From: Alphaproteobacteria bacterium UBA3773
Lineage (GTDB): Bacteria > Pseudomonadota > Alphaproteobacteria > RF32 > CAG-239
Direction of reading: 5' to 3'
Assembly (NCBI GenBank): GCA_002372275.1
Contig: DFFP01000003.1
Span: 17,851-81,850 of the forward strand
DNA: 64,000 nucleotides
The translations under genes and the position numbers were made by a program. The notes below the pieces were generated by a model. The model saw nothing but the letters and a program-made list of their open reading frames with translations. It searched no databases and was not told the DNA's origin. This document shows, in pieces, positions 1-64,000 of this stretch (within the stretch, counting starts at the first letter, position 1; the number at the start of each line of letters is the position of its first letter).

Positions 1-9288: not shown

Positions 9289-12200
9289 CTACCAACTTGC
9301 AGGGGGTATAATCGTCGCACCGGTTCTTCTTTCTCCATTTACAATCTCAGCCATACGAGGCGTCATCTTATAAACGTAGTAATCTTCTGTATCAGTCGGA
9401 CTGCTGTCTAACGTACAATTGCTATCGCATTCTATGCTAGACTTATTATAAGGAAGAGGACCATTACATTCTGAAACAGGCTTCTTAATACGAAACCAAT
9501 AAGTGGTGCCATAATCAAGCTTGTGTGTAGCAGAAGAATACTTTTGTCCTTCTCCTACACAGTCACCATCCGCAGTACCAAGATCAGCACATTTATTAAC
9601 ATTGCAGTCCCCACTTGGATTTACAAAATTACCTTCCAAAGTAATTTGAAGTTCACCATCACAATTTGCGTTATCGCATACCTGTGCCTCAACACCAACC
9701 ACATTTGTGAATAGGAAGAAGTCATTTTTAACCGGCGTGCAGATATCACCCTCTAGCGTATATCCTTCATCGCAATCTGTAATGTCAGCACCATCACAAA
9801 TACCATGTGCCGGACAATCGTTACATGTGCCGCATGTTCCGTCTGCCACAAAATAGCCTGTTCCTGATCGGCAGTTAGGCCTCCAGCAACCATGTTCAAC
9901 AGATCCTCGATCAGAAGGCAAACACATCGAATTTTCACCAAAATACTTATTAGCTGTATCACATTCGCATTCGATTTCCGTACCTGAACCTACACGAGTA
10001 TTTCTGTCCGCACATCCGGTTTTTTTATAACAAGATGCTGATTCATCAACCCATGAGATTGATGCACTAATTTCTGAAGTTTTATAGTGGCTTCTATGAG
10101 CATCATCTTTGCCTATTTCATTATCTCCTGTACATGGATAAATACATCTCATATTTTTTCCTTTTTCTCCGTTAGTCTGTGTAGCATTTACACAGGACAC
10201 CTTTCGACAATATCCACAACCTGGTATCACAGCCGAAACAGTGGAATTATGATGAGTATAGGCTGCAAGACTATTAGCATGACTAGCGTAAGATTGACCA
10301 CTTATATATGGGGAATCACAGACGTATGCTCCATTATCGAGCGTCAATTCTTCACATTGCAAACTTGTACATCTTCCATCTATGTAATTTTCATTTTTCG
10401 GACAACAATGACCATTAGTTGCGTCATAACCATCATCACATGTGTATTTATAACAGTTTGTTCCTTCAACCGGAGTACAGACATAACCATCTCCAACCGG
10501 ATTATCATGACAAGTTGATGTTGAGTGATAGCTGTTTAAACCTTTATCACTTATATCACCATCTTGAAACTCACATGAGTTCATGTCTGCTGTTGTAATA
10601 TAAAAAGCCATCATATACGAACACTGATCTGAAGAGACATATGAAGTTATATGATACTGATTGGTCAGAATAAATTCATTATATTTATCACCATCATCTG
10701 TAACATTTATATGACCAGCGGGAGAATTTGCACATGCAAAGTCTTTCACTCGATAATATACAGGTCTATTGTTATTATTTGTCTCGGCTTCAATCCTTAT
10801 CGTATCGCCAATATAGGCAAACGCATTGTCTGCCGAAAAATACTGAGTCGAAGCGGAATGTTTACGGCAGTAAGAATTTTTCCCATTCCCCCATATATAT
10901 GCTCCGTTTACAAGAGTAGCACTATCCTTATCCATAGTCTTCTCATGTCCAACGGTTATATCTGTAATTGTAAAATCAGTAATGGTGCTGTCAGTCATAA
11001 CAGAAATACATACCGGTTTTTCAACGCACTTATAATTTTCACTATCCCACATATAATAATGTGTTCCGTTATTATCTGTTGGGTGATAACCAGTATTACA
11101 ACTTATTTTATAGCATTGTCCACTTGTATCCGAGGTTACTACCTCTTCTAAAAGATACATATCTGTTTGATATTCTAAATATCTTGTTGTAGTGCTTAAA
11201 ACATAACTGTCGCCACGCTGCGTACACTGCGCGAGTTCACAATATCCATCCGAATTAGGCAAATATCCTTCTTTGCAATCCAATCTATAGCACGTCAGAT
11301 CATAGTAGCCGCCGCAAGCACCGGTAGACCAACAACGCAGCCGTGATTTTACAGCTGTGCATTTATATCCTGTTGCTGTGCAATGAGGGTCATCTGCTGA
11401 ATTATAGTAGCTGTTAATTCCATCATTCTTTTGATCATTTTCACAAGATCTGCAATCATACATGGTATAACACTGACCATCAGATCCCGTTGCAGTTCCA
11501 TTACTATCTCTGACCTCAAAATAAGCGGGGCAACTTTTCTCATTCTCTAATTTTATTGTCGTTAGATATTGACCGGTTGTCGGTTTTGTATAATAACTTT
11601 TTCCAAATCCTTGGCCTATTTCGTCACAAGTTTTAAGCTCCATAGAAGCTTCAGCTTCAACACTTTCACCTTCCAATCCGAGACTTGCGACATATCTGCC
11701 AGTTATATCCGTTTGTATCGCTTCTTCTTTTTGCTGATTGTTTTTATCATAAGCATGCAAAGCATCTACCGATACGCCAGAAACAAAACTATTTTCCCCT
11801 GAACGATCTGAGCATATTCCTTCTTCGCTACACACTTTGAATGAAGCACTCACCAAAATATCAATTCCGACAGGATTTACATCTTGTGGCCCTTTATAAG
11901 TTGCAGTTCCACTATCTTCCTGTATTTGTCCGGATACAACCCTTGTTTCCGTTCCACTGGCATCAATAGATTGAATAACGCTACCCTTTTCTGCTCTTTG
12001 TGTCGAACCGCTTCCTGTTTCCGTTGTATGGTAAATTTGATATATCAAATCAAATTGACAAGGTGTACCGACATGTGACTCATCACAGCGTCCCAAAGTA
12101 GCATTAACTGTTGCATTTTTGATTTTGAAATTAAATTTCTTTGCTAATTGATAACAAGTCTGCCCTGTTTTCTTCGTGTCTTTAATCTCGGAACATATAA

Positions 12201-13296
12201 CATCATTTTTTGAACAATAACTGTCATTTTGATCTGTATGATAACTTAAAAACTGGTCATCAGCTAAACCGCCGTCTAAATCTTCACATGCTTTTGCGAC
12301 GCAGCGTCCGCATGTGTTATCTTGAACATTTATTGTATCAACAAAATTAAAATAATCTGAATTACATTCATTTCTTGGAACATAAGTTTTCTCACAATTT
12401 TCATCATAAACTTCCGCACATGTCTCGTAAGCTCTACAAGTCCAATACTCGCCAATTTGCGCATCATATATTTTCTGGCATGCTTTTCCTAATGCACAAC
12501 AATTTGCTTCCTCACATGAAGAATATCCTTGTCTGCAGTAACCACATTGATCATTACCAGAAAATTGGTTAATTGGTTGAAAATCACTCTCATCACAATC
12601 TGCTAAATTGGCAAGCGTATCATACCCCTCGGGGCAAGATTCCGGTTCACAGCTGAAAGAAGTTCCAATAATTGATGTAGAATTTTCCTCTCTTATAAAA
12701 GACACAGGAGAAGACATAAAATTCGAATAGACCGAGGCATTTGCTGTTTCTTTGAAACCGGTATTGCATTGCCATTGTGTATAAAAGGGTATACTTTGAC
12801 CGCAAGAGGCAATAGTGATCTGATCGTTAGCTGTAGCATTTTCAGGTAAGACAAAAATAGCTTTTTCGTATTCTTCCTTATACTTTTTCATAACATTAAC
12901 ATAATCAACCTCACATTTACCATAAGTACCTTTTTCGCATTCATCGGAGAGTTTAGCATAATCACCTTTGTTATATTCCGTCCATTTACAAATCTTATCT
13001 TGATTGCAATCGAAGCAGTTTAAACCATGGAAAGAAACGGGGACACACATTTTGCCATTTTCTGGCTTATCAATATCGCTCAACGCACCATCTTCACACT
13101 TATATTGTCTGCACCATATATAGCCCTTGTCGAACGGACATGTTATGTATCCGTCCACACAAGTAATATCCTTCTTAAGTTTATAACCTAAGCTTTCACA
13201 TTCCGGTTTAGGTACGCAATTTCCACCGCACCCTTCATCTGCTGCCATAGCAGCCGGCGCAAACAAAATACAAGCAATTAAGAAAATCTTTTTCAT
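9289..13296 (-). CDS. Giant secreted cysteine-rich protein of 1335 aa with EGF-like C-x-x-GY motifs. Possible adhesin or effector; hypothetical.
   Basis: Signal peptide MKKIFLIACILFAPAAMAADEGCGGNC. Very high Cys, Gly, Tyr, Asp, Asn, Thr and Ser content with recurring C-x(2-4)-C-x(2)-GY-x(n)-C spacing (CYKISCNTGYHPTDNNG..., CYRLDCKEGYLPNSDGYC, CYKYTCDDGYDATNGHCC). The coding region is more AT-rich than the flanking ribosomal genes. Confidence 0.8.
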   Translation of the reverse strand: MKKIFLIACILFAPAAMAADEGCGGNCVPKPECESLGYKLKKDITCVDGYITCPFDKGYIWCRQYKCEDGALSDIDKPENGKMCVPVSFHGLNCFDCNQDKICKWTEYNKGDYAKLSDECEKGTYGKCEVDYVNVMKKYKEEYEKAIFVLPENATANDQITIASCGQSIPFYTQWQCNTGFKETANASVYSNFMSSPVSFIREENSTSIIGTSFSCEPESCPEGYDTLANLADCDESDFQPINQFSGNDQCGYCRQGYSSCEEANCCALGKACQKIYDAQIGEYWTCRAYETCAEVYDENCEKTYVPRNECNSDYFNFVDTINVQDNTCGRCVAKACEDLDGGLADDQFLSYHTDQNDSYCSKNDVICSEIKDTKKTGQTCYQLAKKFNFKIKNATVNATLGRCDESHVGTPCQFDLIYQIYHTTETGSGSTQRAEKGSVIQSIDASGTETRVVSGQIQEDSGTATYKGPQDVNPVGIDILVSASFKVCSEEGICSDRSGENSFVSGVSVDALHAYDKNNQQKEEAIQTDITGRYVASLGLEGESVEAEASMELKTCDEIGQGFGKSYYTKPTTGQYLTTIKLENEKSCPAYFEVRDSNGTATGSDGQCYTMYDCRSCENDQKNDGINSYYNSADDPHCTATGYKCTAVKSRLRCWSTGACGGYYDLTCYRLDCKEGYLPNSDGYCELAQCTQRGDSYVLSTTTRYLEYQTDMYLLEEVVTSDTSGQCYKISCNTGYHPTDNNGTHYYMWDSENYKCVEKPVCISVMTDSTITDFTITDITVGHEKTMDKDSATLVNGAYIWGNGKNSYCRKHSASTQYFSADNAFAYIGDTIRIEAETNNNNRPVYYRVKDFACANSPAGHINVTDDGDKYNEFILTNQYHITSYVSSDQCSYMMAFYITTADMNSCEFQDGDISDKGLNSYHSTSTCHDNPVGDGYVCTPVEGTNCYKYTCDDGYDATNGHCCPKNENYIDGRCTSLQCEELTLDNGAYVCDSPYISGQSYASHANSLAAYTHHNSTVSAVIPGCGYCRKVSCVNATQTNGEKGKNMRCIYPCTGDNEIGKDDAHRSHYKTSEISASISWVDESASCYKKTGCADRNTRVGSGTEIECECDTANKYFGENSMCLPSDRGSVEHGCWRPNCRSGTGYFVADGTCGTCNDCPAHGICDGADITDCDEGYTLEGDICTPVKNDFFLFTNVVGVEAQVCDNANCDGELQITLEGNFVNPSGDCNVNKCADLGTADGDCVGEGQKYSSATHKLDYGTTYWFRIKKPVSECNGPLPYNKSSIECDSNCTLDSSPTDTEDYYVYKMTPRMAEIVNGERRTGATIIPPASW

Positions 13297-13420
13297 ATGG
13301 TTTCTCCGAAGAAAACAGAACTATAGTTATTTAGATTGTACATTTTTTTTTGTATCAAATCAACTCATTTTTTCGAGCATTTTTATGAATTATTTGTTAC
13401 AACAATGCTTTCCTTTTTCT

Positions 13421-13589
13421 GTCATCCCTCGAGGTGCGCGCAAGCGTCACCTCGTCAAGGGATCTAACCCTCAATCGCCCGCGCCTTGGCGCATAAAGGC
13501 GATTCTTCTTTTCTCTCACCCCTGGAATCGCAGATCGGCAAAGCCAACGCCGCAAGATGCAAGCTCAAGGGTCTAACAAAAACGTCATC
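13421..13589. repeat. Modular palindromic repeat, A+B modules
   Basis: gtcatccctcgaggtgcgcgcaagcgtcacctcgtcaagggatctaaccctcaatcgcccgcgccttggcgcataaaggcgattc followed by cccctggaatcgcagatcggcaaagccaacgccgcaagatgcaagctcaagggtctaacaaaaacgtcatc. Near-identical to 8985-9215. The ORF at 13385-13576 in the track lies inside this repeat. Confidence 0.8.
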
Positions 13590-13623
13590 TAAGAGGAACG
13601 CCGAAAGGCGCAATTTTCCTTAT

Positions 13624-13660
13624 AAAAAAACGCGCCCCTAAAATCAGAGCGCGCTTTTTT
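13624..13660. terminator. Bidirectional intrinsic terminator at the 3' end of rplO and the spc-operon block
   Basis: aaaaaaacgcgcc-cctaaaatcaga-gcgcgctttttt: a GC stem flanked by an A-run and a T-run. Confidence 0.55.
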
Positions 13661-13679
13661 ATTGTTTTAAGCGTTCAGT

Positions 13680-14144
13680 TTATTTCACAAAATTCACTTT
13701 ACCGCCGGCTTTTTCAACAGCTTCAACAGCTGCTTTCGAAGCGGAGTTCACCGTGATATTCACTGCACTTGTAATGGCGCCGTTTGCAAGCAATCTGACA
13801 CCATCTAACTTTTTGGTGACCAAACGTGCAGCCAAAAGCGAATCGATTGTAATTTCGCTGGCATTTAACTTACCGGCATCAATTGCTTTTTGAATACGAT
13901 CCAAGTTAACCACGGCAAAGTGTGTTGAAAACGGATTTTTAAAACCGTGCTTCGGAAGCTGACGATAAATCGGCATCTGTCCGCCTTGAAAACCCTGAAC
14001 AGAAGCGCCGGAACGAGCCTTCTGACCCTTCTGACCGCGCGCTGAGGTTTTACCCTTACCGCTTCCGATACCGCGACCAACGCGAATGCGATTCTTTGTC
14101 GCGCCCGGATTATCATGTAATTCATTCAGTTTCATTTTTTTCAC
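13680..14144 (-). CDS. rplO: 50S ribosomal protein L15
   Basis: [43 protein letters not shown] is the L15 signature. Confidence 0.9.
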
Positions 14145-14288
14145 CTAATTTTCTAATTTTTCAACGTGTTAAAGTTTCATCAATGTTCTTGGCAAAAGGG
14201 GCATGCTACGCAGTTATTTTCGAACGCCGTGTAGGCAAAAGCTACACAAGTGAAAAAATGACAAGTATGATGCCCCTTTTCACAAGAA

Positions 14289-14474
14289 CTATTCTTCAAC
14301 TTTGACGAGGTGGCTGACCTTCTTAATCATGCCGCGAATGGAAGGTGTATCTTCCAAAACGCGTGTACGATTGATTTTGTTTAAGCCAAGACCGATTAAA
14401 GTTGCTCTTTGCGTATCGGGTTTACCGATAGGACTTGCAATTTGCGTTACCTTAATTGTTTTCTTACTACTCAT
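14289..14474 (-). CDS. rpmD: 50S ribosomal protein L30
   Basis: 61 aa, [44 protein letters not shown]. Confidence 0.85.
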
Positions 14475-15048
14475 TGATCAAGGCCTCCTCTTTTTCGAGT
14501 TTATTTGCAGTCGAGTATTCACGACGGCTGACAATGTCACCCACTTTTTTACCGCGTTTGGCAGCAACCATGCGCGGTGAATTGATAGATTCCAAAGCGT
14601 TAAATGTTGCTTTAATCATGTTATAAGGGTTGTTAGAACCCAAAGATTTTGCAACAACGTCTTGAACGCCCAAGGCTTCAAAAACGGCACGCATCGGGCC
14701 GCCGGCGATCACACCGGTACCGGCAGGAGCCGTTCTTAAAACGACTTTTCCTGCGCCGTATCTGCCGTGAACATCATGGTGCAAAGTGCGACCTTCACGA
14801 AGCGGAATACGAACCATATTCTTTTTTGCTTCATTTGTTGCCTTTGTCACGGCTTCCGGAACTTCGGATGCCTTGCCTGAACCATAACCGACGCGACCTT
14901 TACCGTCACCCACAACCACAACGGCTGCAAATGACATTGTGCGTCCGCCTTTAACGGTTTTAGCCACTCTGTTAACATGAACGAGCTTTTCAACCAATTC
15001 TTCGGTTTTTTCAGCTCTTTCTTTTTTATTTTGACGATCAAAAGCCAT
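14467..15048 (-). CDS. rpsE: 30S ribosomal protein S5
   Basis: [43 protein letters not shown] is the S5 signature. Confidence 0.9.
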
Positions 15049-15058
15049 CTTTTACCTC

Positions 15059-15424
15059 CTAGAATTTCAATCCGGCTTCGCGTGCACCATCGGCCAAGGC
15101 CTTCACACGTCCGTGATAGATGTAGCCACCTCTGTCGAAGATAACTTCACTTACGCCGGACTTTTGAGCACGTTCAGCAATGAGTTTACCAATGAAGCTT
15201 GCTGCTTCAATTGTCGATGTCTTTTTCAAAGAACTGCGTGCTTCTTTATCAAGTGTCGAAGCAGAGGCGAGTGTCATACCTTTAACATCGTCAATAACTT
15301 GTGCGTAGATATGCTTTCCGCTTTTGAAAACGGACAATCTGACTTTACCGTTTGCAGCGTTTTTCAAAGCTGTTCTGACGCGGGCTTTTCTTTTTTCAAA
15401 CAATTTTCTTGGTGTATTATTCAT
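15059..15424 (-). CDS. rplR: 50S ribosomal protein L18
   Basis: 121 aa. Position between rplF and rpsE, and the [18 protein letters not shown] motif. Confidence 0.85.
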
Positions 15425-15437
15425 TTGAATTTATCCC

Positions 15438-15977
15438 TTATTTTTTCTTGCCTTCTTTGCGGCGGATATATTCGTTTTCATATTTGACACCTTTACCTTT
15501 ATAAGGTTCAGGTTTACGATATTTACGAATTTCAGCAGCCGTTTGACCGACAAGTTGTTTATCAGCACCGAAAATTTTGATTTGTGTCGGTGATTCGCAA
15601 GAAATTTTAACTCCTTGCGGCACATCAAAGTTCACATCATGTGAAAAACCGAGAGAAAGAACGAGTTTAGCGGTTCCTTCCATTCTGGCTTTGTAACCGA
15701 CGCCGACGAGTTCCAAATTTTTTGTATACCCGTCATGAACACCTTTAACGAGGTTATTGATGTTGGCTCTTGTTGTTCCCCATAATGTGCGCGACTGAAT
15801 GCTTTCAGATAAAGCACTGACAACAATTTGATTATTCTCGACCTTTGTTGCCACATGAGATGCATCAAATGAGCAACAAAGTTCACCTAATTTTCCTTTA
15901 ACGGTTACGACGTTGTCTTTAACTTCAACAGTCACACCTTCAGGAATATTAATCGGATATTTTCCAACTCTTGACAT
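15438..15977 (-). CDS. rplF: 50S ribosomal protein L6
   Basis: MSRVGKYPINIPEGVTVEVKDNVVTVKGKLGEL. Start placed at the internal Met of the longer track ORF 15438-16040. Confidence 0.85.
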   Translation of the reverse strand: MSRVGKYPINIPEGVTVEVKDNVVTVKGKLGELCCSFDASHVATKVENNQIVVSALSESIQSRTLWGTTRANINNLVKGVHDGYTKNLELVGVGYKARMEGTAKLVLSLGFSHDVNFDVPQGVKISCESPTQIKIFGADKQLVGQTAAEIRKYRKPEPYKGKGVKYENEYIRRKEGKKK

Positions 15978-15987
15978 TGTGATTCTC

Positions 15988-16386
15988 CTAAAATACCTGA
16001 CAAAGAATTTCACCGCCGACGCCGGCTTTGCGAGCTTCATTATCGCTCATCACGCCTTGAGGTGTCGAAACAATAGAAATTCCCAGACCGTTATAAACTC
16101 TCGGCAAATCTTTCACGCTTGAATAAACGCGACGACCCGGAGTTGAAACACGGTAAATTTCCGTTATAACCGCAGTACCTTCATGGTACTTTAATTTAAT
16201 ATGAAGTTCATTAACGCCGGGCTTAACATTAACTTTTTCATAGCCGTTGATGTAGCCTTCTTTTTTCAAAACTTCTAACACATTTTCACGCAAATTGGAA
16301 GCAGGTGATACAACATCACTTTTCTTCGCTCTTTGTGCGTTTCTGATGCGTGTGAGCATATCGCCCAATGGATCAGTCATAGACAT
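15988..16386 (-). CDS. rpsH: 30S ribosomal protein S8
   Basis: 132 aa, [22 protein letters not shown]. Confidence 0.9.
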
Positions 16387-16401
16387 GATATAATATCCTC
16401 C

Positions 16402-16707
16402 TTACCAACTTGATTTAACCAAACCGGGAATTTCGCCAAAGCTTGCCAAATCTCTGAGTTCGACACGGCTCAAGCCGAATTTCCGATAATAACTACGTGA
16501 ACGTCCCGTTAATTTGCAACGGTTTCTCACTCTGATTTTTGCCGAATTACGCGGCATAGAAGCAAGTTTCAATGTTGCTTGGAAACGTTCTTCCGGAGAA
16601 GCGGATTTATCCATCACAACTTCTTTTAATTTCGAGCGACGGTTAGCATATTTCTCAGCTAATTTCACTCTTTTCAAGTTTCTATAAACCGAACTTGTTT
16701 TTGACAT
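16402..16707 (-). CDS. rpsN: 30S ribosomal protein S14
   Basis: 101 aa with the conserved C-terminus [41 protein letters not shown]. Confidence 0.9.
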
Positions 16708-16721
16708 ATTCTCTCCTCCGA

Positions 16722-17261
16722 TTATTTCTTGTAAGGAACGTTAAATGCTGAGAGCAGATATTCTGCTTCTTCATTTGTTTTAGCCGATGTGCAAATCACA
16801 ATATCAAGACCTCTGATATCATCGATTTTTTCATAGTCGATTTCAGGGAAAATGATTTGTTCTTTGATACCGAAGGCAAAGTTGCCTTTTCCGTCAAAGT
16901 TTTTGCCTGTAATACCATGAAAATCTCTGATTCGGGGCAAAGCGATATTGACCAGTCTTTCCAAAAATTCATACATTTTTGCGCGACGTAATGTCACTTT
17001 GCAACCGATCGGCATACCTTCTCTTAATTTGAAAGTAGCGATTGATTTTCTGGCCCTGGTTTCAACAGGTTTTTGACCTGCAATCAAACCAAGTTCTTCC
17101 ATGGCCGTGTTCAGTTTTTTCTTATCAGCAACGGCAGCGCCGACGCCCATATTCAAAACGATTTTCGTCAGCTTCGGAATCTCGTGTGGATTCTTGTAAC
17201 CGAATTTTTCCACAAGAGATTTCTTTATGACGTCTTTATATAAAGTTTCAAAATTTGCCAT
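16722..17261 (-). CDS. rplE: 50S ribosomal protein L5
   Basis: 179 aa. [19 protein letters not shown] and the [12 protein letters not shown] motif. Confidence 0.9.
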
Positions 17262-17272
17262 AAAATTTTCTC

Positions 17273-17584
17273 CTATTTATCGATTACTTCACCGGTTTTG
17301 CGTGCCACGCGAACCTTTGTGCCTTTATCGTTCTTAAAGCCGACTTTACTCGGTTTACCGTTTGAAACGATGGCAACATTCGATACATGAATGGCGGCTT
17401 CTTTTGAAACGATACCACCTGCGCTTTGTTGGCTCGGTTTGGTATGACGTTTCACAAGGTTAACGCCCGAAACGACGACTTTGCTTTCTTTTGGCATAGC
17501 TTTTAAGACTTCGCCTGTTTTGCCTTTGTCATCGCCGGAAATGATGATAACCTGGTCACCTTTTTTAATTTTCATTTTGGGCAT
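17273..17584 (-). CDS. rplX: 50S ribosomal protein L24
   Basis: 103 aa. [24 protein letters not shown] is a KOW motif. Confidence 0.9.
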
Positions 17585-17952
17585 TACAATACCTCCGGTG
17601 CTAATGAAATGATTTTCATAAATTTCTTTGTGCGCAGTTCACGAGTGACGGGGCCGAAAATACGTGTTCCGACCGGTTCACCGTCTTTATCGATAATCAC
17701 TGCAGCATTGCTGTCAAAACGGATGACGCTGCCGTCTTTACGTCTGATGTCGCTGGCCGTTCTAACGATAACGGCTTTGCATACATCACCTTTTTTAACG
17801 CGTCCTTTCGGGAGTGCGTCTTTAACGGAAACAACAATCACATCACCCACTGTTGCATGCATTCTCTTGGACCCACCAAGAACTTTGATGCACTGCACCT
17901 GACGGGCGCCGGAATTATCGGCGACATCAAGGTTGGTTTGCATTTGTATCAT
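17584..17952 (-). CDS. rplN: 50S ribosomal protein L14
   Basis: [30 protein letters not shown]. Confidence 0.9.
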
Positions 17953-17972
17953 ATTCGTCTTCCTTTACTTTA

Positions 17973-18209
17973 TTAAGCGTTGGCGGTAACTACAGTCCAT
18001 TTTTTGGTTTTTGAATAAGGTTTCGATTCAATAATCGAAACATTATCCCCAACCTTGAACTGATTGTTTTCATCGTGAGCGGCATATTTTTTGCTCTTCT
18101 TCACGAATTTTTTATAAACGGGATGCATCACCTGACGCTCTACACTGACCACGACGGTTTTATCCCCTTTATCGCTTACCACAACACCTTGAAGAATACG
18201 TTTAGGCAT
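17973..18209 (-). CDS. rpsQ: 30S ribosomal protein S17
   Basis: 78 aa, [37 protein letters not shown]. Confidence 0.9.
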
Positions 18210-18220
18210 ATTATTTTCTC

Positions 18221-18418
18221 CTAATTGTTCTTTTGGCGCTCTGATATGAGCGTGTTGATTCGAGCTGCCTCACGACGAACTTTGCGAATGCTCGCGGTAT
18301 TCGTCAATTGGCCTGTTGATTGTTGAATACGCAAATTAAACTGTTCTTTTTTGTTTTCGTTTAATTTCGTCTCAAGCTCATCAAGACTTAATGCTCTTAA
18401 ATCTTTAGTTTTAACCAT
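18221..18418 (-). CDS. rpmC: 50S ribosomal protein L29
   Basis: 65 aa, [26 protein letters not shown]. Confidence 0.85.
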
Positions 18419-18846
18419 TATGCTTCTCCTTTTTGGCTATTCAAGCGTTTAACAAATTTGCTCTTAACGGGCAATTTGGCAGCACCCAAAGCAAATGCAC
18501 GGCGAGCGACACTTTCATCAATGCCTTTCGCTTCGAACATAATGCGTCCGGGTTTTACTCTTGCAACCCAAAATTCGACAGCACCTTTACCTTTACCCAT
18601 ACGAACCTCAGCGGGTTTATCCGACACAGGAACATCAGGAAAGATACGGATCCACAGCTTACCAAGTCTTTTCATTTCACGGGTAATCGCACGACGAGCT
18701 GCCTCAATTTGGCGAGCCGTAATACGTTCCGGTGTCAAAGCTTTCAAGCCGTAATCACCTAAATTTAATGTGTATCCGCCTTTGGCTTGGCCGTGAATAC
18801 GACCTTTGTGCTGTTTGCGGAATTTCAAACGTTTTGGACTTAACAT
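18418..18846 (-). CDS. rplP: 50S ribosomal protein L16
   Basis: [24 protein letters not shown]. Confidence 0.9.
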
Positions 18847-18859
18847 TTCACAACCTCAC

Positions 18860-19528
18860 TTACTTCTGTTCTGAAAACTTTTTGTCCTGCGCCATCGGAT
18901 CGTGAGCCATAATTTCGCCCTTATAGATCCAAACTTTTACGCCGCAGGCACCATAAGTTGTATGTGCCGTTGAGGTAGCATAGTCAATATCTGCACGAAG
19001 TGTGTGCAAGGGCACTCTTCCTTCGCGATAATGTTCGGTTCTTGCAATTTCAGCACCGCCTAAACGACCGCTGCAGCTGACCTTAATACCTTCTGCGCCC
19101 AAACGAAGAGCAGATTGCATCACGCGTTTCATAGCTCTTCTGAAAGCGACACGACGTTCAAGCTGAGCAGCAACCGAATCGGCCACCAACTTAGCGTCAA
19201 GTTCAGGTTTTCTGACTTCCAAAATGTTTAATTGTACTTCGGAAGATGTCAATTTTTGAATAGATTTGCGTAAAGCTTCAATATCTTGACCTTTCTTACC
19301 GATCACAATACCTGGTCTTGCAGACAAAATTGTCACTCTGGCTTTTTTGGCAGGGCGTTCGATAATAATTTTGCTCACACCGGCCTGAGCCAATTTTTCT
19401 TTCAAGAATTTTTTAATTTTTAAATCTTCATGCAAGTAGTCTGTGAATTTTTCATCAGCATACCAGCGGGAATCCCAAGTACGGTTAACTCCCAAACGAA
19501 GACTTGTCGGGTTTACTTTCTGTCCCAT
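18860..19528 (-). CDS. rpsC: 30S ribosomal protein S3
   Basis: [24 protein letters not shown] with KH and S3-C domains. Start trimmed from the track ORF 18860-19558. Confidence 0.9.
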
Positions 19529-19532
19529 GTAC

Positions 19533-19892
19533 TTACTCCTCACGCTCGGCGACAACAACGGTCACAGATGAAAACGGCTTCAAAACTCTGGCGCCTCTTC
19601 CTCTGCCCCTTGCGTGCATACGTTTCATAACAAGCCCTTTACCGACATAAGCTTCACGAACGGTGAGCTTATCGATATTGAGCCCATGGTTATTTTCGGC
19701 ATTAGCAATCGCACTTTTCACGACTTGCAATACCACATTAGCTACTCTTCTTTTTGAGAAAGTGAGTTCAGCAATTGCCTTCTCTGCACTTTTGCCGCGA
19801 ATAAGAGCTGCAACCAAGTTTAATTTTCTCGGGCTTGTTCTAATTGAGCGACAAATAGCTGTTGCTGTTTTTGTTTGATTTGTATTAGGCAT
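19533..19892 (-). CDS. rplV: 50S ribosomal protein L22
   Basis: The track ORF extends upstream across rpsS. The 119-aa form starting at [39 protein letters not shown] is L22-like and abuts the rpsS stop. Confidence 0.85.
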
Positions 19893-19893
19893 T

Positions 19894-20178
19894 TTACTTT
19901 CCACCTTTCTTAGCTGTCTTGTCAGCGGCATGTCCGTAGAATGTACGCGTCGGCGCAAATTCACCAAACTTATGGCCAACCATATCTTCAGTGACAAGAA
20001 CCGGAATAAATTTATGTCCGTTATGAACACCGAATGTTAAACCAACAAATTGCGGCAACATCGTCGAGTGACGTGACCAAATTTTAATCACTTCATTACG
20101 ACCCGAAGCTCTGGCTGCATCAGCTTTTTTCAAGAGATAGCCGTCTACAAAAGGTCCTTTCCATACAGAACGTGTCAT
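19894..20178 (-). CDS. rpsS: 30S ribosomal protein S19
   Basis: 94 aa, [18 protein letters not shown]...[32 protein letters not shown]. Confidence 0.9.
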
Positions 20179-20189
20179 TAGCTTTCTCC

Positions 20190-29364: not shown

Positions 29365-31248
29365 TTATTTTTTCTTCTTAAATTCAACAACCATCATTGT
29401 AATATCATCAAATTGCGGTGCTTTTTTAATGAATTTTTTAATGCATTGATGCACATATTCCAGCGTTTCGGATACTTTGACTTCTTTTTGGTTCAGCGCT
29501 TCAAGCAAGCGATCTTCCCCGAAAAATTTATTTTCTTTGGCCTGAGCCTCGGTCACACCGTCCGTATATAAAAACAACCTGTCATGTTCACTTAAGGTTA
29601 GCGTTTCCGTCTGAAAATCAAACCCTTCCATCACACCCAAAACAATATTTTTAGCCACATCAACATATTTATATACATTATTTGAGCGCACCAGCGGCGG
29701 ACAGTGTCCGGCGTTCACATATTCGATTATTCCCGTCTTAAAATCCAAAATACCGACAAACGCTGTCACAAACATCAAGGGCGAACTGGTGCTGCAAAGC
29801 GAATTATTTGCTTTTTCAATCGCCTGTTTTAAGGGGTATCCTGCCTGCAACATATTTTTAATTGCCGTTTTAGCCGACATCATATAAAGCGCAGCCGTAA
29901 TACCTTTCCCGCAAACGTCTGCCATCACAAGCCCCGCATGATTTTCATCCACCGGGAAAAAGTCATAAAAATCGCCTCCGACTTCTCGCGCCGGAATCAT
30001 CGAAGCATAAAGTTCAAAATAATCGGTTTTCGGAAAATCTTTCGGTAAAGCCGAATCCTGAATTGTTTTGGCAATTGCGAGTTCTGAAGCCAATTTTTCT
30101 TTTTCGGCCGAAATTTTTGCAAGCTCCGTTAAATGCGCTTTCATATCTGTTTTCATTTTATTAAAAGCGGCAGCCAATTTAGCCAATTCCGAAGGTTCCT
30201 TCAAATAAATTGTCCTGTCCAAATCTCCATCACTGATTTTTTGAGCAATATCGGTTAAGGTATCAATCGGTTGATTGATGTTTTTCTTTAAGACCTTATA
30301 CAAAACCGATACAATAACCATCATACTGACAAGCAAAACGCTGAGCAATACCACTAAATGATGAAACGCATTACTGAAAAGTTCCAAAAATGGAATATTG
30401 ACAATCAAAAACATTCCGTTACTGAGACGCTTGATATAAGGCACATACACTACCCCCTTATAATTAAAGCGAACGCCGTCTTTAAGCTCATCTGAATACC
30501 ACTTCATTTCTTTTAAGGATTGTCCCATCATTAAAGAATTATCAACGCCTTTTTCTGTCGTGGCAATCACGTAGTCATTCGTTTTATCCGCAAACAAAAC
30601 AAAGCTGTTCGGTGTCGGTTTAATGTTTAAGATAGATTTTAAAATCGTATCCAGTTCCCAATCCACCGTTGCCATACCGATTAAATCATCTCCGTTATAT
30701 ATTCCGGCGCCGATGGTCGTCATTAAAATACCGAGTTGCGTACTTTTATAAGGTCTTGTCCACGAAATTCTTTTACCGTTTTTTACGTCGTTTTTAATTT
30801 CTTTATACCAATTTTGGTCAAAATAATTAAAGGTGCCATCCACACAAGAATATAAAAGCTCAATTTTTCTGTTATCATCAAAAAGGGCATGTATGCAGTG
30901 ATTTTTATTTTTTTCATCTGCTTTATAGGGCAAAAAATAAATACCGTTTCCCATCGAATTCGGATAGTTTTTCAAAATACCTGTTACAAAAAACTCCGCA
31001 ATCTGCTGTATATTTCCTTTTTGATGATAAATTTCGCCCATCAAAGCTAAATCCAGTGCATTTTTTTCAAGCGCTGCAATTTCCGTATTAATTTGTTTTT
31101 CAAAAGCCGTAATTGAAGCATTATTGCTTGAAATAATGAGCTCTTTATCATGATAAAAAGCCATTGTTGCCGCACTGATAACCACAGCAGAGAGTGCAAT
31201 GAGCAATGCAAAAGTCACAAAAACAATTTTAGATTTAATGCTTTCCAC
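29365..31248 (-). CDS. Membrane sensor phosphatase: periplasmic Cache-like domain, HAMP, then a PP2C/SpoIIE (RsbU-like) phosphatase domain
   Basis: 627 aa. N-terminal TM, about 280-aa periplasmic region, second TM, HAMP (NINQPIDTLTDIAQKISDGDLDRTIYLKEPSELAKLAAAFNKM), then a SpoIIE domain (PAREVGGDFYDFF, GLVMADVCGKGI, LFLYTDGVTEA). Confidence 0.75.
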   Translation of the reverse strand: MESIKSKIVFVTFALLIALSAVVISAATMAFYHDKELIISSNNASITAFEKQINTEIAALEKNALDLALMGEIYHQKGNIQQIAEFFVTGILKNYPNSMGNGIYFLPYKADEKNKNHCIHALFDDNRKIELLYSCVDGTFNYFDQNWYKEIKNDVKNGKRISWTRPYKSTQLGILMTTIGAGIYNGDDLIGMATVDWELDTILKSILNIKPTPNSFVLFADKTNDYVIATTEKGVDNSLMMGQSLKEMKWYSDELKDGVRFNYKGVVYVPYIKRLSNGMFLIVNIPFLELFSNAFHHLVVLLSVLLVSMMVIVSVLYKVLKKNINQPIDTLTDIAQKISDGDLDRTIYLKEPSELAKLAAAFNKMKTDMKAHLTELAKISAEKEKLASELAIAKTIQDSALPKDFPKTDYFELYASMIPAREVGGDFYDFFPVDENHAGLVMADVCGKGITAALYMMSAKTAIKNMLQAGYPLKQAIEKANNSLCSTSSPLMFVTAFVGILDFKTGIIEYVNAGHCPPLVRSNNVYKYVDVAKNIVLGVMEGFDFQTETLTLSEHDRLFLYTDGVTEAQAKENKFFGEDRLLEALNQKEVKVSETLEYVHQCIKKFIKKAPQFDDITMMVVEFKKKK

Positions 31249-31359
31249 AGCTTTGTCCTTTTGTTTATTATCAACAATGGTTGTAATTTAGCTTATTTAT
31301 TTTTTTAATACAATAAACGTTTTTAAAAAATAAACAAACACCTTTTGTGCTTTTTGTTC

Positions 31360-31446
31360 AAATCTCGATATAGAAATATCGGACCAACAAAAAACCTCCC
31401 GCAAGGGGAGGCTTTTTTGTTGGTGATTTAAGCGAGATTTTTCTTG
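31360..31446. repeat. About 85-bp unit: T-arm-like segment, long terminator-like hairpin, then a degenerate tRNA-Glu 3'-end copy
   Basis: ttcaaatctcgatatagaaatatcggaccaacaaaaaacctccc-gcaa-ggggaggcttttttgttggtgatttaagcgagattttt. Its paralogous unit at 31603-31697 overlaps the true tRNA 3' end. Confidence 0.6.
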
Positions 31447-31602
31447 TCATGATGGTTCGCTTGAAGCTCACATCATGCCTTCGGTCACTCGTTTGTTAAT
31501 TTCGCCGCGGTCGCTTATACGCTTCCTTGCTCAAATAAACAAACTTCGCCTCTTGTGGTAAAAAATGCCGTTTAAGGCATTTTTTATCCTCGAGCTCGTC
31601 CC

Positions 31603-31697
31603 TCGTTCAAATCTCGGCATAGAAATACCGGACCAACAAAAAAAAACACACCGCAAGGGTGTGTTTTTTTTGTTGGTGATTCCAACGAGATTTGAAC
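31603..31697. repeat. Second copy of the about 85-bp hairpin unit, overlapping the tRNA-Glu 3' end. Long near-perfect palindrome.
   Basis: gttcaaatctcggcatagaaataccggaccaacaaaaaaaaacacacc-gcaa-gggtgtgtttttttttgttggtgattccaacgagatttgaac. Both the outer 12-bp arms and the inner arms are complementary. Confidence 0.6.
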
Positions 31698-31748
31698 TCG
31701 TGTTGCAGCCTTGAGAGGGCCGCGTCCTAACCACTAGACGATGGAACC
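31674..31748 (-). tRNA. tRNA-Glu with anticodon CUC as read, CCA encoded
   Basis: The minus strand reads GGTTCCATCGTCTAGTGGTTAGGACGCGGCCCTCTCAAGGCTGCAACACGAGTTCAAATCTCGTTGGAATCACCA. A 7-bp acceptor stem, D-arm, anticodon stem CGGCC/GGCTG with loop CTCTCAA, and T-arm ACGAG/CTCGT with loop TTCAAAT fold correctly. It aligns with bacterial tRNA-Glu. Confidence 0.7.
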
Positions 31749-31799
31749 GAAAAGGGTTTTATTCTTTTACCCTATTTTATTTTAATTTGCAAGATTTTT

Positions 31800-32723
31800 T
31801 TATTCTCCGCGATTTGAATCTGATTTTCTCTTTTTAAGTTTGGCTAATTTTTCGCTGACCAAACCCGTCTCACGCCCTGTTCTTGCCAGTCTGTCATACA
31901 TTCGTTCAATTTCTTTTTCCAAATAAGCGCGTTCAATTTCGCTTGCTAAATTTTGCTTCATTCCCTCCGTTCCAAAGCAGCGAATATTTTCTACCTCATC
32001 AAGCAAGTCTTCAACATAGCGATGCGTTTCTTCTTTCTTTTTGATAAAATAAGGCATTTCATAAGCTATTTGTCTGGCGTTGGCATAAGCTTCCGTCCCG
32101 TTTTCACAGTTATTATATTTCAGTTTCAAAAGCCTGAGTGCTGTTTCCGCCTCTTCGCTGTTATCCACCACAATAAAGGGCATACGTGTTGCAAATCCTG
32201 TTGCCGAAAGCTCTTTAAGCGTTTCCAAAATATGATAAAAGAAATTATCGATGTTATAAATAATAAACGGCTTGTTTTTCAAAAAACCGTCCTGCATAGC
32301 CACACAGTCATACGCAAGCTCATCTAACGTTCCGACCCCGCCCGGTGCAAACACGACCAAGTCAGCTTCCAAAAGCTTTTTCTTACGATTTTCAAGTGAA
32401 TCTTCAATCACAACTTCGCTGATTAAATTCAACAGTTCATCTTTTTCATAAAGGTCATAATATTCTTTTGTTGTGACCCCGATAATCGGAGCTGCTCCTT
32501 TTTCACCTTTGTCATTATTTTTAAGGTATTCATCAATCACACCGCGTGCCACGGCGCCCATCACACCCGAATTTGAAAATCCGTAATCCAAACGGAATCC
32601 CATTTTTGCAATAATTTTACCGAGTTTATAACTTTCTTCCACATAAATCGGATCAAAACCGTCCTGATGTCCGCCGGAGACGCAAACTCTCAAATTTCTT
32701 TTCACAACGCAGTCTTCTGTCAT
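31800..32723 (-). CDS. LOG-family (TIGR00730) Rossmann-fold protein, a putative cytokinin-riboside-5'-monophosphate phosphoribohydrolase-like enzyme with a C-terminal coiled-coil extension
   Basis: The motif FAPGGVGTLDELAY matches the LOG PGGxGTxxE signature, and VCVSGG lies near the N-terminus. Start chosen at the internal Met (MTEDCVVKRNLRVCVSGG) to avoid overlapping ctrA. Confidence 0.6.
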   Translation of the reverse strand: MTEDCVVKRNLRVCVSGGHQDGFDPIYVEESYKLGKIIAKMGFRLDYGFSNSGVMGAVARGVIDEYLKNNDKGEKGAAPIIGVTTKEYYDLYEKDELLNLISEVVIEDSLENRKKKLLEADLVVFAPGGVGTLDELAYDCVAMQDGFLKNKPFIIYNIDNFFYHILETLKELSATGFATRMPFIVVDNSEEAETALRLLKLKYNNCENGTEAYANARQIAYEMPYFIKKKEETHRYVEDLLDEVENIRCFGTEGMKQNLASEIERAYLEKEIERMYDRLARTGRETGLVSEKLAKLKKRKSDSNRGE

Positions 32724-32767
32724 TTTAAAACCTTTTTTAAAAAGATAAAATGATTGCTTAAAAAATT

Positions 32768-33463
32768 CTAGCCCTGATTTTCCGCCTCGTCCGGATCGCG
32801 CAAAACATAACCCCTGCCCCAAACGGTTTCAATATAGTTTTTACCGCCTGATGCTTTTTCAAGTTTCTTTCTGAGTTTACAAATAAACACATCAATAATT
32901 TTGAGTTCCGGCTCATCCATACCGCCATACAAATGGTTCAAGAATTGATCTTTATTTAAGGTCGAACCTTTGCGAAGCGACAAAAGCTCCATAATACCAT
33001 ATTCTTTACCTGTTAAATGAAGCGGTTTACCGCCGACAGTGACCGTTTGCGTGTCTAAATTAACCACGACATCACCTGTCTGAATGGTCGAGGTGGCATG
33101 ATCTTGTGAGCGACGAACAATGGCATGAATACGTGCCAAGAGTTCCGATCTGTCAAACGGTTTTGTTAAATAATCATCTGCCCCGAATCCTAAGCCTTTC
33201 ACTTTCTTATCCGGCCCCGTTAAACCCGACAAAATAAGTACCGGTGTTTTAACCTTTGCATTTCTTAAACTTCTTAAAACTTCATACCCGTTCATATCAG
33301 GCAGCATCAAATCCAAAATGATGATATCATAATCATAAACTTTGCCGATCTCTAAACCATCTTCACCCAAATCGGTTGAATAAACAACCATTCCCTCGTG
33401 TTTAAGCATCATTTCAATGCTTTGTGAAACGGCGTGATCATCTTCAATTAACAAAACTCTCAT
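32768..33463 (-). CDS. ctrA: Cell-cycle response regulator CtrA (OmpR family)
   Basis: [81 protein letters not shown]...[13 protein letters not shown] is near-colinear with alphaproteobacterial CtrA. Confidence 0.85.
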
Positions 33464-33523
33464 TTCTTTCCCTTTCATTTAAAATGACTTCGATATTTTG
33501 CATGATAATGCACAAATTTTTAT

Positions 33524-33565
33524 TTGTTAACAATTATTAATAAGCTTGTTAATAATTATTAACAA
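33524..33565. promoter_or_regulatory. Imperfect 19-bp-arm palindrome with TTAA-N6-TTAA half-sites in the divergent ctrA/sodB promoter region. Candidate CtrA-box-like operator.
   Basis: ttgttaacaattattaata-AGCTT-gttaataattattaacaa, with TTAA half-sites at CtrA-like spacing. Confidence 0.3.
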
Positions 33566-33633
33566 ATCCCCTTGAAAGTGCTTAAAACAGGTCTATATCA
33601 GCTTTTATAAATTTTATGATAAAGGAAAAAAAT

Positions 33634-34203
33634 ATGTTTACACTACCTAAACTTTCTTATAGCTATACCGATTTAGAGCCTTACATGTCCGAGCAAACGC
33701 TTTTATTTCACCACACAAAACACCACCAATCATACATCGATAACTTAAATAAACTCATACAAAACACCGAATTTGAAGATTTAAGTTTAGAAGAGATTAT
33801 CCGGCAAACGGCAGATGACATTAAATATGAATCTATTTTCAACAATGCCGCGCAAACATATAACCATAATTTCTTTTTTGCGCATCTTTCCCCAAACGGT
33901 GCTCAAACGCCGCCGGCCGAGCTTTTCAAAGGCATTGAAAAAACTTTTGGCTCTTATGAAATTTTCAAAAGTGAATTTAAAAATGCAGCGCTCTCTCAGT
34001 TTGGCAGCGGCTGGGCGTGGCTTGCCGAAGACGGAAAAGAACATCTCAAAATTTTAAAAACATCAAATGCCGATACACCGATTGCACATCACTTAAAACC
34101 GCTTATGTGTATAGACGTTTGGGAGCACGCTTACTACCTTGATTTTCAAAACAGGCGCGCCGATTTTATCGACACCTTTTTAGATCACCTCATCAAGTGG
34201 TAA
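33634..34203 (+). CDS. sodB: Fe/Mn superoxide dismutase
   Basis: MFTLPKLSYSYTDLEPYMSEQTLLFHHTKHHQSYIDNLN, with a CIDVWEHAYYLD metal-ligand motif. Start set at the Met that matches the SOD N-terminus. Confidence 0.85.
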   Translation: MFTLPKLSYSYTDLEPYMSEQTLLFHHTKHHQSYIDNLNKLIQNTEFEDLSLEEIIRQTADDIKYESIFNNAAQTYNHNFFFAHLSPNGAQTPPAELFKGIEKTFGSYEIFKSEFKNAALSQFGSGWAWLAEDGKEHLKILKTSNADTPIAHHLKPLMCIDVWEHAYYLDFQNRRADFIDTFLDHLIKW

Positions 34204-34236
34204 AGTTCCGCTACATGACGCACTCGAAATTATCAT

Positions 34237-34268
34237 AAAAAAACCACCGAATTTCATCAGTGGTTTTT
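34237..34268. terminator. Hairpin followed by a T-run downstream of sodB
   Basis: aaaaaaccac-cgaatttcatca-gtggtttttt. Confidence 0.45.
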
Positions 34269-34293
34269 TAAGCATTTTTATTTTATTAAAAAC

Positions 34294-34785
34294 TTATTGC
34301 ACAAAAGTACAATGTTTTTCGATTTCTTTTTCAATTTTGATGGCATCATCTTTTTTCATCGCATAAAGCGGAACGGAAAAAGCGCCGTAACGAGAGGCAC
34401 GACTGAACTTTTGCATTGGTCTTAAGTTATAATTGGCATTTTTTTTAAGCTTAAATCTAATAAACGAACGTCCGAAAGTGCCGCTTTTCATTTTTTCGGC
34501 AAAATCAATATCTTTCCATTTCAAGAGCTCATTTTTATCAATGATAATTCCGTCAGATGTAATTTTCGCAAGTCTTTGAGGTTTCAAAAAAACATACCAC
34601 GCACTGATAGCGGCGAGCAGACCGATCACTTTAACCGAATTGACGAACACATTTTCAATAAACGTTGTTGCAAAAAAGTGCAATGCAAACCAAAGAACAA
34701 CCAGGCTCAAAACGGCCCAAACACATAATTTTCTGCGATCATAATAAAACTCTTTCATAACAAATCTCCCAAAAGCATAATCCAT
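34294..34785 (-). CDS. Hypothetical membrane protein
   Basis: 163 aa with two predicted TM helices (VWAVLSLVVLWFALHFFATTFI and VIGLLAAISAWYVFL). No recognisable motif. Confidence 0.4.
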   Translation of the reverse strand: MDYAFGRFVMKEFYYDRRKLCVWAVLSLVVLWFALHFFATTFIENVFVNSVKVIGLLAAISAWYVFLKPQRLAKITSDGIIIDKNELLKWKDIDFAEKMKSGTFGRSFIRFKLKKNANYNLRPMQKFSRASRYGAFSVPLYAMKKDDAIKIEKEIEKHCTFVQ

Positions 34786-34902
34786 ATCAAAACACTATGA
34801 AATTTTTTTAATAATATCAAGTAAAAAAAAATAGTCTTGCATTTTAGATATAATCGCGCTAAAACTGGGCACATAATTTTTTAACAGAACGGAACAAAAA
34901 AA

Positions 34903-36672
34903 ATGAATGAATATCGCACACATACTTGTGGAGAATTAAGAAAGGAAGACGCTGGCAAAACCGTATTGCTTTCCGGCTGGCTTCATCGCAAACGCAATTT
35001 AGGAAATCTTTGTTTTGTTGACCTTCGAGATCATTACGGCATTACACAATGCGTTTTTGATTCCTCTTCCGATTTATTTAATCAAATTCAAGATTTGCGC
35101 GTTGAAAGCGTTATCGGCGTTGAGGGGGAAGTTATCCTTCGCGAAAGCGTCAATAAAAATATGCCGACAGGCGATATTGAAATTAAAGTGCAAAAATTAA
35201 AGGTTTATTCCAAAGCCGACCAACTGCCCATTCAAGTTTCATTTGTCGATGATTCGCCTGAAGATTTGCGCCTCAAATATCGTTTTTTGGATCTGCGAAG
35301 AGAAAAACTTCACCAAAACATGCTGCTTCGCTCCAAAGTGATTGCCTCCATGCGAAAACTCATGACCGAACAGGGTTTTGTTGAATATCAAACCCCGATT
35401 TTAACGGCTTCTTCCCCTGAGGGTGCGCGTGACTTTTTGGTTCCGTCACGTATCAATCCCGGCAAATTTTATGCCCTGCCCCAAGCACCGCAACAGTTTA
35501 AACAACTTTTGATGGTCTCGGGCTTTGATAAATACTTCCAAATCGCACCGTGTTTTCGTGATGAAGACCCGCGTGCCGACCGCAGTCCGGGCGAATTTTA
35601 TCAACTTGATGTTGAAATGTCTTTTGCAACCCAAGAAGATGTTTTTGCCGTTTTAGAAAAAACCTTAAGCGGTGTATTTGCCGAGTTTGCAAACGGCCGA
35701 AAAGTTGATATGCCCCCATATAGAAGAATTCCTTATTTAGAATCCATGCTCAAATACGGCTCAGATAAACCGGATCTTCGAAATCCGCTTGTAATCATGG
35801 ATGCAACCGCCTTTTTCGGCCACTCCGGATTTGGTGTTTATGATGAAAAAGTTGCAAACGGCGATGAAGTTCGTGCGATTGTTTTGAAATCAACGGCCGA
35901 CAAACCCCGCTCATTTTTTGACAAGCTTGATGCTTATGCCAAAGAAGAAGACATGGGCGGCATGGCCTATATCGCACTTTCTTCAAGCGGTGCCAAAGGA
36001 ATCGCCAAGGTTTTCAGCGAAGAAAAATTAAATGAAGCCAAAAAGTTTTTTGGGCTTTGTGACGGCGACGCTGTGTTGTTGATGGCAGGCAAAAAAGACA
36101 AACTCAACAAATTTGCGGGATTTGTCCGCACCAAGGTAGGTCAAGAGCTTAACCTCATCGAAAAAGATGCTTTCCGTTTTTGCTGGATTATTGATTTCCC
36201 GATGTATGAAAAGAATGAAGAAACAGGCGCTGTTGAATTTTCACACAACCCGTTTTCCATGCCTCAAGGCGGTATGGATGCTCTTTTAAATAAGAATCCG
36301 CTTGATATTTTAGCTTATCAATATGACATTGTCTGCAACGGAATCGAGCTTTCCTCCGGTGCTGTCCGAAATCACGAACCCGAAATTATGTACAAAGCCT
36401 TTGAAATTGCCGGATACGGACACGATGTCGTTGACAATAAATTCGGCGGTATGATCAGCGCTTTCCACTATGGCGCCCCACCGCACGCCGGATGTGCCCC
36501 GGGGGTTGATCGTATCGTGATGTTACTTGCTGATGAACCAAACATCAGAGAAGTTATTTTGTTCCCCTTAAACGGTAAGGCGCAAGATTTACTCATGCAA
36601 GCGCCGAACACGGTTACCGAAGAACAACTCAAAGACCTTCATATTAAAATTGATTTAAAAGACGAAAAATAA
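34903..36672 (+). CDS. aspS: Aspartyl-tRNA synthetase
   Basis: 589 aa. N-terminal OB fold ([39 protein letters not shown]) and class II motifs ([14 protein letters not shown] and [23 protein letters not shown]). Confidence 0.9.
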
Positions 36673-36691
36673 GAAGGTATATTTTTTAACA

Positions 36692-36727
36692 GCACAAGGC
36701 ATAATCATCAGTGCCTTGTGCTTTTTT
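36692..36727. terminator. Bidirectional intrinsic terminator between convergent aspS and the oxidoreductase gene
   Basis: Perfect 10-bp stem gcacaaggca/tgccttgtgc with a 10-nt loop, followed by tttttt. Confidence 0.6.
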
Positions 36728-37637
36728 ATAAAAATACAGCGTTTTGAATTTGACGCGTTAAAATTTCATTCTTTTGATCAAACCTAAAAGACTTCCAATA
36801 ATTTTCATATTGATCATGCATACGATGAATTTTCGGCTTATTTTCATAAATACACCTGCCATCAAAATAAATTGTTTGTTTTTGATGATCAATTAAAATT
36901 CGTCCTTTTTCTGTTTCGATGACCGAAATTTTTTCAACGCCGCTTGTCATCCAATCGACCAATAAATCAAGTTCAACCCCATCTTTATTTTCAAAAGTTT
37001 TATGTGCATATCGCACCAAGCCCGAGACCGGATCCGTATCTTGTATTTCTCGTGTTTTTTTCAAATTTTCGATGTCAACCAAAAGCGCCATATCCGAAAA
37101 TAAATTTGATGCCACATCAACCCAGGCATCACCCAAACTTCTTTTTTCTTCTGCTACAATATGTTTTTCGCAATAAGCATATTGTTCATGTGCTGTAAAA
37201 GACCACCTTTTTATTTTTCCGAATTCCGATATATGGTCTTTCAAATACTTCATTTCATCGCCATACCTAAAATGATAAACAACATCAAAACGCACATGAT
37301 TTTGACGCGCTGTCTGATAAAGAATTTCTGTTTGTTCAAGGCTGCAACAAAGCGGTTTTTCAATTAAAGCATTAAATCCTTGTTCCAAAACATCTTTTAA
37401 GATTTTAAAATGATTTTGAACTCCGACACAAATATGCACGACATCAGGCTTTTGCTCAAACAACATTTTTTTATAATCCGTGTAGAAAGGAAGATTCGGA
37501 AATACTTGCGTGTGTGCCACACAATTTTCATTCACATCAGCCAAAGCGATTAAGCTGAGATTTTGAGAATTACATAATCCCGTTTTATAAAACTTTGTAA
37601 TATACCCGCCGCCGATCAACACAATTTTTTGCATCAT
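36726..37637 (-). CDS. Gfo/Idh/MocA-family NAD(P)-dependent oxidoreductase
   Basis: The N-terminal Rossmann motif MQKIVLIGGGYITKFY and overall length match the family. Start trimmed to MMQK. Confidence 0.55.
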   Translation of the reverse strand: MMQKIVLIGGGYITKFYKTGLCNSQNLSLIALADVNENCVAHTQVFPNLPFYTDYKKMLFEQKPDVVHICVGVQNHFKILKDVLEQGFNALIEKPLCCSLEQTEILYQTARQNHVRFDVVYHFRYGDEMKYLKDHISEFGKIKRWSFTAHEQYAYCEKHIVAEEKRSLGDAWVDVASNLFSDMALLVDIENLKKTREIQDTDPVSGLVRYAHKTFENKDGVELDLLVDWMTSGVEKISVIETEKGRILIDHQKQTIYFDGRCIYENKPKIHRMHDQYENYWKSFRFDQKNEILTRQIQNAVFL

Positions 37638-37727
37638 ACGTTTCCTTTCATAAATCATCTTTAAAAATATCCTTGAAAATTTTTAAAAAAATGATAAAAT
37701 GTTTCTGTTTTTTTTAGGAGAATAAAT

Positions 37728-38363
37728 ATGACATCAAAATCAGCACATGATGAAGCAAATATAATAAGAAGCGGCTTATATGAAAACCAGATTGAGCCGA
37801 CAGACGCCTTAAGATTATCTGCTCGCATTGAAGGTGAAGAAACCGCCAAGCGTGATATTGTCTTTCATGCTTTGCAAAATAATTCTTCTCTTGAAATGCT
37901 TCACATGTCATTAGATATTGCCGCTACAATGAAATATCCGTCTCCTAAATTTCAAGTTTTATCTGAAATTTTAAAAAAATGCCCGAATAATTTTGAGCAA
38001 TCTGTGATTATTGATTACAAAGCCATAAAACAATCTGAGACCGTTGACGGGGCCTCTGCCGAAAAATCCGAAATCATTGAAACGATTTGCGGACGTGAAA
38101 ATAGGATGCCCATGTCCTTGTTTAATGAGATGGTTCATCTGTCTTCCACGCTTTACGATTCGGATTGTGTCCCCAATGCTTTTGCCGCACTTTCAAAACG
38201 TCCGGAATGTCAAATGAGTCACATTCAACATTTCACAGACATCGTCAATGGTCATGTTACAGATGAAAACAGAAGATCAAATTTATTAAAACAAATCACA
38301 AGCGCACCGATCTGCGTTCAAGCCCGTCAAAAGCATTCTGTTAAACGTTCAAATACGCTTTAA
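37728..38363 (+). CDS. Hypothetical protein
   Basis: 211-aa ORF with a plausible RBS (taggagaataaatATG). No recognisable motif. Confidence 0.4.
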   Translation: MTSKSAHDEANIIRSGLYENQIEPTDALRLSARIEGEETAKRDIVFHALQNNSSLEMLHMSLDIAATMKYPSPKFQVLSEILKKCPNNFEQSVIIDYKAIKQSETVDGASAEKSEIIETICGRENRMPMSLFNEMVHLSSTLYDSDCVPNAFAALSKRPECQMSHIQHFTDIVNGHVTDENRRSNLLKQITSAPICVQARQKHSVKRSNTL

Positions 38364-40681
38364 TCCGGTGCATCAATTTTAAGGGTCAAAGTCAAAATAT
38401 TTTTACCCTTTATATACCTGTAAGAAGCTTTATCAGACATTTGTTTAACCAAAAAGATGCCTAAGCCGCCTGTTGCTCTGTCTTCCAGCGGAGCCGAAAT
38501 GTCCGGATCTTTTCTTAAGAGCGGATTAAACTTTAAGCCGCTGTCTGTCAGTTTTAAAACGATTAATCCGCCTTTTTTGCGCAAACTGACATCCACATAT
38601 CCCGTACAACCGACATAAGCATAGCTGGCCACATTTGTAAATGACTCTTCTGCCACCAGATTAAGTCTCTGAATTGTTTTAAGCGGCAAAGAAAATGCCG
38701 TTGCTCCTTCATTTAACCACTTTGAAAAGAGACTATAATTTTCCGTGGTTGCCAAAAGCGTCACATGTCTTTCATCTGTTTTATTCTGCATTCCGTTATA
38801 TTTAAATGCGAGCATTGTCAAATCATCACTTTGGGCCGTATTTTGCACAAAATCCTCCACATTTTTCTTCACATCTTCAAGCAAGCGCCTTGATCCGCTT
38901 AATTTCAAATTATTTAAGCAATCGAGCAATCTTTCCTCCCCATAAAATTCTCTTTTTTCATTTAAGGCCTCTGTCAAACCGTCGGTATATAAAAAGAGCG
39001 TATCTCCTTTATTGAGCAAAGTTTCCGTCACATGATATTCAAAATCGTCCAGTGCACCCAAAGGCATATTAGAATCTGTTTTGAGGTATTCAAACTTACC
39101 ACCATTGCGACAAATAAGCGGCGGATTATGCCCGCAATTTATAAAAGCGATTTTTCCGGTTTCCAAATCCACAATACCGATAAAAGCCGTCACAAAAAAT
39201 CCGAATTGATTATTTTCCTGAATTTTATTATTGATTTTTGAAATCAAGCGACCATGACCTTCTTTATCATTGAACATATTTTTAATTGTTGTTTTAACGG
39301 TCATCATAAACAAAGCGGCCGGCACACCTTTGCCCGAAACATCAGCTACCAAAAACACAAATTGTTTAAGCGAAATAAAGAAAAAGTCATAAAAATCGCC
39401 TCCGATTTCTCTGGCCGGGTTCATCAAAGCAAAGATATTAAATTCCTTCACTTCCGGATAGAAAAATGACGGCAAATATGAGCTTTGAATTTTACTTGCC
39501 ACATCAAGTTCCGTTGCGATACGTTCTTTTTCTTTTGTGAAAGTATTGACGTGCTCAATATATTCTTTTAAGTTTTCACCCATCTGATTAAATGTTTTGG
39601 CAAGTTGTGCAAACTCTGCCGGTTTTTGCAAATGATTTTTAGCATCAATTTTTCCCTGTCCGAAGAGTTCTGCCGTTCGGGTCAATGACTTAATGGGTCT
39701 GTTCACATTTTTCTCCAAGATCAAATAAATTGCCAAAACCATCAAACAGATAGCCGGAAACAAAAAGAGAAACATCCAGAGCCTTATTCTTTTAATGGGA
39801 GCAAATAATTCTTCTTCGGGAATATTCATCACAAAGATCATCCCGTTTCCAAGTTCTTTCACATTTGTTAAAAACTGCTTGCCATTGTGTTTTAAAAATG
39901 AAATACCTTTCAAATCATCACGATACCACGAAACTTCTTTAAGAGATTGACCGAAAAGTTCATTTTGCTTCAAATTAGGATCCGTTGACCCGATCACAAA
40001 ATCGTTATTTTTGTCTGCCACCAGCGAAAAACTGTGCGGTGTCGGTTTCATACTCATGAGTGTTGCCACAATATCGCCGATTTTCCAGTCAATTGTTGAA
40101 AGCCCGACAAGTTTATCATTAAAGTATATACCGGCACCTACCGTTGTCATCAATGTTTCGGATCCCTGATTTTCATAGTATGGCGACGACCATTCAACTT
40201 TAATATTTTTTTCAAGGGAAGGTATAATTTCACGATACCATTTTTGCGTTAAATAATCATATTCTTCGCTTGCAAATTGATCATCAAGCAAAACCTTTCC
40301 CTCATCATTGTGATAAGCATAATAGCATGTTCTTTTTTGATTATCATAGACCGAGTATGCTTTAAACCACACACCGCCCCCCAAAAGCGCCGGAGATTTT
40401 TCAAAAAAATCTTGCACAACAGAGGCAATCATCGGTGCCGATCTGTCTGTTTTGTAGTGAAGTTCGCCGATCAGTGCCAAGTCGACAGCCTTATTTTCCA
40501 TCACATTAATGTCTTTTTCGATTTTGCGTGCAAAGGTCGAAATTTCAAAATCGCTTGCCGTAATTATTAATTTTTTCGCATTTTTATAATTAAGGTAACT
40601 GAAAAAAGAAACAATTCCGCATAAAAATATCAAAATAAAAACCAAGAGAACAACAATTTTCGATTTAACGGTTTTAAGCAT
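38360..40681 (-). CDS. Membrane sensor: Cache-like periplasmic domain, HAMP, SpoIIE/PP2C phosphatase, then a C-terminal RsbW-like GHKL (HATPase_c) serine-kinase/anti-sigma domain
   Basis: 773 aa, paralogous to 29365-31248 over the first roughly 600 residues (HAMP NVNRPIKSLTRTAELFGQGKIDAKNHLQKPAEFAQLAKTFNQM; SpoIIE PAREIGGDFYDFF, LVADVSGKGV, LFLYTDGLTEA). The extra C-terminal region (LVAEESFTNVASYAYVGCTGYVDVSL...TDSGLKFNPL...GGLGIFLVKQMSD) matches the HATPase_c_2 family of anti-sigma factors. Confidence 0.7.
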   Translation of the reverse strand: MLKTVKSKIVVLLVFILIFLCGIVSFFSYLNYKNAKKLIITASDFEISTFARKIEKDINVMENKAVDLALIGELHYKTDRSAPMIASVVQDFFEKSPALLGGGVWFKAYSVYDNQKRTCYYAYHNDEGKVLLDDQFASEEYDYLTQKWYREIIPSLEKNIKVEWSSPYYENQGSETLMTTVGAGIYFNDKLVGLSTIDWKIGDIVATLMSMKPTPHSFSLVADKNNDFVIGSTDPNLKQNELFGQSLKEVSWYRDDLKGISFLKHNGKQFLTNVKELGNGMIFVMNIPEEELFAPIKRIRLWMFLFLFPAICLMVLAIYLILEKNVNRPIKSLTRTAELFGQGKIDAKNHLQKPAEFAQLAKTFNQMGENLKEYIEHVNTFTKEKERIATELDVASKIQSSYLPSFFYPEVKEFNIFALMNPAREIGGDFYDFFFISLKQFVFLVADVSGKGVPAALFMMTVKTTIKNMFNDKEGHGRLISKINNKIQENNQFGFFVTAFIGIVDLETGKIAFINCGHNPPLICRNGGKFEYLKTDSNMPLGALDDFEYHVTETLLNKGDTLFLYTDGLTEALNEKREFYGEERLLDCLNNLKLSGSRRLLEDVKKNVEDFVQNTAQSDDLTMLAFKYNGMQNKTDERHVTLLATTENYSLFSKWLNEGATAFSLPLKTIQRLNLVAEESFTNVASYAYVGCTGYVDVSLRKKGGLIVLKLTDSGLKFNPLLRKDPDISAPLEDRATGGLGIFLVKQMSDKASYRYIKGKNILTLTLKIDAPD

Positions 40682-40798
40682 GAATAGTTACTTTCAAAAC
40701 AACAAAATTTATCTTTTATGATAGAGATTTTCGAATAAAAAAACAATTAAAATATCACTTTATTGACATCCTTAAAGAACAATAAAAAAAGAGATTGC

Positions 40799-41332
40799 TT
40801 AATGCAATCCCTTTTTACTTTTCACTGTGTACCAATCGCACAGCGGAATCATTCTCACACCTTCCGGTCTGACCAAAAGGTACAAATTAAGATCGTCATC
40901 GAACTTGTTGGAATTCGCCTGTTCTTCGCACAAAGCTTCAACCAGAACAACACCATAAGCCATTTCGCAGACAACCGTGTCATCAGATACGCGCCTGATC
41001 ACATCTGCCCTTTGGCCTTTAGGGTCCAAAACGGCTCTGTTAAGCAGGACACAATTTGTCTCCGGATCATACGCATTGTCGGAATCGTCGCTTGAATCAG
41101 AAGTTAATGTCACCAATACTTGCGTATCCGGCTCAAGTACGGTCTTCAAGAAACATAATGATCCGTCATCCAATCGAATGAGCGAACCAAAATTCGTCTT
41201 TGCAACAACGCGGCCGTCCAATAAATCTTCAGAACTTCGTCTGCCGACCAAAAAATAAGGAACAAATGTCCCCGAAATAACGTAGATTGCCAATAAAATG
41301 GCAAAGAACACCACAATAGATACAATTAACAT
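40799..41332 (-). CDS. Hypothetical membrane-anchored protein
   Basis: 177 aa with an N-terminal TM (MLIVSIVVFFAILLAIYVISGTFV). No other recognisable motif. Confidence 0.4.
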   Translation of the reverse strand: MLIVSIVVFFAILLAIYVISGTFVPYFLVGRRSSEDLLDGRVVAKTNFGSLIRLDDGSLCFLKTVLEPDTQVLVTLTSDSSDDSDNAYDPETNCVLLNRAVLDPKGQRADVIRRVSDDTVVCEMAYGVVLVEALCEEQANSNKFDDDLNLYLLVRPEGVRMIPLCDWYTVKSKKGLH

Positions 41333-41479
41333 AACGTTGAATTTTTTAAGGGTTTATAAAAATTTCTAAATAACTGAAATCCCTTTCAGTTTGATACAAA
41401 AAATATATTTTGTCAACTATTTTTTTGATTGAAAAATAATTTACAATTATCTAAAATCAAAGAAAATCGGGAGAAGTAA

Positions 41480-42586
41480 ATGAACTTTATTCAAAAAATT
41501 TTTCAAACAATCCATCCTACCGTTCAAGTCTCACATTTTAAGAGCACGGAAGTGATTGAAAACAACAAAATTGAACACGATTTTTTGTGTTTTGAGGCTC
41601 AAAATGTAGAAATTTCATCAATCTCTTCTGCCAAATTTTTAGCCCGCCGTCTCGGCCAAAAAGTATTTCCGGTCTTAAAAAAATCCATGAAAAACGAAAA
41701 AGACCAACAAAGACTTCTGCAATATCAACAATCAATAGCATGGGTAAATAAAAAAGCTGTCTGGCATCCGGCGCTGGTTGAACATTGCACACATCAACTT
41801 CTTAAAAAAATGAATAAAGCTAAAAGATTCAAGAACAGCTTTCTGACTTATAAAGAAATTTATAACGATGCGTCCATTATTGCCATTTTGCATGACATCG
41901 GCCGTCTTTCTGAAATAGATGTTGCCCAAGGCAGTGTCAAAATGAAGAGGAGCGGCTTAAATAAAAACCATGCCGCCATCAGTTTTGATATTTTGCAAAA
42001 AGCAAAAATCAAGCCCGAAATTTTGCTTGCCATTAAATATCACGAGTTTGCCGACATTGACGAAGCTTCATCTGATTCTCTTTTTATAAATTTAGAACCC
42101 GATCGCCAAGAAATTGCAAAACTATACATTCGTATTTTACAAGATATGGATAAAACGGCAAACCTTGTCGAACGCTCCAAATTCGGCATCAAAAAGTGTG
42201 CTGAATTTTTCGATCCCAATTATATTCAAGATTACGACATCACCCCTTCTTATCTTGAAACGGCTTTAAGCGGAAAATACTTAAATAACAAAGGCGGACA
42301 TCTTCTCGATGCCATGGTTCGGTTTGTCACATGGACATACAGCATACACTATTGTGAAACAAAAGAAATTTTAAGAGACGTATTAACAAACTTTTTTTCA
42401 CAAATGTATATTGAAGCCGAGCGTGAATATCAAAATTCTTCCGTTCAAAATCAAAAAAAACTGGCCGATACTTTAGAAAAAATCACAAAATTGGAAGATT
42501 ACGCCATTGCAGAAAAAATGAATCTGCCGATAAACAGCAAAATGCGCCAAAAAATAAATCAAAAAATAAGTCTTTTAAGACACTAA
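41480..42586 (+). CDS. HD-domain phosphohydrolase-like protein
   Basis: ILHDIGRLSE (HD motif), with HAAISFDIL and KYHEFAD further on. 368 aa. Confidence 0.5.
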   Translation: MNFIQKIFQTIHPTVQVSHFKSTEVIENNKIEHDFLCFEAQNVEISSISSAKFLARRLGQKVFPVLKKSMKNEKDQQRLLQYQQSIAWVNKKAVWHPALVEHCTHQLLKKMNKAKRFKNSFLTYKEIYNDASIIAILHDIGRLSEIDVAQGSVKMKRSGLNKNHAAISFDILQKAKIKPEILLAIKYHEFADIDEASSDSLFINLEPDRQEIAKLYIRILQDMDKTANLVERSKFGIKKCAEFFDPNYIQDYDITPSYLETALSGKYLNNKGGHLLDAMVRFVTWTYSIHYCETKEILRDVLTNFFSQMYIEAEREYQNSSVQNQKKLADTLEKITKLEDYAIAEKMNLPINSKMRQKINQKISLLRH

Positions 42587-42659
42587 AACTTTACTTGCTT
42601 TTTATCTTCAAAAATGCTACATCTCTTTCTCAAAGAAATTTTATAAAAGGACAATACGC

Positions 42660-43880
42660 ATGCAAATTGATATTCAAGATACACTCAAAATTATGCTTAA
42701 AGGGGTTGTGGACCACACCGAGAAAGCTGAAATTATTCAAAAATTAGAGCAGGTCAAAAAAGAAAACAGACCCATGCGTATTAAACTCGGGCTTGATCCG
42801 TCGGCGCCGGATATTCACCTCGGTCACACCGTTGTTTTAAGAAAAATCAAACAATTACAAGATCTGGGGCATCAGGCGGTTATCGTGATCGGCGATTTTA
42901 CCGGCATGATCGGTGACCCGACCGGCAAAAGCAAAACCAGAAAACAACTCACCAAAGAGCAAGTTGAAGAAAACGCCAAAACTTATCAGGAACAAATTTT
43001 TAAGGTCTTAAATCCAAAGCAAACCATCGTTCACTTTAACAGCGAATGGTTCAACAAAATGAACTTCAGAGATGTCATTGAACTTTCTTCAAAATCAACG
43101 GTCGCACGCATGCTCGAGCGTGATGATTTCCACAAGCGCTATACAAACCAGCAAGCTATTTCCGTGCATGAATTTTTATATCCTTTAATGCAAGCCTATG
43201 ATTCTGTTGCTTTAAAGGCCGATATTGAACTTGGCGGTACCGACCAAACCTTTAACATTTTAATGGGGCGCAGCATTCAAAAAGATTACGGAATAGATCC
43301 TCAAATCACACTTTTCATGCCCCTTCTTGAAGGAATCGACGGGGTTGAAAAAATGAGTAAAAGCCTCGGAAATTATATCGGTATTTATGAACCTGCCAAT
43401 ACAATGTATGAAAAGGTCATGAAAATTCCGGATAACATGATTATCAAATACTATGAACTTGTCACCGATGTTCATCCGGATGAAATTGAAAAAATCAAGG
43501 CGCGCCTCGATACAGGTGAAAATCCGCGCGATATCAAAATGGAACTTGCCAAAGAAATCACAAATCTTTATCACACGAAAGCCGAAGCCGACAATGCCGA
43601 AGATTATTTCAAAACGGTTTACCAAGAAAAACAGGTTCATAATGATGCCATGGTTTTAACAATTTGCTCTGAAGGGGCGCAAGACAACGGCCAAATTTTC
43701 ATCAATACTTTAATGGAAAGCGGCAAATATAAATCAAAATCCGAAGTTCGCCGCCTGCTGATGCAAGGTGCCGTTAAAATCGATGGAGAAAGAATAACCG
43801 ACATCAATCAGGTGCCAACGCTCACCGATCAAACTGTTATTCAAGTCGGCAAAGGCACATTTTATAAATTAAAAAAATAA
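42660..43880 (+). CDS. tyrS: Tyrosyl-tRNA synthetase with a C-terminal S4-like domain
   Basis: Class I HIGH-like PDIHLGHTV and KMSKSLGN motifs, with a C-terminal RRLLMQGAVKIDGERI S4 motif. 406 aa. Confidence 0.9.
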   Translation: MQIDIQDTLKIMLKGVVDHTEKAEIIQKLEQVKKENRPMRIKLGLDPSAPDIHLGHTVVLRKIKQLQDLGHQAVIVIGDFTGMIGDPTGKSKTRKQLTKEQVEENAKTYQEQIFKVLNPKQTIVHFNSEWFNKMNFRDVIELSSKSTVARMLERDDFHKRYTNQQAISVHEFLYPLMQAYDSVALKADIELGGTDQTFNILMGRSIQKDYGIDPQITLFMPLLEGIDGVEKMSKSLGNYIGIYEPANTMYEKVMKIPDNMIIKYYELVTDVHPDEIEKIKARLDTGENPRDIKMELAKEITNLYHTKAEADNAEDYFKTVYQEKQVHNDAMVLTICSEGAQDNGQIFINTLMESGKYKSKSEVRRLLMQGAVKIDGERITDINQVPTLTDQTVIQVGKGTFYKLKK

Positions 43881-43903
43881 GTTATATACCCTTTTTTATT
43901 AAA

Positions 43904-43930
43904 AGCGATCGATGACAGATCGCTTTTAAT
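43904..43930. terminator. Hairpin downstream of tyrS
   Basis: aagcgatc-gatgaca-gatcgctt. Only a weak T-run follows. Confidence 0.4.
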
Positions 43931-43932
43931 AT

Positions 43933-44493
43933 TTACGGCAACAAACAAGAAATATGGTATCCGCTAATACCTTCTAATTCATCTTCTGCCCTGATGAGAA
44001 TTTGGGCATTATCTTCAATAAAAATAATCGGCGTTTGATATTTTTCATGCATTGTTTTTAAGACATCCAGTTTTTCGACAGAGCTTTTCACATGAATAAC
44101 CTTGTCGGCGGGTATTTTAAAATTTTGAACCACAATATCCGTTTTAATTTTTTCCAAAGCCGATACCGTTTGGGTTAAAATCCAAATATTTTCATGCTCG
44201 ATTTTTGAAAAAATATATTGCATCGTTTTTAAGAGATGCACATTTTCATACATATTGTGTCCGGCAAGTGTATATACTTGAACATCTTTATCAAGACAAG
44301 GGAGCATTCGATCAAGCGTATATTGAAACTGCGAAAGCGTACCGTCAAAATCAAAAACGGTTAATTTTCCTTTTGTCCGTTCAATAAATTTTTCCACATT
44401 TTGCCGATATTCATCAAATAAGTCTTCAAGCATAACACGTCCCTTACTTTTTAATTTTTCGACAAGGGTATAAAACATCCTCTCATAAGTCAA
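43933..44493 (-). CDS. HAD-superfamily hydrolase-like protein
   Basis: The motif LTVFDFDGTLSQ is a DxDGT-type HAD motif I. 186 aa. Confidence 0.5.
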   Translation of the reverse strand: MTYERMFYTLVEKLKSKGRVMLEDLFDEYRQNVEKFIERTKGKLTVFDFDGTLSQFQYTLDRMLPCLDKDVQVYTLAGHNMYENVHLLKTMQYIFSKIEHENIWILTQTVSALEKIKTDIVVQNFKIPADKVIHVKSSVEKLDVLKTMHEKYQTPIIFIEDNAQILIRAEDELEGISGYHISCLLP

Positions 44494-44547
44494 TGATTTT
44501 TTTATCTTGCAAAGCTGTCCAAATTGTCGTAATTTTTAAATAAATTT

Positions 44548-45549
44548 ATGATAGGGGAATATTTTATAATGAAGACATCTGAAAAACTCGAAAAATGGGT
44601 TGCACAAGGGCTTATTTCAAAAGAACAGGCCGAAAAAATTTTAATTTCAGAACAATCCAATAATTCAAATTTTGTCTTAAAATGGATGTATTTAATTGCC
44701 GGACTTTTCATCGGTCTTGGCGTGATTTTAATCATCAGTGCCAACTGGGAAAATATCCCACCCTTTTTAAAATTAGCGGGCGATTTTACGTTATGGGGTA
44801 TTGTTTTATACCAAGCGTACCATAGTGTCATGTACAAAAAAAATAAATTAAAAGAATTCTTTTTAGTTTTATCGTTTTTATTTATCGGCGCCACAATCGG
44901 TTTACTCGGGCAGATTTTTAATTTAAGCGGCGGCTGGCAATCTTTTGCATGCTTTTGGGCACTTCTTGGTTTACCGTTTGTTTTATGCAGCAGATTATTA
45001 TCATTTAATATATGCTGGCTGTGCCTGTTTTTTTCCATTTTTGATTTCGGATGGCTCGAGAAATTTCTTGACTACATCGACACACATCTTGACGGCGTTT
45101 TCCTGACCGTTATTGTTCTTTCTCTTTTAAGCTATGCCGGCAAAAAATTAGATGAAACAGTTCATCAATTTACTTTACTGCCCAAAGCCTTTGAAAATCT
45201 TTCCATGGTGATGGCCTATGTGGCGATTTTTTCAGCCTCATTTGTCAGACACACATGGTTTTTCTTTTACTTTTCAGATTTCGGCTCACTTTTAATGTAT
45301 CTGTTTTCGTTTGCCTTTTTTGCTTTTCGCATGGCTTTGGCTGTTCAAACCCAAAACATGCTTTCATTTAAGCGAAACGCGGCAGCCGTTGAAATATACA
45401 TCTTTCTGATTTTTGCCAATCAGCTCAGCGACTTGCTCCTTTCCGGCTTCGGATTTATTTTAAGCGGACTTTCCGTTTTAGGCTTAATTTATATCTTAAA
45501 AAAGACATCAAAATATATCAAAAAAATGGGAGTTTTCCATGCAGCATAA
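44548..45549 (+). CDS. Multi-pass membrane protein, DUF2157-like
   Basis: The N-terminus WVAQGLISKEQAEKIL resembles the DUF2157 N-terminal motif and is followed by at least 8 TM helices. The start may be at MKTSEKL (44569). Confidence 0.45.
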   Translation: MIGEYFIMKTSEKLEKWVAQGLISKEQAEKILISEQSNNSNFVLKWMYLIAGLFIGLGVILIISANWENIPPFLKLAGDFTLWGIVLYQAYHSVMYKKNKLKEFFLVLSFLFIGATIGLLGQIFNLSGGWQSFACFWALLGLPFVLCSRLLSFNICWLCLFFSIFDFGWLEKFLDYIDTHLDGVFLTVIVLSLLSYAGKKLDETVHQFTLLPKAFENLSMVMAYVAIFSASFVRHTWFFFYFSDFGSLLMYLFSFAFFAFRMALAVQTQNMLSFKRNAAAVEIYIFLIFANQLSDLLLSGFGFILSGLSVLGLIYILKKTSKYIKKMGVFHAA

Positions 45550-45967
45550 AATTTTAGCATACTTATTTTTTGTTCCCTTTATCGCACTTCTTTTGTGGAC
45601 GGGGTGGCTTTATTACGCAAGACACAACGGCACTGATATTCGCGTTGTCATCACAGGCTACGACCCGCGAGATTTACTTTCCGGCCACTTTATACAATAT
45701 ACCATTGATTGGCAAAAAACAAACTGTACGCAATTTAAGGATAATATTTGCCCTGAAGAAGAATTTTGCAAAGAGGCCAGATGGGGCAAACAATGCCGTT
45801 TTTATATTCCGCAAAATTATGCCAAAGAGCTTGATAAACTGTTTCGAAATCGCTCTCAAAATGATATGATTTTTGAAGTTGTTTATTCTTATCATAAAGG
45901 CATTGAACCGCTTGCCAAACAGCTTTTAATCAACGGCAAAGATTGGCACGAAAGCATCGAAAAATAA
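45539..45967 (+). CDS. GDYXXLXY-domain protein, membrane-anchored
   Basis: N-terminal TM followed by VVITGYDPRDLLSGHFIQYTIDW, which matches the DPRDLxRGxY core of the GDYXXLXY family. The family is commonly paired with DUF2157 or DUF4401 membrane proteins. Confidence 0.45.
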   Translation: MQHKILAYLFFVPFIALLLWTGWLYYARHNGTDIRVVITGYDPRDLLSGHFIQYTIDWQKTNCTQFKDNICPEEEFCKEARWGKQCRFYIPQNYAKELDKLFRNRSQNDMIFEVVYSYHKGIEPLAKQLLINGKDWHESIEK

Positions 45968-45989
45968 ATAGTTATTTGAAATAGTTTTT

Positions 45990-46538
45990 TTATTTCACAA
46001 GCCTTAAATACTTTGGCAAAATCACGCCGCCTTTGACAACAATCAAATAATAGCGCACAAATGCAAACCGGCGCTTTAATTTGTCGTCACACACACTCCA
46101 ATCAATCGGGGTATAATCAATATCATCAATACCGTTTTGAAGTTTTATCCAGAGTTCATCACAAACTTGTTTTTCAATTGCTTTCGGATCATCCAAAACA
46201 GAAGGGCTGACGTAAACGGCTTCAATCAAACCATCCTCATTCATTTTTGAAATATCAATTTCAAACAAATCAGATTGATCCACAAAATCCTTGAGGCAAT
46301 GAGTATTTTTTTCGCTCCATTTTATCGGTTCACTAAATCCCCTGACGGCCCGGCTCCGACCGATATAACAACTTTCCATCCATTGGACTATTTCACGGTG
46401 TGTTGTTTTCCCGTTTGTGCGCTCAAAATAATACGACAAATCAGCATTCGGATTCTTTGCAAACGACAACAATCCTTTTTGTAAAACATCATTTCCTTTC
46501 AAGACATAATGATAAAGCTTCATTGTTTTTGCCTCCAT
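45990..46538 (-). CDS. Hypothetical protein
   Basis: 182-aa ORF that abuts the next gene with a 1-nt overlap. No recognisable motif. Confidence 0.35.
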   Translation of the reverse strand: MEAKTMKLYHYVLKGNDVLQKGLLSFAKNPNADLSYYFERTNGKTTHREIVQWMESCYIGRSRAVRGFSEPIKWSEKNTHCLKDFVDQSDLFEIDISKMNEDGLIEAVYVSPSVLDDPKAIEKQVCDELWIKLQNGIDDIDYTPIDWSVCDDKLKRRFAFVRYYLIVVKGGVILPKYLRLVK

Positions 46539-46855
46539 TAATTGTTGAGCAAAGGAATGATATTGATAACGGGTTCTTCATAAGGGTGTACCTTTTTAAC
46601 GGCCTCAATCGTTTGTTTTAGGTTTTCCGTATCCACACGCACCTCAACCTTCATTTCTTCTTCTGCGCTTATCTCAAATTTCTTTCCGATATACGGCTTT
46701 GCATTTTCAAGCGGACGAAATGTCCCGATCACCTTGTGATAAGACAAACACGAATCATAATTTCCGATCTGACCGGCACCAACTTGTTGCAAGCTTGATT
46801 GCAATTTTTTCAAATGTGTTTCGGGTATAAATATTTCCAATTTGCAAAATGCCAT
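46538..46855 (-). CDS. Small conserved protein, possibly of the GlnB/CutA-like (PII fold) superfamily
   Basis: 105 aa. The C-terminal HPYEEPVINIIPL resembles the CutA HPYExPE motif. Tentative. Confidence 0.35.
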   Translation of the reverse strand: MAFCKLEIFIPETHLKKLQSSLQQVGAGQIGNYDSCLSYHKVIGTFRPLENAKPYIGKKFEISAEEEMKVEVRVDTENLKQTIEAVKKVHPYEEPVINIIPLLNN

Positions 46856-47012
46856 ATTGACCTCATTTTGATTTTTTCACACGTCTTAATATAAAACAAT
46901 TTATAAAATCTGGCAACAAAAAACTTGACAATTAATAGACAAAATTTTAGAATAAACACAATTTAAGTTATTAACATATTATTTCATCTAAAACCCCATA
47001 GAAAAGGCTATG

Positions 47013-47162
47013 GCAAAACACTTTGTTATGAAAAAACAAATCATGAAAAAACTGCAAGACATCTTATCTGCAATGATCGAAAAATTAGATCAATTTGTTA
47101 ATGAGAATGACATTATCGAGCGAATAAAAATGTACAAATTCGGCAAAACCGATGATGTGTAA
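47013..47162 (+). CDS. Small ORF of 49 aa, hypothetical. Not in the ORF track.
   Basis: MAKHFVMKKQIMKKLQDILSAMIEKLDQFVNENDIIERIKMYKFGKTDDV*. An AT-stem hairpin and T-run follow at 47177-47220. Confidence 0.25.
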   Translation, partial: AKHFVMKKQIMKKLQDILSAMIEKLDQFVNENDIIERIKMYKFGKTDDV

Positions 47163-47217
47163 ATTGATGTCCGCATTCAAAGAATCCTTTTTTTTAAAAA
47201 AGGGTTCTTTTTTTATT

Positions 47218-47718
47218 TTATTTTTTTCTGTTTCTATAAATTTGTATCATTGTCCAAATGTTAAGAATCATATACGTTATCACAGACGGATACCCTCTGA
47301 TATAAAGATAATATGTCGCCCAAAACGAAAGATCCACGATTAAGGCATATCTCAATTGCTGCTCATTTTTTGTTAAATAAATGCATAAAGTATAACCAGC
47401 CGATGACAACACAGGCAATATCCCGATCAGCCCTCGATTATTAAATAAAAACCCGAGAGAAATACTTGTAGCTCCAATCAAAAGCGTTGCAATAAGCGAT
47501 AATTTCTTTTTATAGGCCAAAACATTTCTGATTAAAGAAACAGAATTTGTCGTAATGCCCGAATAAGAAAAGAGAGCGGCATTTGTTAAAATCGCAAAAA
47601 TTGTATTTCCAACCTGCCAATACATAAAATCCGTTTTACTTTTTTTCACAACGGAAACAGCCGTACACAGCGAGGCCAAAAAAGAAAATATATTTCCAAC
47701 AATTAAATATGTGTGCAT
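47218..47718 (-). CDS. Small multi-pass membrane protein, YgjV/PnuC-like (tentative)
   Basis: 166 aa with about 5 TM helices. Only weakly recognisable. Confidence 0.35.
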   Translation of the reverse strand: MHTYLIVGNIFSFLASLCTAVSVVKKSKTDFMYWQVGNTIFAILTNAALFSYSGITTNSVSLIRNVLAYKKKLSLIATLLIGATSISLGFLFNNRGLIGILPVLSSAGYTLCIYLTKNEQQLRYALIVDLSFWATYYLYIRGYPSVITYMILNIWTMIQIYRNRKK

Positions 47719-47890
47719 GGTTAATCCTTAAAAGATTGATTCTTAAAAGAACTTATAAATCAATTTTTTAAAATATCATACTTTTTTCTTAATTAGCTTG
47801 TGCTTAAAATAAGTAAAATCACTGAAAAAACAAACAAGAGCTTCCTTTAAATGCGCCGTTTTTTTGATATAATTTTAAGGAGAAAATAAT

Positions 47891-48505
47891 ATGAAAACAA
47901 TAGCCTACATCAGGGTCAGTTCATCAAAACAAACACTTGAGCACCAACGTTTTGAAATTGAAAATTTTACAAGCCGTGAAGGTATAAAAATAGATGAATG
48001 GGTCGAAGAAAAAATATCTTCCCGAAAATCACTTGACAAACGACAACTCGGAAAATTATTAAATGACTTAAAAGAAAACGACAGACTGATCACATGTGAA
48101 ATATCGCGTTTAGGACGTTCTCTTTTAGAGGTCATGAAAATTTTAGAAACATGTTTAAACAAGAATTGTCAAGTATGGACCTTGAAAGAAAATTACCGTT
48201 TAGGCAACGATATTCAATCAAAAGTTTTAGCCTTTGCATTCGGTTTGGCCGCCGAAATCGAGCGCAAACTCATTTCCGAACGCACAAAATCATCTCTTGC
48301 AAATATTAAGGCATCAGGCAAAAAGCTTGGAAGACCCTTATCTTCCCAATCTCAAAAATTAAAACTATCCAAAAACACAAAAAAAGTACAACATTTAATT
48401 GCCCAAGGTTTACCAAAATCTAAAATTGCAAAAATATTGGGGGTTCATCGTTCAACCGTCCGACATTTTATAGATCGGCTTAAACTCATATCCTTAATTT
48501 TGTAA
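47891..48505 (+). CDS. Serine recombinase of the resolvase/invertase family
   Basis: N-terminal catalytic domain AYIRVSSSKQTLEHQ with the SRLGRSLLEV motif. C-terminal HTH SKIAKILGVHRSTVRHF. 204 aa. Confidence 0.8.
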   Translation: MKTIAYIRVSSSKQTLEHQRFEIENFTSREGIKIDEWVEEKISSRKSLDKRQLGKLLNDLKENDRLITCEISRLGRSLLEVMKILETCLNKNCQVWTLKENYRLGNDIQSKVLAFAFGLAAEIERKLISERTKSSLANIKASGKKLGRPLSSQSQKLKLSKNTKKVQHLIAQGLPKSKIAKILGVHRSTVRHFIDRLKLISLIL

Positions 48506-48591
48506 ATTATAAAAAATTCTGAAATTTTACTGGAATTTTTACCATATTTTTTTTACAATAACTTTACCGTTTAATAACATAGGACTAAAAA

Positions 48592-64000: not shown

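Follow-up and report, generated by a model that had tools for sequence, protein, structure and literature searches.

The S10-spc ribosomal operon in the window, the 64,000-nucleotide stretch of DNA analysed here, ends at rplO and is followed by a gene for a giant, putatively secreted, cysteine-rich protein in the place where secY and adk are expected. Gene order in related species indicates that the break between rplO and secY is old, not recent, and that it is probably common to a large derived clade of uncultured Alphaproteobacteria from gut and rumen. We favour, as the probable account, three layered events: an old fission of the operon, then a variable slot 3′ of rplO occupied by a family gene, then late colonisation by repeats. 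The noteworthy part of the locus is the strain-variable family gene now in the slot, not the operon split.

Gene order at the end of the S10-spc operon

The operon (rpsJ to rplO) lies on the minus strand, and all 21 S10-spc genes, rpsJ through to rplO, are called on a public contig identical to the window (L081). Its final gene, rplO, encoding L15 (13680–14144, minus strand; Pfam Ribosomal_L27A, E 9e-21), is followed by an intrinsic terminator at approximately 13622–13660 (minus strand), a GC-rich hairpin and then a U-run, the sequence of which is kept in the near strain L083; the segment that holds it, 13596–13680, has a predicted fold of -30.8 kcal/mol (z -4.0). Beyond the terminator come repeats, the giant gene, more repeats and, on the plus strand, a YgjP-like metallopeptidase gene (8179–8907; Pfam PF01863, E 2e-42), which is convergent with the giant gene and forms the left edge of the slot, a CxxCxxCC-domain gene (7731–8234) and dnaB (6257–7729). 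The original prediction, of an spc operon ending at rplO with a repeat-flanked giant gene in place of secY-adk, was confirmed in this gene order, at or near the positions it gave, and neither SecY nor Adk had a match in the 64-kb window by tblastn with queries from one alphaproteobacterial locus. The str–S10 junction is apparently broken in the window too.

The rplO–secY break across relatives

In all 57 more distant alphaproteobacterial loci that were compared (L024–L080) the order rplO-secY-adk is retained, with secY a few hundred bases from rplO. Among the 23 closest loci, secY lies at most 300 nt from rplO in two (L013, L023), 0.9–2.7 kb downstream in four (L011, L017, L021, L022), in an inverted block 5–7 kb away in two (L002, L010), and is absent from the available rplO flank in 13, the other two being too short for judgement. 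The species that have lost the adjacency are gut or rumen alphaproteobacteria with L15 proteins 70–81% identical, and the genes found 3′ of rplO differ widely among them. In a neighbour-joining tree of six short ribosomal proteins, the adjacency-lost lineages, with the exception of L018, fall into one derived clade that includes the window, and L018 looks like an independent loss; as the tree was built from six proteins without support values, a single ancestral break is not proven over several independent ones. Basal lineages of the gut and rumen clade keep rplO followed by secY, several with 0.9–2.7 kb in between. Elsewhere secY-adk-rpsM-rpsK-rpoA forms an independent operon, found in different places in different species, and in the window's own sub-clade the secY operons are separate units, with five different genes as neighbours upstream. 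The original prediction was to fall if close relatives routinely lacked secY at this position with no inserted gene; they do routinely lack it, but the position is not empty, because other genes occupy it in those relatives.

A survey of Gammaproteobacteria and Bacilli found secY outside spc in one species only, Bacillus selenitireducens, and described a route that begins with the entry of a few genes at a junction, after which further rearrangement separates the parts (PMC8046335). The first of our layered events, a cut between rplO and secY in the ancestor of the large uncultured clade, would fit this route: the junction has been invaded by a few genes in L011, L017 and L021/L022, the parts appear then to have drifted apart, and in both cases secY is still present elsewhere with its usual partners. 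The two cases differ in that the cut here falls inside spc, whereas theirs falls between operons, and in that the break here marks a whole clade of gut Alphaproteobacteria, whereas theirs with secY outside spc is a single species.

A giant cysteine-rich gene in the slot

In the second event, the slot 3′ of rplO in the window lineage would have come to hold a self-contained unit, here a monocistronic one on the minus strand. It comprises a promoter-like site, TTGATT-17-TACAAT (13335–13363, from a consensus scan), a Shine-Dalgarno GGAG 3′ of it (13304–13307), the 4-kb open reading frame (9289–13296) and an intrinsic terminator (9233–9270), an inverted repeat with 17-nt arms that are 94% complementary (fold -24.5 kcal/mol, z -5.4). 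The 1335-aa product, P0001, is cysteine-rich, as first read from the sequence, with 95 cysteines (7.1%), and has a predicted signal peptide. The signal peptide, aa 1–18 (13243–13296, minus strand), reads MKKIFLIACILFAPAAMA followed by AD, with predicted cleavage between AMA and AD at a site read by eye; it is the sole hydrophobic segment of the protein, 17 of its 18 residues are identical in P0002, and the mature part keeps an even number of cysteines, 94. Neither an outer-membrane anchor, a lipobox nor a secretion-system signal was identified in P0001, nor a C-terminal transmembrane anchor, and no Pfam or NCBIfam family matches it, even with the E cutoff relaxed to 10.

The conserved part is an N-terminal domain, aa 19–190 (12727–13242, minus strand), supported by alignments and profile search, with an invariant framework of C23, C27, C33, C46, C53, C62, C67, C84, C120 and C128. 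Its profile retrieves 142 cluster representatives at E≤1e-3, of which 48 pass E≤1e-10; members reach 3041 aa, 122 of 143 family proteins have a signal-peptide-like N-terminus, and those of at least 600 aa mostly contain 9–11% cysteine. On these comparisons, the N-terminal ~190 aa appear to define an undescribed, unannotated and lineage-restricted family of giant, putatively Sec-exported, disulfide-rich proteins. An AlphaFold2 model of the domain has a pLDDT of about 90 over residues 30–180 and no PDB neighbour, the best Foldseek match being the EGF-domain protein Pfs25 at a non-significant E of 0.88. P0001 contains 11 C-x(1-3)-G-[YFW] motifs that recall EGF-type hairpins, but it has no Pfam EGF or related match at E up to 10, and the resemblance to EGF-like or furin-like repeats is at motif level only.

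Where the family genes lie bears on whether the gene itself had a part in the fission. The only P0001 homologue found besides the L083 allele, P0003, is one gene upstream of secY in L084, beside a second family member; with 88% identity between its SecY and the SecY of L002, L084 falls in the window's sub-clade. Likewise, in the basal lineage L017 a 675-aa gene between rplO and secY holds the family core module internally, and in L092 and L093 a member lies directly 3′ of rpoA. These placements suit a family gene that lay between rplO and secY before the split: recombination or turnover at this hypervariable locus would have caused the fission, or seeded it, with family genes remaining on either side; we consider this possible but doubtful. 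Family genes also occupy unrelated slots, ptsN-livJ (L085–L088) and SIR2-sppA-gatCAB (L095–L097), and in loci chosen independently of the family we estimate about four per about 450 kb, a density at which a single case immediately 3′ of rplO in 23 loci is about what would be expected by chance. Moreover, on our reading of gene order, one inversion alone would not produce the gene orientations of L084 from rplO-gene-secY, and in the majority of broken lineages both edges are free of family genes.

Strain variation and likely role

In L083 a homologous gene stands at the same place with its promoter region and signal peptide conserved: the block 13242–13341, which contains part of the promoter-like site, is 95% identical, while the repeats just upstream are not in common. 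The flanks of the gene are 94–99% identical in nucleotides between the two strains and its first ~650 nt 67–91%, and past aa ~256 there is no significant alignment, the alleles being 1335 aa in the window and 772 aa in L083. This hypervariable region, aa 257–1335 (9292–12528, minus strand), gives only short, non-significant matches to the L083 allele (E 0.33 or worse), has no significant match to family members and no internal repeats, and a search of 5.8 billion proteins returned no match beyond the N-terminal part of P0001. As the hypervariability comes from one pairwise comparison, window against L083, it may reflect a single allelic replacement by recombination instead of sustained diversifying selection.

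The plan of the family would thus be a common signal peptide and ~190-aa N-terminal domain with a fixed cysteine framework, then a long region replaced between strains. P0001 would leave the cytoplasm through Sec and fold oxidatively in the periplasm, where its 94 mature cysteines could form up to 47 disulfides; the N-terminal domain may be the shared part by which members are anchored, assembled or secreted onward, and the variable, presumably protease-resistant remainder may be exposed and diversify under pressure from host immunity, phage or ligands. Judged from its composition and signal peptide, from how the domain is conserved and from how the protein varies, its likeliest role is that of a variable disulfide-rich surface or secreted protein.

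Cysteine-rich variant surface proteins are known from gut protists, among them the Giardia VSPs, the high-cysteine proteins and the ciliate surface antigens. Like the P0001 family, these are large, modular, secreted proteins with 7–11% cysteine, encoded by multigene families, with strong strain variation and a protease-rich gut habitat. P0001, in contrast, is bacterial, CXXC is not dominant in it (7 among 95 cysteines), it lacks a C-terminal transmembrane anchor and it is conserved at the N-terminus; no relationship between the two groups was detected in sequence or fold.

In polymorphic toxin systems of the Rhs, CDI and MafB type, too, the N-terminal part is conserved while strains exchange the C-terminal part, and P0001 could accordingly be read as a bacteriocin-like effector with an N-terminal trafficking module and an exchangeable toxic or competitive payload. 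A conserved N-terminus joined to a C-terminus replaced wholesale, as in P0001, is the hallmark of such toxin loci, and across the family the ~85-aa core module heads quite different C-terminal parts, the ~400-aa members P0054, P0061 and P0075 being alignable only over about the first 95 residues. We nonetheless think this reading unlikely: domain searches up to E 10 recognise no toxin, Rhs, filamentous-haemagglutinin or peptidase domain in P0001, what lies beyond its terminator is a housekeeping gene in convergent orientation, with no immunity-like ORF downstream, and the variable part is a cysteine-rich stretch of about 1080 aa, not a short terminal toxin domain.

Repeats around the giant gene

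Repeat A (about 89 nt), of which five copies were aligned, is present in the window as four copies plus a fragment. The left copy (9126–9213) is 94% identical to the right copy (13420–13508), which contains two hairpins (fold z -4.5 for the plus strand and -4.9 for the minus); two dispersed copies are intergenic, at 27866–27950, adjoining a gene for a BspA-type LRR protein, and at 58720–58810, and the 20-nt fragment (8988–9007) lies beside element C (8906–8985), which matches two places in L083 at 90–93%. Repeat B has two copies (9043–9113 and 13518–13589), 89% identical, and folds no better than its shuffles. Shuffled sequence is expected to yield 0 repeat matches, and no Rfam family matches the repeats.

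It had been proposed that a rearrangement or insertion at the junction is tied to this repeat family. The direct orientation of A and B on both sides at 89–94% identity, together with the GC content of the giant-gene region (0.36–0.39 vs 0.40–0.46 in the adjoining operon), would suit such an event if it was recent and mediated by the repeats, with the giant gene as a repeat-bracketed cassette that displaced secY-adk. This was not borne out, and the idea is largely refuted and quite improbable. Repeats do stand on both sides, but their order, B then A left of the gene and A then B right of it with every module in the same orientation, makes no symmetric bracket, and A is not specific to the giant gene, given its copies at two unrelated intergenic sites. 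The codon usage of the gene is inside the range of other window genes, and no transposase or integrase gene adjoins it. Furthermore, the break is common to many species with neither the repeats nor the gene, A and B being absent from all 23 related species loci and found only in the window genome and L083; confined in this way, they would be younger than the break. L083 carries different repeats upstream of its homologous gene, without A or B there, and a copy of A downstream only, which suggests that repeats turned over around a gene already in place. The repeats therefore appear, from their distribution, to be young, dispersed, REP/BIME-like bystanders that did not bring the gene in.

REP elements are repetitive extragenic palindromes of Enterobacteria and Pseudomonas, and BIMEs are the mosaic clusters that they form there. 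A, B and C resemble them in being short (70–90 nt), hairpin-forming, strictly intergenic and multi-copy, in clustering as mosaics in which the modules differ, in lying behind terminators and in the gaps of convergent gene pairs, and in turning over quickly between strains. They differ in having no Rfam relative, in the better-than-shuffled fold that B lacks, and in that no RAYT transposase was seen in the DNA available, the copy numbers of A and B covering 64 kb only. As the last of the three layered events, both flanking spacers, outside the transcribed parts, would have been colonised by these REP/BIME-like elements after the gene was in the slot.

Support for the assembly

A chimeric join at the repeats, placing an unrelated gene after rplO, is very improbable: although a 4260-nt Logan contig with the gene (L082) ends inside the two A copies, so that short-read assembly graphs branch there, the repeats, at about 90 nt, should be below typical read size, and a public 164.6-kb ENA/NCBI contig matches the window at 100% identity across both junctions, over 23.3 kb. 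The exact P0001 protein is on record on four contigs, one of 251.9 kb, and the junction is upheld independently by L083, in which another sample and a different allele show rpmD-rplO followed by the family gene.

The end of the S10–spc operon

The S10–spc operon lies on the minus strand and is complete: in a public contig identical to the window (L081) all 21 of its genes are called, rpsJ first and rplO last, in the canonical order. Its last gene, rplO (13680–14144, −; Pfam Ribosomal_L27A, E 9e-21), is followed at about 13622–13660 (−) by an intrinsic terminator consisting of a GC-rich hairpin and a U-run, and the segment 13596–13680 that holds it folds at −30.8 kcal/mol (z −4.0). Instead of a co-transcribed secY directly 3′ of rplO, as in the canonical spc operon, an ORF of 1335 aa lies beyond this terminator. 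A tblastn search of the 64-kb window, with queries from a fetched alphaproteobacterial locus, gave no match to SecY or Adk. The secY of this genome was also not located among the best 120 of 7838 SecY matches, where look-ups assigned the proteins P0146, P0150, P0151 and P0156 to other organisms. The original prediction that the operon ends at rplO and lacks secY–adk is thus upheld by the terminator fold (z −4.0) and the empty 64-kb search. Its description of a giant Cys-rich gene after rplO (9289–13296) between repeat clusters is confirmed too.

Mis-assembly, raised as a possible cause, is unlikely. Four contigs encode exactly the giant protein, two of them 164,593 nt and 251,902 nt long; the first of these two shows 100% identity with the window across 23.3 kb, spanning both junctions and covering both repeat clusters. 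A short Logan contig ends inside both A copies, which shows only that A is multi-copy. In a near-strain from a different sample (L083), rpmD–rplO is 94–99% identical at the nucleotide level and next to it lies the homologous gene in a different allele, 772 aa long; with another allele at the same place, the junction of rplO and family gene has therefore been seen independently. The spacer between rpmD and rplO (14145–14300) is unusually long, at 153 nt in the window against 216 nt in the near-strain (534–749), and is the least conserved piece of an operon segment otherwise 94–99% identical between the two, which suggests an indel or small element within the operon.

At the other end of the operon, the upstream neighbour of rpsJ on the same strand is a gene for a secreted AhpC-TSA/Redoxin (TlpA-like) protein (22770–23914), without tuf or fusA, and Pfam scans of the window matched no EF-Tu- or EF-G-sized ORF to an elongation-factor family. 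The str/S10 junction also looks broken in this genome, and with a redoxin gene in place of tuf/fusA 5′ of rpsJ the ribosomal super-cluster would therefore be fragmented at both ends.

Age and course of the rplO–secY break

Eighty loci were fetched around L15 homologues in species-representative genomes. In all 57 of the more distant Alphaproteobacteria (L024–L080) secY, usually with adk too, lies directly 3′ of rplO. The 23 closest loci, in which L15 is 70–81% identical, all come from metagenome-assembled genomes (MAGs) of uncultured gut or rumen Alphaproteobacteria, and their junctions take several forms. Two keep secY within 300 nt of rplO (L013, L023), four have it 0.9–2.7 kb 3′ of rplO (L011, L017, L021, L022), with the gap filled in the last three by an ORF of 391–675 aa, and two have the secY block inverted 5–7 kb downstream (L002, L010). 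Thirteen are without secY in the available flank, which is 10 kb in eleven of them, and L016 and L019 were left unjudged as their flanks are too short. In L011 secY (11347–12699) is divided between an ORF of 255 aa and one of 191 aa, so that it is either a pseudogene or affected by a frameshift or an assembly error.

On a neighbour-joining tree built from six ribosomal proteins, basal lineages show the adjacent or the inserted state, while the separated and inverted states, L018 excepted, form one derived clade that includes the window and its near-strain. Within the sub-clade of the window, secY–adk–rpsM–rpsK–rpoA stands alone behind five different upstream neighbours. The break is thus shared by many relatives, as seen in the junction states, the tree and the standalone secY operons, and is therefore old. 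A rearrangement or insertion associated with the repeats, as had been proposed for this junction, does not hold, since relatives routinely lack secY here. The comparison of gene order with relatives, which had been called for, likewise reveals a clade-wide break whose 3′ neighbours differ between species, e.g. type IVb pilin-like genes or a GNAT acetyltransferase. No homologue of the giant gene, the YgjP-like gene, the CxxCxxCC-domain gene or dnaB was found downstream of rplO in these relatives.

A survey of operon clusters described a route of rearrangement in which a few genes enter a junction and further rearrangement follows, and found secY outside spc in only one species within its survey (PMC8046335). 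The series from adjacent through inserted to separated matches this route and, with only one such species in that survey, clade-wide loss is uncommon; the operon fission is therefore an uncommon clade-wide case of a known process and no new kind of event. It offers a clear natural example of a near-universal operon coming apart, with intact, inserted, inverted and fully separated states within one clade, and it makes rplO–secY adjacency an unsafe assumption in annotation and MAG checking of these abundant uncultured gut bacteria.

In several relatives the gene directly 3′ of rplO encodes a protein that resembles pilins at its N-terminus, where a G|RSM[IV]E motif can be recognised by eye (L002, 10777–11418; L005, 10556–11230; L006, 10790–11395; L008, 10920–11642). 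Pfam matched that of L002 to Bundlin and PilS and that of L006 weakly to N_methyl (E 0.0056, below threshold), and gave no match for those of L005 and L008. In those species the slot may be home to a surface-structure gene of another type.

The repeats around the giant gene

The original prediction placed an A+B element on the rplO side of the giant gene and another repeat cluster beyond it. The actual order is B–A on the left (B, 9043–9113; A, 9126–9213) and A–B on the right (A, 13420–13508; B, 13518–13589), with an additional cluster of element C (8906–8985) and a 20-nt fragment of A (8988–9007), and A also occurs at 27866 and 58720, two unrelated intergenic sites. The first of these copies (27866–27950) lies immediately beyond the stop codon of the gene at 28039–28980 (−), which encodes a secreted BspA-type leucine-rich-repeat protein of 313 aa.

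Repeat A is about 89 nt long and forms two hairpins (z −4.5 and −4.9), as expected of REP/BIME elements, and B lacks this feature, folding no better than shuffled sequence (z −0.1 and −1.5). Within the 64 kb all A copies are intergenic and mosaic clusters occur, again as in REP/BIME. The repeats sit outside the predicted transcribed parts, 3′ of each terminator and 5′ of the promoter. Rfam, searched at gathering thresholds over the window and at E ≤ 1 over 8800–13750, returned only weak sub-threshold terminator-like matches, and the subset of window ORFs compared with Pfam gave no match to a transposase family. Neither A nor B occurs in the 23 loci of related species. In the near-strain the only trace of either is a partial A of 55 nt (95% identical), downstream of the gene, and the stretch from the rplO terminator to the conserved promoter block contains C-related repeats.

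A, B and C read as young, lineage-specific REP/BIME-like elements colonising safe intergenic DNA. They do bracket the gene, as claimed; the accompanying idea that the gene was inserted through the repeat family fails, because the repeats are absent in relatives and the near-strain keeps its gene without upstream A or B. A MITE or composite transposon carrying the gene was rejected, as the repeats are direct, the order of modules differs on each side and, once more, the near-strain gene has no upstream A or B; no shared terminal inverted repeats or target-site duplications were seen by eye in five A copies aligned with their flanks. The repeats are younger than the break and are bystanders that did not deliver the giant gene. 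As two 89-nt direct repeats that are 94% identical, the flanking A copies could lead to its deletion. The feature itself is real and the original interpretation of it only partly right, and the giant protein family is the part worth pursuing.

A family of giant Cys-rich secreted proteins

The giant ORF runs on the minus strand from 13296 down to 9289. A consensus scan placed a promoter-like TTGATT-17-TACAAT at 13363–13335 (−), followed by a GGAG Shine–Dalgarno sequence, and a terminator with a strong predicted fold (z −5.4) lies at 9233–9270 (−). Judging from the predicted promoter-like site and the terminators, the gene forms an independent transcription unit. To the left of its terminator, toward dnaB, come the repeats, a convergent YgjP-like gene, the CxxCxxCC-domain gene and dnaB itself. 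Codon usage of the giant gene is unremarkable for the genome. The protein contains 95 Cys (7.1%), 94 of them, an even number, after the signal peptide. Apart from this N-terminal Sec-type peptide the protein has no hydrophobic stretch, and it ends in ...TGATIIPPASW.

Even with hits up to E 10 considered, Pfam and NCBIfam gave nothing usable for the giant protein or its relatives. When the whole protein was compared with 5.8 billion proteins, the search returned only the protein itself, the near-strain allele (P0002) and P0003, a 906-aa protein with 10.8% Cys encoded near secY in L084, all matches lying within the N-terminal 19%. P0002 is 60% identical over aa 1–256, with only non-significant matches beyond, and P0003 is 32% identical over aa 1–187. 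The family was defined by a profile (A2/A3) of the N-terminal 190 aa, which, searched in 1.84 billion representatives, detected 142 proteins of up to 3041 aa at E ≤ 1e-3, of which 48 also pass E ≤ 1e-10. A signal-peptide-like N-terminus is present in 122 of the 143 family proteins, and members of at least 600 aa mostly contain 9–11% Cys.

Right after the signal peptide comes a framework, C-x3-C-x3-P-x-C-x3-G-Y ... C-x2-G-Y-x2-C-P-F-D-x2-Y-x2-C-x2-Y-x-C, whose invariant columns the giant protein has; it matches local HMMs of the 200-aa N-terminal region at E 5.7e-61 and of the 85-aa core at E 1.3e-32. A second sub-domain reaches to about aa 190 and is present in many copies in the largest members. 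The shorter proteins of the family, about 400 aa long, can be aligned with the giants over approximately the first 95 residues only and have unrelated C-terminal parts; since they share the core and differ C-terminally, the core module behaves as a portable N-terminal handle. The remainder of the giant protein, aa 257–1335, has no match at E ≤ 1e-3 among the 142 other family proteins and no internal repeats by self-comparison, and single-sequence AlphaFold2 of aa 191–1335 was unusable (pLDDT 30.6). The N-terminal domain is predicted confidently, and the libraries of structures that were searched contain nothing matching the model. Literature searches returned no description of this Cys-rich family, nor of the operon break in this clade. 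The giant gene belongs to a lineage-restricted and undescribed family of secreted proteins that are giant and rich in Cys.

Strain variation and genomic slots

Between the window and the near-strain, nucleotide identity is 94–99% in rpsE and rplO and 95% in the block with the start codon, the signal peptide and the −10 element. In the next ~650 nt of the gene it drops to 67–91%, and past about aa 256 only noise is left. The two alleles, of 1335 aa and 772 aa, follow the pattern that would be expected of a hypervariable or cassette-replaced locus, as far as one pairwise comparison can suggest.

A metagenome scan with a 5-sequence alignment yielded just 5 loci, every one of them at a slot other than that after rplO. 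Family genes occupy several further conserved slots: after ptsN and a LivJ-like gene (ptsN–livJ, L085–L088), after SIR2–sppA–gatCAB (L095–L097), 3′ of rpoA (L092/L093), 5′ of secY (L084, two members) and, in the basal L017, between rplO and secY. The sub-families in L085–L088 and L095–L097 range from 154 to 1849 aa, and in L096/L097 the gene is apparently split (154 + 290 aa). The L017 gene (10895–12922) encodes 675 aa with 6.2% Cys and an internal core module (aa ~254–294). Its C-terminal domain is common to the proteins P0142 and P0083, with a DUF1566-like ‘W.LP’ motif seen by eye and unconfirmed by Pfam. After rpoA in the same locus (17532–19930) lie a 416-aa gene (8.2% Cys) and a 306-aa gene (3.3% Cys) with the core module.

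L084 and L017 hint that the rplO–secY gap may already have contained a family gene before the operon split. Loci sampled regardless of the family hold about 4 family genes per 450 kb, however, and at this density one match directly after rplO among 23 loci is unsurprising, which leaves such an ancestral position unlikely. Enrichment of family genes at ribosomal-operon edges is not claimed either, as about 4 per 450 kb is about equal to chance.

Possible functions of the giant protein

The structural and evolutionary parts of this account are much firmer than the functional part, which we offer tentatively and at somewhat less than even odds. The giant protein would be exported by Sec and then undergo oxidative folding in the periplasm; its N-terminal domain would serve as a common handle for anchoring, assembly or secretion, and the variable, disulfide-stabilised and protease-resistant remainder would be exposed to the gut environment, diversifying under selection. 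A polymorphic toxin would fit the logic of a conserved N-terminus and variable C-terminus, but is not supported: there is no Pfam or NCBIfam domain, and no toxin domain or immunity gene, the gene being followed by its terminator and then the convergent YgjP-like gene.

Giardia-type VSPs are marked by many CXXC motifs and, at the C-terminus, by a transmembrane helix with a conserved cytoplasmic tail, features absent from the giant protein, where only 7 CXXC occur among the 95 Cys and no hydrophobic segment exists besides the signal peptide. An autotransporter or known outer-membrane adhesin is not supported, as Pfam at E up to 10 found no C-terminal beta-barrel or anchor domain. Membership of the lipoproteins was also considered and finds no clear support: LIAC at aa 6–9 fits the lipobox [LVI][ASTVI][GAS]C by eye, but the hydrophobic region would then be just 5 residues long, and the Cys of this motif is unconserved in the family.

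A wider and decidedly more speculative reading, which we regard as improbable, is that this multi-slot family, with members of up to 3041 aa and about 350 Cys, is a disulfide-knotted, strain-replaced bacterial counterpart, in gut and rumen Alphaproteobacteria, of the variant surface coats of protists, all of its members joined by one N-terminal domain of a fold unseen in the PDB, and that recombinational turnover of one hypervariable locus of this kind in the rplO–secY gap split an operon that ranks among the most conserved in bacteria. The protein part of these results may perhaps carry greater weight than the operon part. The family may plausibly act as a surface determinant that faces host, phages or IgA in these poorly understood gut commensals, and raises the question of how dozens of disulfides are folded in an anaerobic or microaerophilic Gram-negative cell.

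Other genes in the window

A secreted protein of 829 aa with 4.1% Cys (1697–4186, −) has a C-terminal trypsin-like peptidase domain as its only recognised part; its N-terminal ~600 aa lack a family match, and it does not match the Cys-rich family. Three overlapping genes at 24160–27033 (+) form a compact triad of vWA protein (24160–24846, +), PP2C phosphatase (24830–25588, +) and Ser/Thr protein kinase (25570–27033, +). Two paralogous membrane sensors, at 29365–31248 (−) and 38360–40681 (−), share a dCache/PDC–HAMP–SpoIIE (PP2C) architecture, the second with an additional HATPase_c_2 anti-sigma-kinase-like domain.

What the first reader, a model, noticed from the sequence alone, without database searches (positions are those of the whole stretch)
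9289..13296. Giant Cys-rich protein has eukaryotic-like EGF-type C-x-x-GY spacing and atypical composition
Segments such as CYKISCNTGYHPTDNNGTHYYMWDSENYKCVEKPVC, CYRLDCKEGYLPNSDGYCELAQC and CYKYTCDDGYDATNGHCCPKNENYIDGRCTSLQC follow a C-x3-C-x2-GY-x(5-12)-C pattern reminiscent of EGF-like or other disulfide-knot modules. The protein is extremely Cys, Gly, Tyr, Asn and Asp rich, has a signal peptide, and is encoded by DNA more AT-rich than its surroundings. It could be a host-interaction surface protein, possibly acquired horizontally.
Basis: partly seen in the sequence, partly recalled or inferred. Interest (0 to 1): 0.55.

Follow-up and report, generated by a model that had tools for sequence, protein, structure and literature searches.

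The report
Hypervariable cysteine-rich secreted bacterial protein
This gene encodes a 1,335-residue exported protein of an uncultured alphaproteobacterium with a conserved, previously undescribed N-terminal 'head' and a 1,079-residue tail found nowhere else; it is not a true EGF protein and looks like a strain-variable surface or adhesin-type protein.

Summary
The ORF, the quoted peptides, the signal peptide and the composition are real. The Cys motif is far from random, but its spacing is C-x4-C-x2-G-Y, not x3. EGF membership fails. Pfam and NCBIfam give no hit even at E<=10. There is no EGF_1 or EGF_2 pattern. hhalign against an EGF profile gives 3% probability. The confident AF2 model of the N-terminus has no significant PDB match.

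The protein belongs to an undescribed family (136 representative clusters; the three members with a named source are uncultured Alphaproteobacteria). The family is defined by a ~170-residue N-terminal head of three disulfide beta-hairpin modules placed just after a Sec signal peptide. Residues 257-1335 are an orphan: nothing matches them among 5.8 billion protein clusters.

In a sister strain, ribosomal protein L15 is 100% identical and the gene's promoter and signal peptide are nearly identical. There, the locus encodes a 772-residue protein with a diverged head (dS 0.76, against 0.07 for rplO) and an unrelated tail. A rabbit ('Lapin') MAG holds five copies with 100% identical heads and different tails.

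Best reading: an independently transcribed, exported, disulfide-stabilised variable surface or adhesin-like protein, whose tails are exchanged by recombination at the conserved head. Transfer from a eukaryote is not supported. The kind is known; the family and its head fold are new.

The parts
13624..13660 (-). Terminator-like GC hairpin plus T7 run just after the rplO stop codon (13680). It separates the Cys-rich gene from the ribosomal spc operon.
   Evidence: Read directly from the sequence. It is identical in sister-strain contig L004. The automatic scan did not list it, apparently because its loop is longer than the scan allows.
13420..13589 (+). Upstream copy of a dispersed, two-hairpin intergenic repeat. 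It lies where similarity to the sister strain breaks down.
   Evidence: Direct-repeat families D1, D3, D4 and D6. Pattern search finds 3 copies in the window. RNA fold z-scores are -4.9 and -4.5. The window-to-L004 alignment loses similarity across this stretch.
13335..13363 (-). Sigma-70-like promoter TTGATT-17 nt-TACAAT, with an A9 tract (13343-13351) inside the spacer. It is conserved in three alleles of the locus.
   Evidence: Promoter scan. Alignment of window, L004 and L014. The tract is A9 in all four window/L001/L002/L004 assemblies.
13304..13307 (-). Shine-Dalgarno GGAG, 7 nt before the ATG.
   Evidence: Sequence reading. Conserved in L004 and L014.
13243..13296 (-). Sec signal peptide, aa 1-18 (MKKIFLIACILFAPAAMA, AxA cleavage site).
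   Evidence: Translation. It is the only hydrophobic 19-mer in the protein. Equivalent signal peptides occur in all family members.
13111..13230 (-). Head module 1, aa 23-62: C-x3-C-x3-P-x-C-x2-LGY-x7-C-x2-GY-x2-CPFD-x2-Y-x-W-C. This is the most widespread module of the family.
   Evidence: Invariant columns in A2. Regex survey of 137 proteins. AF2 pLDDT is 66-96 across this stretch.
13006..13110 (-). Head module 2, aa 63-97: Y-x-C-x-DG ... C-x-x-V-x-[FY]-H-G-L-x-C-[FY]-x-C, a beta-hairpin.
   Evidence: A2 alignment. AF2 strands 82-89 and 92-100 with pLDDT around 86-91.
12727..13005 (-). Head module 3, aa 98-190: C-x-W-x3-N-x-G ... L-x3-C-x2-G-x-Y-x2-C ... P-x2-A ... C-G ... W-x-C-x2-G[FY]. 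This module recurs many times inside giant relatives.
   Evidence: A2 alignment. P0004, P0009 and P0014 show 10-16 matched stretches. AF2 pLDDT is 87-94 up to aa 180.
12529..12726 (-). Junction, aa 191-256, including the C-P-E-G-Y ... SG-x-x-x-CG-x-C module (aa 216-254). It is the last stretch alignable with relatives.
   Evidence: A1 alignment and BLASTP against P0002 and P0003.
9289..12528 (-). Orphan variable tail, aa 257-1335 plus the stop codon. It has 73 Cys, recurring C-x4-C-x2-GY hairpins, and low-Cys stretches (about aa 414-556 and 764-891).
   Evidence: No hit other than itself at E<=1 among 5.8e9 clusters. No significant similarity to the other 136 family proteins (best domain E about 0.06 on 4 bits). 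No copy elsewhere in the window. The DNA is 100% identical in two other assemblies.
11224..11292 (-).
11008..11115 (-).
10354..10455 (-).
   Evidence: It is the only tail stretch where the single-sequence AF2 block-mean pLDDT reached 57-66.
9739..9888 (-). Further motif copies: CWRPNCRSGTGY ... CPAHGIC ... DCDEGYTLEGDIC (aa 1137-1186). By eye it resembles the CP-x-HG-x-C ... C-x-x-GY module of relatives.
   Evidence: The comparison with P0018, P0005 and P0042 was by eye only.
8988..9244 (+). Downstream copy (about 1.5 units) of the same intergenic hairpin repeat, between the gene's stop codon and ygjP. Together with the upstream copy it brackets the gene (spacing 4295 bp).
   Evidence: The core is 98% identical to the sequence downstream of P0002 in L004.

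Best explanation
What is shown. The gene is a separate transcription unit: the rplO terminator-like hairpin lies upstream, and the gene has its own conserved promoter and Shine-Dalgarno sequence. It encodes a Sec-exported protein. The mature chain has 94 cysteines and no membrane anchor.

Residues 19-190 form a conserved 'head' of three beta-hairpin modules rich in invariant cysteines. This head defines an undescribed protein family (the members with a named source are uncultured Alphaproteobacteria). Residues 257-1335 are a strain-specific tail with no relative anywhere. Between near-identical strains, and between paralogs within one genome, the promoter, signal peptide and head are kept while the tail is swapped wholesale.

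What is inferred. The cysteines form disulfides after export, giving a rigid, protease-resistant rod of small beta-hairpin modules (C-x4-C-x2-G-Y) interspersed with low-Cys stretches of unknown fold. The protein is displayed on, or released from, the cell as a variable coat, adhesin or binding protein. The invariant head supplies the common step, such as docking to the envelope or to an export or assembly partner. The conserved head and upstream DNA also act as the homologous substrate for recombination that exchanges tails. Tail diversity would be driven by host immunity, phages or ligand diversity.

It works like a variable surface protein family. It is not a member of the EGF family.
For: - Gene and export: ORF and signal peptide. 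Promoter, Shine-Dalgarno and terminator are conserved across alleles.
- Family: a profile of the head finds 136 representative clusters at E<=1e-3, 46 at <=1e-10, out of 1.84e9 proteins. The Cys, Gly and Tyr columns are invariant. Three members have a named source, both of them Alphaproteobacteria MAGs.
- Head structure: the AF2 model of the head has pLDDT 85.8.
- Novelty of the head: no Pfam, NCBIfam or PDB sequence match, and no significant fold match.
- Orphan tail.
- Sister strain L004: L15 is 151/151 identical and rplO DNA is 98% identical. The promoter and signal peptide are nearly identical. The head has dN 0.15, dS 0.76 and dN/dS 0.20, against rplO dS 0.068. The tail is unrelated and the lengths differ, 772 against 1335 aa.
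- Paralogs: a 'Lapin' MAG has five copies with 100% identical heads over 180-270 aa. Four of them share about 300 nt of upstream DNA at 92-100% identity. Identity then falls to ungapped background level.
- Cargo in relatives: module 1 also heads other proteins. Some give weak, sub-threshold Lcl_C or phage tail-collar hits, which are ligand-binding domain types. Others are ~400-aa low-Cys proteins.
- Singleton clusters: each of the 10 family clusters checked has few members at 90% identity (nine have one member, one has three).
Against: - There is no direct evidence that the protein crosses the outer membrane. No autotransporter, lipobox, T9SS or LPXTG signal is present, and family members share no conserved C-terminus, by eye.
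- No conserved neighbouring export or partner gene was seen in four other loci.
- Disulfide bonding is inferred. Cys-count parity across the family is 39 even to 38 odd, which is uninformative.
- The gene is 100% identical in three assemblies, so variation is between lineages, not rapid switching.
- The A9 promoter tract shows no length variation.
- The low dS of rplO may partly reflect codon bias; rpsE/rpmD DNA is 93% identical.
- MAG bins can mix strains, so some 'paralogs' could be alleles. L007 and L008 are almost identical.
- The tail could not be modelled (pLDDT 32.5).
Confidence: 0.6

Rival explanations
1. It is a genuine EGF-domain (or Sushi or other eukaryotic Cys-knot) protein acquired from a eukaryotic host.
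For: The C-x2-G-[YF]-x(n)-C hairpin is also the C-terminal half of the EGF and cEGF signatures. A few relatives give weak cEGF, EGF_Teneurin, EGF_DL_JAG or EGF_laminin hits (E 7e-4 to 6e-2, all below the cut-offs shown) and carry some EGF_1/EGF_2 pattern matches. The top, non-significant, Foldseek hits of the head are the 4xEGF proteins Pfs25 and Pvs25. GC3 is low.
Against: - The window protein hits 0 Pfam families at E<=10 and has 0 EGF_1/EGF_2 patterns.
- hhalign probability is 3.2%.
- The family head is known only from Alphaproteobacteria MAGs.
- The promoter, signal peptide and locus are shared with sister strains.
- Codon usage is not an outlier.
Confidence: 0.04
2. It is a periplasmic or envelope structural protein, cross-linked by disulfides (functionally like the chlamydial cysteine-rich OmcB), and is not surface-exposed.
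For: It has a Sec signal and very many cysteines. It has no recognisable outer-membrane translocation signal or anchor. A secreted thioredoxin-fold protein is encoded about 10 kb away, at 23360..23914.
Against: - Structural envelope proteins are normally conserved. Here the tail is unique to the strain and is replaced in a strain with identical L15.
- Copy number and length vary widely in the family, from 199 to 3041 aa among the sequences read, some of them probably fragments.
- Relatives show weak adhesin-type domain hits (Lcl_C, Collar).
- There is no Pfam hit to chlamydial Cys-rich families.
Confidence: 0.12
3. It is a polymorphic toxin or effector: a conserved N-terminal trafficking domain with interchangeable C-terminal toxic tips.
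For: The conserved-head, variable-tail architecture with tail swapping between strains is the hallmark of polymorphic toxin systems.
Against: - No toxin, Rhs, TPS, PT-HINT or pre-toxin domain is found in 49 members or in the window protein.
- The variable part is the whole ~1,080 aa, not a short tip.
- There is no small downstream immunity ORF. An intergenic repeat follows, then the convergently oriented ygjP.
- No partner secretion genes are adjacent.
- The PADLOC and PHROGs libraries were not scanned.
Confidence: 0.08
4. It is a decaying or non-functional ORF (a lineage-specific orphan with no function), and the Cys motif is a relic.
For: The tail has no homolog anywhere and could not be modelled.
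Against: - An uninterrupted 4,008-nt frame in 38.5% GC DNA is very unlikely by chance (my inference; no statistic was computed).
- The sequence is identical in three independent assemblies.
- The head is under purifying selection, dN/dS 0.20.
- The promoter and Shine-Dalgarno are conserved.
- The motif is strongly enriched in the tail as well.
Confidence: 0.03

Closest known systems
EGF-like / cEGF domains (Pfam EGF, EGF_CA, hEGF, cEGF; PROSITE EGF_1, EGF_2)
   Same: Both are small disulfide-stapled beta-hairpin modules. The C-x2-G-[YF]-x(4-12)-C element is the same as the C5-C6 minor hairpin of EGF and cEGF. Modules are arranged in tandem in an extracellular protein. A few relatives give weak cEGF, teneurin-EGF or laminin-EGF hits.
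   Different: The preceding spacing is C-x4-C, not C-x-C. There is no six-Cys EGF register. No HMM hit is found even at E<=10. There are 0 signature matches. Profile-profile probability is 3%. There is no significant structural match.
Giardia variant-specific surface proteins (VSPs) and ciliate immobilisation antigens (from my own knowledge)
   Same: Both are large, Cys-rich (7-12% Cys) exported proteins with many CxxC or CxxG motifs. Both form multigene families with one constant end and a highly variable remainder. If this organism lives in the gut, as inferred from one rabbit MAG name, the proposed logic would also be shared: a protease-resistant, antigenically variable coat.
   Different: There is no sequence relationship: no Pfam hit of any kind, including VSP. 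The constant part here is the N-terminal head, not a C-terminal transmembrane anchor, and no TM segment exists. The organism is a bacterium. No evidence exists for one-at-a-time expression switching.
Bacterial variable surface protein families with a conserved 5' end, e.g. Mycoplasma hyorhinis Vlp (poly-A tract in the promoter spacer) and Neisseria pilE/pilS or Opa (from my own knowledge)
   Same: The promoter, signal peptide and first domain are conserved while the rest is variable. Recombination between copies is implied by 100% identical heads. A homopolymeric A9 tract lies inside the -35/-10 spacer.
   Different: It is not a lipoprotein or a pilin. There are no tandem-repeat tails. The A-tract length is invariant in 4 assemblies. 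No silent cassettes were seen in the 64-kb window. Tails are unrelated rather than mosaic variants.
Legionella Lcl adhesin / DUF1566 (Pfam Lcl_C) proteins
   Same: Several family members show sequence resembling this domain after the same head. P0015 gives a sub-threshold Lcl_C hit (E 8e-6, 26.6 bits against a cut-off of 34.9) and P0027 only E 0.095. The 1647-aa Lapin paralog has three DUF1566-like stretches by eye. This points to a binding or adhesin role for the family's cargo.
   Different: The window protein has no Lcl_C domain. Lcl itself lacks the Cys-rich head (my own knowledge).
Chlamydial cysteine-rich envelope protein OmcB (from my own knowledge)
   Same: Both are Sec-exported, Cys-rich proteins of a Gram-negative envelope that rely on disulfide bonds.
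   Different: OmcB is conserved and structural. This protein is hypervariable, much larger, and shows no sequence similarity.

Membership tests
EGF-like domain (Pfam EGF/EGF_CA/hEGF/cEGF) | A significant match to an EGF-type profile HMM. | tested here: not met
   hmmscan against Pfam-A gives 0 families at E<=10 for the window protein. Among 49 relatives only a few sub-threshold hits appear, best E 6.8e-4.
EGF-like domain | Signature C-x-C-x2-[GP]-[FYW]-x(4,8)-C (EGF_2) or C-x-C-x5-G-x2-C (EGF_1). The patterns were written from memory. | tested here: not met
   0 matches of either pattern in the window protein. A few matches occur in P0011, P0013, P0014, P0016, P0025, P0033 and a few others (P0032, P0051, P0105). 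The recurrent motif here is C-x4-C-x2-G[YFW].
EGF-like domain | The EGF fold with C1-C3, C2-C4, C5-C6 disulfides. | tested here: inconclusive
EGF-like domain | Profile-profile similarity to EGF. | tested here: not met
Sushi/CCP, TNFR, furin-like, Giardia VSP and other curated Cys-rich families | A match to the family HMM. | tested here: not met
   No Pfam-A family of any kind at E<=10. No NCBIfam hit. No PDB sequence hit apart from one E=0.57 chance hit.
Giardia VSP-type coat protein | A conserved C-terminal transmembrane anchor and cytoplasmic tail. | tested here: not met
   There is no hydrophobic segment apart from the signal peptide. By eye, family members share no conserved C-terminus.
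New 'CPFD-head' family (defined in this report) | A signal peptide followed within about 5 residues by module 1: C..C...P.C..LGY...C..GY..CPFD..Y.WC. | tested here: met
   The window protein carries it at aa 23-62. The same pattern is found by regex in about half of the 137 proteins retrieved. These columns are invariant in A2. The window protein was part of the query profile, so its own score is circular; the independent members are the test.
New 'CPFD-head' family | Modules 2 and 3 follow (Y.C.DG...C..V.[FY]HGL.C[FY].C; then C.W...N.G...L...C..G.Y..C...P..A...C.CG....W.C..G[FY]). | tested here: met
   A2 alignment of 20 members, 32-76% identical to the window protein over 190 aa.
Phase-variable surface genes with a promoter homopolymer (Vlp-like) | A homopolymeric tract in the promoter spacer whose length varies between cells or strains. 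| tested here: inconclusive
   The A9 tract is present (13343-13351), but it is A9 in all four assemblies. L014 has A8 plus substitutions. Read-level heterogeneity cannot be tested with these tools.
Polymorphic toxin systems | A recognisable toxin tip, pre-toxin or trafficking domain, and an adjacent immunity gene. | tested here: not met
   No such Pfam domain in the window protein or in 49 relatives. No small ORF lies downstream before ygjP.
Lcl_C / DUF1566 adhesins | An Lcl C-terminal domain. | tested here: not met
   It is absent from the window protein. It appears only as weak, sub-threshold hits in relatives: P0015 at E 8e-6 and 26.6 bits (cut-off 34.9), P0027 at E 0.095.
Outer-membrane or surface display systems (autotransporter, lipoprotein, T9SS CTD, LPXTG) | The corresponding sorting signal. 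| tested here: not met
   No Pfam hit. 'LIAC' at aa 6-9 is too close to the N-terminus to be a lipobox and is absent from most relatives. The C-terminus ...ATIIPPASW is not conserved in the family.

The most novel reading that the evidence does not exclude
Some uncultured (probably gut) Alphaproteobacteria may carry a bacterial counterpart of the protozoan Cys-rich variant-surface-protein strategy. In this reading, the multigene family consists of giant, disulfide-armoured coat or adhesin proteins. Identical promoter-plus-head cassettes act both as a dedicated docking or export module with a new fold and as recombination handles. These handles shuffle or replace entirely unrelated tails between paralogs and strains. 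The same recombination may also have broken the ancestral rplO-secY junction, where family members now sit on both sides.
Probability: 0.25. Interest if true: 0.8.

Novelty: new variant of a known kind. Interest (0 to 1): 0.55.

Why it matters
If the reading is right, this is an uncharacterised family of giant extracellular proteins in a poorly known group of uncultured (probably gut) Alphaproteobacteria.

- The N-terminal head domain is absent from Pfam, NCBIfam and the PDB.
- The tails are true orphans that differ completely between strains whose L15 protein is identical.
- Such loci are prime candidates for strain-level host, IgA or phage interaction determinants, and for strain typing in metagenomes.
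- They also explain assembly breaks: three of the five copies in one MAG run off contig ends.
- The finding is a caution as well. A C-x2-GY hairpin motif can mimic an 'EGF-like' look without EGF homology.

Tried and rejected
- Pfam, NCBIfam and PDB sequence searches of the protein gave nothing. NCBIfam on eight relatives also gave nothing useful.
- Self-BLAST for internal repeats found none.
- A single-sequence AF2 model of the tail was useless (pLDDT 32.5), so no fold search was run on it.
It was repeated with A1. The window's own genome was not among the 5 loci returned (the tool's patterns should match its head), so it is probably not one of the species representatives.
- Cys-parity test across the family: 39 even against 38 odd, uninformative because many entries are fragments.
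- Search for a conserved neighbouring secretion or partner gene in L003, L010, L012 and L013 found no common neighbour.
- Search for paralogs or silent cassettes in the window found none.
- Rfam scan for the flanking repeat found no family.
- A-tract length variation: none.
- Three literature searches found no paper on this family.
- HGT by composition was rejected as weak: GC3 z is -1.7 and the codon distance is unexceptional.
- The + strand ORFs inside the gene (10087..10518, 10651..11151) were judged by eye to be antisense artefacts of the long ORF; they were not tested.

Full report
**1. Observation**

The minus-strand ORF 9289..13296 is real: ATG start, 1335 codons.

The protein has 95 Cys (7.1%) and is rich in T, G, S, D, Y, E and N. 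The N-terminus MKKIFLIACILFAPAAMA|AD is a typical Sec/SPase I signal. It is the only hydrophobic 19-residue stretch in the protein, so there is no membrane anchor.

The motif is actually C-x4-C-x2-G-Y, not x3, and it is highly non-random:
- C-x4-C-x2-G[YFW]: 4 copies against 0.06 expected in 5000 shuffles.
- C-x2-G[YFW]: 8 against 0.8.
- C[YW][KR]xxC: 4 against 0.04.
- C-x2-C is not enriched.

The AT-richness is only local. Gene GC is 0.385, the 4-kb flanks are 0.437 and 0.420, and the window mean is 0.387. GC3 is 0.269, with z = -1.7, third lowest of 48 ORFs. Codon-usage distance is unremarkable.

**2. Is it EGF-like?**

- Pfam-A and NCBIfam return no family at all, even at E<=10. PDB sequences return nothing.
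- The PROSITE-type EGF_1 and EGF_2 patterns, written from memory, occur 0 times.
Only nine columns align, on 'C-x-x-G-Y'.
- Among 49 relatives, a handful give sub-threshold hits to cEGF, EGF_Teneurin, EGF_DL_JAG and EGF_laminin.

The resemblance is therefore real at the level of one hairpin motif. That motif matches the C5-x2-G-[FY]-...-C6 minor hairpin of EGF and cEGF. Membership of the EGF family was tested and not met.

**3. What it belongs to**

The word-index search found only the protein itself and two relatives. An exhaustive profile search with the aligned N-termini found more: 136 representative clusters at E<=1e-3, 46 at <=1e-10.

A 20-sequence alignment (A2) defines a 'head' placed directly after the signal peptide:
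- Module 1 (aa 23-62): C..C...P.C..LGY...C..GY..CPFD..Y.WC.
- Module 2 (aa 63-97): a Y.C.DG...C..V.[FY]HGL.C[FY].C hairpin.
- Module 3 (aa 98-190): C.W...N.G...L...C..G.Y..C...P..A...C.CG....W.C..G[FY].

Module 3 is reiterated 10-16 times in giant relatives of 1700-3000 aa. Module 1 alone also heads other proteins:
- ~400-aa low-Cys proteins.
- Proteins with weak Lcl_C/DUF1566-like similarity.
- One protein with a weak phage tail-collar hit.

Three members (P0003, P0078, P0013) have a named source, two 'uncultured Alphaproteobacteria' MAGs; P0013 is annotated as a hypothetical protein. Of the 10 clusters checked, nine are singletons at 90% identity and one has three members.

**4. The tail is an orphan**

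- Residues 257-1335 hit nothing but themselves at E<=1 among 5.8 billion clusters.
- They show no significant similarity to the other 136 family proteins.
- They match nothing else in the window.
- There are no internal repeats.
- Single-sequence AF2 failed (pLDDT 32.5).
- The gene is nevertheless 100% identical in two further assemblies from other samples.

**5. The locus is hypervariable between near-identical strains**

Contig L004 carries S5 (3' end), L30 and L15, followed by a 772-aa family member, P0002. The comparison with the window gives:
- rplO DNA is 98% identical, L15 is 151/151 identical, and rpsE/rpmD DNA is 93% identical.
- The rplO terminator-like hairpin, and about 115 nt holding the promoter (TTGATT-17-TACAAT), the Shine-Dalgarno and the signal peptide, are almost identical.
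- The same promoter architecture is seen in a third allele, L014, of 653 aa.
- The head is much more diverged than the flank: dN 0.154, dS 0.757, dN/dS 0.20, against dS 0.068 for rplO.
- After about aa 256 the two proteins are unrelated.

The head is therefore under purifying selection. However, the gene body has been replaced by a diverged allele or paralog rather than inherited together with rplO.

A 'Lapin' (rabbit) MAG shows the same pattern within one genome bin. Five copies on different contigs share 100% identical heads over 180-270 aa. Four share about 300 nt of nearly identical (92-100%) upstream DNA. Identity then drops abruptly to background. Three of the five run off contig ends. 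One caveat applies: a MAG bin may mix strains, and L007 and L008 are almost identical.

**6. Flanks**

The gene is bracketed by direct copies, 4295 bp apart, of a ~100-nt two-hairpin repeat. A third copy lies at about 58.7 kb. Its fold z-score is about -4.5 to -4.9, and it has no Rfam family. The upstream copy lies exactly where similarity to L004 is lost. The core of the downstream copy is 98% identical to the sequence downstream of P0002. The repeats may mark the recombination boundaries, but that is an inference.

The spc ribosomal operon ends at rplO, and secY does not follow. In the Lapin MAG two family members, P0003 and P0078, sit divergently right next to secY.

**7. Mechanism**

Shown:
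- A separate transcription unit.
- Sec export.
- A conserved head with a confident but unmatched fold.
- An orphan tail.
- Head-anchored replacement of tails between strains and paralogs.

Inferred:
- Disulfide formation after export gives a rigid, protease-resistant chain of hairpin modules.
- The protein is exposed or released as a variable coat or adhesin.
- The head provides the invariant docking or export step.
- The head and its upstream DNA are the substrate for homologous recombination.

Arguments against:
- No outer-membrane targeting signal and no conserved partner gene was found.
- No short-term variation was seen: the gene is identical in three assemblies and the A9 tract has constant length.

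**8. Rivals**

- EGF acquired from a eukaryote: rejected on the tests in section 2.
- OmcB-like periplasmic cross-linked protein: conflicts with the hypervariability.
- Polymorphic toxin: no toxin or immunity features.
- Non-functional ORF: conflicts with purifying selection on the head, the conserved promoter, the intact 4-kb frame and the enriched motifs.

**9. Novelty and score**

The kind is known: a variable exported protein family with a conserved N-terminus. The head family and its fold are undescribed in Pfam, NCBIfam and the PDB. The scale of tail replacement is also unusual for bacteria; the nearest functional analogy is the Cys-rich VSP coat of Giardia.

I rate it a new variant of a known kind, with interest 0.55.

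Noticed in passing
window 8988-9244, 13420-13589, about 58720-58830: A dispersed ~100-nt intergenic repeat with two GC-rich hairpins (core CTGTCATCCCTCGAGGTGCGC..GCGTCACCTCGTCAAGGGATCTAACC..ATCGCCCGCGCCTTGGCGCATAAAGGCGATTCTTC). All copies have the same orientation. The fold z-score is about -4.5 to -4.9, and there is no Rfam family. Two copies bracket the Cys-rich gene.
   Followed up: partly
window 13343-13351 (- strand A9): A homopolymeric A9 tract lies inside the 17-nt spacer of the gene's promoter-like site, as in phase-variable surface genes. It is the same length in four assemblies; the more distant allele L014 has A8.
   Followed up: partly
window 13680-14144 and downstream; L003 6778-12721: The spc ribosomal operon stops after rplO and secY does not follow. 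In the Lapin MAG, two members of the same Cys-head family (P0003 and P0078) lie directly upstream of secY-adk-rpsM. Family members therefore sit on both sides of the ancestral rplO|secY junction in different lineages.
   Followed up: partly
window 8913-8970; L004 1305-1459 and 4189-4230: A second short repeat type (GTCACCCTCTC...CCTCAAGGGGGAGGG) is shared between the window's ygjP-proximal intergenic region and both flanks of P0002 in the sister strain.
   Followed up: no
window 1697-4186 (-): An 829-aa protein with a signal-peptide-like N-terminus and a C-terminal Trypsin_2 protease domain. It has 4.1% Cys, including CxxC pairs and a Pro/Glu-rich linker. It may be another exported, disulfide-dependent protein.
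   Followed up: partly
window 23360-23914 (-): A thioredoxin-fold protein with a signal-peptide-like N-terminus (AhpC-TSA/Redoxin hits, reminiscent of TlpA/DsbE by my own reading) about 10 kb from the Cys-rich gene. It may be relevant to periplasmic thiol-disulfide chemistry.
   Followed up: no
window 28039-28980 (-): A BspA-type leucine-rich-repeat (LRR_5) protein, probably exported, with the lowest GC3 in the window (0.243). It may be another candidate surface or host-interaction gene. A similar LRR_5 gene lies near P0013 in L010.
   Followed up: no
window 29365-31248 (-) and 38360-40681 (-): Two paralogous sensor phosphatases (PDC/Cache sensor, HAMP, SpoIIE). The second also has an HATPase_c_2 domain.
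   Followed up: no
window 24160-27033 (+): A three-gene cluster: a VWA-domain protein, a 252-aa ORF that was not scanned, and a Ser/Thr protein kinase-like protein.
   Followed up: no
window 1-27000 versus 27001-64000: There is a step in base composition. GC is 0.42 in the first 27 kb (recF, dnaB, ribosomal operons) and 0.362 in the rest. The second part includes several large ORFs without any Pfam match (for example 55657-58596, 53913-55481, 51752-53008).
   Followed up: no
L006 8001-12944: A 1647-aa paralog in the Lapin MAG combines the identical head, about ten copies of a ~45-aa C-P-x-GY...GW.W...SG...CGKC repeat, and three stretches that by eye resemble C-terminal DUF1566/Lcl_C domains (this protein was not scanned). 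It looks like a clear adhesin-like architecture for the family.
   Followed up: partly

Follow-up and report, generated by a model that had tools for sequence, protein, structure and literature searches.

Two similar membrane sensors are encoded on either side of the ctrA gene in a 64-kb window, the whole stretch of DNA analyzed here, and one of them extends into a kinase of the anti-sigma type. Does this gene encode both halves of a partner switch in one polypeptide, where would its substrate be, and does the position around ctrA mean anything? The host is an uncultured alphaproteobacterium, probably of gut origin.

A membrane sensor with a fused phosphatase and kinase

The two genes and the domains of the longer product are as follows.

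38360-40681, minus strand: p773, a 773-aa membrane sensor (ORF, Pfam, AlphaFold model, fold match to 3ke6)
39791-40591, minus strand: periplasmic ligand-binding domain of p773, about residues 31-297, predicted to be of the double-PDC/dCache_1 type (PF22673)
39563-39712, minus strand: HAMP domain of p773, residues 324-373 (PF00672, 7e-08)
38798-39364, minus strand: SpoIIE/PP2C domain of p773, Pfam residues 440-628 (PF07228, 2.6e-49)
38384-38752, minus strand: GHKL serine kinase domain of p773, RsbW/SpoIIAB type, anti-sigma-like, residues 644-766 (PF13581, 1.5e-18)
29365-31248, minus strand: p627, a 627-aa paralogous sensor without the kinase domain (Pfam, identity to p773, motif positions)

Both ORFs lie where an earlier note on this DNA had placed them, and the TM-Cache-TM-HAMP-PP2C/SpoIIE layout that it proposed for both is borne out by Pfam and by hydrophobic segments. 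The order in p773 is TM1, a periplasmic double-Cache domain, TM2, HAMP, SpoIIE/PP2C and, at the C-terminus, an RsbW/SpoIIAB-type HATPase_c_2 domain, with hydrophobic segments at about 1-33 and 298-326 on either side of the sensor domain. HAMP, SpoIIE, HATPase_c_2 and MCP-like_PDC_1 all passed in the domain search, and dCache_1 fell below its cutoff.

The sensor domain of p773 matches MCP-like_PDC_1 (PF22673) at 8.3e-19 and scores 25 bits against dCache_1 (PF02743; cutoff, 45 bits). Its family profile matches 3lic (3.6e-10), and the AlphaFold model of p773 (mean pLDDT, 83.7) gives target-normalized TM-scores of 0.6 to 0.78 against the dCache domains of PctD, PacA, Mlp24, McpX and a uracil receptor. 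The model predicts a dCache-type double-PDC fold between two TM helices, which points to an extracellular sensor. Judged by position, Q146-K-W148-Y149 of p773 may occupy the place of R126-x-W128-Y129, residues of the dCache_1 ligand motif in PctA. The family profile also matches the HAMP structures of NarQ, CpxA and Af1503. Pfam found no Response_reg domain in p773, and its input is PDC/Cache plus HAMP.

The PP2C fold of p773 begins near residue 396, and its SpoIIE match reaches 168.2 bits (cutoff, 25). Alignment to the SpoIIE chains 5mqh and 3t91 gives D429, D447, D567 and D619/D620 as the metal-binding residues, and GGDFYD, ADVSGKG, YTDG and SDDLT line up with SGDSY, SDGMGNG, SDG and DDMT of Bacillus subtilis SpoIIE, whose metal-binding positions are D610, D628, D746 and D795. 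The C-terminal GHKL/HATPase_c_2 domain that the earlier note assigned to p773 is found at 67.5 bits (cutoff, 27.4), with an N-box (E678-E679-x3-N683), a G1 motif (D713-x-G715) and a G2 motif (G738-G-L-G741) that are invariant or nearly so across the family. Its family profile matches RsbW (6m36, 7e-08) and SpoIIAB (1tid/1th8, about 4e-04), with the motifs aligned. Scores against TIGR01924 (17.2 bits; cutoff, 155) and PRK04069 (16.5; cutoff, 145) show that p773 is not an RsbW orthologue; its kinase domain belongs to the same domain family as the sigma-B RsbW. All domains of p773 are under purifying selection, and the dN/dS of the kinase domain, about 0.06 against the 81% relative, is no higher than that of the others. 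When p773 was compared with the PDB, the top sequence match (9.9e-13) and the best fold match of the model (E, 6e-20; 367 columns) were both 3ke6, the RsbU and RsbW domains of Rv1364c, and the fold match covers both domains. A phosphatase and an anti-sigma-type kinase are indeed fused in one membrane sensor.

The second sensor, p627, ends after the phosphatase: TM1, double-Cache, TM2, HAMP and SpoIIE/PP2C, with hydrophobic segments at about 3-33 and 287-322 around the sensor domain. Pfam gives MCP-like_PDC_1 at 6.8e-16, HAMP at 3.8e-10 and SpoIIE at 2e-49 (168.6 bits; cutoff, 25), and dCache_1 (PF02743) reaches 34 bits, again under 45. Its metal-binding residues, from the GD, DxxG, DG and DD motifs of the SpoIIE alignment, are D426, D444, D563 and D614/D615. 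The conserved aspartates are present in both sensors, and they are invariant in 70 homologues; the catalytic motifs of p627 and p773 are all intact. With the C-terminal match of p773, neither of the two outcomes that the earlier note named as refuting it applies. At 37% identity across 629 residues (E, 9e-151), p627 and p773 are ancient paralogues, and their types fall into separate clades of the phylogeny. Orthologues of p627 form a tight family (64 to 91% identity, all about 627 aa) in metagenome-assembled genomes (MAGs) named "Alphaproteobacteria bacterium."

Comparison with known systems

Rv1364c of Mycobacterium tuberculosis (PAS-PP2C-RsbW kinase-STAS; PDB 3ke6) resembles p773 in that a single chain carries a SpoIIE-type PP2C and, directly after it, an RsbW-type GHKL domain. 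Rv1364c, however, is a cytoplasmic protein that receives its input through a PAS domain and ends in its own STAS substrate domain; the input of p773 is a transmembrane double-Cache/HAMP region, and STAS is missing from it. The order of input, PP2C and kinase/anti-sigma domain is shared with HsbR of Pseudomonas aeruginosa and CrsR of Shewanella oneidensis, REC-PP2C-kinase/anti-sigma proteins whose substrates, for both phosphorylation and dephosphorylation, are the STAS proteins HsbA and CrsA (PMC6482189). These differ from p773 in having a REC receiver input instead of an extracellular Cache-HAMP sensor, and an adjacent STAS gene; their kinase domain binds RpoS. Having neither REC domain nor adjacent STAS, p773 falls outside the HsbR/CrsR family. 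SypE likewise combines kinase and phosphatase activity, with SypA as its target (PMC8256260).

SpoIIE is among the outputs listed with Cache sensor domains (PMC4822843, PMC10589655). RsbU of Chlamydia trachomatis and the dCache-SpoIIE receptors in general, cited in PMC8256260 and PMC10589655, are membrane sensor phosphatases in which a periplasmic ligand domain is coupled to a PP2C that acts on STAS (RsbV) proteins, and p627 has essentially this design. Chlamydial RsbU differs from p773 in that it has no fused kinase and RsbW is a separate protein; its ligands are tricarboxylic acid cycle intermediates, which cannot be assumed for p627 or p773. SiaA of P. aeruginosa is, like both sensors, a membrane HAMP-PP2C protein, and its PP2C structure (6k4e) gives a target-normalized TM-score of 0.80 against the model; SiaB is a kinase that shares the substrate of SiaA. 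But SiaA lacks both a Cache domain and a fused kinase, and the 64-kb window holds no counterpart of its substrate SiaC or of the cyclase SiaD. Although SiaA (NF038263) is the top NCBIfam match of both sensors, the scores of 60.6 and 76.2 bits are far under the equivalog cutoff of 700, and neither is a SiaA.

Our literature search found no biochemically studied member with the exact architecture of p773. The significance that the earlier note implied for it is not supported. More than 100 full-length homologues have the same domains, auto-annotated as "SpoIIE family protein phosphatase," and fused PP2C-kinase regulators are already characterized (PMC6482189; PDB 3ke6). Because genes of this kind are frequent in public genomes and similar systems have been studied, the p773 finding is correct but ordinary; Rv1364c, HsbR/CrsR and SypE already combine phosphatase and kinase activities, and the design is not new.

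The probable STAS partner

As the earlier note had said of STAS and sigma-B-like genes, the window offers no partner: Pfam annotation, phmmer, tblastn and a custom STAS HMM found no STAS domain and no sigma factor in the whole 64 kb, nor any HATPase_c_2 besides that of p773, and a STAS protein search returned no match assigned to this contig. The window does not contain a complete partner-switching module, with phosphatase, kinase and STAS alongside. Within 10 kb of the gene of the nearest (81%) relative there is no STAS, no sigma factor and no SiaC-like gene; the window holds no SiaC-like gene either. One weak match to the STAS HMM, at 5725-6051 on the minus strand (E, 0.018), was rejected as a lipoprotein.

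Among 80 related loci surveyed in reference genomes, a true PP2C-kinase fusion ORF is present in 47. A small STAS ORF (about 100 aa) lies within 200 bp of the fused gene in 25 of the 47 and elsewhere in the locus in 8. The remaining 14 have no STAS in the locus, which shows that the two genes need not be neighbors. In L009 (46% identical to p773, full-length), 8 bp separate the fused gene from a STAS gene upstream of it, and in L008 (57%) STAS is convergent and directly downstream; in L094 (31%), an Alphaproteobacteria MAG, STAS and a 777-aa gene with the architecture of p773 overlap at the start of the latter. In L089, a p627 orthologue (70%) is located beside STAS and a stand-alone RsbW-like gene. 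The STAS proteins of L008, L009, L089 and L094 all retain the serine that aligns with S58 of SpoIIAA and S56 of RsbV. Upstream of p773 there is a different gene:

40799-41332, minus strand: a 177-aa single-pass membrane protein with no Pfam match (ORF, sequence)

Separated from p773 by 117 bp and read in the same direction, this upstream gene has the position taken by STAS in L009 and L094, and a 42% identical counterpart occupies the equivalent place in L006 and L007. Adjoining neither sensor, the STAS gene of p773 would have to lie elsewhere in the genome.

Proposed mechanism

We think it likely that p773 sits in the inner membrane, probably as a dimer, and controls a partner switch from one polypeptide, and that p627 is its phosphatase-only sister. 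The features of p773 best fit a bifunctional, ligand-gated kinase/phosphatase that would set the phosphorylation state of a STAS protein. The periplasmic double-Cache domain would bind a small molecule, and the signal, passing through TM2 and HAMP, would alter the activity of the SpoIIE-type PP2C. The RsbW-type GHKL domain would phosphorylate the same substrate that the PP2C dephosphorylates, most likely a STAS-domain protein of about 100 aa modified at its conserved serine. The phosphorylation state of this protein would in turn control a downstream partner; in addition, the kinase domain may directly sequester a partner, much as HsbR and CrsR do. A second extracellular input, into the same or a parallel STAS/RsbW pair, may come from p627.

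It is possible, though we lean against it, that the two sensors serve separate pathways that do not converge, p627 with an unlinked stand-alone RsbW/STAS pair as in L089 and p773 with its own STAS. The divergence of the paralogues into separate clades is consistent with this, as are the STAS+RsbW pair beside the p627 orthologue in L089 and the STAS genes that fused relatives carry; in the loci examined, the two sensor types are never neighbors outside this genus. But similar STAS proteins are found beside both types: the L089 STAS, used as a query, finds P0303 (60% identity), which adjoins a fused sensor. Moreover, the RsbW-like protein of L089 is 47% identical to the C-terminal domain of p773, so cross-talk is plausible.

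An improbable alternative is that this lineage lost its STAS partner and that the GHKL domain of p773 directly sequesters or phosphorylates another target, with the PP2C reversing the reaction. STAS is missing from the window and from the locus of the 81% relative, whereas it is adjacent in the 57% relative and in most other fused homologues; the usual STAS position holds the nonhomologous 177-aa membrane protein, conserved with L006; and the RpoS binding of HsbR and CrsR is a precedent for a direct target (PMC6482189). Against this, STAS is nonadjacent or absent from the locus in the 8 and 14 fused relatives counted above, rbaY is kept apart from rbaVW in Rhodobacter capsulatus, and related Alphaproteobacteria MAGs encode matching STAS proteins. 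The kinase and phosphatase motifs of p773 are also unchanged, and purifying selection on its kinase domain persists in a lineage without an adjacent STAS, which we count in favor of the partner-switch reading.

Position around ctrA

Features between the sensor genes include the following.

32768-33478, minus strand: ctrA, an OmpR-type response regulator (NCBIfam NF045991, gene call)
31674-31748, minus strand: tRNA-Glu(CTC) (ARAGORN; Rfam tRNA, 61 bits)

The likely start of ctrA is at 33463, and the called gene has 231 aa. Its product scores 400 bits against the equivalog NF045991 (cutoff, 350) and is a CtrA. Its distance to the p627 gene is 1.5 kb and to the p773 gene 4.9 kb, close to the values given in the earlier note (about 1.5 and 5 kb). 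The tRNA gene lies between p627 and a LOG-like gene that adjoins ctrA.

A functional coupling of both sensors to CtrA, as members of its regulon or as a route from extracellular signals to cell cycle control, would make the bracketing meaningful, and we consider it very doubtful. The nearest precedent is RbaV/RbaW/RbaY, an Rsb-type partner switch of the alphaproteobacterium R. capsulatus with a genetic link to CtrA: in a ctrA mutant, transcript levels of the rsbV, rsbW and rsbY homologues fall more than 2-fold (PMC3999984). Like the system in the window, it is alphaproteobacterial and has no identified sigma factor; unlike p773, RbaY is a REC-PP2C protein, RbaW stands alone, and none of the three adjoins ctrA. 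The gene order p773 ... aspS, sodB, ctrA, LOG, tRNA-Glu ... p627-like is retained in the closest relative, L006. However, ctrA is absent from the retrieved flanks (6 to 10 kb) of the p627 orthologues L010, L089, L090, L091 and L093 (64 to 91%) and from the retrieved sequence around L008, L009 and L094. The bracketing arrangement is common only to the nearest relative and not to more distant orthologues, and a meaning for it is not supported. Unrelated housekeeping genes (aspS, sodB and a GFO oxidoreductase) intervene between the sensors. Neither p773 nor p627 has a CtrA box (TTAA-N7-TTAA or TTAACCAT) upstream, leaving a functional link to ctrA unsupported; the whole window has 3 and 4 such sites, respectively, where chance alone would give 6.3 and 3.8. 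Most likely, the arrangement around ctrA reflects synteny particular to this lineage and has no mechanistic significance. We give very little credence to the combined idea that a fused sensor without its STAS partner and the synteny of the paralogues around ctrA mark a STAS-independent, ligand-gated serine kinase/phosphatase pair with a new target; if true, the target could tie CtrA-dependent control of the cell cycle or of development to an extracellular gut metabolite.

Two minor observations concern the tRNA-Glu region. A direct duplication of about 250 bp (repeats D1 and D2) follows the tRNA gene, repeating its 3′ end together with a terminator hairpin. In L006, a 742-aa gene is found at this location.

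Architecture and catalytic motifs of the two sensors

Two open reading frames (ORFs) described in the earlier note as sensors on either side of ctrA are present, both on the minus strand. We refer to them by length as p627 and p773.

29365-31248, minus strand: p627, with MCP-like_PDC_1, HAMP, and SpoIIE domains, all above Pfam thresholds
38360-40681, minus strand: p773, with MCP-like_PDC_1, HAMP, SpoIIE, and a C-terminal HATPase_c_2 domain, all above Pfam thresholds

The dCache_1 profile fell below its Pfam threshold for p627. In each protein, a sensor domain of ~265 residues is flanked by two hydrophobic segments, and the two proteins share 37% identity in an end-to-end alignment (E 9e-151).

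The phosphatase assignment depends on the metal-binding aspartates of SpoIIE, and these are present in both sensors. We aligned the PP2C domains to Bacillus subtilis SpoIIE through a 15-sequence family profile, which placed GGDFYD, ADVSGKG, YTDG, and SDDLT opposite SGDSY, SDGMGNG, SDG, and DDMT of SpoIIE. The metal-binding residues are D429, D447, D567, and D619/620 in p773 and D426, D444, D563, and D614/615 in p627, and those of both sensors are invariant across a 70-sequence alignment.

The C-terminal extension of p773 had been assigned to the anti-sigma-factor kinase type, and this proved correct. HATPase_c_2 covers residues 644 to 766 at 67.5 bits, against a Pfam cutoff of 27.4. As a single-sequence query against the PDB the domain returned only noise and a family profile was required; that profile matched the solved structures of RsbW (6m36, 7e-08) and SpoIIAB (~4e-04). 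The kinase motifs are aligned and conserved: the N-box (E678, E679, and N683), the G1 box (D713-x-G715), and the G2 box (G738-G-L-G741). The AlphaFold model of p773 has a mean pLDDT of 83.7 and is weak solely in the linker between HAMP and PP2C, residues 377 to 406. The solved structure closest to the model is the RsbU+RsbW di-domain of Mycobacterium tuberculosis Rv1364c (E 6e-20 over 367 columns), and the periplasmic part resembles the double-Cache ligand-binding domains of PctD, PacA, Mlp24, McpX, and a uracil receptor. The observation of two sensors, one of them fused to a kinase, and its interpretation in the earlier note are both correct.

The kinase domain of p773 remains under purifying selection in the comparison with its nearest relative (L006, 81% identity): its dN/dS is ~0.06, resembling the other domains, and these ratios are rough because dS is near saturation.

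A large family of fused sensors

Of the candidates scored in a homologue search with p773, 6001 were significant. The best 120 of these align over 91% or more of the query, at 41 to 96% identity, and every one of them carries a PDC/Cache sensor, SpoIIE, and HATPase_c_2, with HAMP as well in most. Among the matches listed, named homologues are annotated as "SpoIIE family protein phosphatase" and come from metagenome-assembled genomes (MAGs) labeled "bacterium" and one Gastranaerophilales MAG. Related stretches in species-representative genomes number at least 596; PP2C and kinase are truly fused in one ORF in 47 of the best 80 loci. Judged by record title, they are spread over a wide range of clades, among them Clostridia families, Spirochaetes, Elusimicrobia, Synergistetes, and Coriobacteriia. 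The full sensor-phosphatase-kinase architecture is not rare.

Related designs are known. HsbR and CrsR combine REC, PP2C, and kinase/anti-sigma domains, in that order, and have the STAS proteins HsbA and CrsA as their targets (PMC6482189). SypE has kinase and phosphatase activities, both directed at SypA (PMC8256260). Rv1364c, whose structure has been solved, is likewise a PP2C-kinase fusion. Output domains that co-occur with Cache sensors include SpoIIE, and the amine-binding dCache receptors comprise four major families, one of which is the Ser/Thr phosphatases (PMC4822843, PMC10589655). The family of p627 and p773 is already annotated automatically and is no new kind of system. The Cache-HAMP-PP2C-kinase family is large, and we found no experimental characterization of it in the literature consulted. 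Ligand and output for one member would annotate hundreds of genes of gut bacteria; the practical value of the present finding is modest. It documents that an uncultured, low-GC, CtrA-bearing lineage, whose orthologues are named Alphaproteobacteria, possesses partner-switch sensors of the Rsb type in which the Cache input is extracellular.

The two sensors are old paralogues with differing histories. The p627 family is tight, with more than 100 cluster representatives at 64 to 91% identity, all ~627 aa long and without the kinase; its named members are labeled "Alphaproteobacteria bacterium." Close relatives of p773 are few: among the matches listed, identities run 96, 81, 69, and 57% and then fall to 47%. 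Outside the genus its nearest relatives reach just 46 to 47% and bear no label beyond "bacterium"; one match, at 42%, is labeled Gastranaerophilales. A neighbor-joining tree of the shared region groups the fused proteins in one clade with the p627 family as sister. Built from distances and rooted at the midpoint, this tree is indicative only.

The STAS partner is absent from the neighborhood

In an Rsb-type partner switch the substrate is a STAS protein of ~100 aa with a phosphorylatable serine. The earlier note saw neither a STAS nor a sigma factor gene, and our searches bear this out: the 64-kb window holds no STAS protein, no sigma factor, and no second HATPase_c_2. Seeds from B. subtilis SpoIIAA/RsbV, the STAS proteins of four relatives, and a 56-sequence STAS HMM built from ORFs of related loci were all negative for STAS in the window. 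The best match (E 0.018), at 5725-6051, was rejected: the product is a lipoprotein, and its lipobox is present. L006 likewise has no STAS or sigma factor gene within 10 kb.

Linkage is common among the relatives. In 25 of the 47 truly fused loci, a small STAS ORF lies no more than 200 bp away, and in a further 8 it lies elsewhere within the ±6-kb locus; the other 14 have none, and some of these loci end at a contig edge. The closest reference genome among the best loci (L009, 46% identity) has a STAS gene 8 bp upstream. In L008 (57% identity), a convergent 101-aa STAS gene follows immediately downstream. In L094, an Alphaproteobacteria MAG, the STAS gene overlaps the start of a 777-aa gene whose product has the architecture of p773 at only 31% identity. 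Opposite a p627 orthologue (L089, 70% identity) lies a divergent pair, a STAS gene and a stand-alone RsbW-like gene, the latter's product 47% identical to the C-terminal domain of p773. The STAS proteins of all four loci keep the serine matching S58 of SpoIIAA and S56 of RsbV. When used as a query, the L089 STAS protein had no match on the window's contig and retrieved P0303, a STAS protein encoded in another organism, in the operon of L094 that holds the STAS gene and the fused sensor gene. Linkage of STAS in relatives is shown, as are the domain identities, the intact motifs, and selection.

The straightforward reading is that the STAS gene of the window's lineage is unlinked and would lie elsewhere in the genome. 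There is precedent in Rhodobacter capsulatus, where rbaY is not linked to rbaVW (PMC3999984). The absence of a linked STAS gene is the sole unusual point of this lineage, and it provides a natural experiment, if a small one, on how far the components of a partner switch need linkage.

We propose that p773 acts as a ligand-gated bifunctional serine kinase/phosphatase. Ligand binding in the periplasm would be relayed through TM2 and HAMP to PP2C, and the fused GHKL domain would phosphorylate the same STAS protein that PP2C dephosphorylates. The phosphorylation state of STAS would then set the downstream output, and p627 would serve as a second input with phosphatase activity only. Four elements of this scheme are inferred: which substrate the UBA3773 genome supplies, in which direction regulation works, what the ligand is, and what the output is.

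Several ORFs near the sensor genes deserve mention. The position taken by STAS in L009 and L094 is occupied in the window by the gene for a 177-aa protein (40799-41332, minus strand) that lacks a Pfam match and has a single TM helix, at its N terminus. This gene has the same orientation as p773 and lies upstream of it at a distance of 117 bp. L006 and L007 have a counterpart of 42% identity in the same place; it could be a sensor accessory or a mere neighbor. On the other side, a 211-aa ORF (37728-38363, plus strand) is convergent with p773, with an overlap of 4 bp at the p773 stop. Neither a Pfam match nor a homologue in the retrieved loci was obtained for it. Its site is that of the STAS gene in L008; in L006 the same site carries a 143-aa ORF that is unrelated to it. 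We rejected both ORFs as degenerate STAS: they lack a Pfam match and a STAS motif and are not homologous to each other. In seven fused loci (L014, L015, L021, L023, L030, L045, and L068), an ORF of ~390 to 400 aa with a STAS-like match adjoins the fused gene, in several beside a small STAS gene as well; the titles are mostly Clostridia/Bacillota MAGs.

The ctrA neighborhood

The response regulator between the sensors matches the CtrA equivalog of NCBIfam at 400 bits (cutoff 350), and the distances quoted for it, 1.5 kb and ~5 kb, are correct. The order p773, aspS, sodB, ctrA, a LOG-like gene, tRNA-Glu(CTC), p627 is retained in L006, with a 742-aa gene inserted directly past the tRNA, followed by an ORF 86% identical to the N terminus of p627. 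Beyond this genus-level pair the arrangement vanishes. Neither five p627 orthologues (L010, L089, L090, L091, and L093; 64 to 91% identity), in retrieved flanks of 6 to 10 kb, nor the fused relatives L008, L009, and L094, in their retrieved flanks, have ctrA, and the two sensor types are not neighbors in any of these eight loci. Most likely, the bracket is local, lineage-specific synteny.

A functional link of the sensors to CtrA is improbable: the arrangement is absent beyond L006, and TTAA-N7-TTAA and TTAACCAT sites are found upstream of neither sensor and are not enriched in the window. We keep it as a low-probability alternative to local synteny because CtrA-dependent expression of an Rsb-like system has precedent in R. 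capsulatus (PMC3999984).

Other features of the window

Immediately downstream of ctrA, 31800-32723 (minus strand) encodes a LOG/TIGR00730-type protein ("lysine decarboxylase-like," SLOG) with a long C-terminal extension; its pairing with ctrA is kept in L006 and L007 (84% identity). The region 31356-31748 holds the tRNA-Glu(CTC) gene (31674-31748, minus strand) and, after it, a direct duplication of ~250 bp. In each copy, a segment like the tRNA 3' end is accompanied by a terminator hairpin rich in G+C (families D1 and D2). An Rfam scan of the duplication gave nothing above threshold save the tRNA. The 742-aa gene that in L006 lies between this tRNA and the p627-like gene lacks a Pfam match. 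The site looks like a scar of integration or excision at a tRNA gene.

The window corresponds, in reverse complement, to part of the 164.6-kb metagenomic contig NODE_54 of ENA ERZ12302850. GC content in the window ranges from ~33 to 47%. It drops from ~0.38-0.43 to 0.33-0.35 at ~44000-56000. This stretch, which may be an acquired island, includes a resolvase gene (47891-48505) together with genes of the NUDIX and HAD types, and many of its ORFs lack Pfam matches. Three genes on the minus strand have no precomputed Pfam match: 9289-13296 (1335 aa), directly after the ribosomal protein cluster; 53913-55481 (522 aa); and 55657-58596 (979 aa). A second, unrelated Ser/Thr signaling cluster lies at 24160-27033 on the plus strand. 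Its genes overlap at their ends and encode a 228-aa VWA protein, a PP2C_2 phosphatase of 252 aa, and a Hanks-type Pkinase of 482 to 487 aa. The cluster is followed on the minus strand by genes for a bPH_2 protein (27038-27796) and an LRR_5 protein (28039-28980); all these assignments are precomputed Pfam matches.

What the first reader, a model, noticed from the sequence alone, without database searches (positions are those of the whole stretch)
31360..31748. tRNA-Glu(CUC) with a duplicated hairpin unit carrying a degenerate copy of its 3' end
The tRNA folds cleanly as Glu, but the anticodon reads CUC rather than the usual bacterial UUC. Its 3' end is embedded in an about 85-bp unit (31603-31697) that is a long palindrome around a terminator hairpin. 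A second, diverged copy of the unit (31360-31446) lies about 230 bp away and ends in tggtgatttaagcgagattttt, a degenerate tRNA 3' end. Partial tRNA 3'-end direct repeats are the classic footprint of integrase-mediated insertion or excision at tRNA genes (established knowledge). The 156-bp spacer between the copies contains a third small terminator-like hairpin (aaaaaatgcc-gtttaa-ggcatttttt), so a small RNA or an excision scar are both possible.
Basis: partly seen in the sequence, partly recalled or inferred. Interest (0 to 1): 0.5.

Follow-up and report, generated by a model that had tools for sequence, protein, structure and literature searches.

The report
Conserved structured RNA module behind tRNA-Glu
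The "spacer plus degenerate tRNA end" behind this tRNA-Glu(CUC) gene is a roughly 200-base folded RNA-like module that sits between two terminators, is conserved across related uncultured gut Alphaproteobacteria, matches no Rfam family, and is framed by copies of the tRNA's own 3' end, rather than being the scar of an inserted island.

Summary
tRNA-Glu(CUC) lies at 31674-31748(-). Two roughly 90-bp palindromic units are each built around a terminator hairpin. The second unit starts with a diverged tRNA 3' end.

The island-scar reading is not the best explanation. The 156-bp "spacer" plus the pseudo 3' end form one module, which I call X (31616->31421 on the tRNA strand). X is conserved behind tRNA-Glu(CUC) in at least five other species-level metagenome contigs. 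In three of them its 3' end is the canonical tRNA tail.

X folds into a closing helix, three hairpins and an invariant 12-nt linker. Of 68 predicted pairs, 22 show compensatory changes, against 8.6±2.0 in shuffles. It has no Rfam, phage or plasmid match.

X cores also occur next to tRNA-Pro and next to a tRNA-Lys-like fragment. In each case the sequence after the terminator is the reverse complement of that tRNA's T arm.

Relatives that lack X look like deletions between the repeated tails. No integrase lies nearby, and the flanking 30 kb holds core genes.

[quoted passage not shown] A small tRNA-homing, recombinogenic element remains possible.

The parts
31674..31748 (-). tRNA-Glu(CUC), with CCA encoded
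   Evidence: ARAGORN; Rfam RF00005 at 61.1 bits. The T arm and 3' end are identical, and the whole gene scores the same 61.1 bits, in related contigs.
31632..31677 (-). Terminator T1. It is an extended hairpin: ACCAAC + A-run + ACACACC-loop-GGTGTGT + U-run + GUUGGU. It overlaps the tRNA's CCA end.
   Evidence: Inverted repeats I3 and I4. Folds at -24.9 kcal/mol, z -5.4. The simple terminator scan did not call it, probably because the stem extends through the T run.
31615..31630 (-). Small hairpin hp2 (CGGUA-UUUCUA-UGCCG)
   Evidence: Read from the sequence. It is kept in unit A through two changes (CGAUA/UAUCG). Present in L002 and L003 but not conserved in more distant relatives.
31605..31616 (-). 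Tc, the 5' strand of closing helix P1. CGAGAUUUGAAC is the exact reverse complement of the tRNA's T loop plus the 3' strand of its T stem.
   Evidence: I10, 12/12. Invariant in 6 species. 0 of 2000 shuffles match it.
31547..31598 (-). P2.
   Evidence: RNAalifold. Covarying pairs at alignment columns 55/97, 63/88, 69/82 and 70/81. Folds at -17.1 kcal/mol, z -4.7.
31491..31544 (-). P3. A long hairpin, GUUUGUUUAUU...AAUUAACAAAC, with a GC-rich interrupted tip.
   Evidence: RNAalifold. 8 of its 16 pairs show changes on both sides (helices 5 and 6).
31479..31490 (-). Linker (G/A)AGUGACCGAAG, predicted single-stranded. Eleven of its 12 nt are invariant in all 8 aligned copies.
   Evidence: Alignments A1 and A2. 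Unpaired in the consensus and single-sequence folds.
31446..31478 (-). P4. A hairpin with a variable 7-bp stem and a conserved UGAGC...GCGAAC core.
   Evidence: Helix 7: 5 of 7 pairs show compensatory changes and 100% of cells are paired.
31421..31445 (-). tRNA-derived 3' tail of X: AAGAAAAAUCUCG-CUUAAAUC-ACCA. Positions 31433-31440 form the 3' strand of P1.
   Evidence: The tail is the canonical UUGGAAUCACCA in L017, L021 and L024 and diverged in the window, L016 and L025. The same variant tail ends the first tRNA copy in L003.
31383..31424 (-). Terminator T2 (ACCAAC + A-run + CCUCCC-loop-GGGAGG + U-run + GUUGGU)
   Evidence: I6. Terminator scan hit at 31395-31411. Folds at -25.6 kcal/mol, z -5.8. 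Same hairpin type as the single terminator in L002.
31356..31381 (-). Second copy of hp2 plus Tc (CGAUAUUUCUAUAUCGAGAUUUGAAC). Probably the start of a lost second module.
   Evidence: D2, 92% identical to 31605-31643. L025 keeps the same arrangement plus 18 nt of a second P2. Homology to the native SpoIIE upstream region of L010 starts at about 31338.

Best explanation
Behind tRNA-Glu(CUC) lies a conserved, structured non-coding module of about 196 nt, which I call X (31616->31421 on the tRNA strand). It is bracketed by two intrinsic terminators, T1 and T2.

The 5' end of X (Tc, CGAGAUUUGAAC) is the reverse complement of the tRNA's T loop and stem. The 3' end of X is an old copy of the tRNA's 3' portion (AAAUCUCG + acceptor strand + ACCA). 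Together they form a closing helix, P1. P1 encloses three hairpins (P2, P3, P4) and an almost invariant 12-nt single-stranded linker, (G/A)AGUGACCGAAG.

The 'spacer' is the body of X.

Inferred mechanism: X has no recognisable promoter of its own. It would be made from the tRNA promoter by read-through of T1, as reported for the sRNAs that sit between the dual terminators of E. coli rrn operons. It would end at T2. Its tRNA-like ...ACCA tail would be trimmed by the tRNA 3'-end machinery. It would act through the exposed conserved linker.

Shown: conservation, covarying helices, position between two terminators, the same orientation as the tRNA at Glu, Pro and Lys-like loci, and gain or loss at the repeats.

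Inferred: transcription, strand, processing and any target.

Because the tails are direct repeats, recombination between them deletes X or makes hybrid tRNAs. This makes the locus a rearrangement hotspot.
For: Conservation: X is alignable at 70-88% across the window, L016, L017, L021, L024 and L025, plus the tRNA-Pro loci L026/L027. Adjacent intergenic DNA is not alignable, and LOG proteins are only about 70% identical.

Structure: the consensus fold has 68 pairs. 93% of cells are paired against 85% in shuffles. 22 pairs change on both sides against 8.6±2.0 in shuffles (0/500) and 3-8 in slid controls. The single-sequence fold agrees, at -55.9 kcal/mol, z -4.4.

Strand: the sense alignment folds better than the antisense (-51.9 vs -43.6 kcal/mol).

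Terminators: a terminator-like hairpin is retained after X's tail in all six tRNA-Glu loci although its sequence changes.

tRNA-Pro loci: X lies on the tRNA strand downstream of a consensus-like promoter (read by eye) and upstream of the intact tRNA, with no strong terminator between. Transcription of the tRNA from that promoter would have to pass through X.

Rule across tRNAs: the post-terminator segment mirrors the local T arm for Glu (12/12), the Lys-like fragment and Pro. Each gave 0 of 2000 shuffles.

No Rfam family matches at E up to 10 in the window region, or up to 1 in seven related loci.

Precedent: sRNAs transcribed by read-through between dual terminators of a stable-RNA operon (PMC8144298).

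Real arrangement: identical in three independent assemblies.
Against: - There are no expression data.
- No promoter for X was found, and T1 looks like a competent terminator (-24.9 kcal/mol plus 9 U's).
- Strand evidence is weak: 9 G·U cells against 6 C·A cells, and the antisense strand also folds well (z -3.6).
- Covariation rests on only 6-8 sequences, and the structure was derived from the same alignment.
- P1 is invariant, so it is untested by covariation.
- X has been lost or has decayed in close relatives (L002, L003, L020, L022), so it is dispensable.
- The symmetric inverted tails, the tandem remnants and the association with three different tRNAs fit a mobile or recombining DNA element at least as naturally as an RNA gene.
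Confidence: 0.5

Rival explanations
1. X is a small non-autonomous mobile or recombining DNA module. It resembles a MITE, or a cis-mobilisable (CIME-like) remnant of a tRNA-integrating element. Its ends are inverted copies of a tRNA 3' end. It inserts next to tRNA genes, duplicates part of the target, and is moved or amplified in trans by a recombinase encoded elsewhere. The hairpins would then be DNA or terminator features rather than an RNA fold.
For: - X is framed by inverted tails (GTTGGT...CGAGATTTGAAC vs CAAATCTCG...ACCAAC) and by direct repeats of tail plus terminator.
- There are remnants of a second tandem module in the window and in L025.
- X cores sit at tRNA-Glu, tRNA-Pro, a tRNA-Lys-like fragment and one non-tRNA locus flanked by two ATCACCAA + terminator units.
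- The tRNA-Pro copy is as close to the window's X (84%) as other tRNA-Glu copies are.
- X is present or absent between syntenic relatives: L024/L020, L021/L022, window/L002.
- The locus is a synteny breakpoint.
Against: - No integrase or transposase lies next to any copy examined. The only recombinase in the window is a small serine recombinase 16 kb away.
- There is one copy in 64 kb and few in about 250 kb of related loci.
- Nothing was found in phage, plasmid or viral collections.
- Compensatory changes in three internal helices and an almost invariant linker are not expected for passive att arms.
- X at the tRNA-Glu locus looks old, being shared by lineages whose LOG proteins are only about 70% identical to the window's, and losses occur by different routes. 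L022 keeps both terminators.
Confidence: 0.25
2. This is the first reader's reading: an attL/attR-type scar. A tyrosine integrase inserted an element into the 3' end of tRNA-Glu, most of the element was later deleted, and a 156-bp remnant was left between the tRNA and its displaced 3' end.
For: - There is a direct repeat of the tRNA 3' segment starting in the T loop. By general knowledge this is a known sublocation class for tRNA integration.
- The displaced copy has decayed in the window, L016 and L025.
- In L003 the tRNA at this site carries the variant tail and is followed by 3.3 kb of extra DNA bounded by a second tRNA-Glu.
Against: - No integrase is present here or in the L003 insert.
- The 'remnant' is conserved in sequence and structure across species.
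- The repeat covers the terminator and an inverted tail, not just an identity block.
- The L003 repeats are 295 bp and include the end of the LOG gene. They join a SpoIIE' fragment to LOG', which looks like a duplication or rearrangement junction rather than an att site.
- The variant tail was not found in viral or JGI metagenome scans.
Confidence: 0.08
3. X is a purely cis-acting feature of the tRNA locus. It would be a dual-terminator 'insulator' and/or a 3'-trailer structure that pairs with the tRNA's 3' half in read-through transcripts, with no stand-alone product. The palindromes would have grown by template switching at the terminator.
For: - Long perfect pairing is possible between the tRNA's T arm and CCA end and the downstream Tc and GUUGGU. 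Unit B folds at -42.9 kcal/mol, z -8.
- The inverted tail is found even where X is absent or truncated (L014, L018, L002).
- In the window T2 shields the co-directional SpoIIE-family gene.
Against: - It does not explain the conserved, covarying P2-P4 body or the almost invariant linker.
- It does not explain X upstream of tRNA-Pro or X without any tRNA in L012.
Confidence: 0.12

Closest known systems
RrA/RrB/RrF sRNAs between the dual terminators of E. coli rrn operons (Stenum et al. 2021, PMC8144298)
   Same: A short conserved structured RNA gene lies between two tandem intrinsic terminators at the end of a stable-RNA transcription unit. It has no promoter of its own. [quoted passage not shown]
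   Different: There is no sequence or structural homology (no Rfam hit). X sits behind a tRNA rather than an rRNA operon. X is about 200 nt with three hairpins. It is framed by direct and inverted copies of the tRNA 3' end. Expression was not tested here.
attL/attR repeats of tRNA-integrating elements, and cis-mobilisable remnants (CIMEs) that keep att sites but no integrase (general knowledge)
   Same: There is a partial direct repeat of a tRNA 3' segment starting in the T loop. There is presence/absence polymorphism bounded by the repeats. Hybrid tRNA 3' ends occur in a relative (L003).
   Different: There is no integrase and no cargo. The repeat extends through the terminator and into an inverted tail. 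The interior is a conserved 150-nt body with covarying helices. Equivalent modules carry 5' or internal tRNA fragments at the tRNA-Pro locus.
tRNA 3' external transcribed spacer RNAs such as 3'ETS-leuZ (general knowledge, not tested)
   Same: A functional RNA that derives from the trailer of a tRNA precursor and is released by tRNA processing.
   Different: Those are short unstructured trailers upstream of the terminator. X lies beyond a terminator and is large and highly structured.
MITEs and palindromic repeat elements such as Rickettsia palindromic elements or IS200/IS605-derived PATEs (general knowledge)
   Same: Small, non-coding, strongly self-complementary modules with inverted ends, found at several loci.
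   Different: Low copy number in the DNA available. The ends are copies of the neighbouring tRNA and change with the tRNA. No target-site duplication of the usual kind and no cognate transposase were seen.

Membership tests
tRNA-Glu | Cloverleaf with a Glu anticodon (CUC or UUC); a 4-nt variable loop and a U13·G22 pair, which are typical of Glu tRNAs | tested here: met
   ARAGORN calls Glu(CUC). Rfam tRNA scores 61.1 bits. The variable loop CAAC and the D stem GUCU/GGAC were read from the sequence.
Integrase-generated att duplication at a tRNA gene | Direct repeat of the 3' part of the tRNA, bounding the inserted DNA | tested here: met
   AAATCTCG...ATCACCAAC repeated at 31693-31672 and 31440-31419.
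Integrase-generated att duplication at a tRNA gene | An integrase (tyrosine or large serine recombinase) encoded inside or next to the bounded segment | tested here: not met
   The bounded segment is about 250 bp and non-coding. The neighbours are a LOG-family protein and a SpoIIE-type phosphatase. No integrase was found among the flanking ORFs or the ORFs of at least 150 aa that I scanned. None was found in the L003 insert.
Integrase-generated att duplication at a tRNA gene | The bounded DNA is foreign cargo, absent from relatives that show an intact attB | tested here: inconclusive
   X is absent in L002, L020 and L022 with homologous flanks. However, it is conserved at the same site in five other lineages, and L022 looks like decayed X.
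Intrinsic (Rho-independent) terminator | GC-rich hairpin followed by a U run | tested here: met
   T2 was called by the scan at 31395-31411. T1 and T2 fold at -24.9 and -25.6 kcal/mol and are followed by 9 and 6 U's. T1 was not called by the simple scan.
sRNA between dual terminators of a stable-RNA operon (RrA/B/F type) | Conserved sequence and structure located between two tandem terminators downstream of a stable-RNA gene | tested here: met
sRNA between dual terminators of a stable-RNA operon (RrA/B/F type) | [quoted passage not shown] | not testable with these tools
   No transcriptome data are available. Only the tRNA-Pro arrangement implies transcription through X.
Any Rfam 15 family, including alpha-proteobacterial two-piece tmRNA | Covariance-model match | tested here: not met
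   Only tRNA passes. There was nothing relevant at E up to 10 in 31250-31800 or at E up to 1 in seven X-bearing loci. ARAGORN finds no tmRNA.
MITE or other repeated mobile element | Terminal inverted repeats | tested here: met
   Tc vs tail (8-12 nt) and GTTGGT vs ACCAAC. These are copies of the adjacent tRNA's 3' end.
MITE or other repeated mobile element | Many dispersed copies per genome, with short target-site duplications | tested here: inconclusive
   There is one copy in the 64-kb window, and a model search of 250 kb of loci finds few. The whole genome is not available. No short target-site duplication was seen.

The most novel reading that the evidence does not exclude
X is a new kind of small tRNA-homing element or RNA. 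Its 5' segment works as an exchangeable guide that is complementary to the T arm of whichever tRNA gene it sits beside (Glu, Pro or Lys-like). Its tRNA-derived tail and the flanking terminator palindromes serve as the recombination or processing ends. This would be a non-autonomous, possibly RNA-guided module that targets tRNA loci, seeds tandem arrays and drives rearrangements there.
Probability: 0.12. Interest if true: 0.85.

Novelty: new variant of a known kind. Interest (0 to 1): 0.55.

Why it matters
If X is expressed, it is an undescribed family of structured RNA in an uncultured, poorly studied clade of gut Alphaproteobacteria. Its production would be tied to tRNA transcription. Its ends are recruited from the tRNA itself, so it could be a worked example of how tRNA gene fragments are co-opted into new RNA genes.

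There is also a practical point for genome annotation. A partial tRNA 3'-end repeat next to a tRNA is usually read as an island scar. Here that inference would be wrong.

The repeats also explain local instability at the locus: deletion of X, a hybrid tRNA with a mispaired acceptor stem in a relative, and a synteny breakpoint.

If the mobile or guide-like reading holds, it would be a new way for small elements to home to tRNA genes.

Tried and rejected
Searches that led nowhere:
- A genome-contig scan for the left-arm pattern gave only a chance hit inside a coding region of an Acidobacteriota MAG. The source species is apparently not in that collection.
- The variant tail AAATCTCGCTTAAATCACCA(A) has no match in viral contigs or JGI metagenomes. 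The canonical tail has none in viral contigs.
- The X linker pattern in viral contigs gave two hits, both inside coding sequence, so both are chance.
- blastn of the region against phages and plasmids found nothing.
- Rfam in permissive mode returned only terminator-like noise: Phe_leader, TD-2, RNAI and similar, all far below gathering scores.
- LOG homologues at 65-76% identity (L004, L026-L042) mostly lack the tRNA at this site, so they added only the tRNA-Pro case.
- The 742-aa ORF of the L003 insert has no Pfam, PADLOC or PHROG match.
- The literature search found no description of such a module. I could not check X against the catalogue of human-microbiome candidate RNAs (PMC8040213).

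Ideas considered and dropped:
- A decayed second tRNA gene in the spacer: no tRNA hit even at E = 10.
- A two-piece or permuted tmRNA: wrong order of parts, and no ARAGORN or Rfam hit.
- A hammerhead-like core in P4: the sequence is one nucleotide short of the consensus; read by eye.
- A conserved small ORF: the reading frames are not conserved between species.
- A 30-kb island downstream of the tRNA: that stretch holds core genes.

Full report
**1. The observation**

ARAGORN finds a single tRNA in the window, tRNA-Glu with anticodon CUC, at 31674-31748 on the minus strand. Rfam's tRNA model scores it at 61 bits. CCA is encoded, the variable loop has four bases and the D stem has the U13·G22 pair usual for Glu tRNAs (read).

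The repeat finder confirms the two units:
- 31356-31394 and 31605-31643 are 92% identical.
- 31383-31440 and 31636-31693 are 72% identical.
- The two terminator stems differ by compensatory changes around the same loop.

Patterns taken from the units occur only at these two places in 64 kb, with none expected by chance. Each unit is a long palindrome. As RNA, unit B folds at -42.9 kcal/mol (z -8.0) and unit A at -33.7 kcal/mol (z -6.3).

The 551-bp intergenic region is identical in three independent assemblies from different samples (L007, L008, L009). The arrangement is therefore real.

**2. Context**

The neighbours are ordinary chromosomal genes:
- On one side: a LOG-family protein, a response regulator, superoxide dismutase and AspRS.
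- On the other side: a Cache/HAMP/SpoIIE phosphatase, an LRR protein, and a protein kinase (with homologues of the VWA and PP2C genes of L004 beside it).

Protein homologues identify the organism as an uncultured low-GC "Alphaproteobacteria bacterium" known only from metagenomes.

The 30 kb beyond the repeats carries RecF, DnaB and a ribosomal-protein operon, so there is no island. No tyrosine integrase was found among the flanking ORFs or the ORFs of at least 150 aa that I scanned. The only recombinase is a small serine recombinase at 47891-48505.

**3. The decisive comparison**

I scanned metagenome contigs for the tRNA's 3' end and looked up contigs that encode homologues of the flanking proteins. 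This gave about 20 related loci.

In L016, L017, L021, L024 and L025 the sequence downstream of tRNA-Glu(CUC) aligns with the window across the whole "spacer" and into the second unit. L023 aligns only in part. On the tRNA strand the order is:
- the tRNA, ending in ACCA;
- terminator T1, a hairpin extended by ACCAAY/RTTGGT;
- a short variable stretch;
- CGAGATTTGAAC, which I call Tc, the exact reverse complement of the T loop plus the 3' strand of the T stem;
- hairpin P3;
- the linker (G/A)AGTGACCGAAG, 11 of whose 12 nt are invariant;
- hairpin P4;
- CAAGA(C/A)AAATCTCG + 7-8 nt + ACCA;
- terminator T2.

In L017, L021 and L024 the 7-8 nt are TTGGAATC, which is the canonical acceptor strand of the tRNA. 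In the window they are CTTAAATC, in L016 TTTCAATC and in L025 CC-CAATC.

The "degenerate tRNA 3' end" is therefore the 3' end of a conserved module, which I call X. In the window X runs from 31616 to 31421.

**4. Structure**

RNAalifold on six sequences gives a closing helix P1 (Tc with AAATCTCG), three hairpins and an unpaired linker. Counted on that alignment:
- 93% of cells are paired, against 85% in shuffles.
- 22 of 68 pairs carry changes on both sides, against 8.6±2.0 in shuffles (0 of 500) and 3-8 when partners are slid.
- The covariation lies in P2, P3, P4 and the terminators. P1 never varies, so it is untested.

The single-sequence fold of the window copy agrees, at -55.9 kcal/mol with z -4.4.

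The tRNA strand folds better than its complement (-51.9 vs -43.6 kcal/mol for the alignment). However, the G·U against C·A count is only 9 against 6, so the strand assignment is weak.

Rfam has no family for it, even at permissive thresholds, in the window or in seven related loci. ARAGORN sees no tmRNA.

**5. Other loci with the X core**

I built a covariance model of the P2-P3-linker core and searched 250 kb of fetched DNA.

- *tRNA-Pro (L026-L028).* X lies on the tRNA strand between a tRNA-Pro(UGG) 5' half, which ends at the anticodon loop, and a repeat of the 70-nt leader plus the intact tRNA-Pro. A consensus-like promoter (read by eye) sits upstream of all of this. Behind tRNA-Pro there is again a terminator, a mirrored 3' end and the first bases of another X.
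- *tRNA-Lys-like fragment (L015).* A truncated X follows a tRNA-Lys-like 3' fragment, a terminator and GGGGCTTGAACCCCGGAC, which is the complement of that fragment's own T arm.
- *No tRNA (L012/L013).* A diverged X (about 50 bits) has no tRNA beside it. It is flanked by two "ATCACCAA + terminator" units, which also enclose a NADAR gene.

The mirror relation between the local tRNA 3' end and the post-terminator sequence holds for Glu, the Lys-like fragment and Pro. Each gave 0 of 2000 shuffles.

X cores are 69-88% identical between species. The tRNA-Pro copies fall inside the range of the tRNA-Glu copies.

**6. Gain, loss and rearrangement**

- *L020* equals L024 without X. It has the tRNA followed by L024's second terminator, and the flanks are 94% identical.
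- *L002*, the closest relative (LOG 95% identical), has one unit whose terminator is of the window's unit-A type.
- *L022* keeps both terminators with only 24 nt between them, which looks like decayed X.
- *L003* has a first tRNA-Glu copy that ends in the window's variant tail CTTAAATC, leaving three mispairs in the acceptor and T stems. This is what a crossover between the tRNA and X's tail would produce. L003 also has 295-bp repeats (96.6% identical) covering the end of LOG and the tRNA. They flank 3.3 kb that holds an unannotatable 742-aa ORF and a chimeric SpoIIE'-LOG' ORF.
- In *L002 and L003* the tRNA unit abuts the homologue of window gene 1697-4186. The window's 1.7-31.3 kb segment therefore appears inverted relative to them.

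The window and L025 keep a second hp2-Tc after T2, and L025 also keeps 18 nt of a second P2. This suggests former tandem modules.

**7. Interpretation**

*What is shown.* The spacer and second unit are one conserved module with covarying helices. It is bounded by terminators and by direct and inverted copies of the tRNA 3' end. It is always co-oriented with a tRNA, and it is prone to repeat-mediated deletion.

*What is inferred.* X is transcribed from the tRNA promoter through T1. A precedent is the RrA/B/F sRNAs between the dual terminators of E. coli rrn operons (PMC8144298). The transcript would end at T2, be trimmed to its ...ACCA tail, and act through the exposed linker. I give this about 0.5.

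*Rivals.*
- A small non-autonomous mobile or recombining module that homes to tRNA genes (about 0.25). The inverted tails, the tandem remnants and the association with several tRNAs favour it. The lack of any recombinase, the low copy number and the internal covariation speak against it.
- A purely cis-acting trailer or insulator (about 0.12).

**8. Comparison and novelty**

Functionally the closest analogue is an sRNA between the dual terminators of a stable-RNA operon. Architecturally the locus also recalls att repeats or cis-mobilisable remnants, and MITEs. The defining features of those families (an integrase; cargo; many copies with target-site duplications) were either tested and not met or remain inconclusive.

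The CUC anticodon is conserved in all relatives examined. From general knowledge it is an unremarkable isoacceptor. Whether a UUC gene also exists cannot be checked from 64 kb.

I rate this a new variant of a known kind and moderately interesting. There is a small chance of something more unusual if the T-arm-complementary segment proves to be a targeting device.

Noticed in passing
window 47891-48505 (+); window 44000-56000: A small serine recombinase (Resolvase plus HTH domains, 204 aa) sits in a stretch of lower GC (0.33-0.35, against about 0.42 at 1-26 kb). This may be acquired DNA or an invertase system.
   Followed up: no
window 1689-31349 compared with L002, L003 and L004: In L002 and L003 the tRNA-Glu unit lies convergent with the homologue of window gene 1697-4186 (829 aa, Trypsin_2 domain). 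The window's 30-kb segment, which holds RecF, DnaB and a ribosomal-protein operon, therefore appears inverted, with one breakpoint at the tRNA/X locus.
   Followed up: partly
L003 5769-9426: 295-bp direct repeats (96.6% identical) covering the end of LOG plus tRNA-Glu flank a 3.3-kb insert. The insert has a 742-aa ORF with no Pfam, PADLOC or PHROG match and a chimeric ORF that joins the first ~125 aa of the SpoIIE-type phosphatase to the last ~50 aa of LOG. The first tRNA copy has a mispaired acceptor stem.
   Followed up: partly
L012 3039-3890 (also L013): Two 'ATCACCAA + terminator' units bracket a diverged X-like element and a NADAR-family gene, with no tRNA nearby. This looks like a cassette.
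   Followed up: partly
L026 4960-5440 (-): The tRNA-Pro(UGG) locus holds a tandem duplication (period ~243 nt) of the 70-nt leader plus a tRNA 5' half, with X in between. The duplicated leader begins a few bases downstream of the by-eye promoter, about where transcription would be expected to start.
   Followed up: partly
window 38360-40681 (-): A second Cache/HAMP/SpoIIE phosphatase paralogue that also carries a C-terminal HATPase_c_2 domain, 7 kb from the first.
   Followed up: no
L024 8075-8558: Several tandem copies of a repeat of about 120 nt lie just downstream of X's second terminator (blastn self-hits against L020).
   Followed up: no
window 9289-13296 (-), 53913-55481 (-), 55657-58596 (-): Large ORFs of 1335, 522 and 979 aa with no Pfam match at E up to 0.001.
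   Followed up: no
L016 531-617 (+) and 619-700: X's second terminator is shared with a convergent tRNA-Leu(CAG) gene, so X is sandwiched between two tRNA genes there.
   Followed up: no
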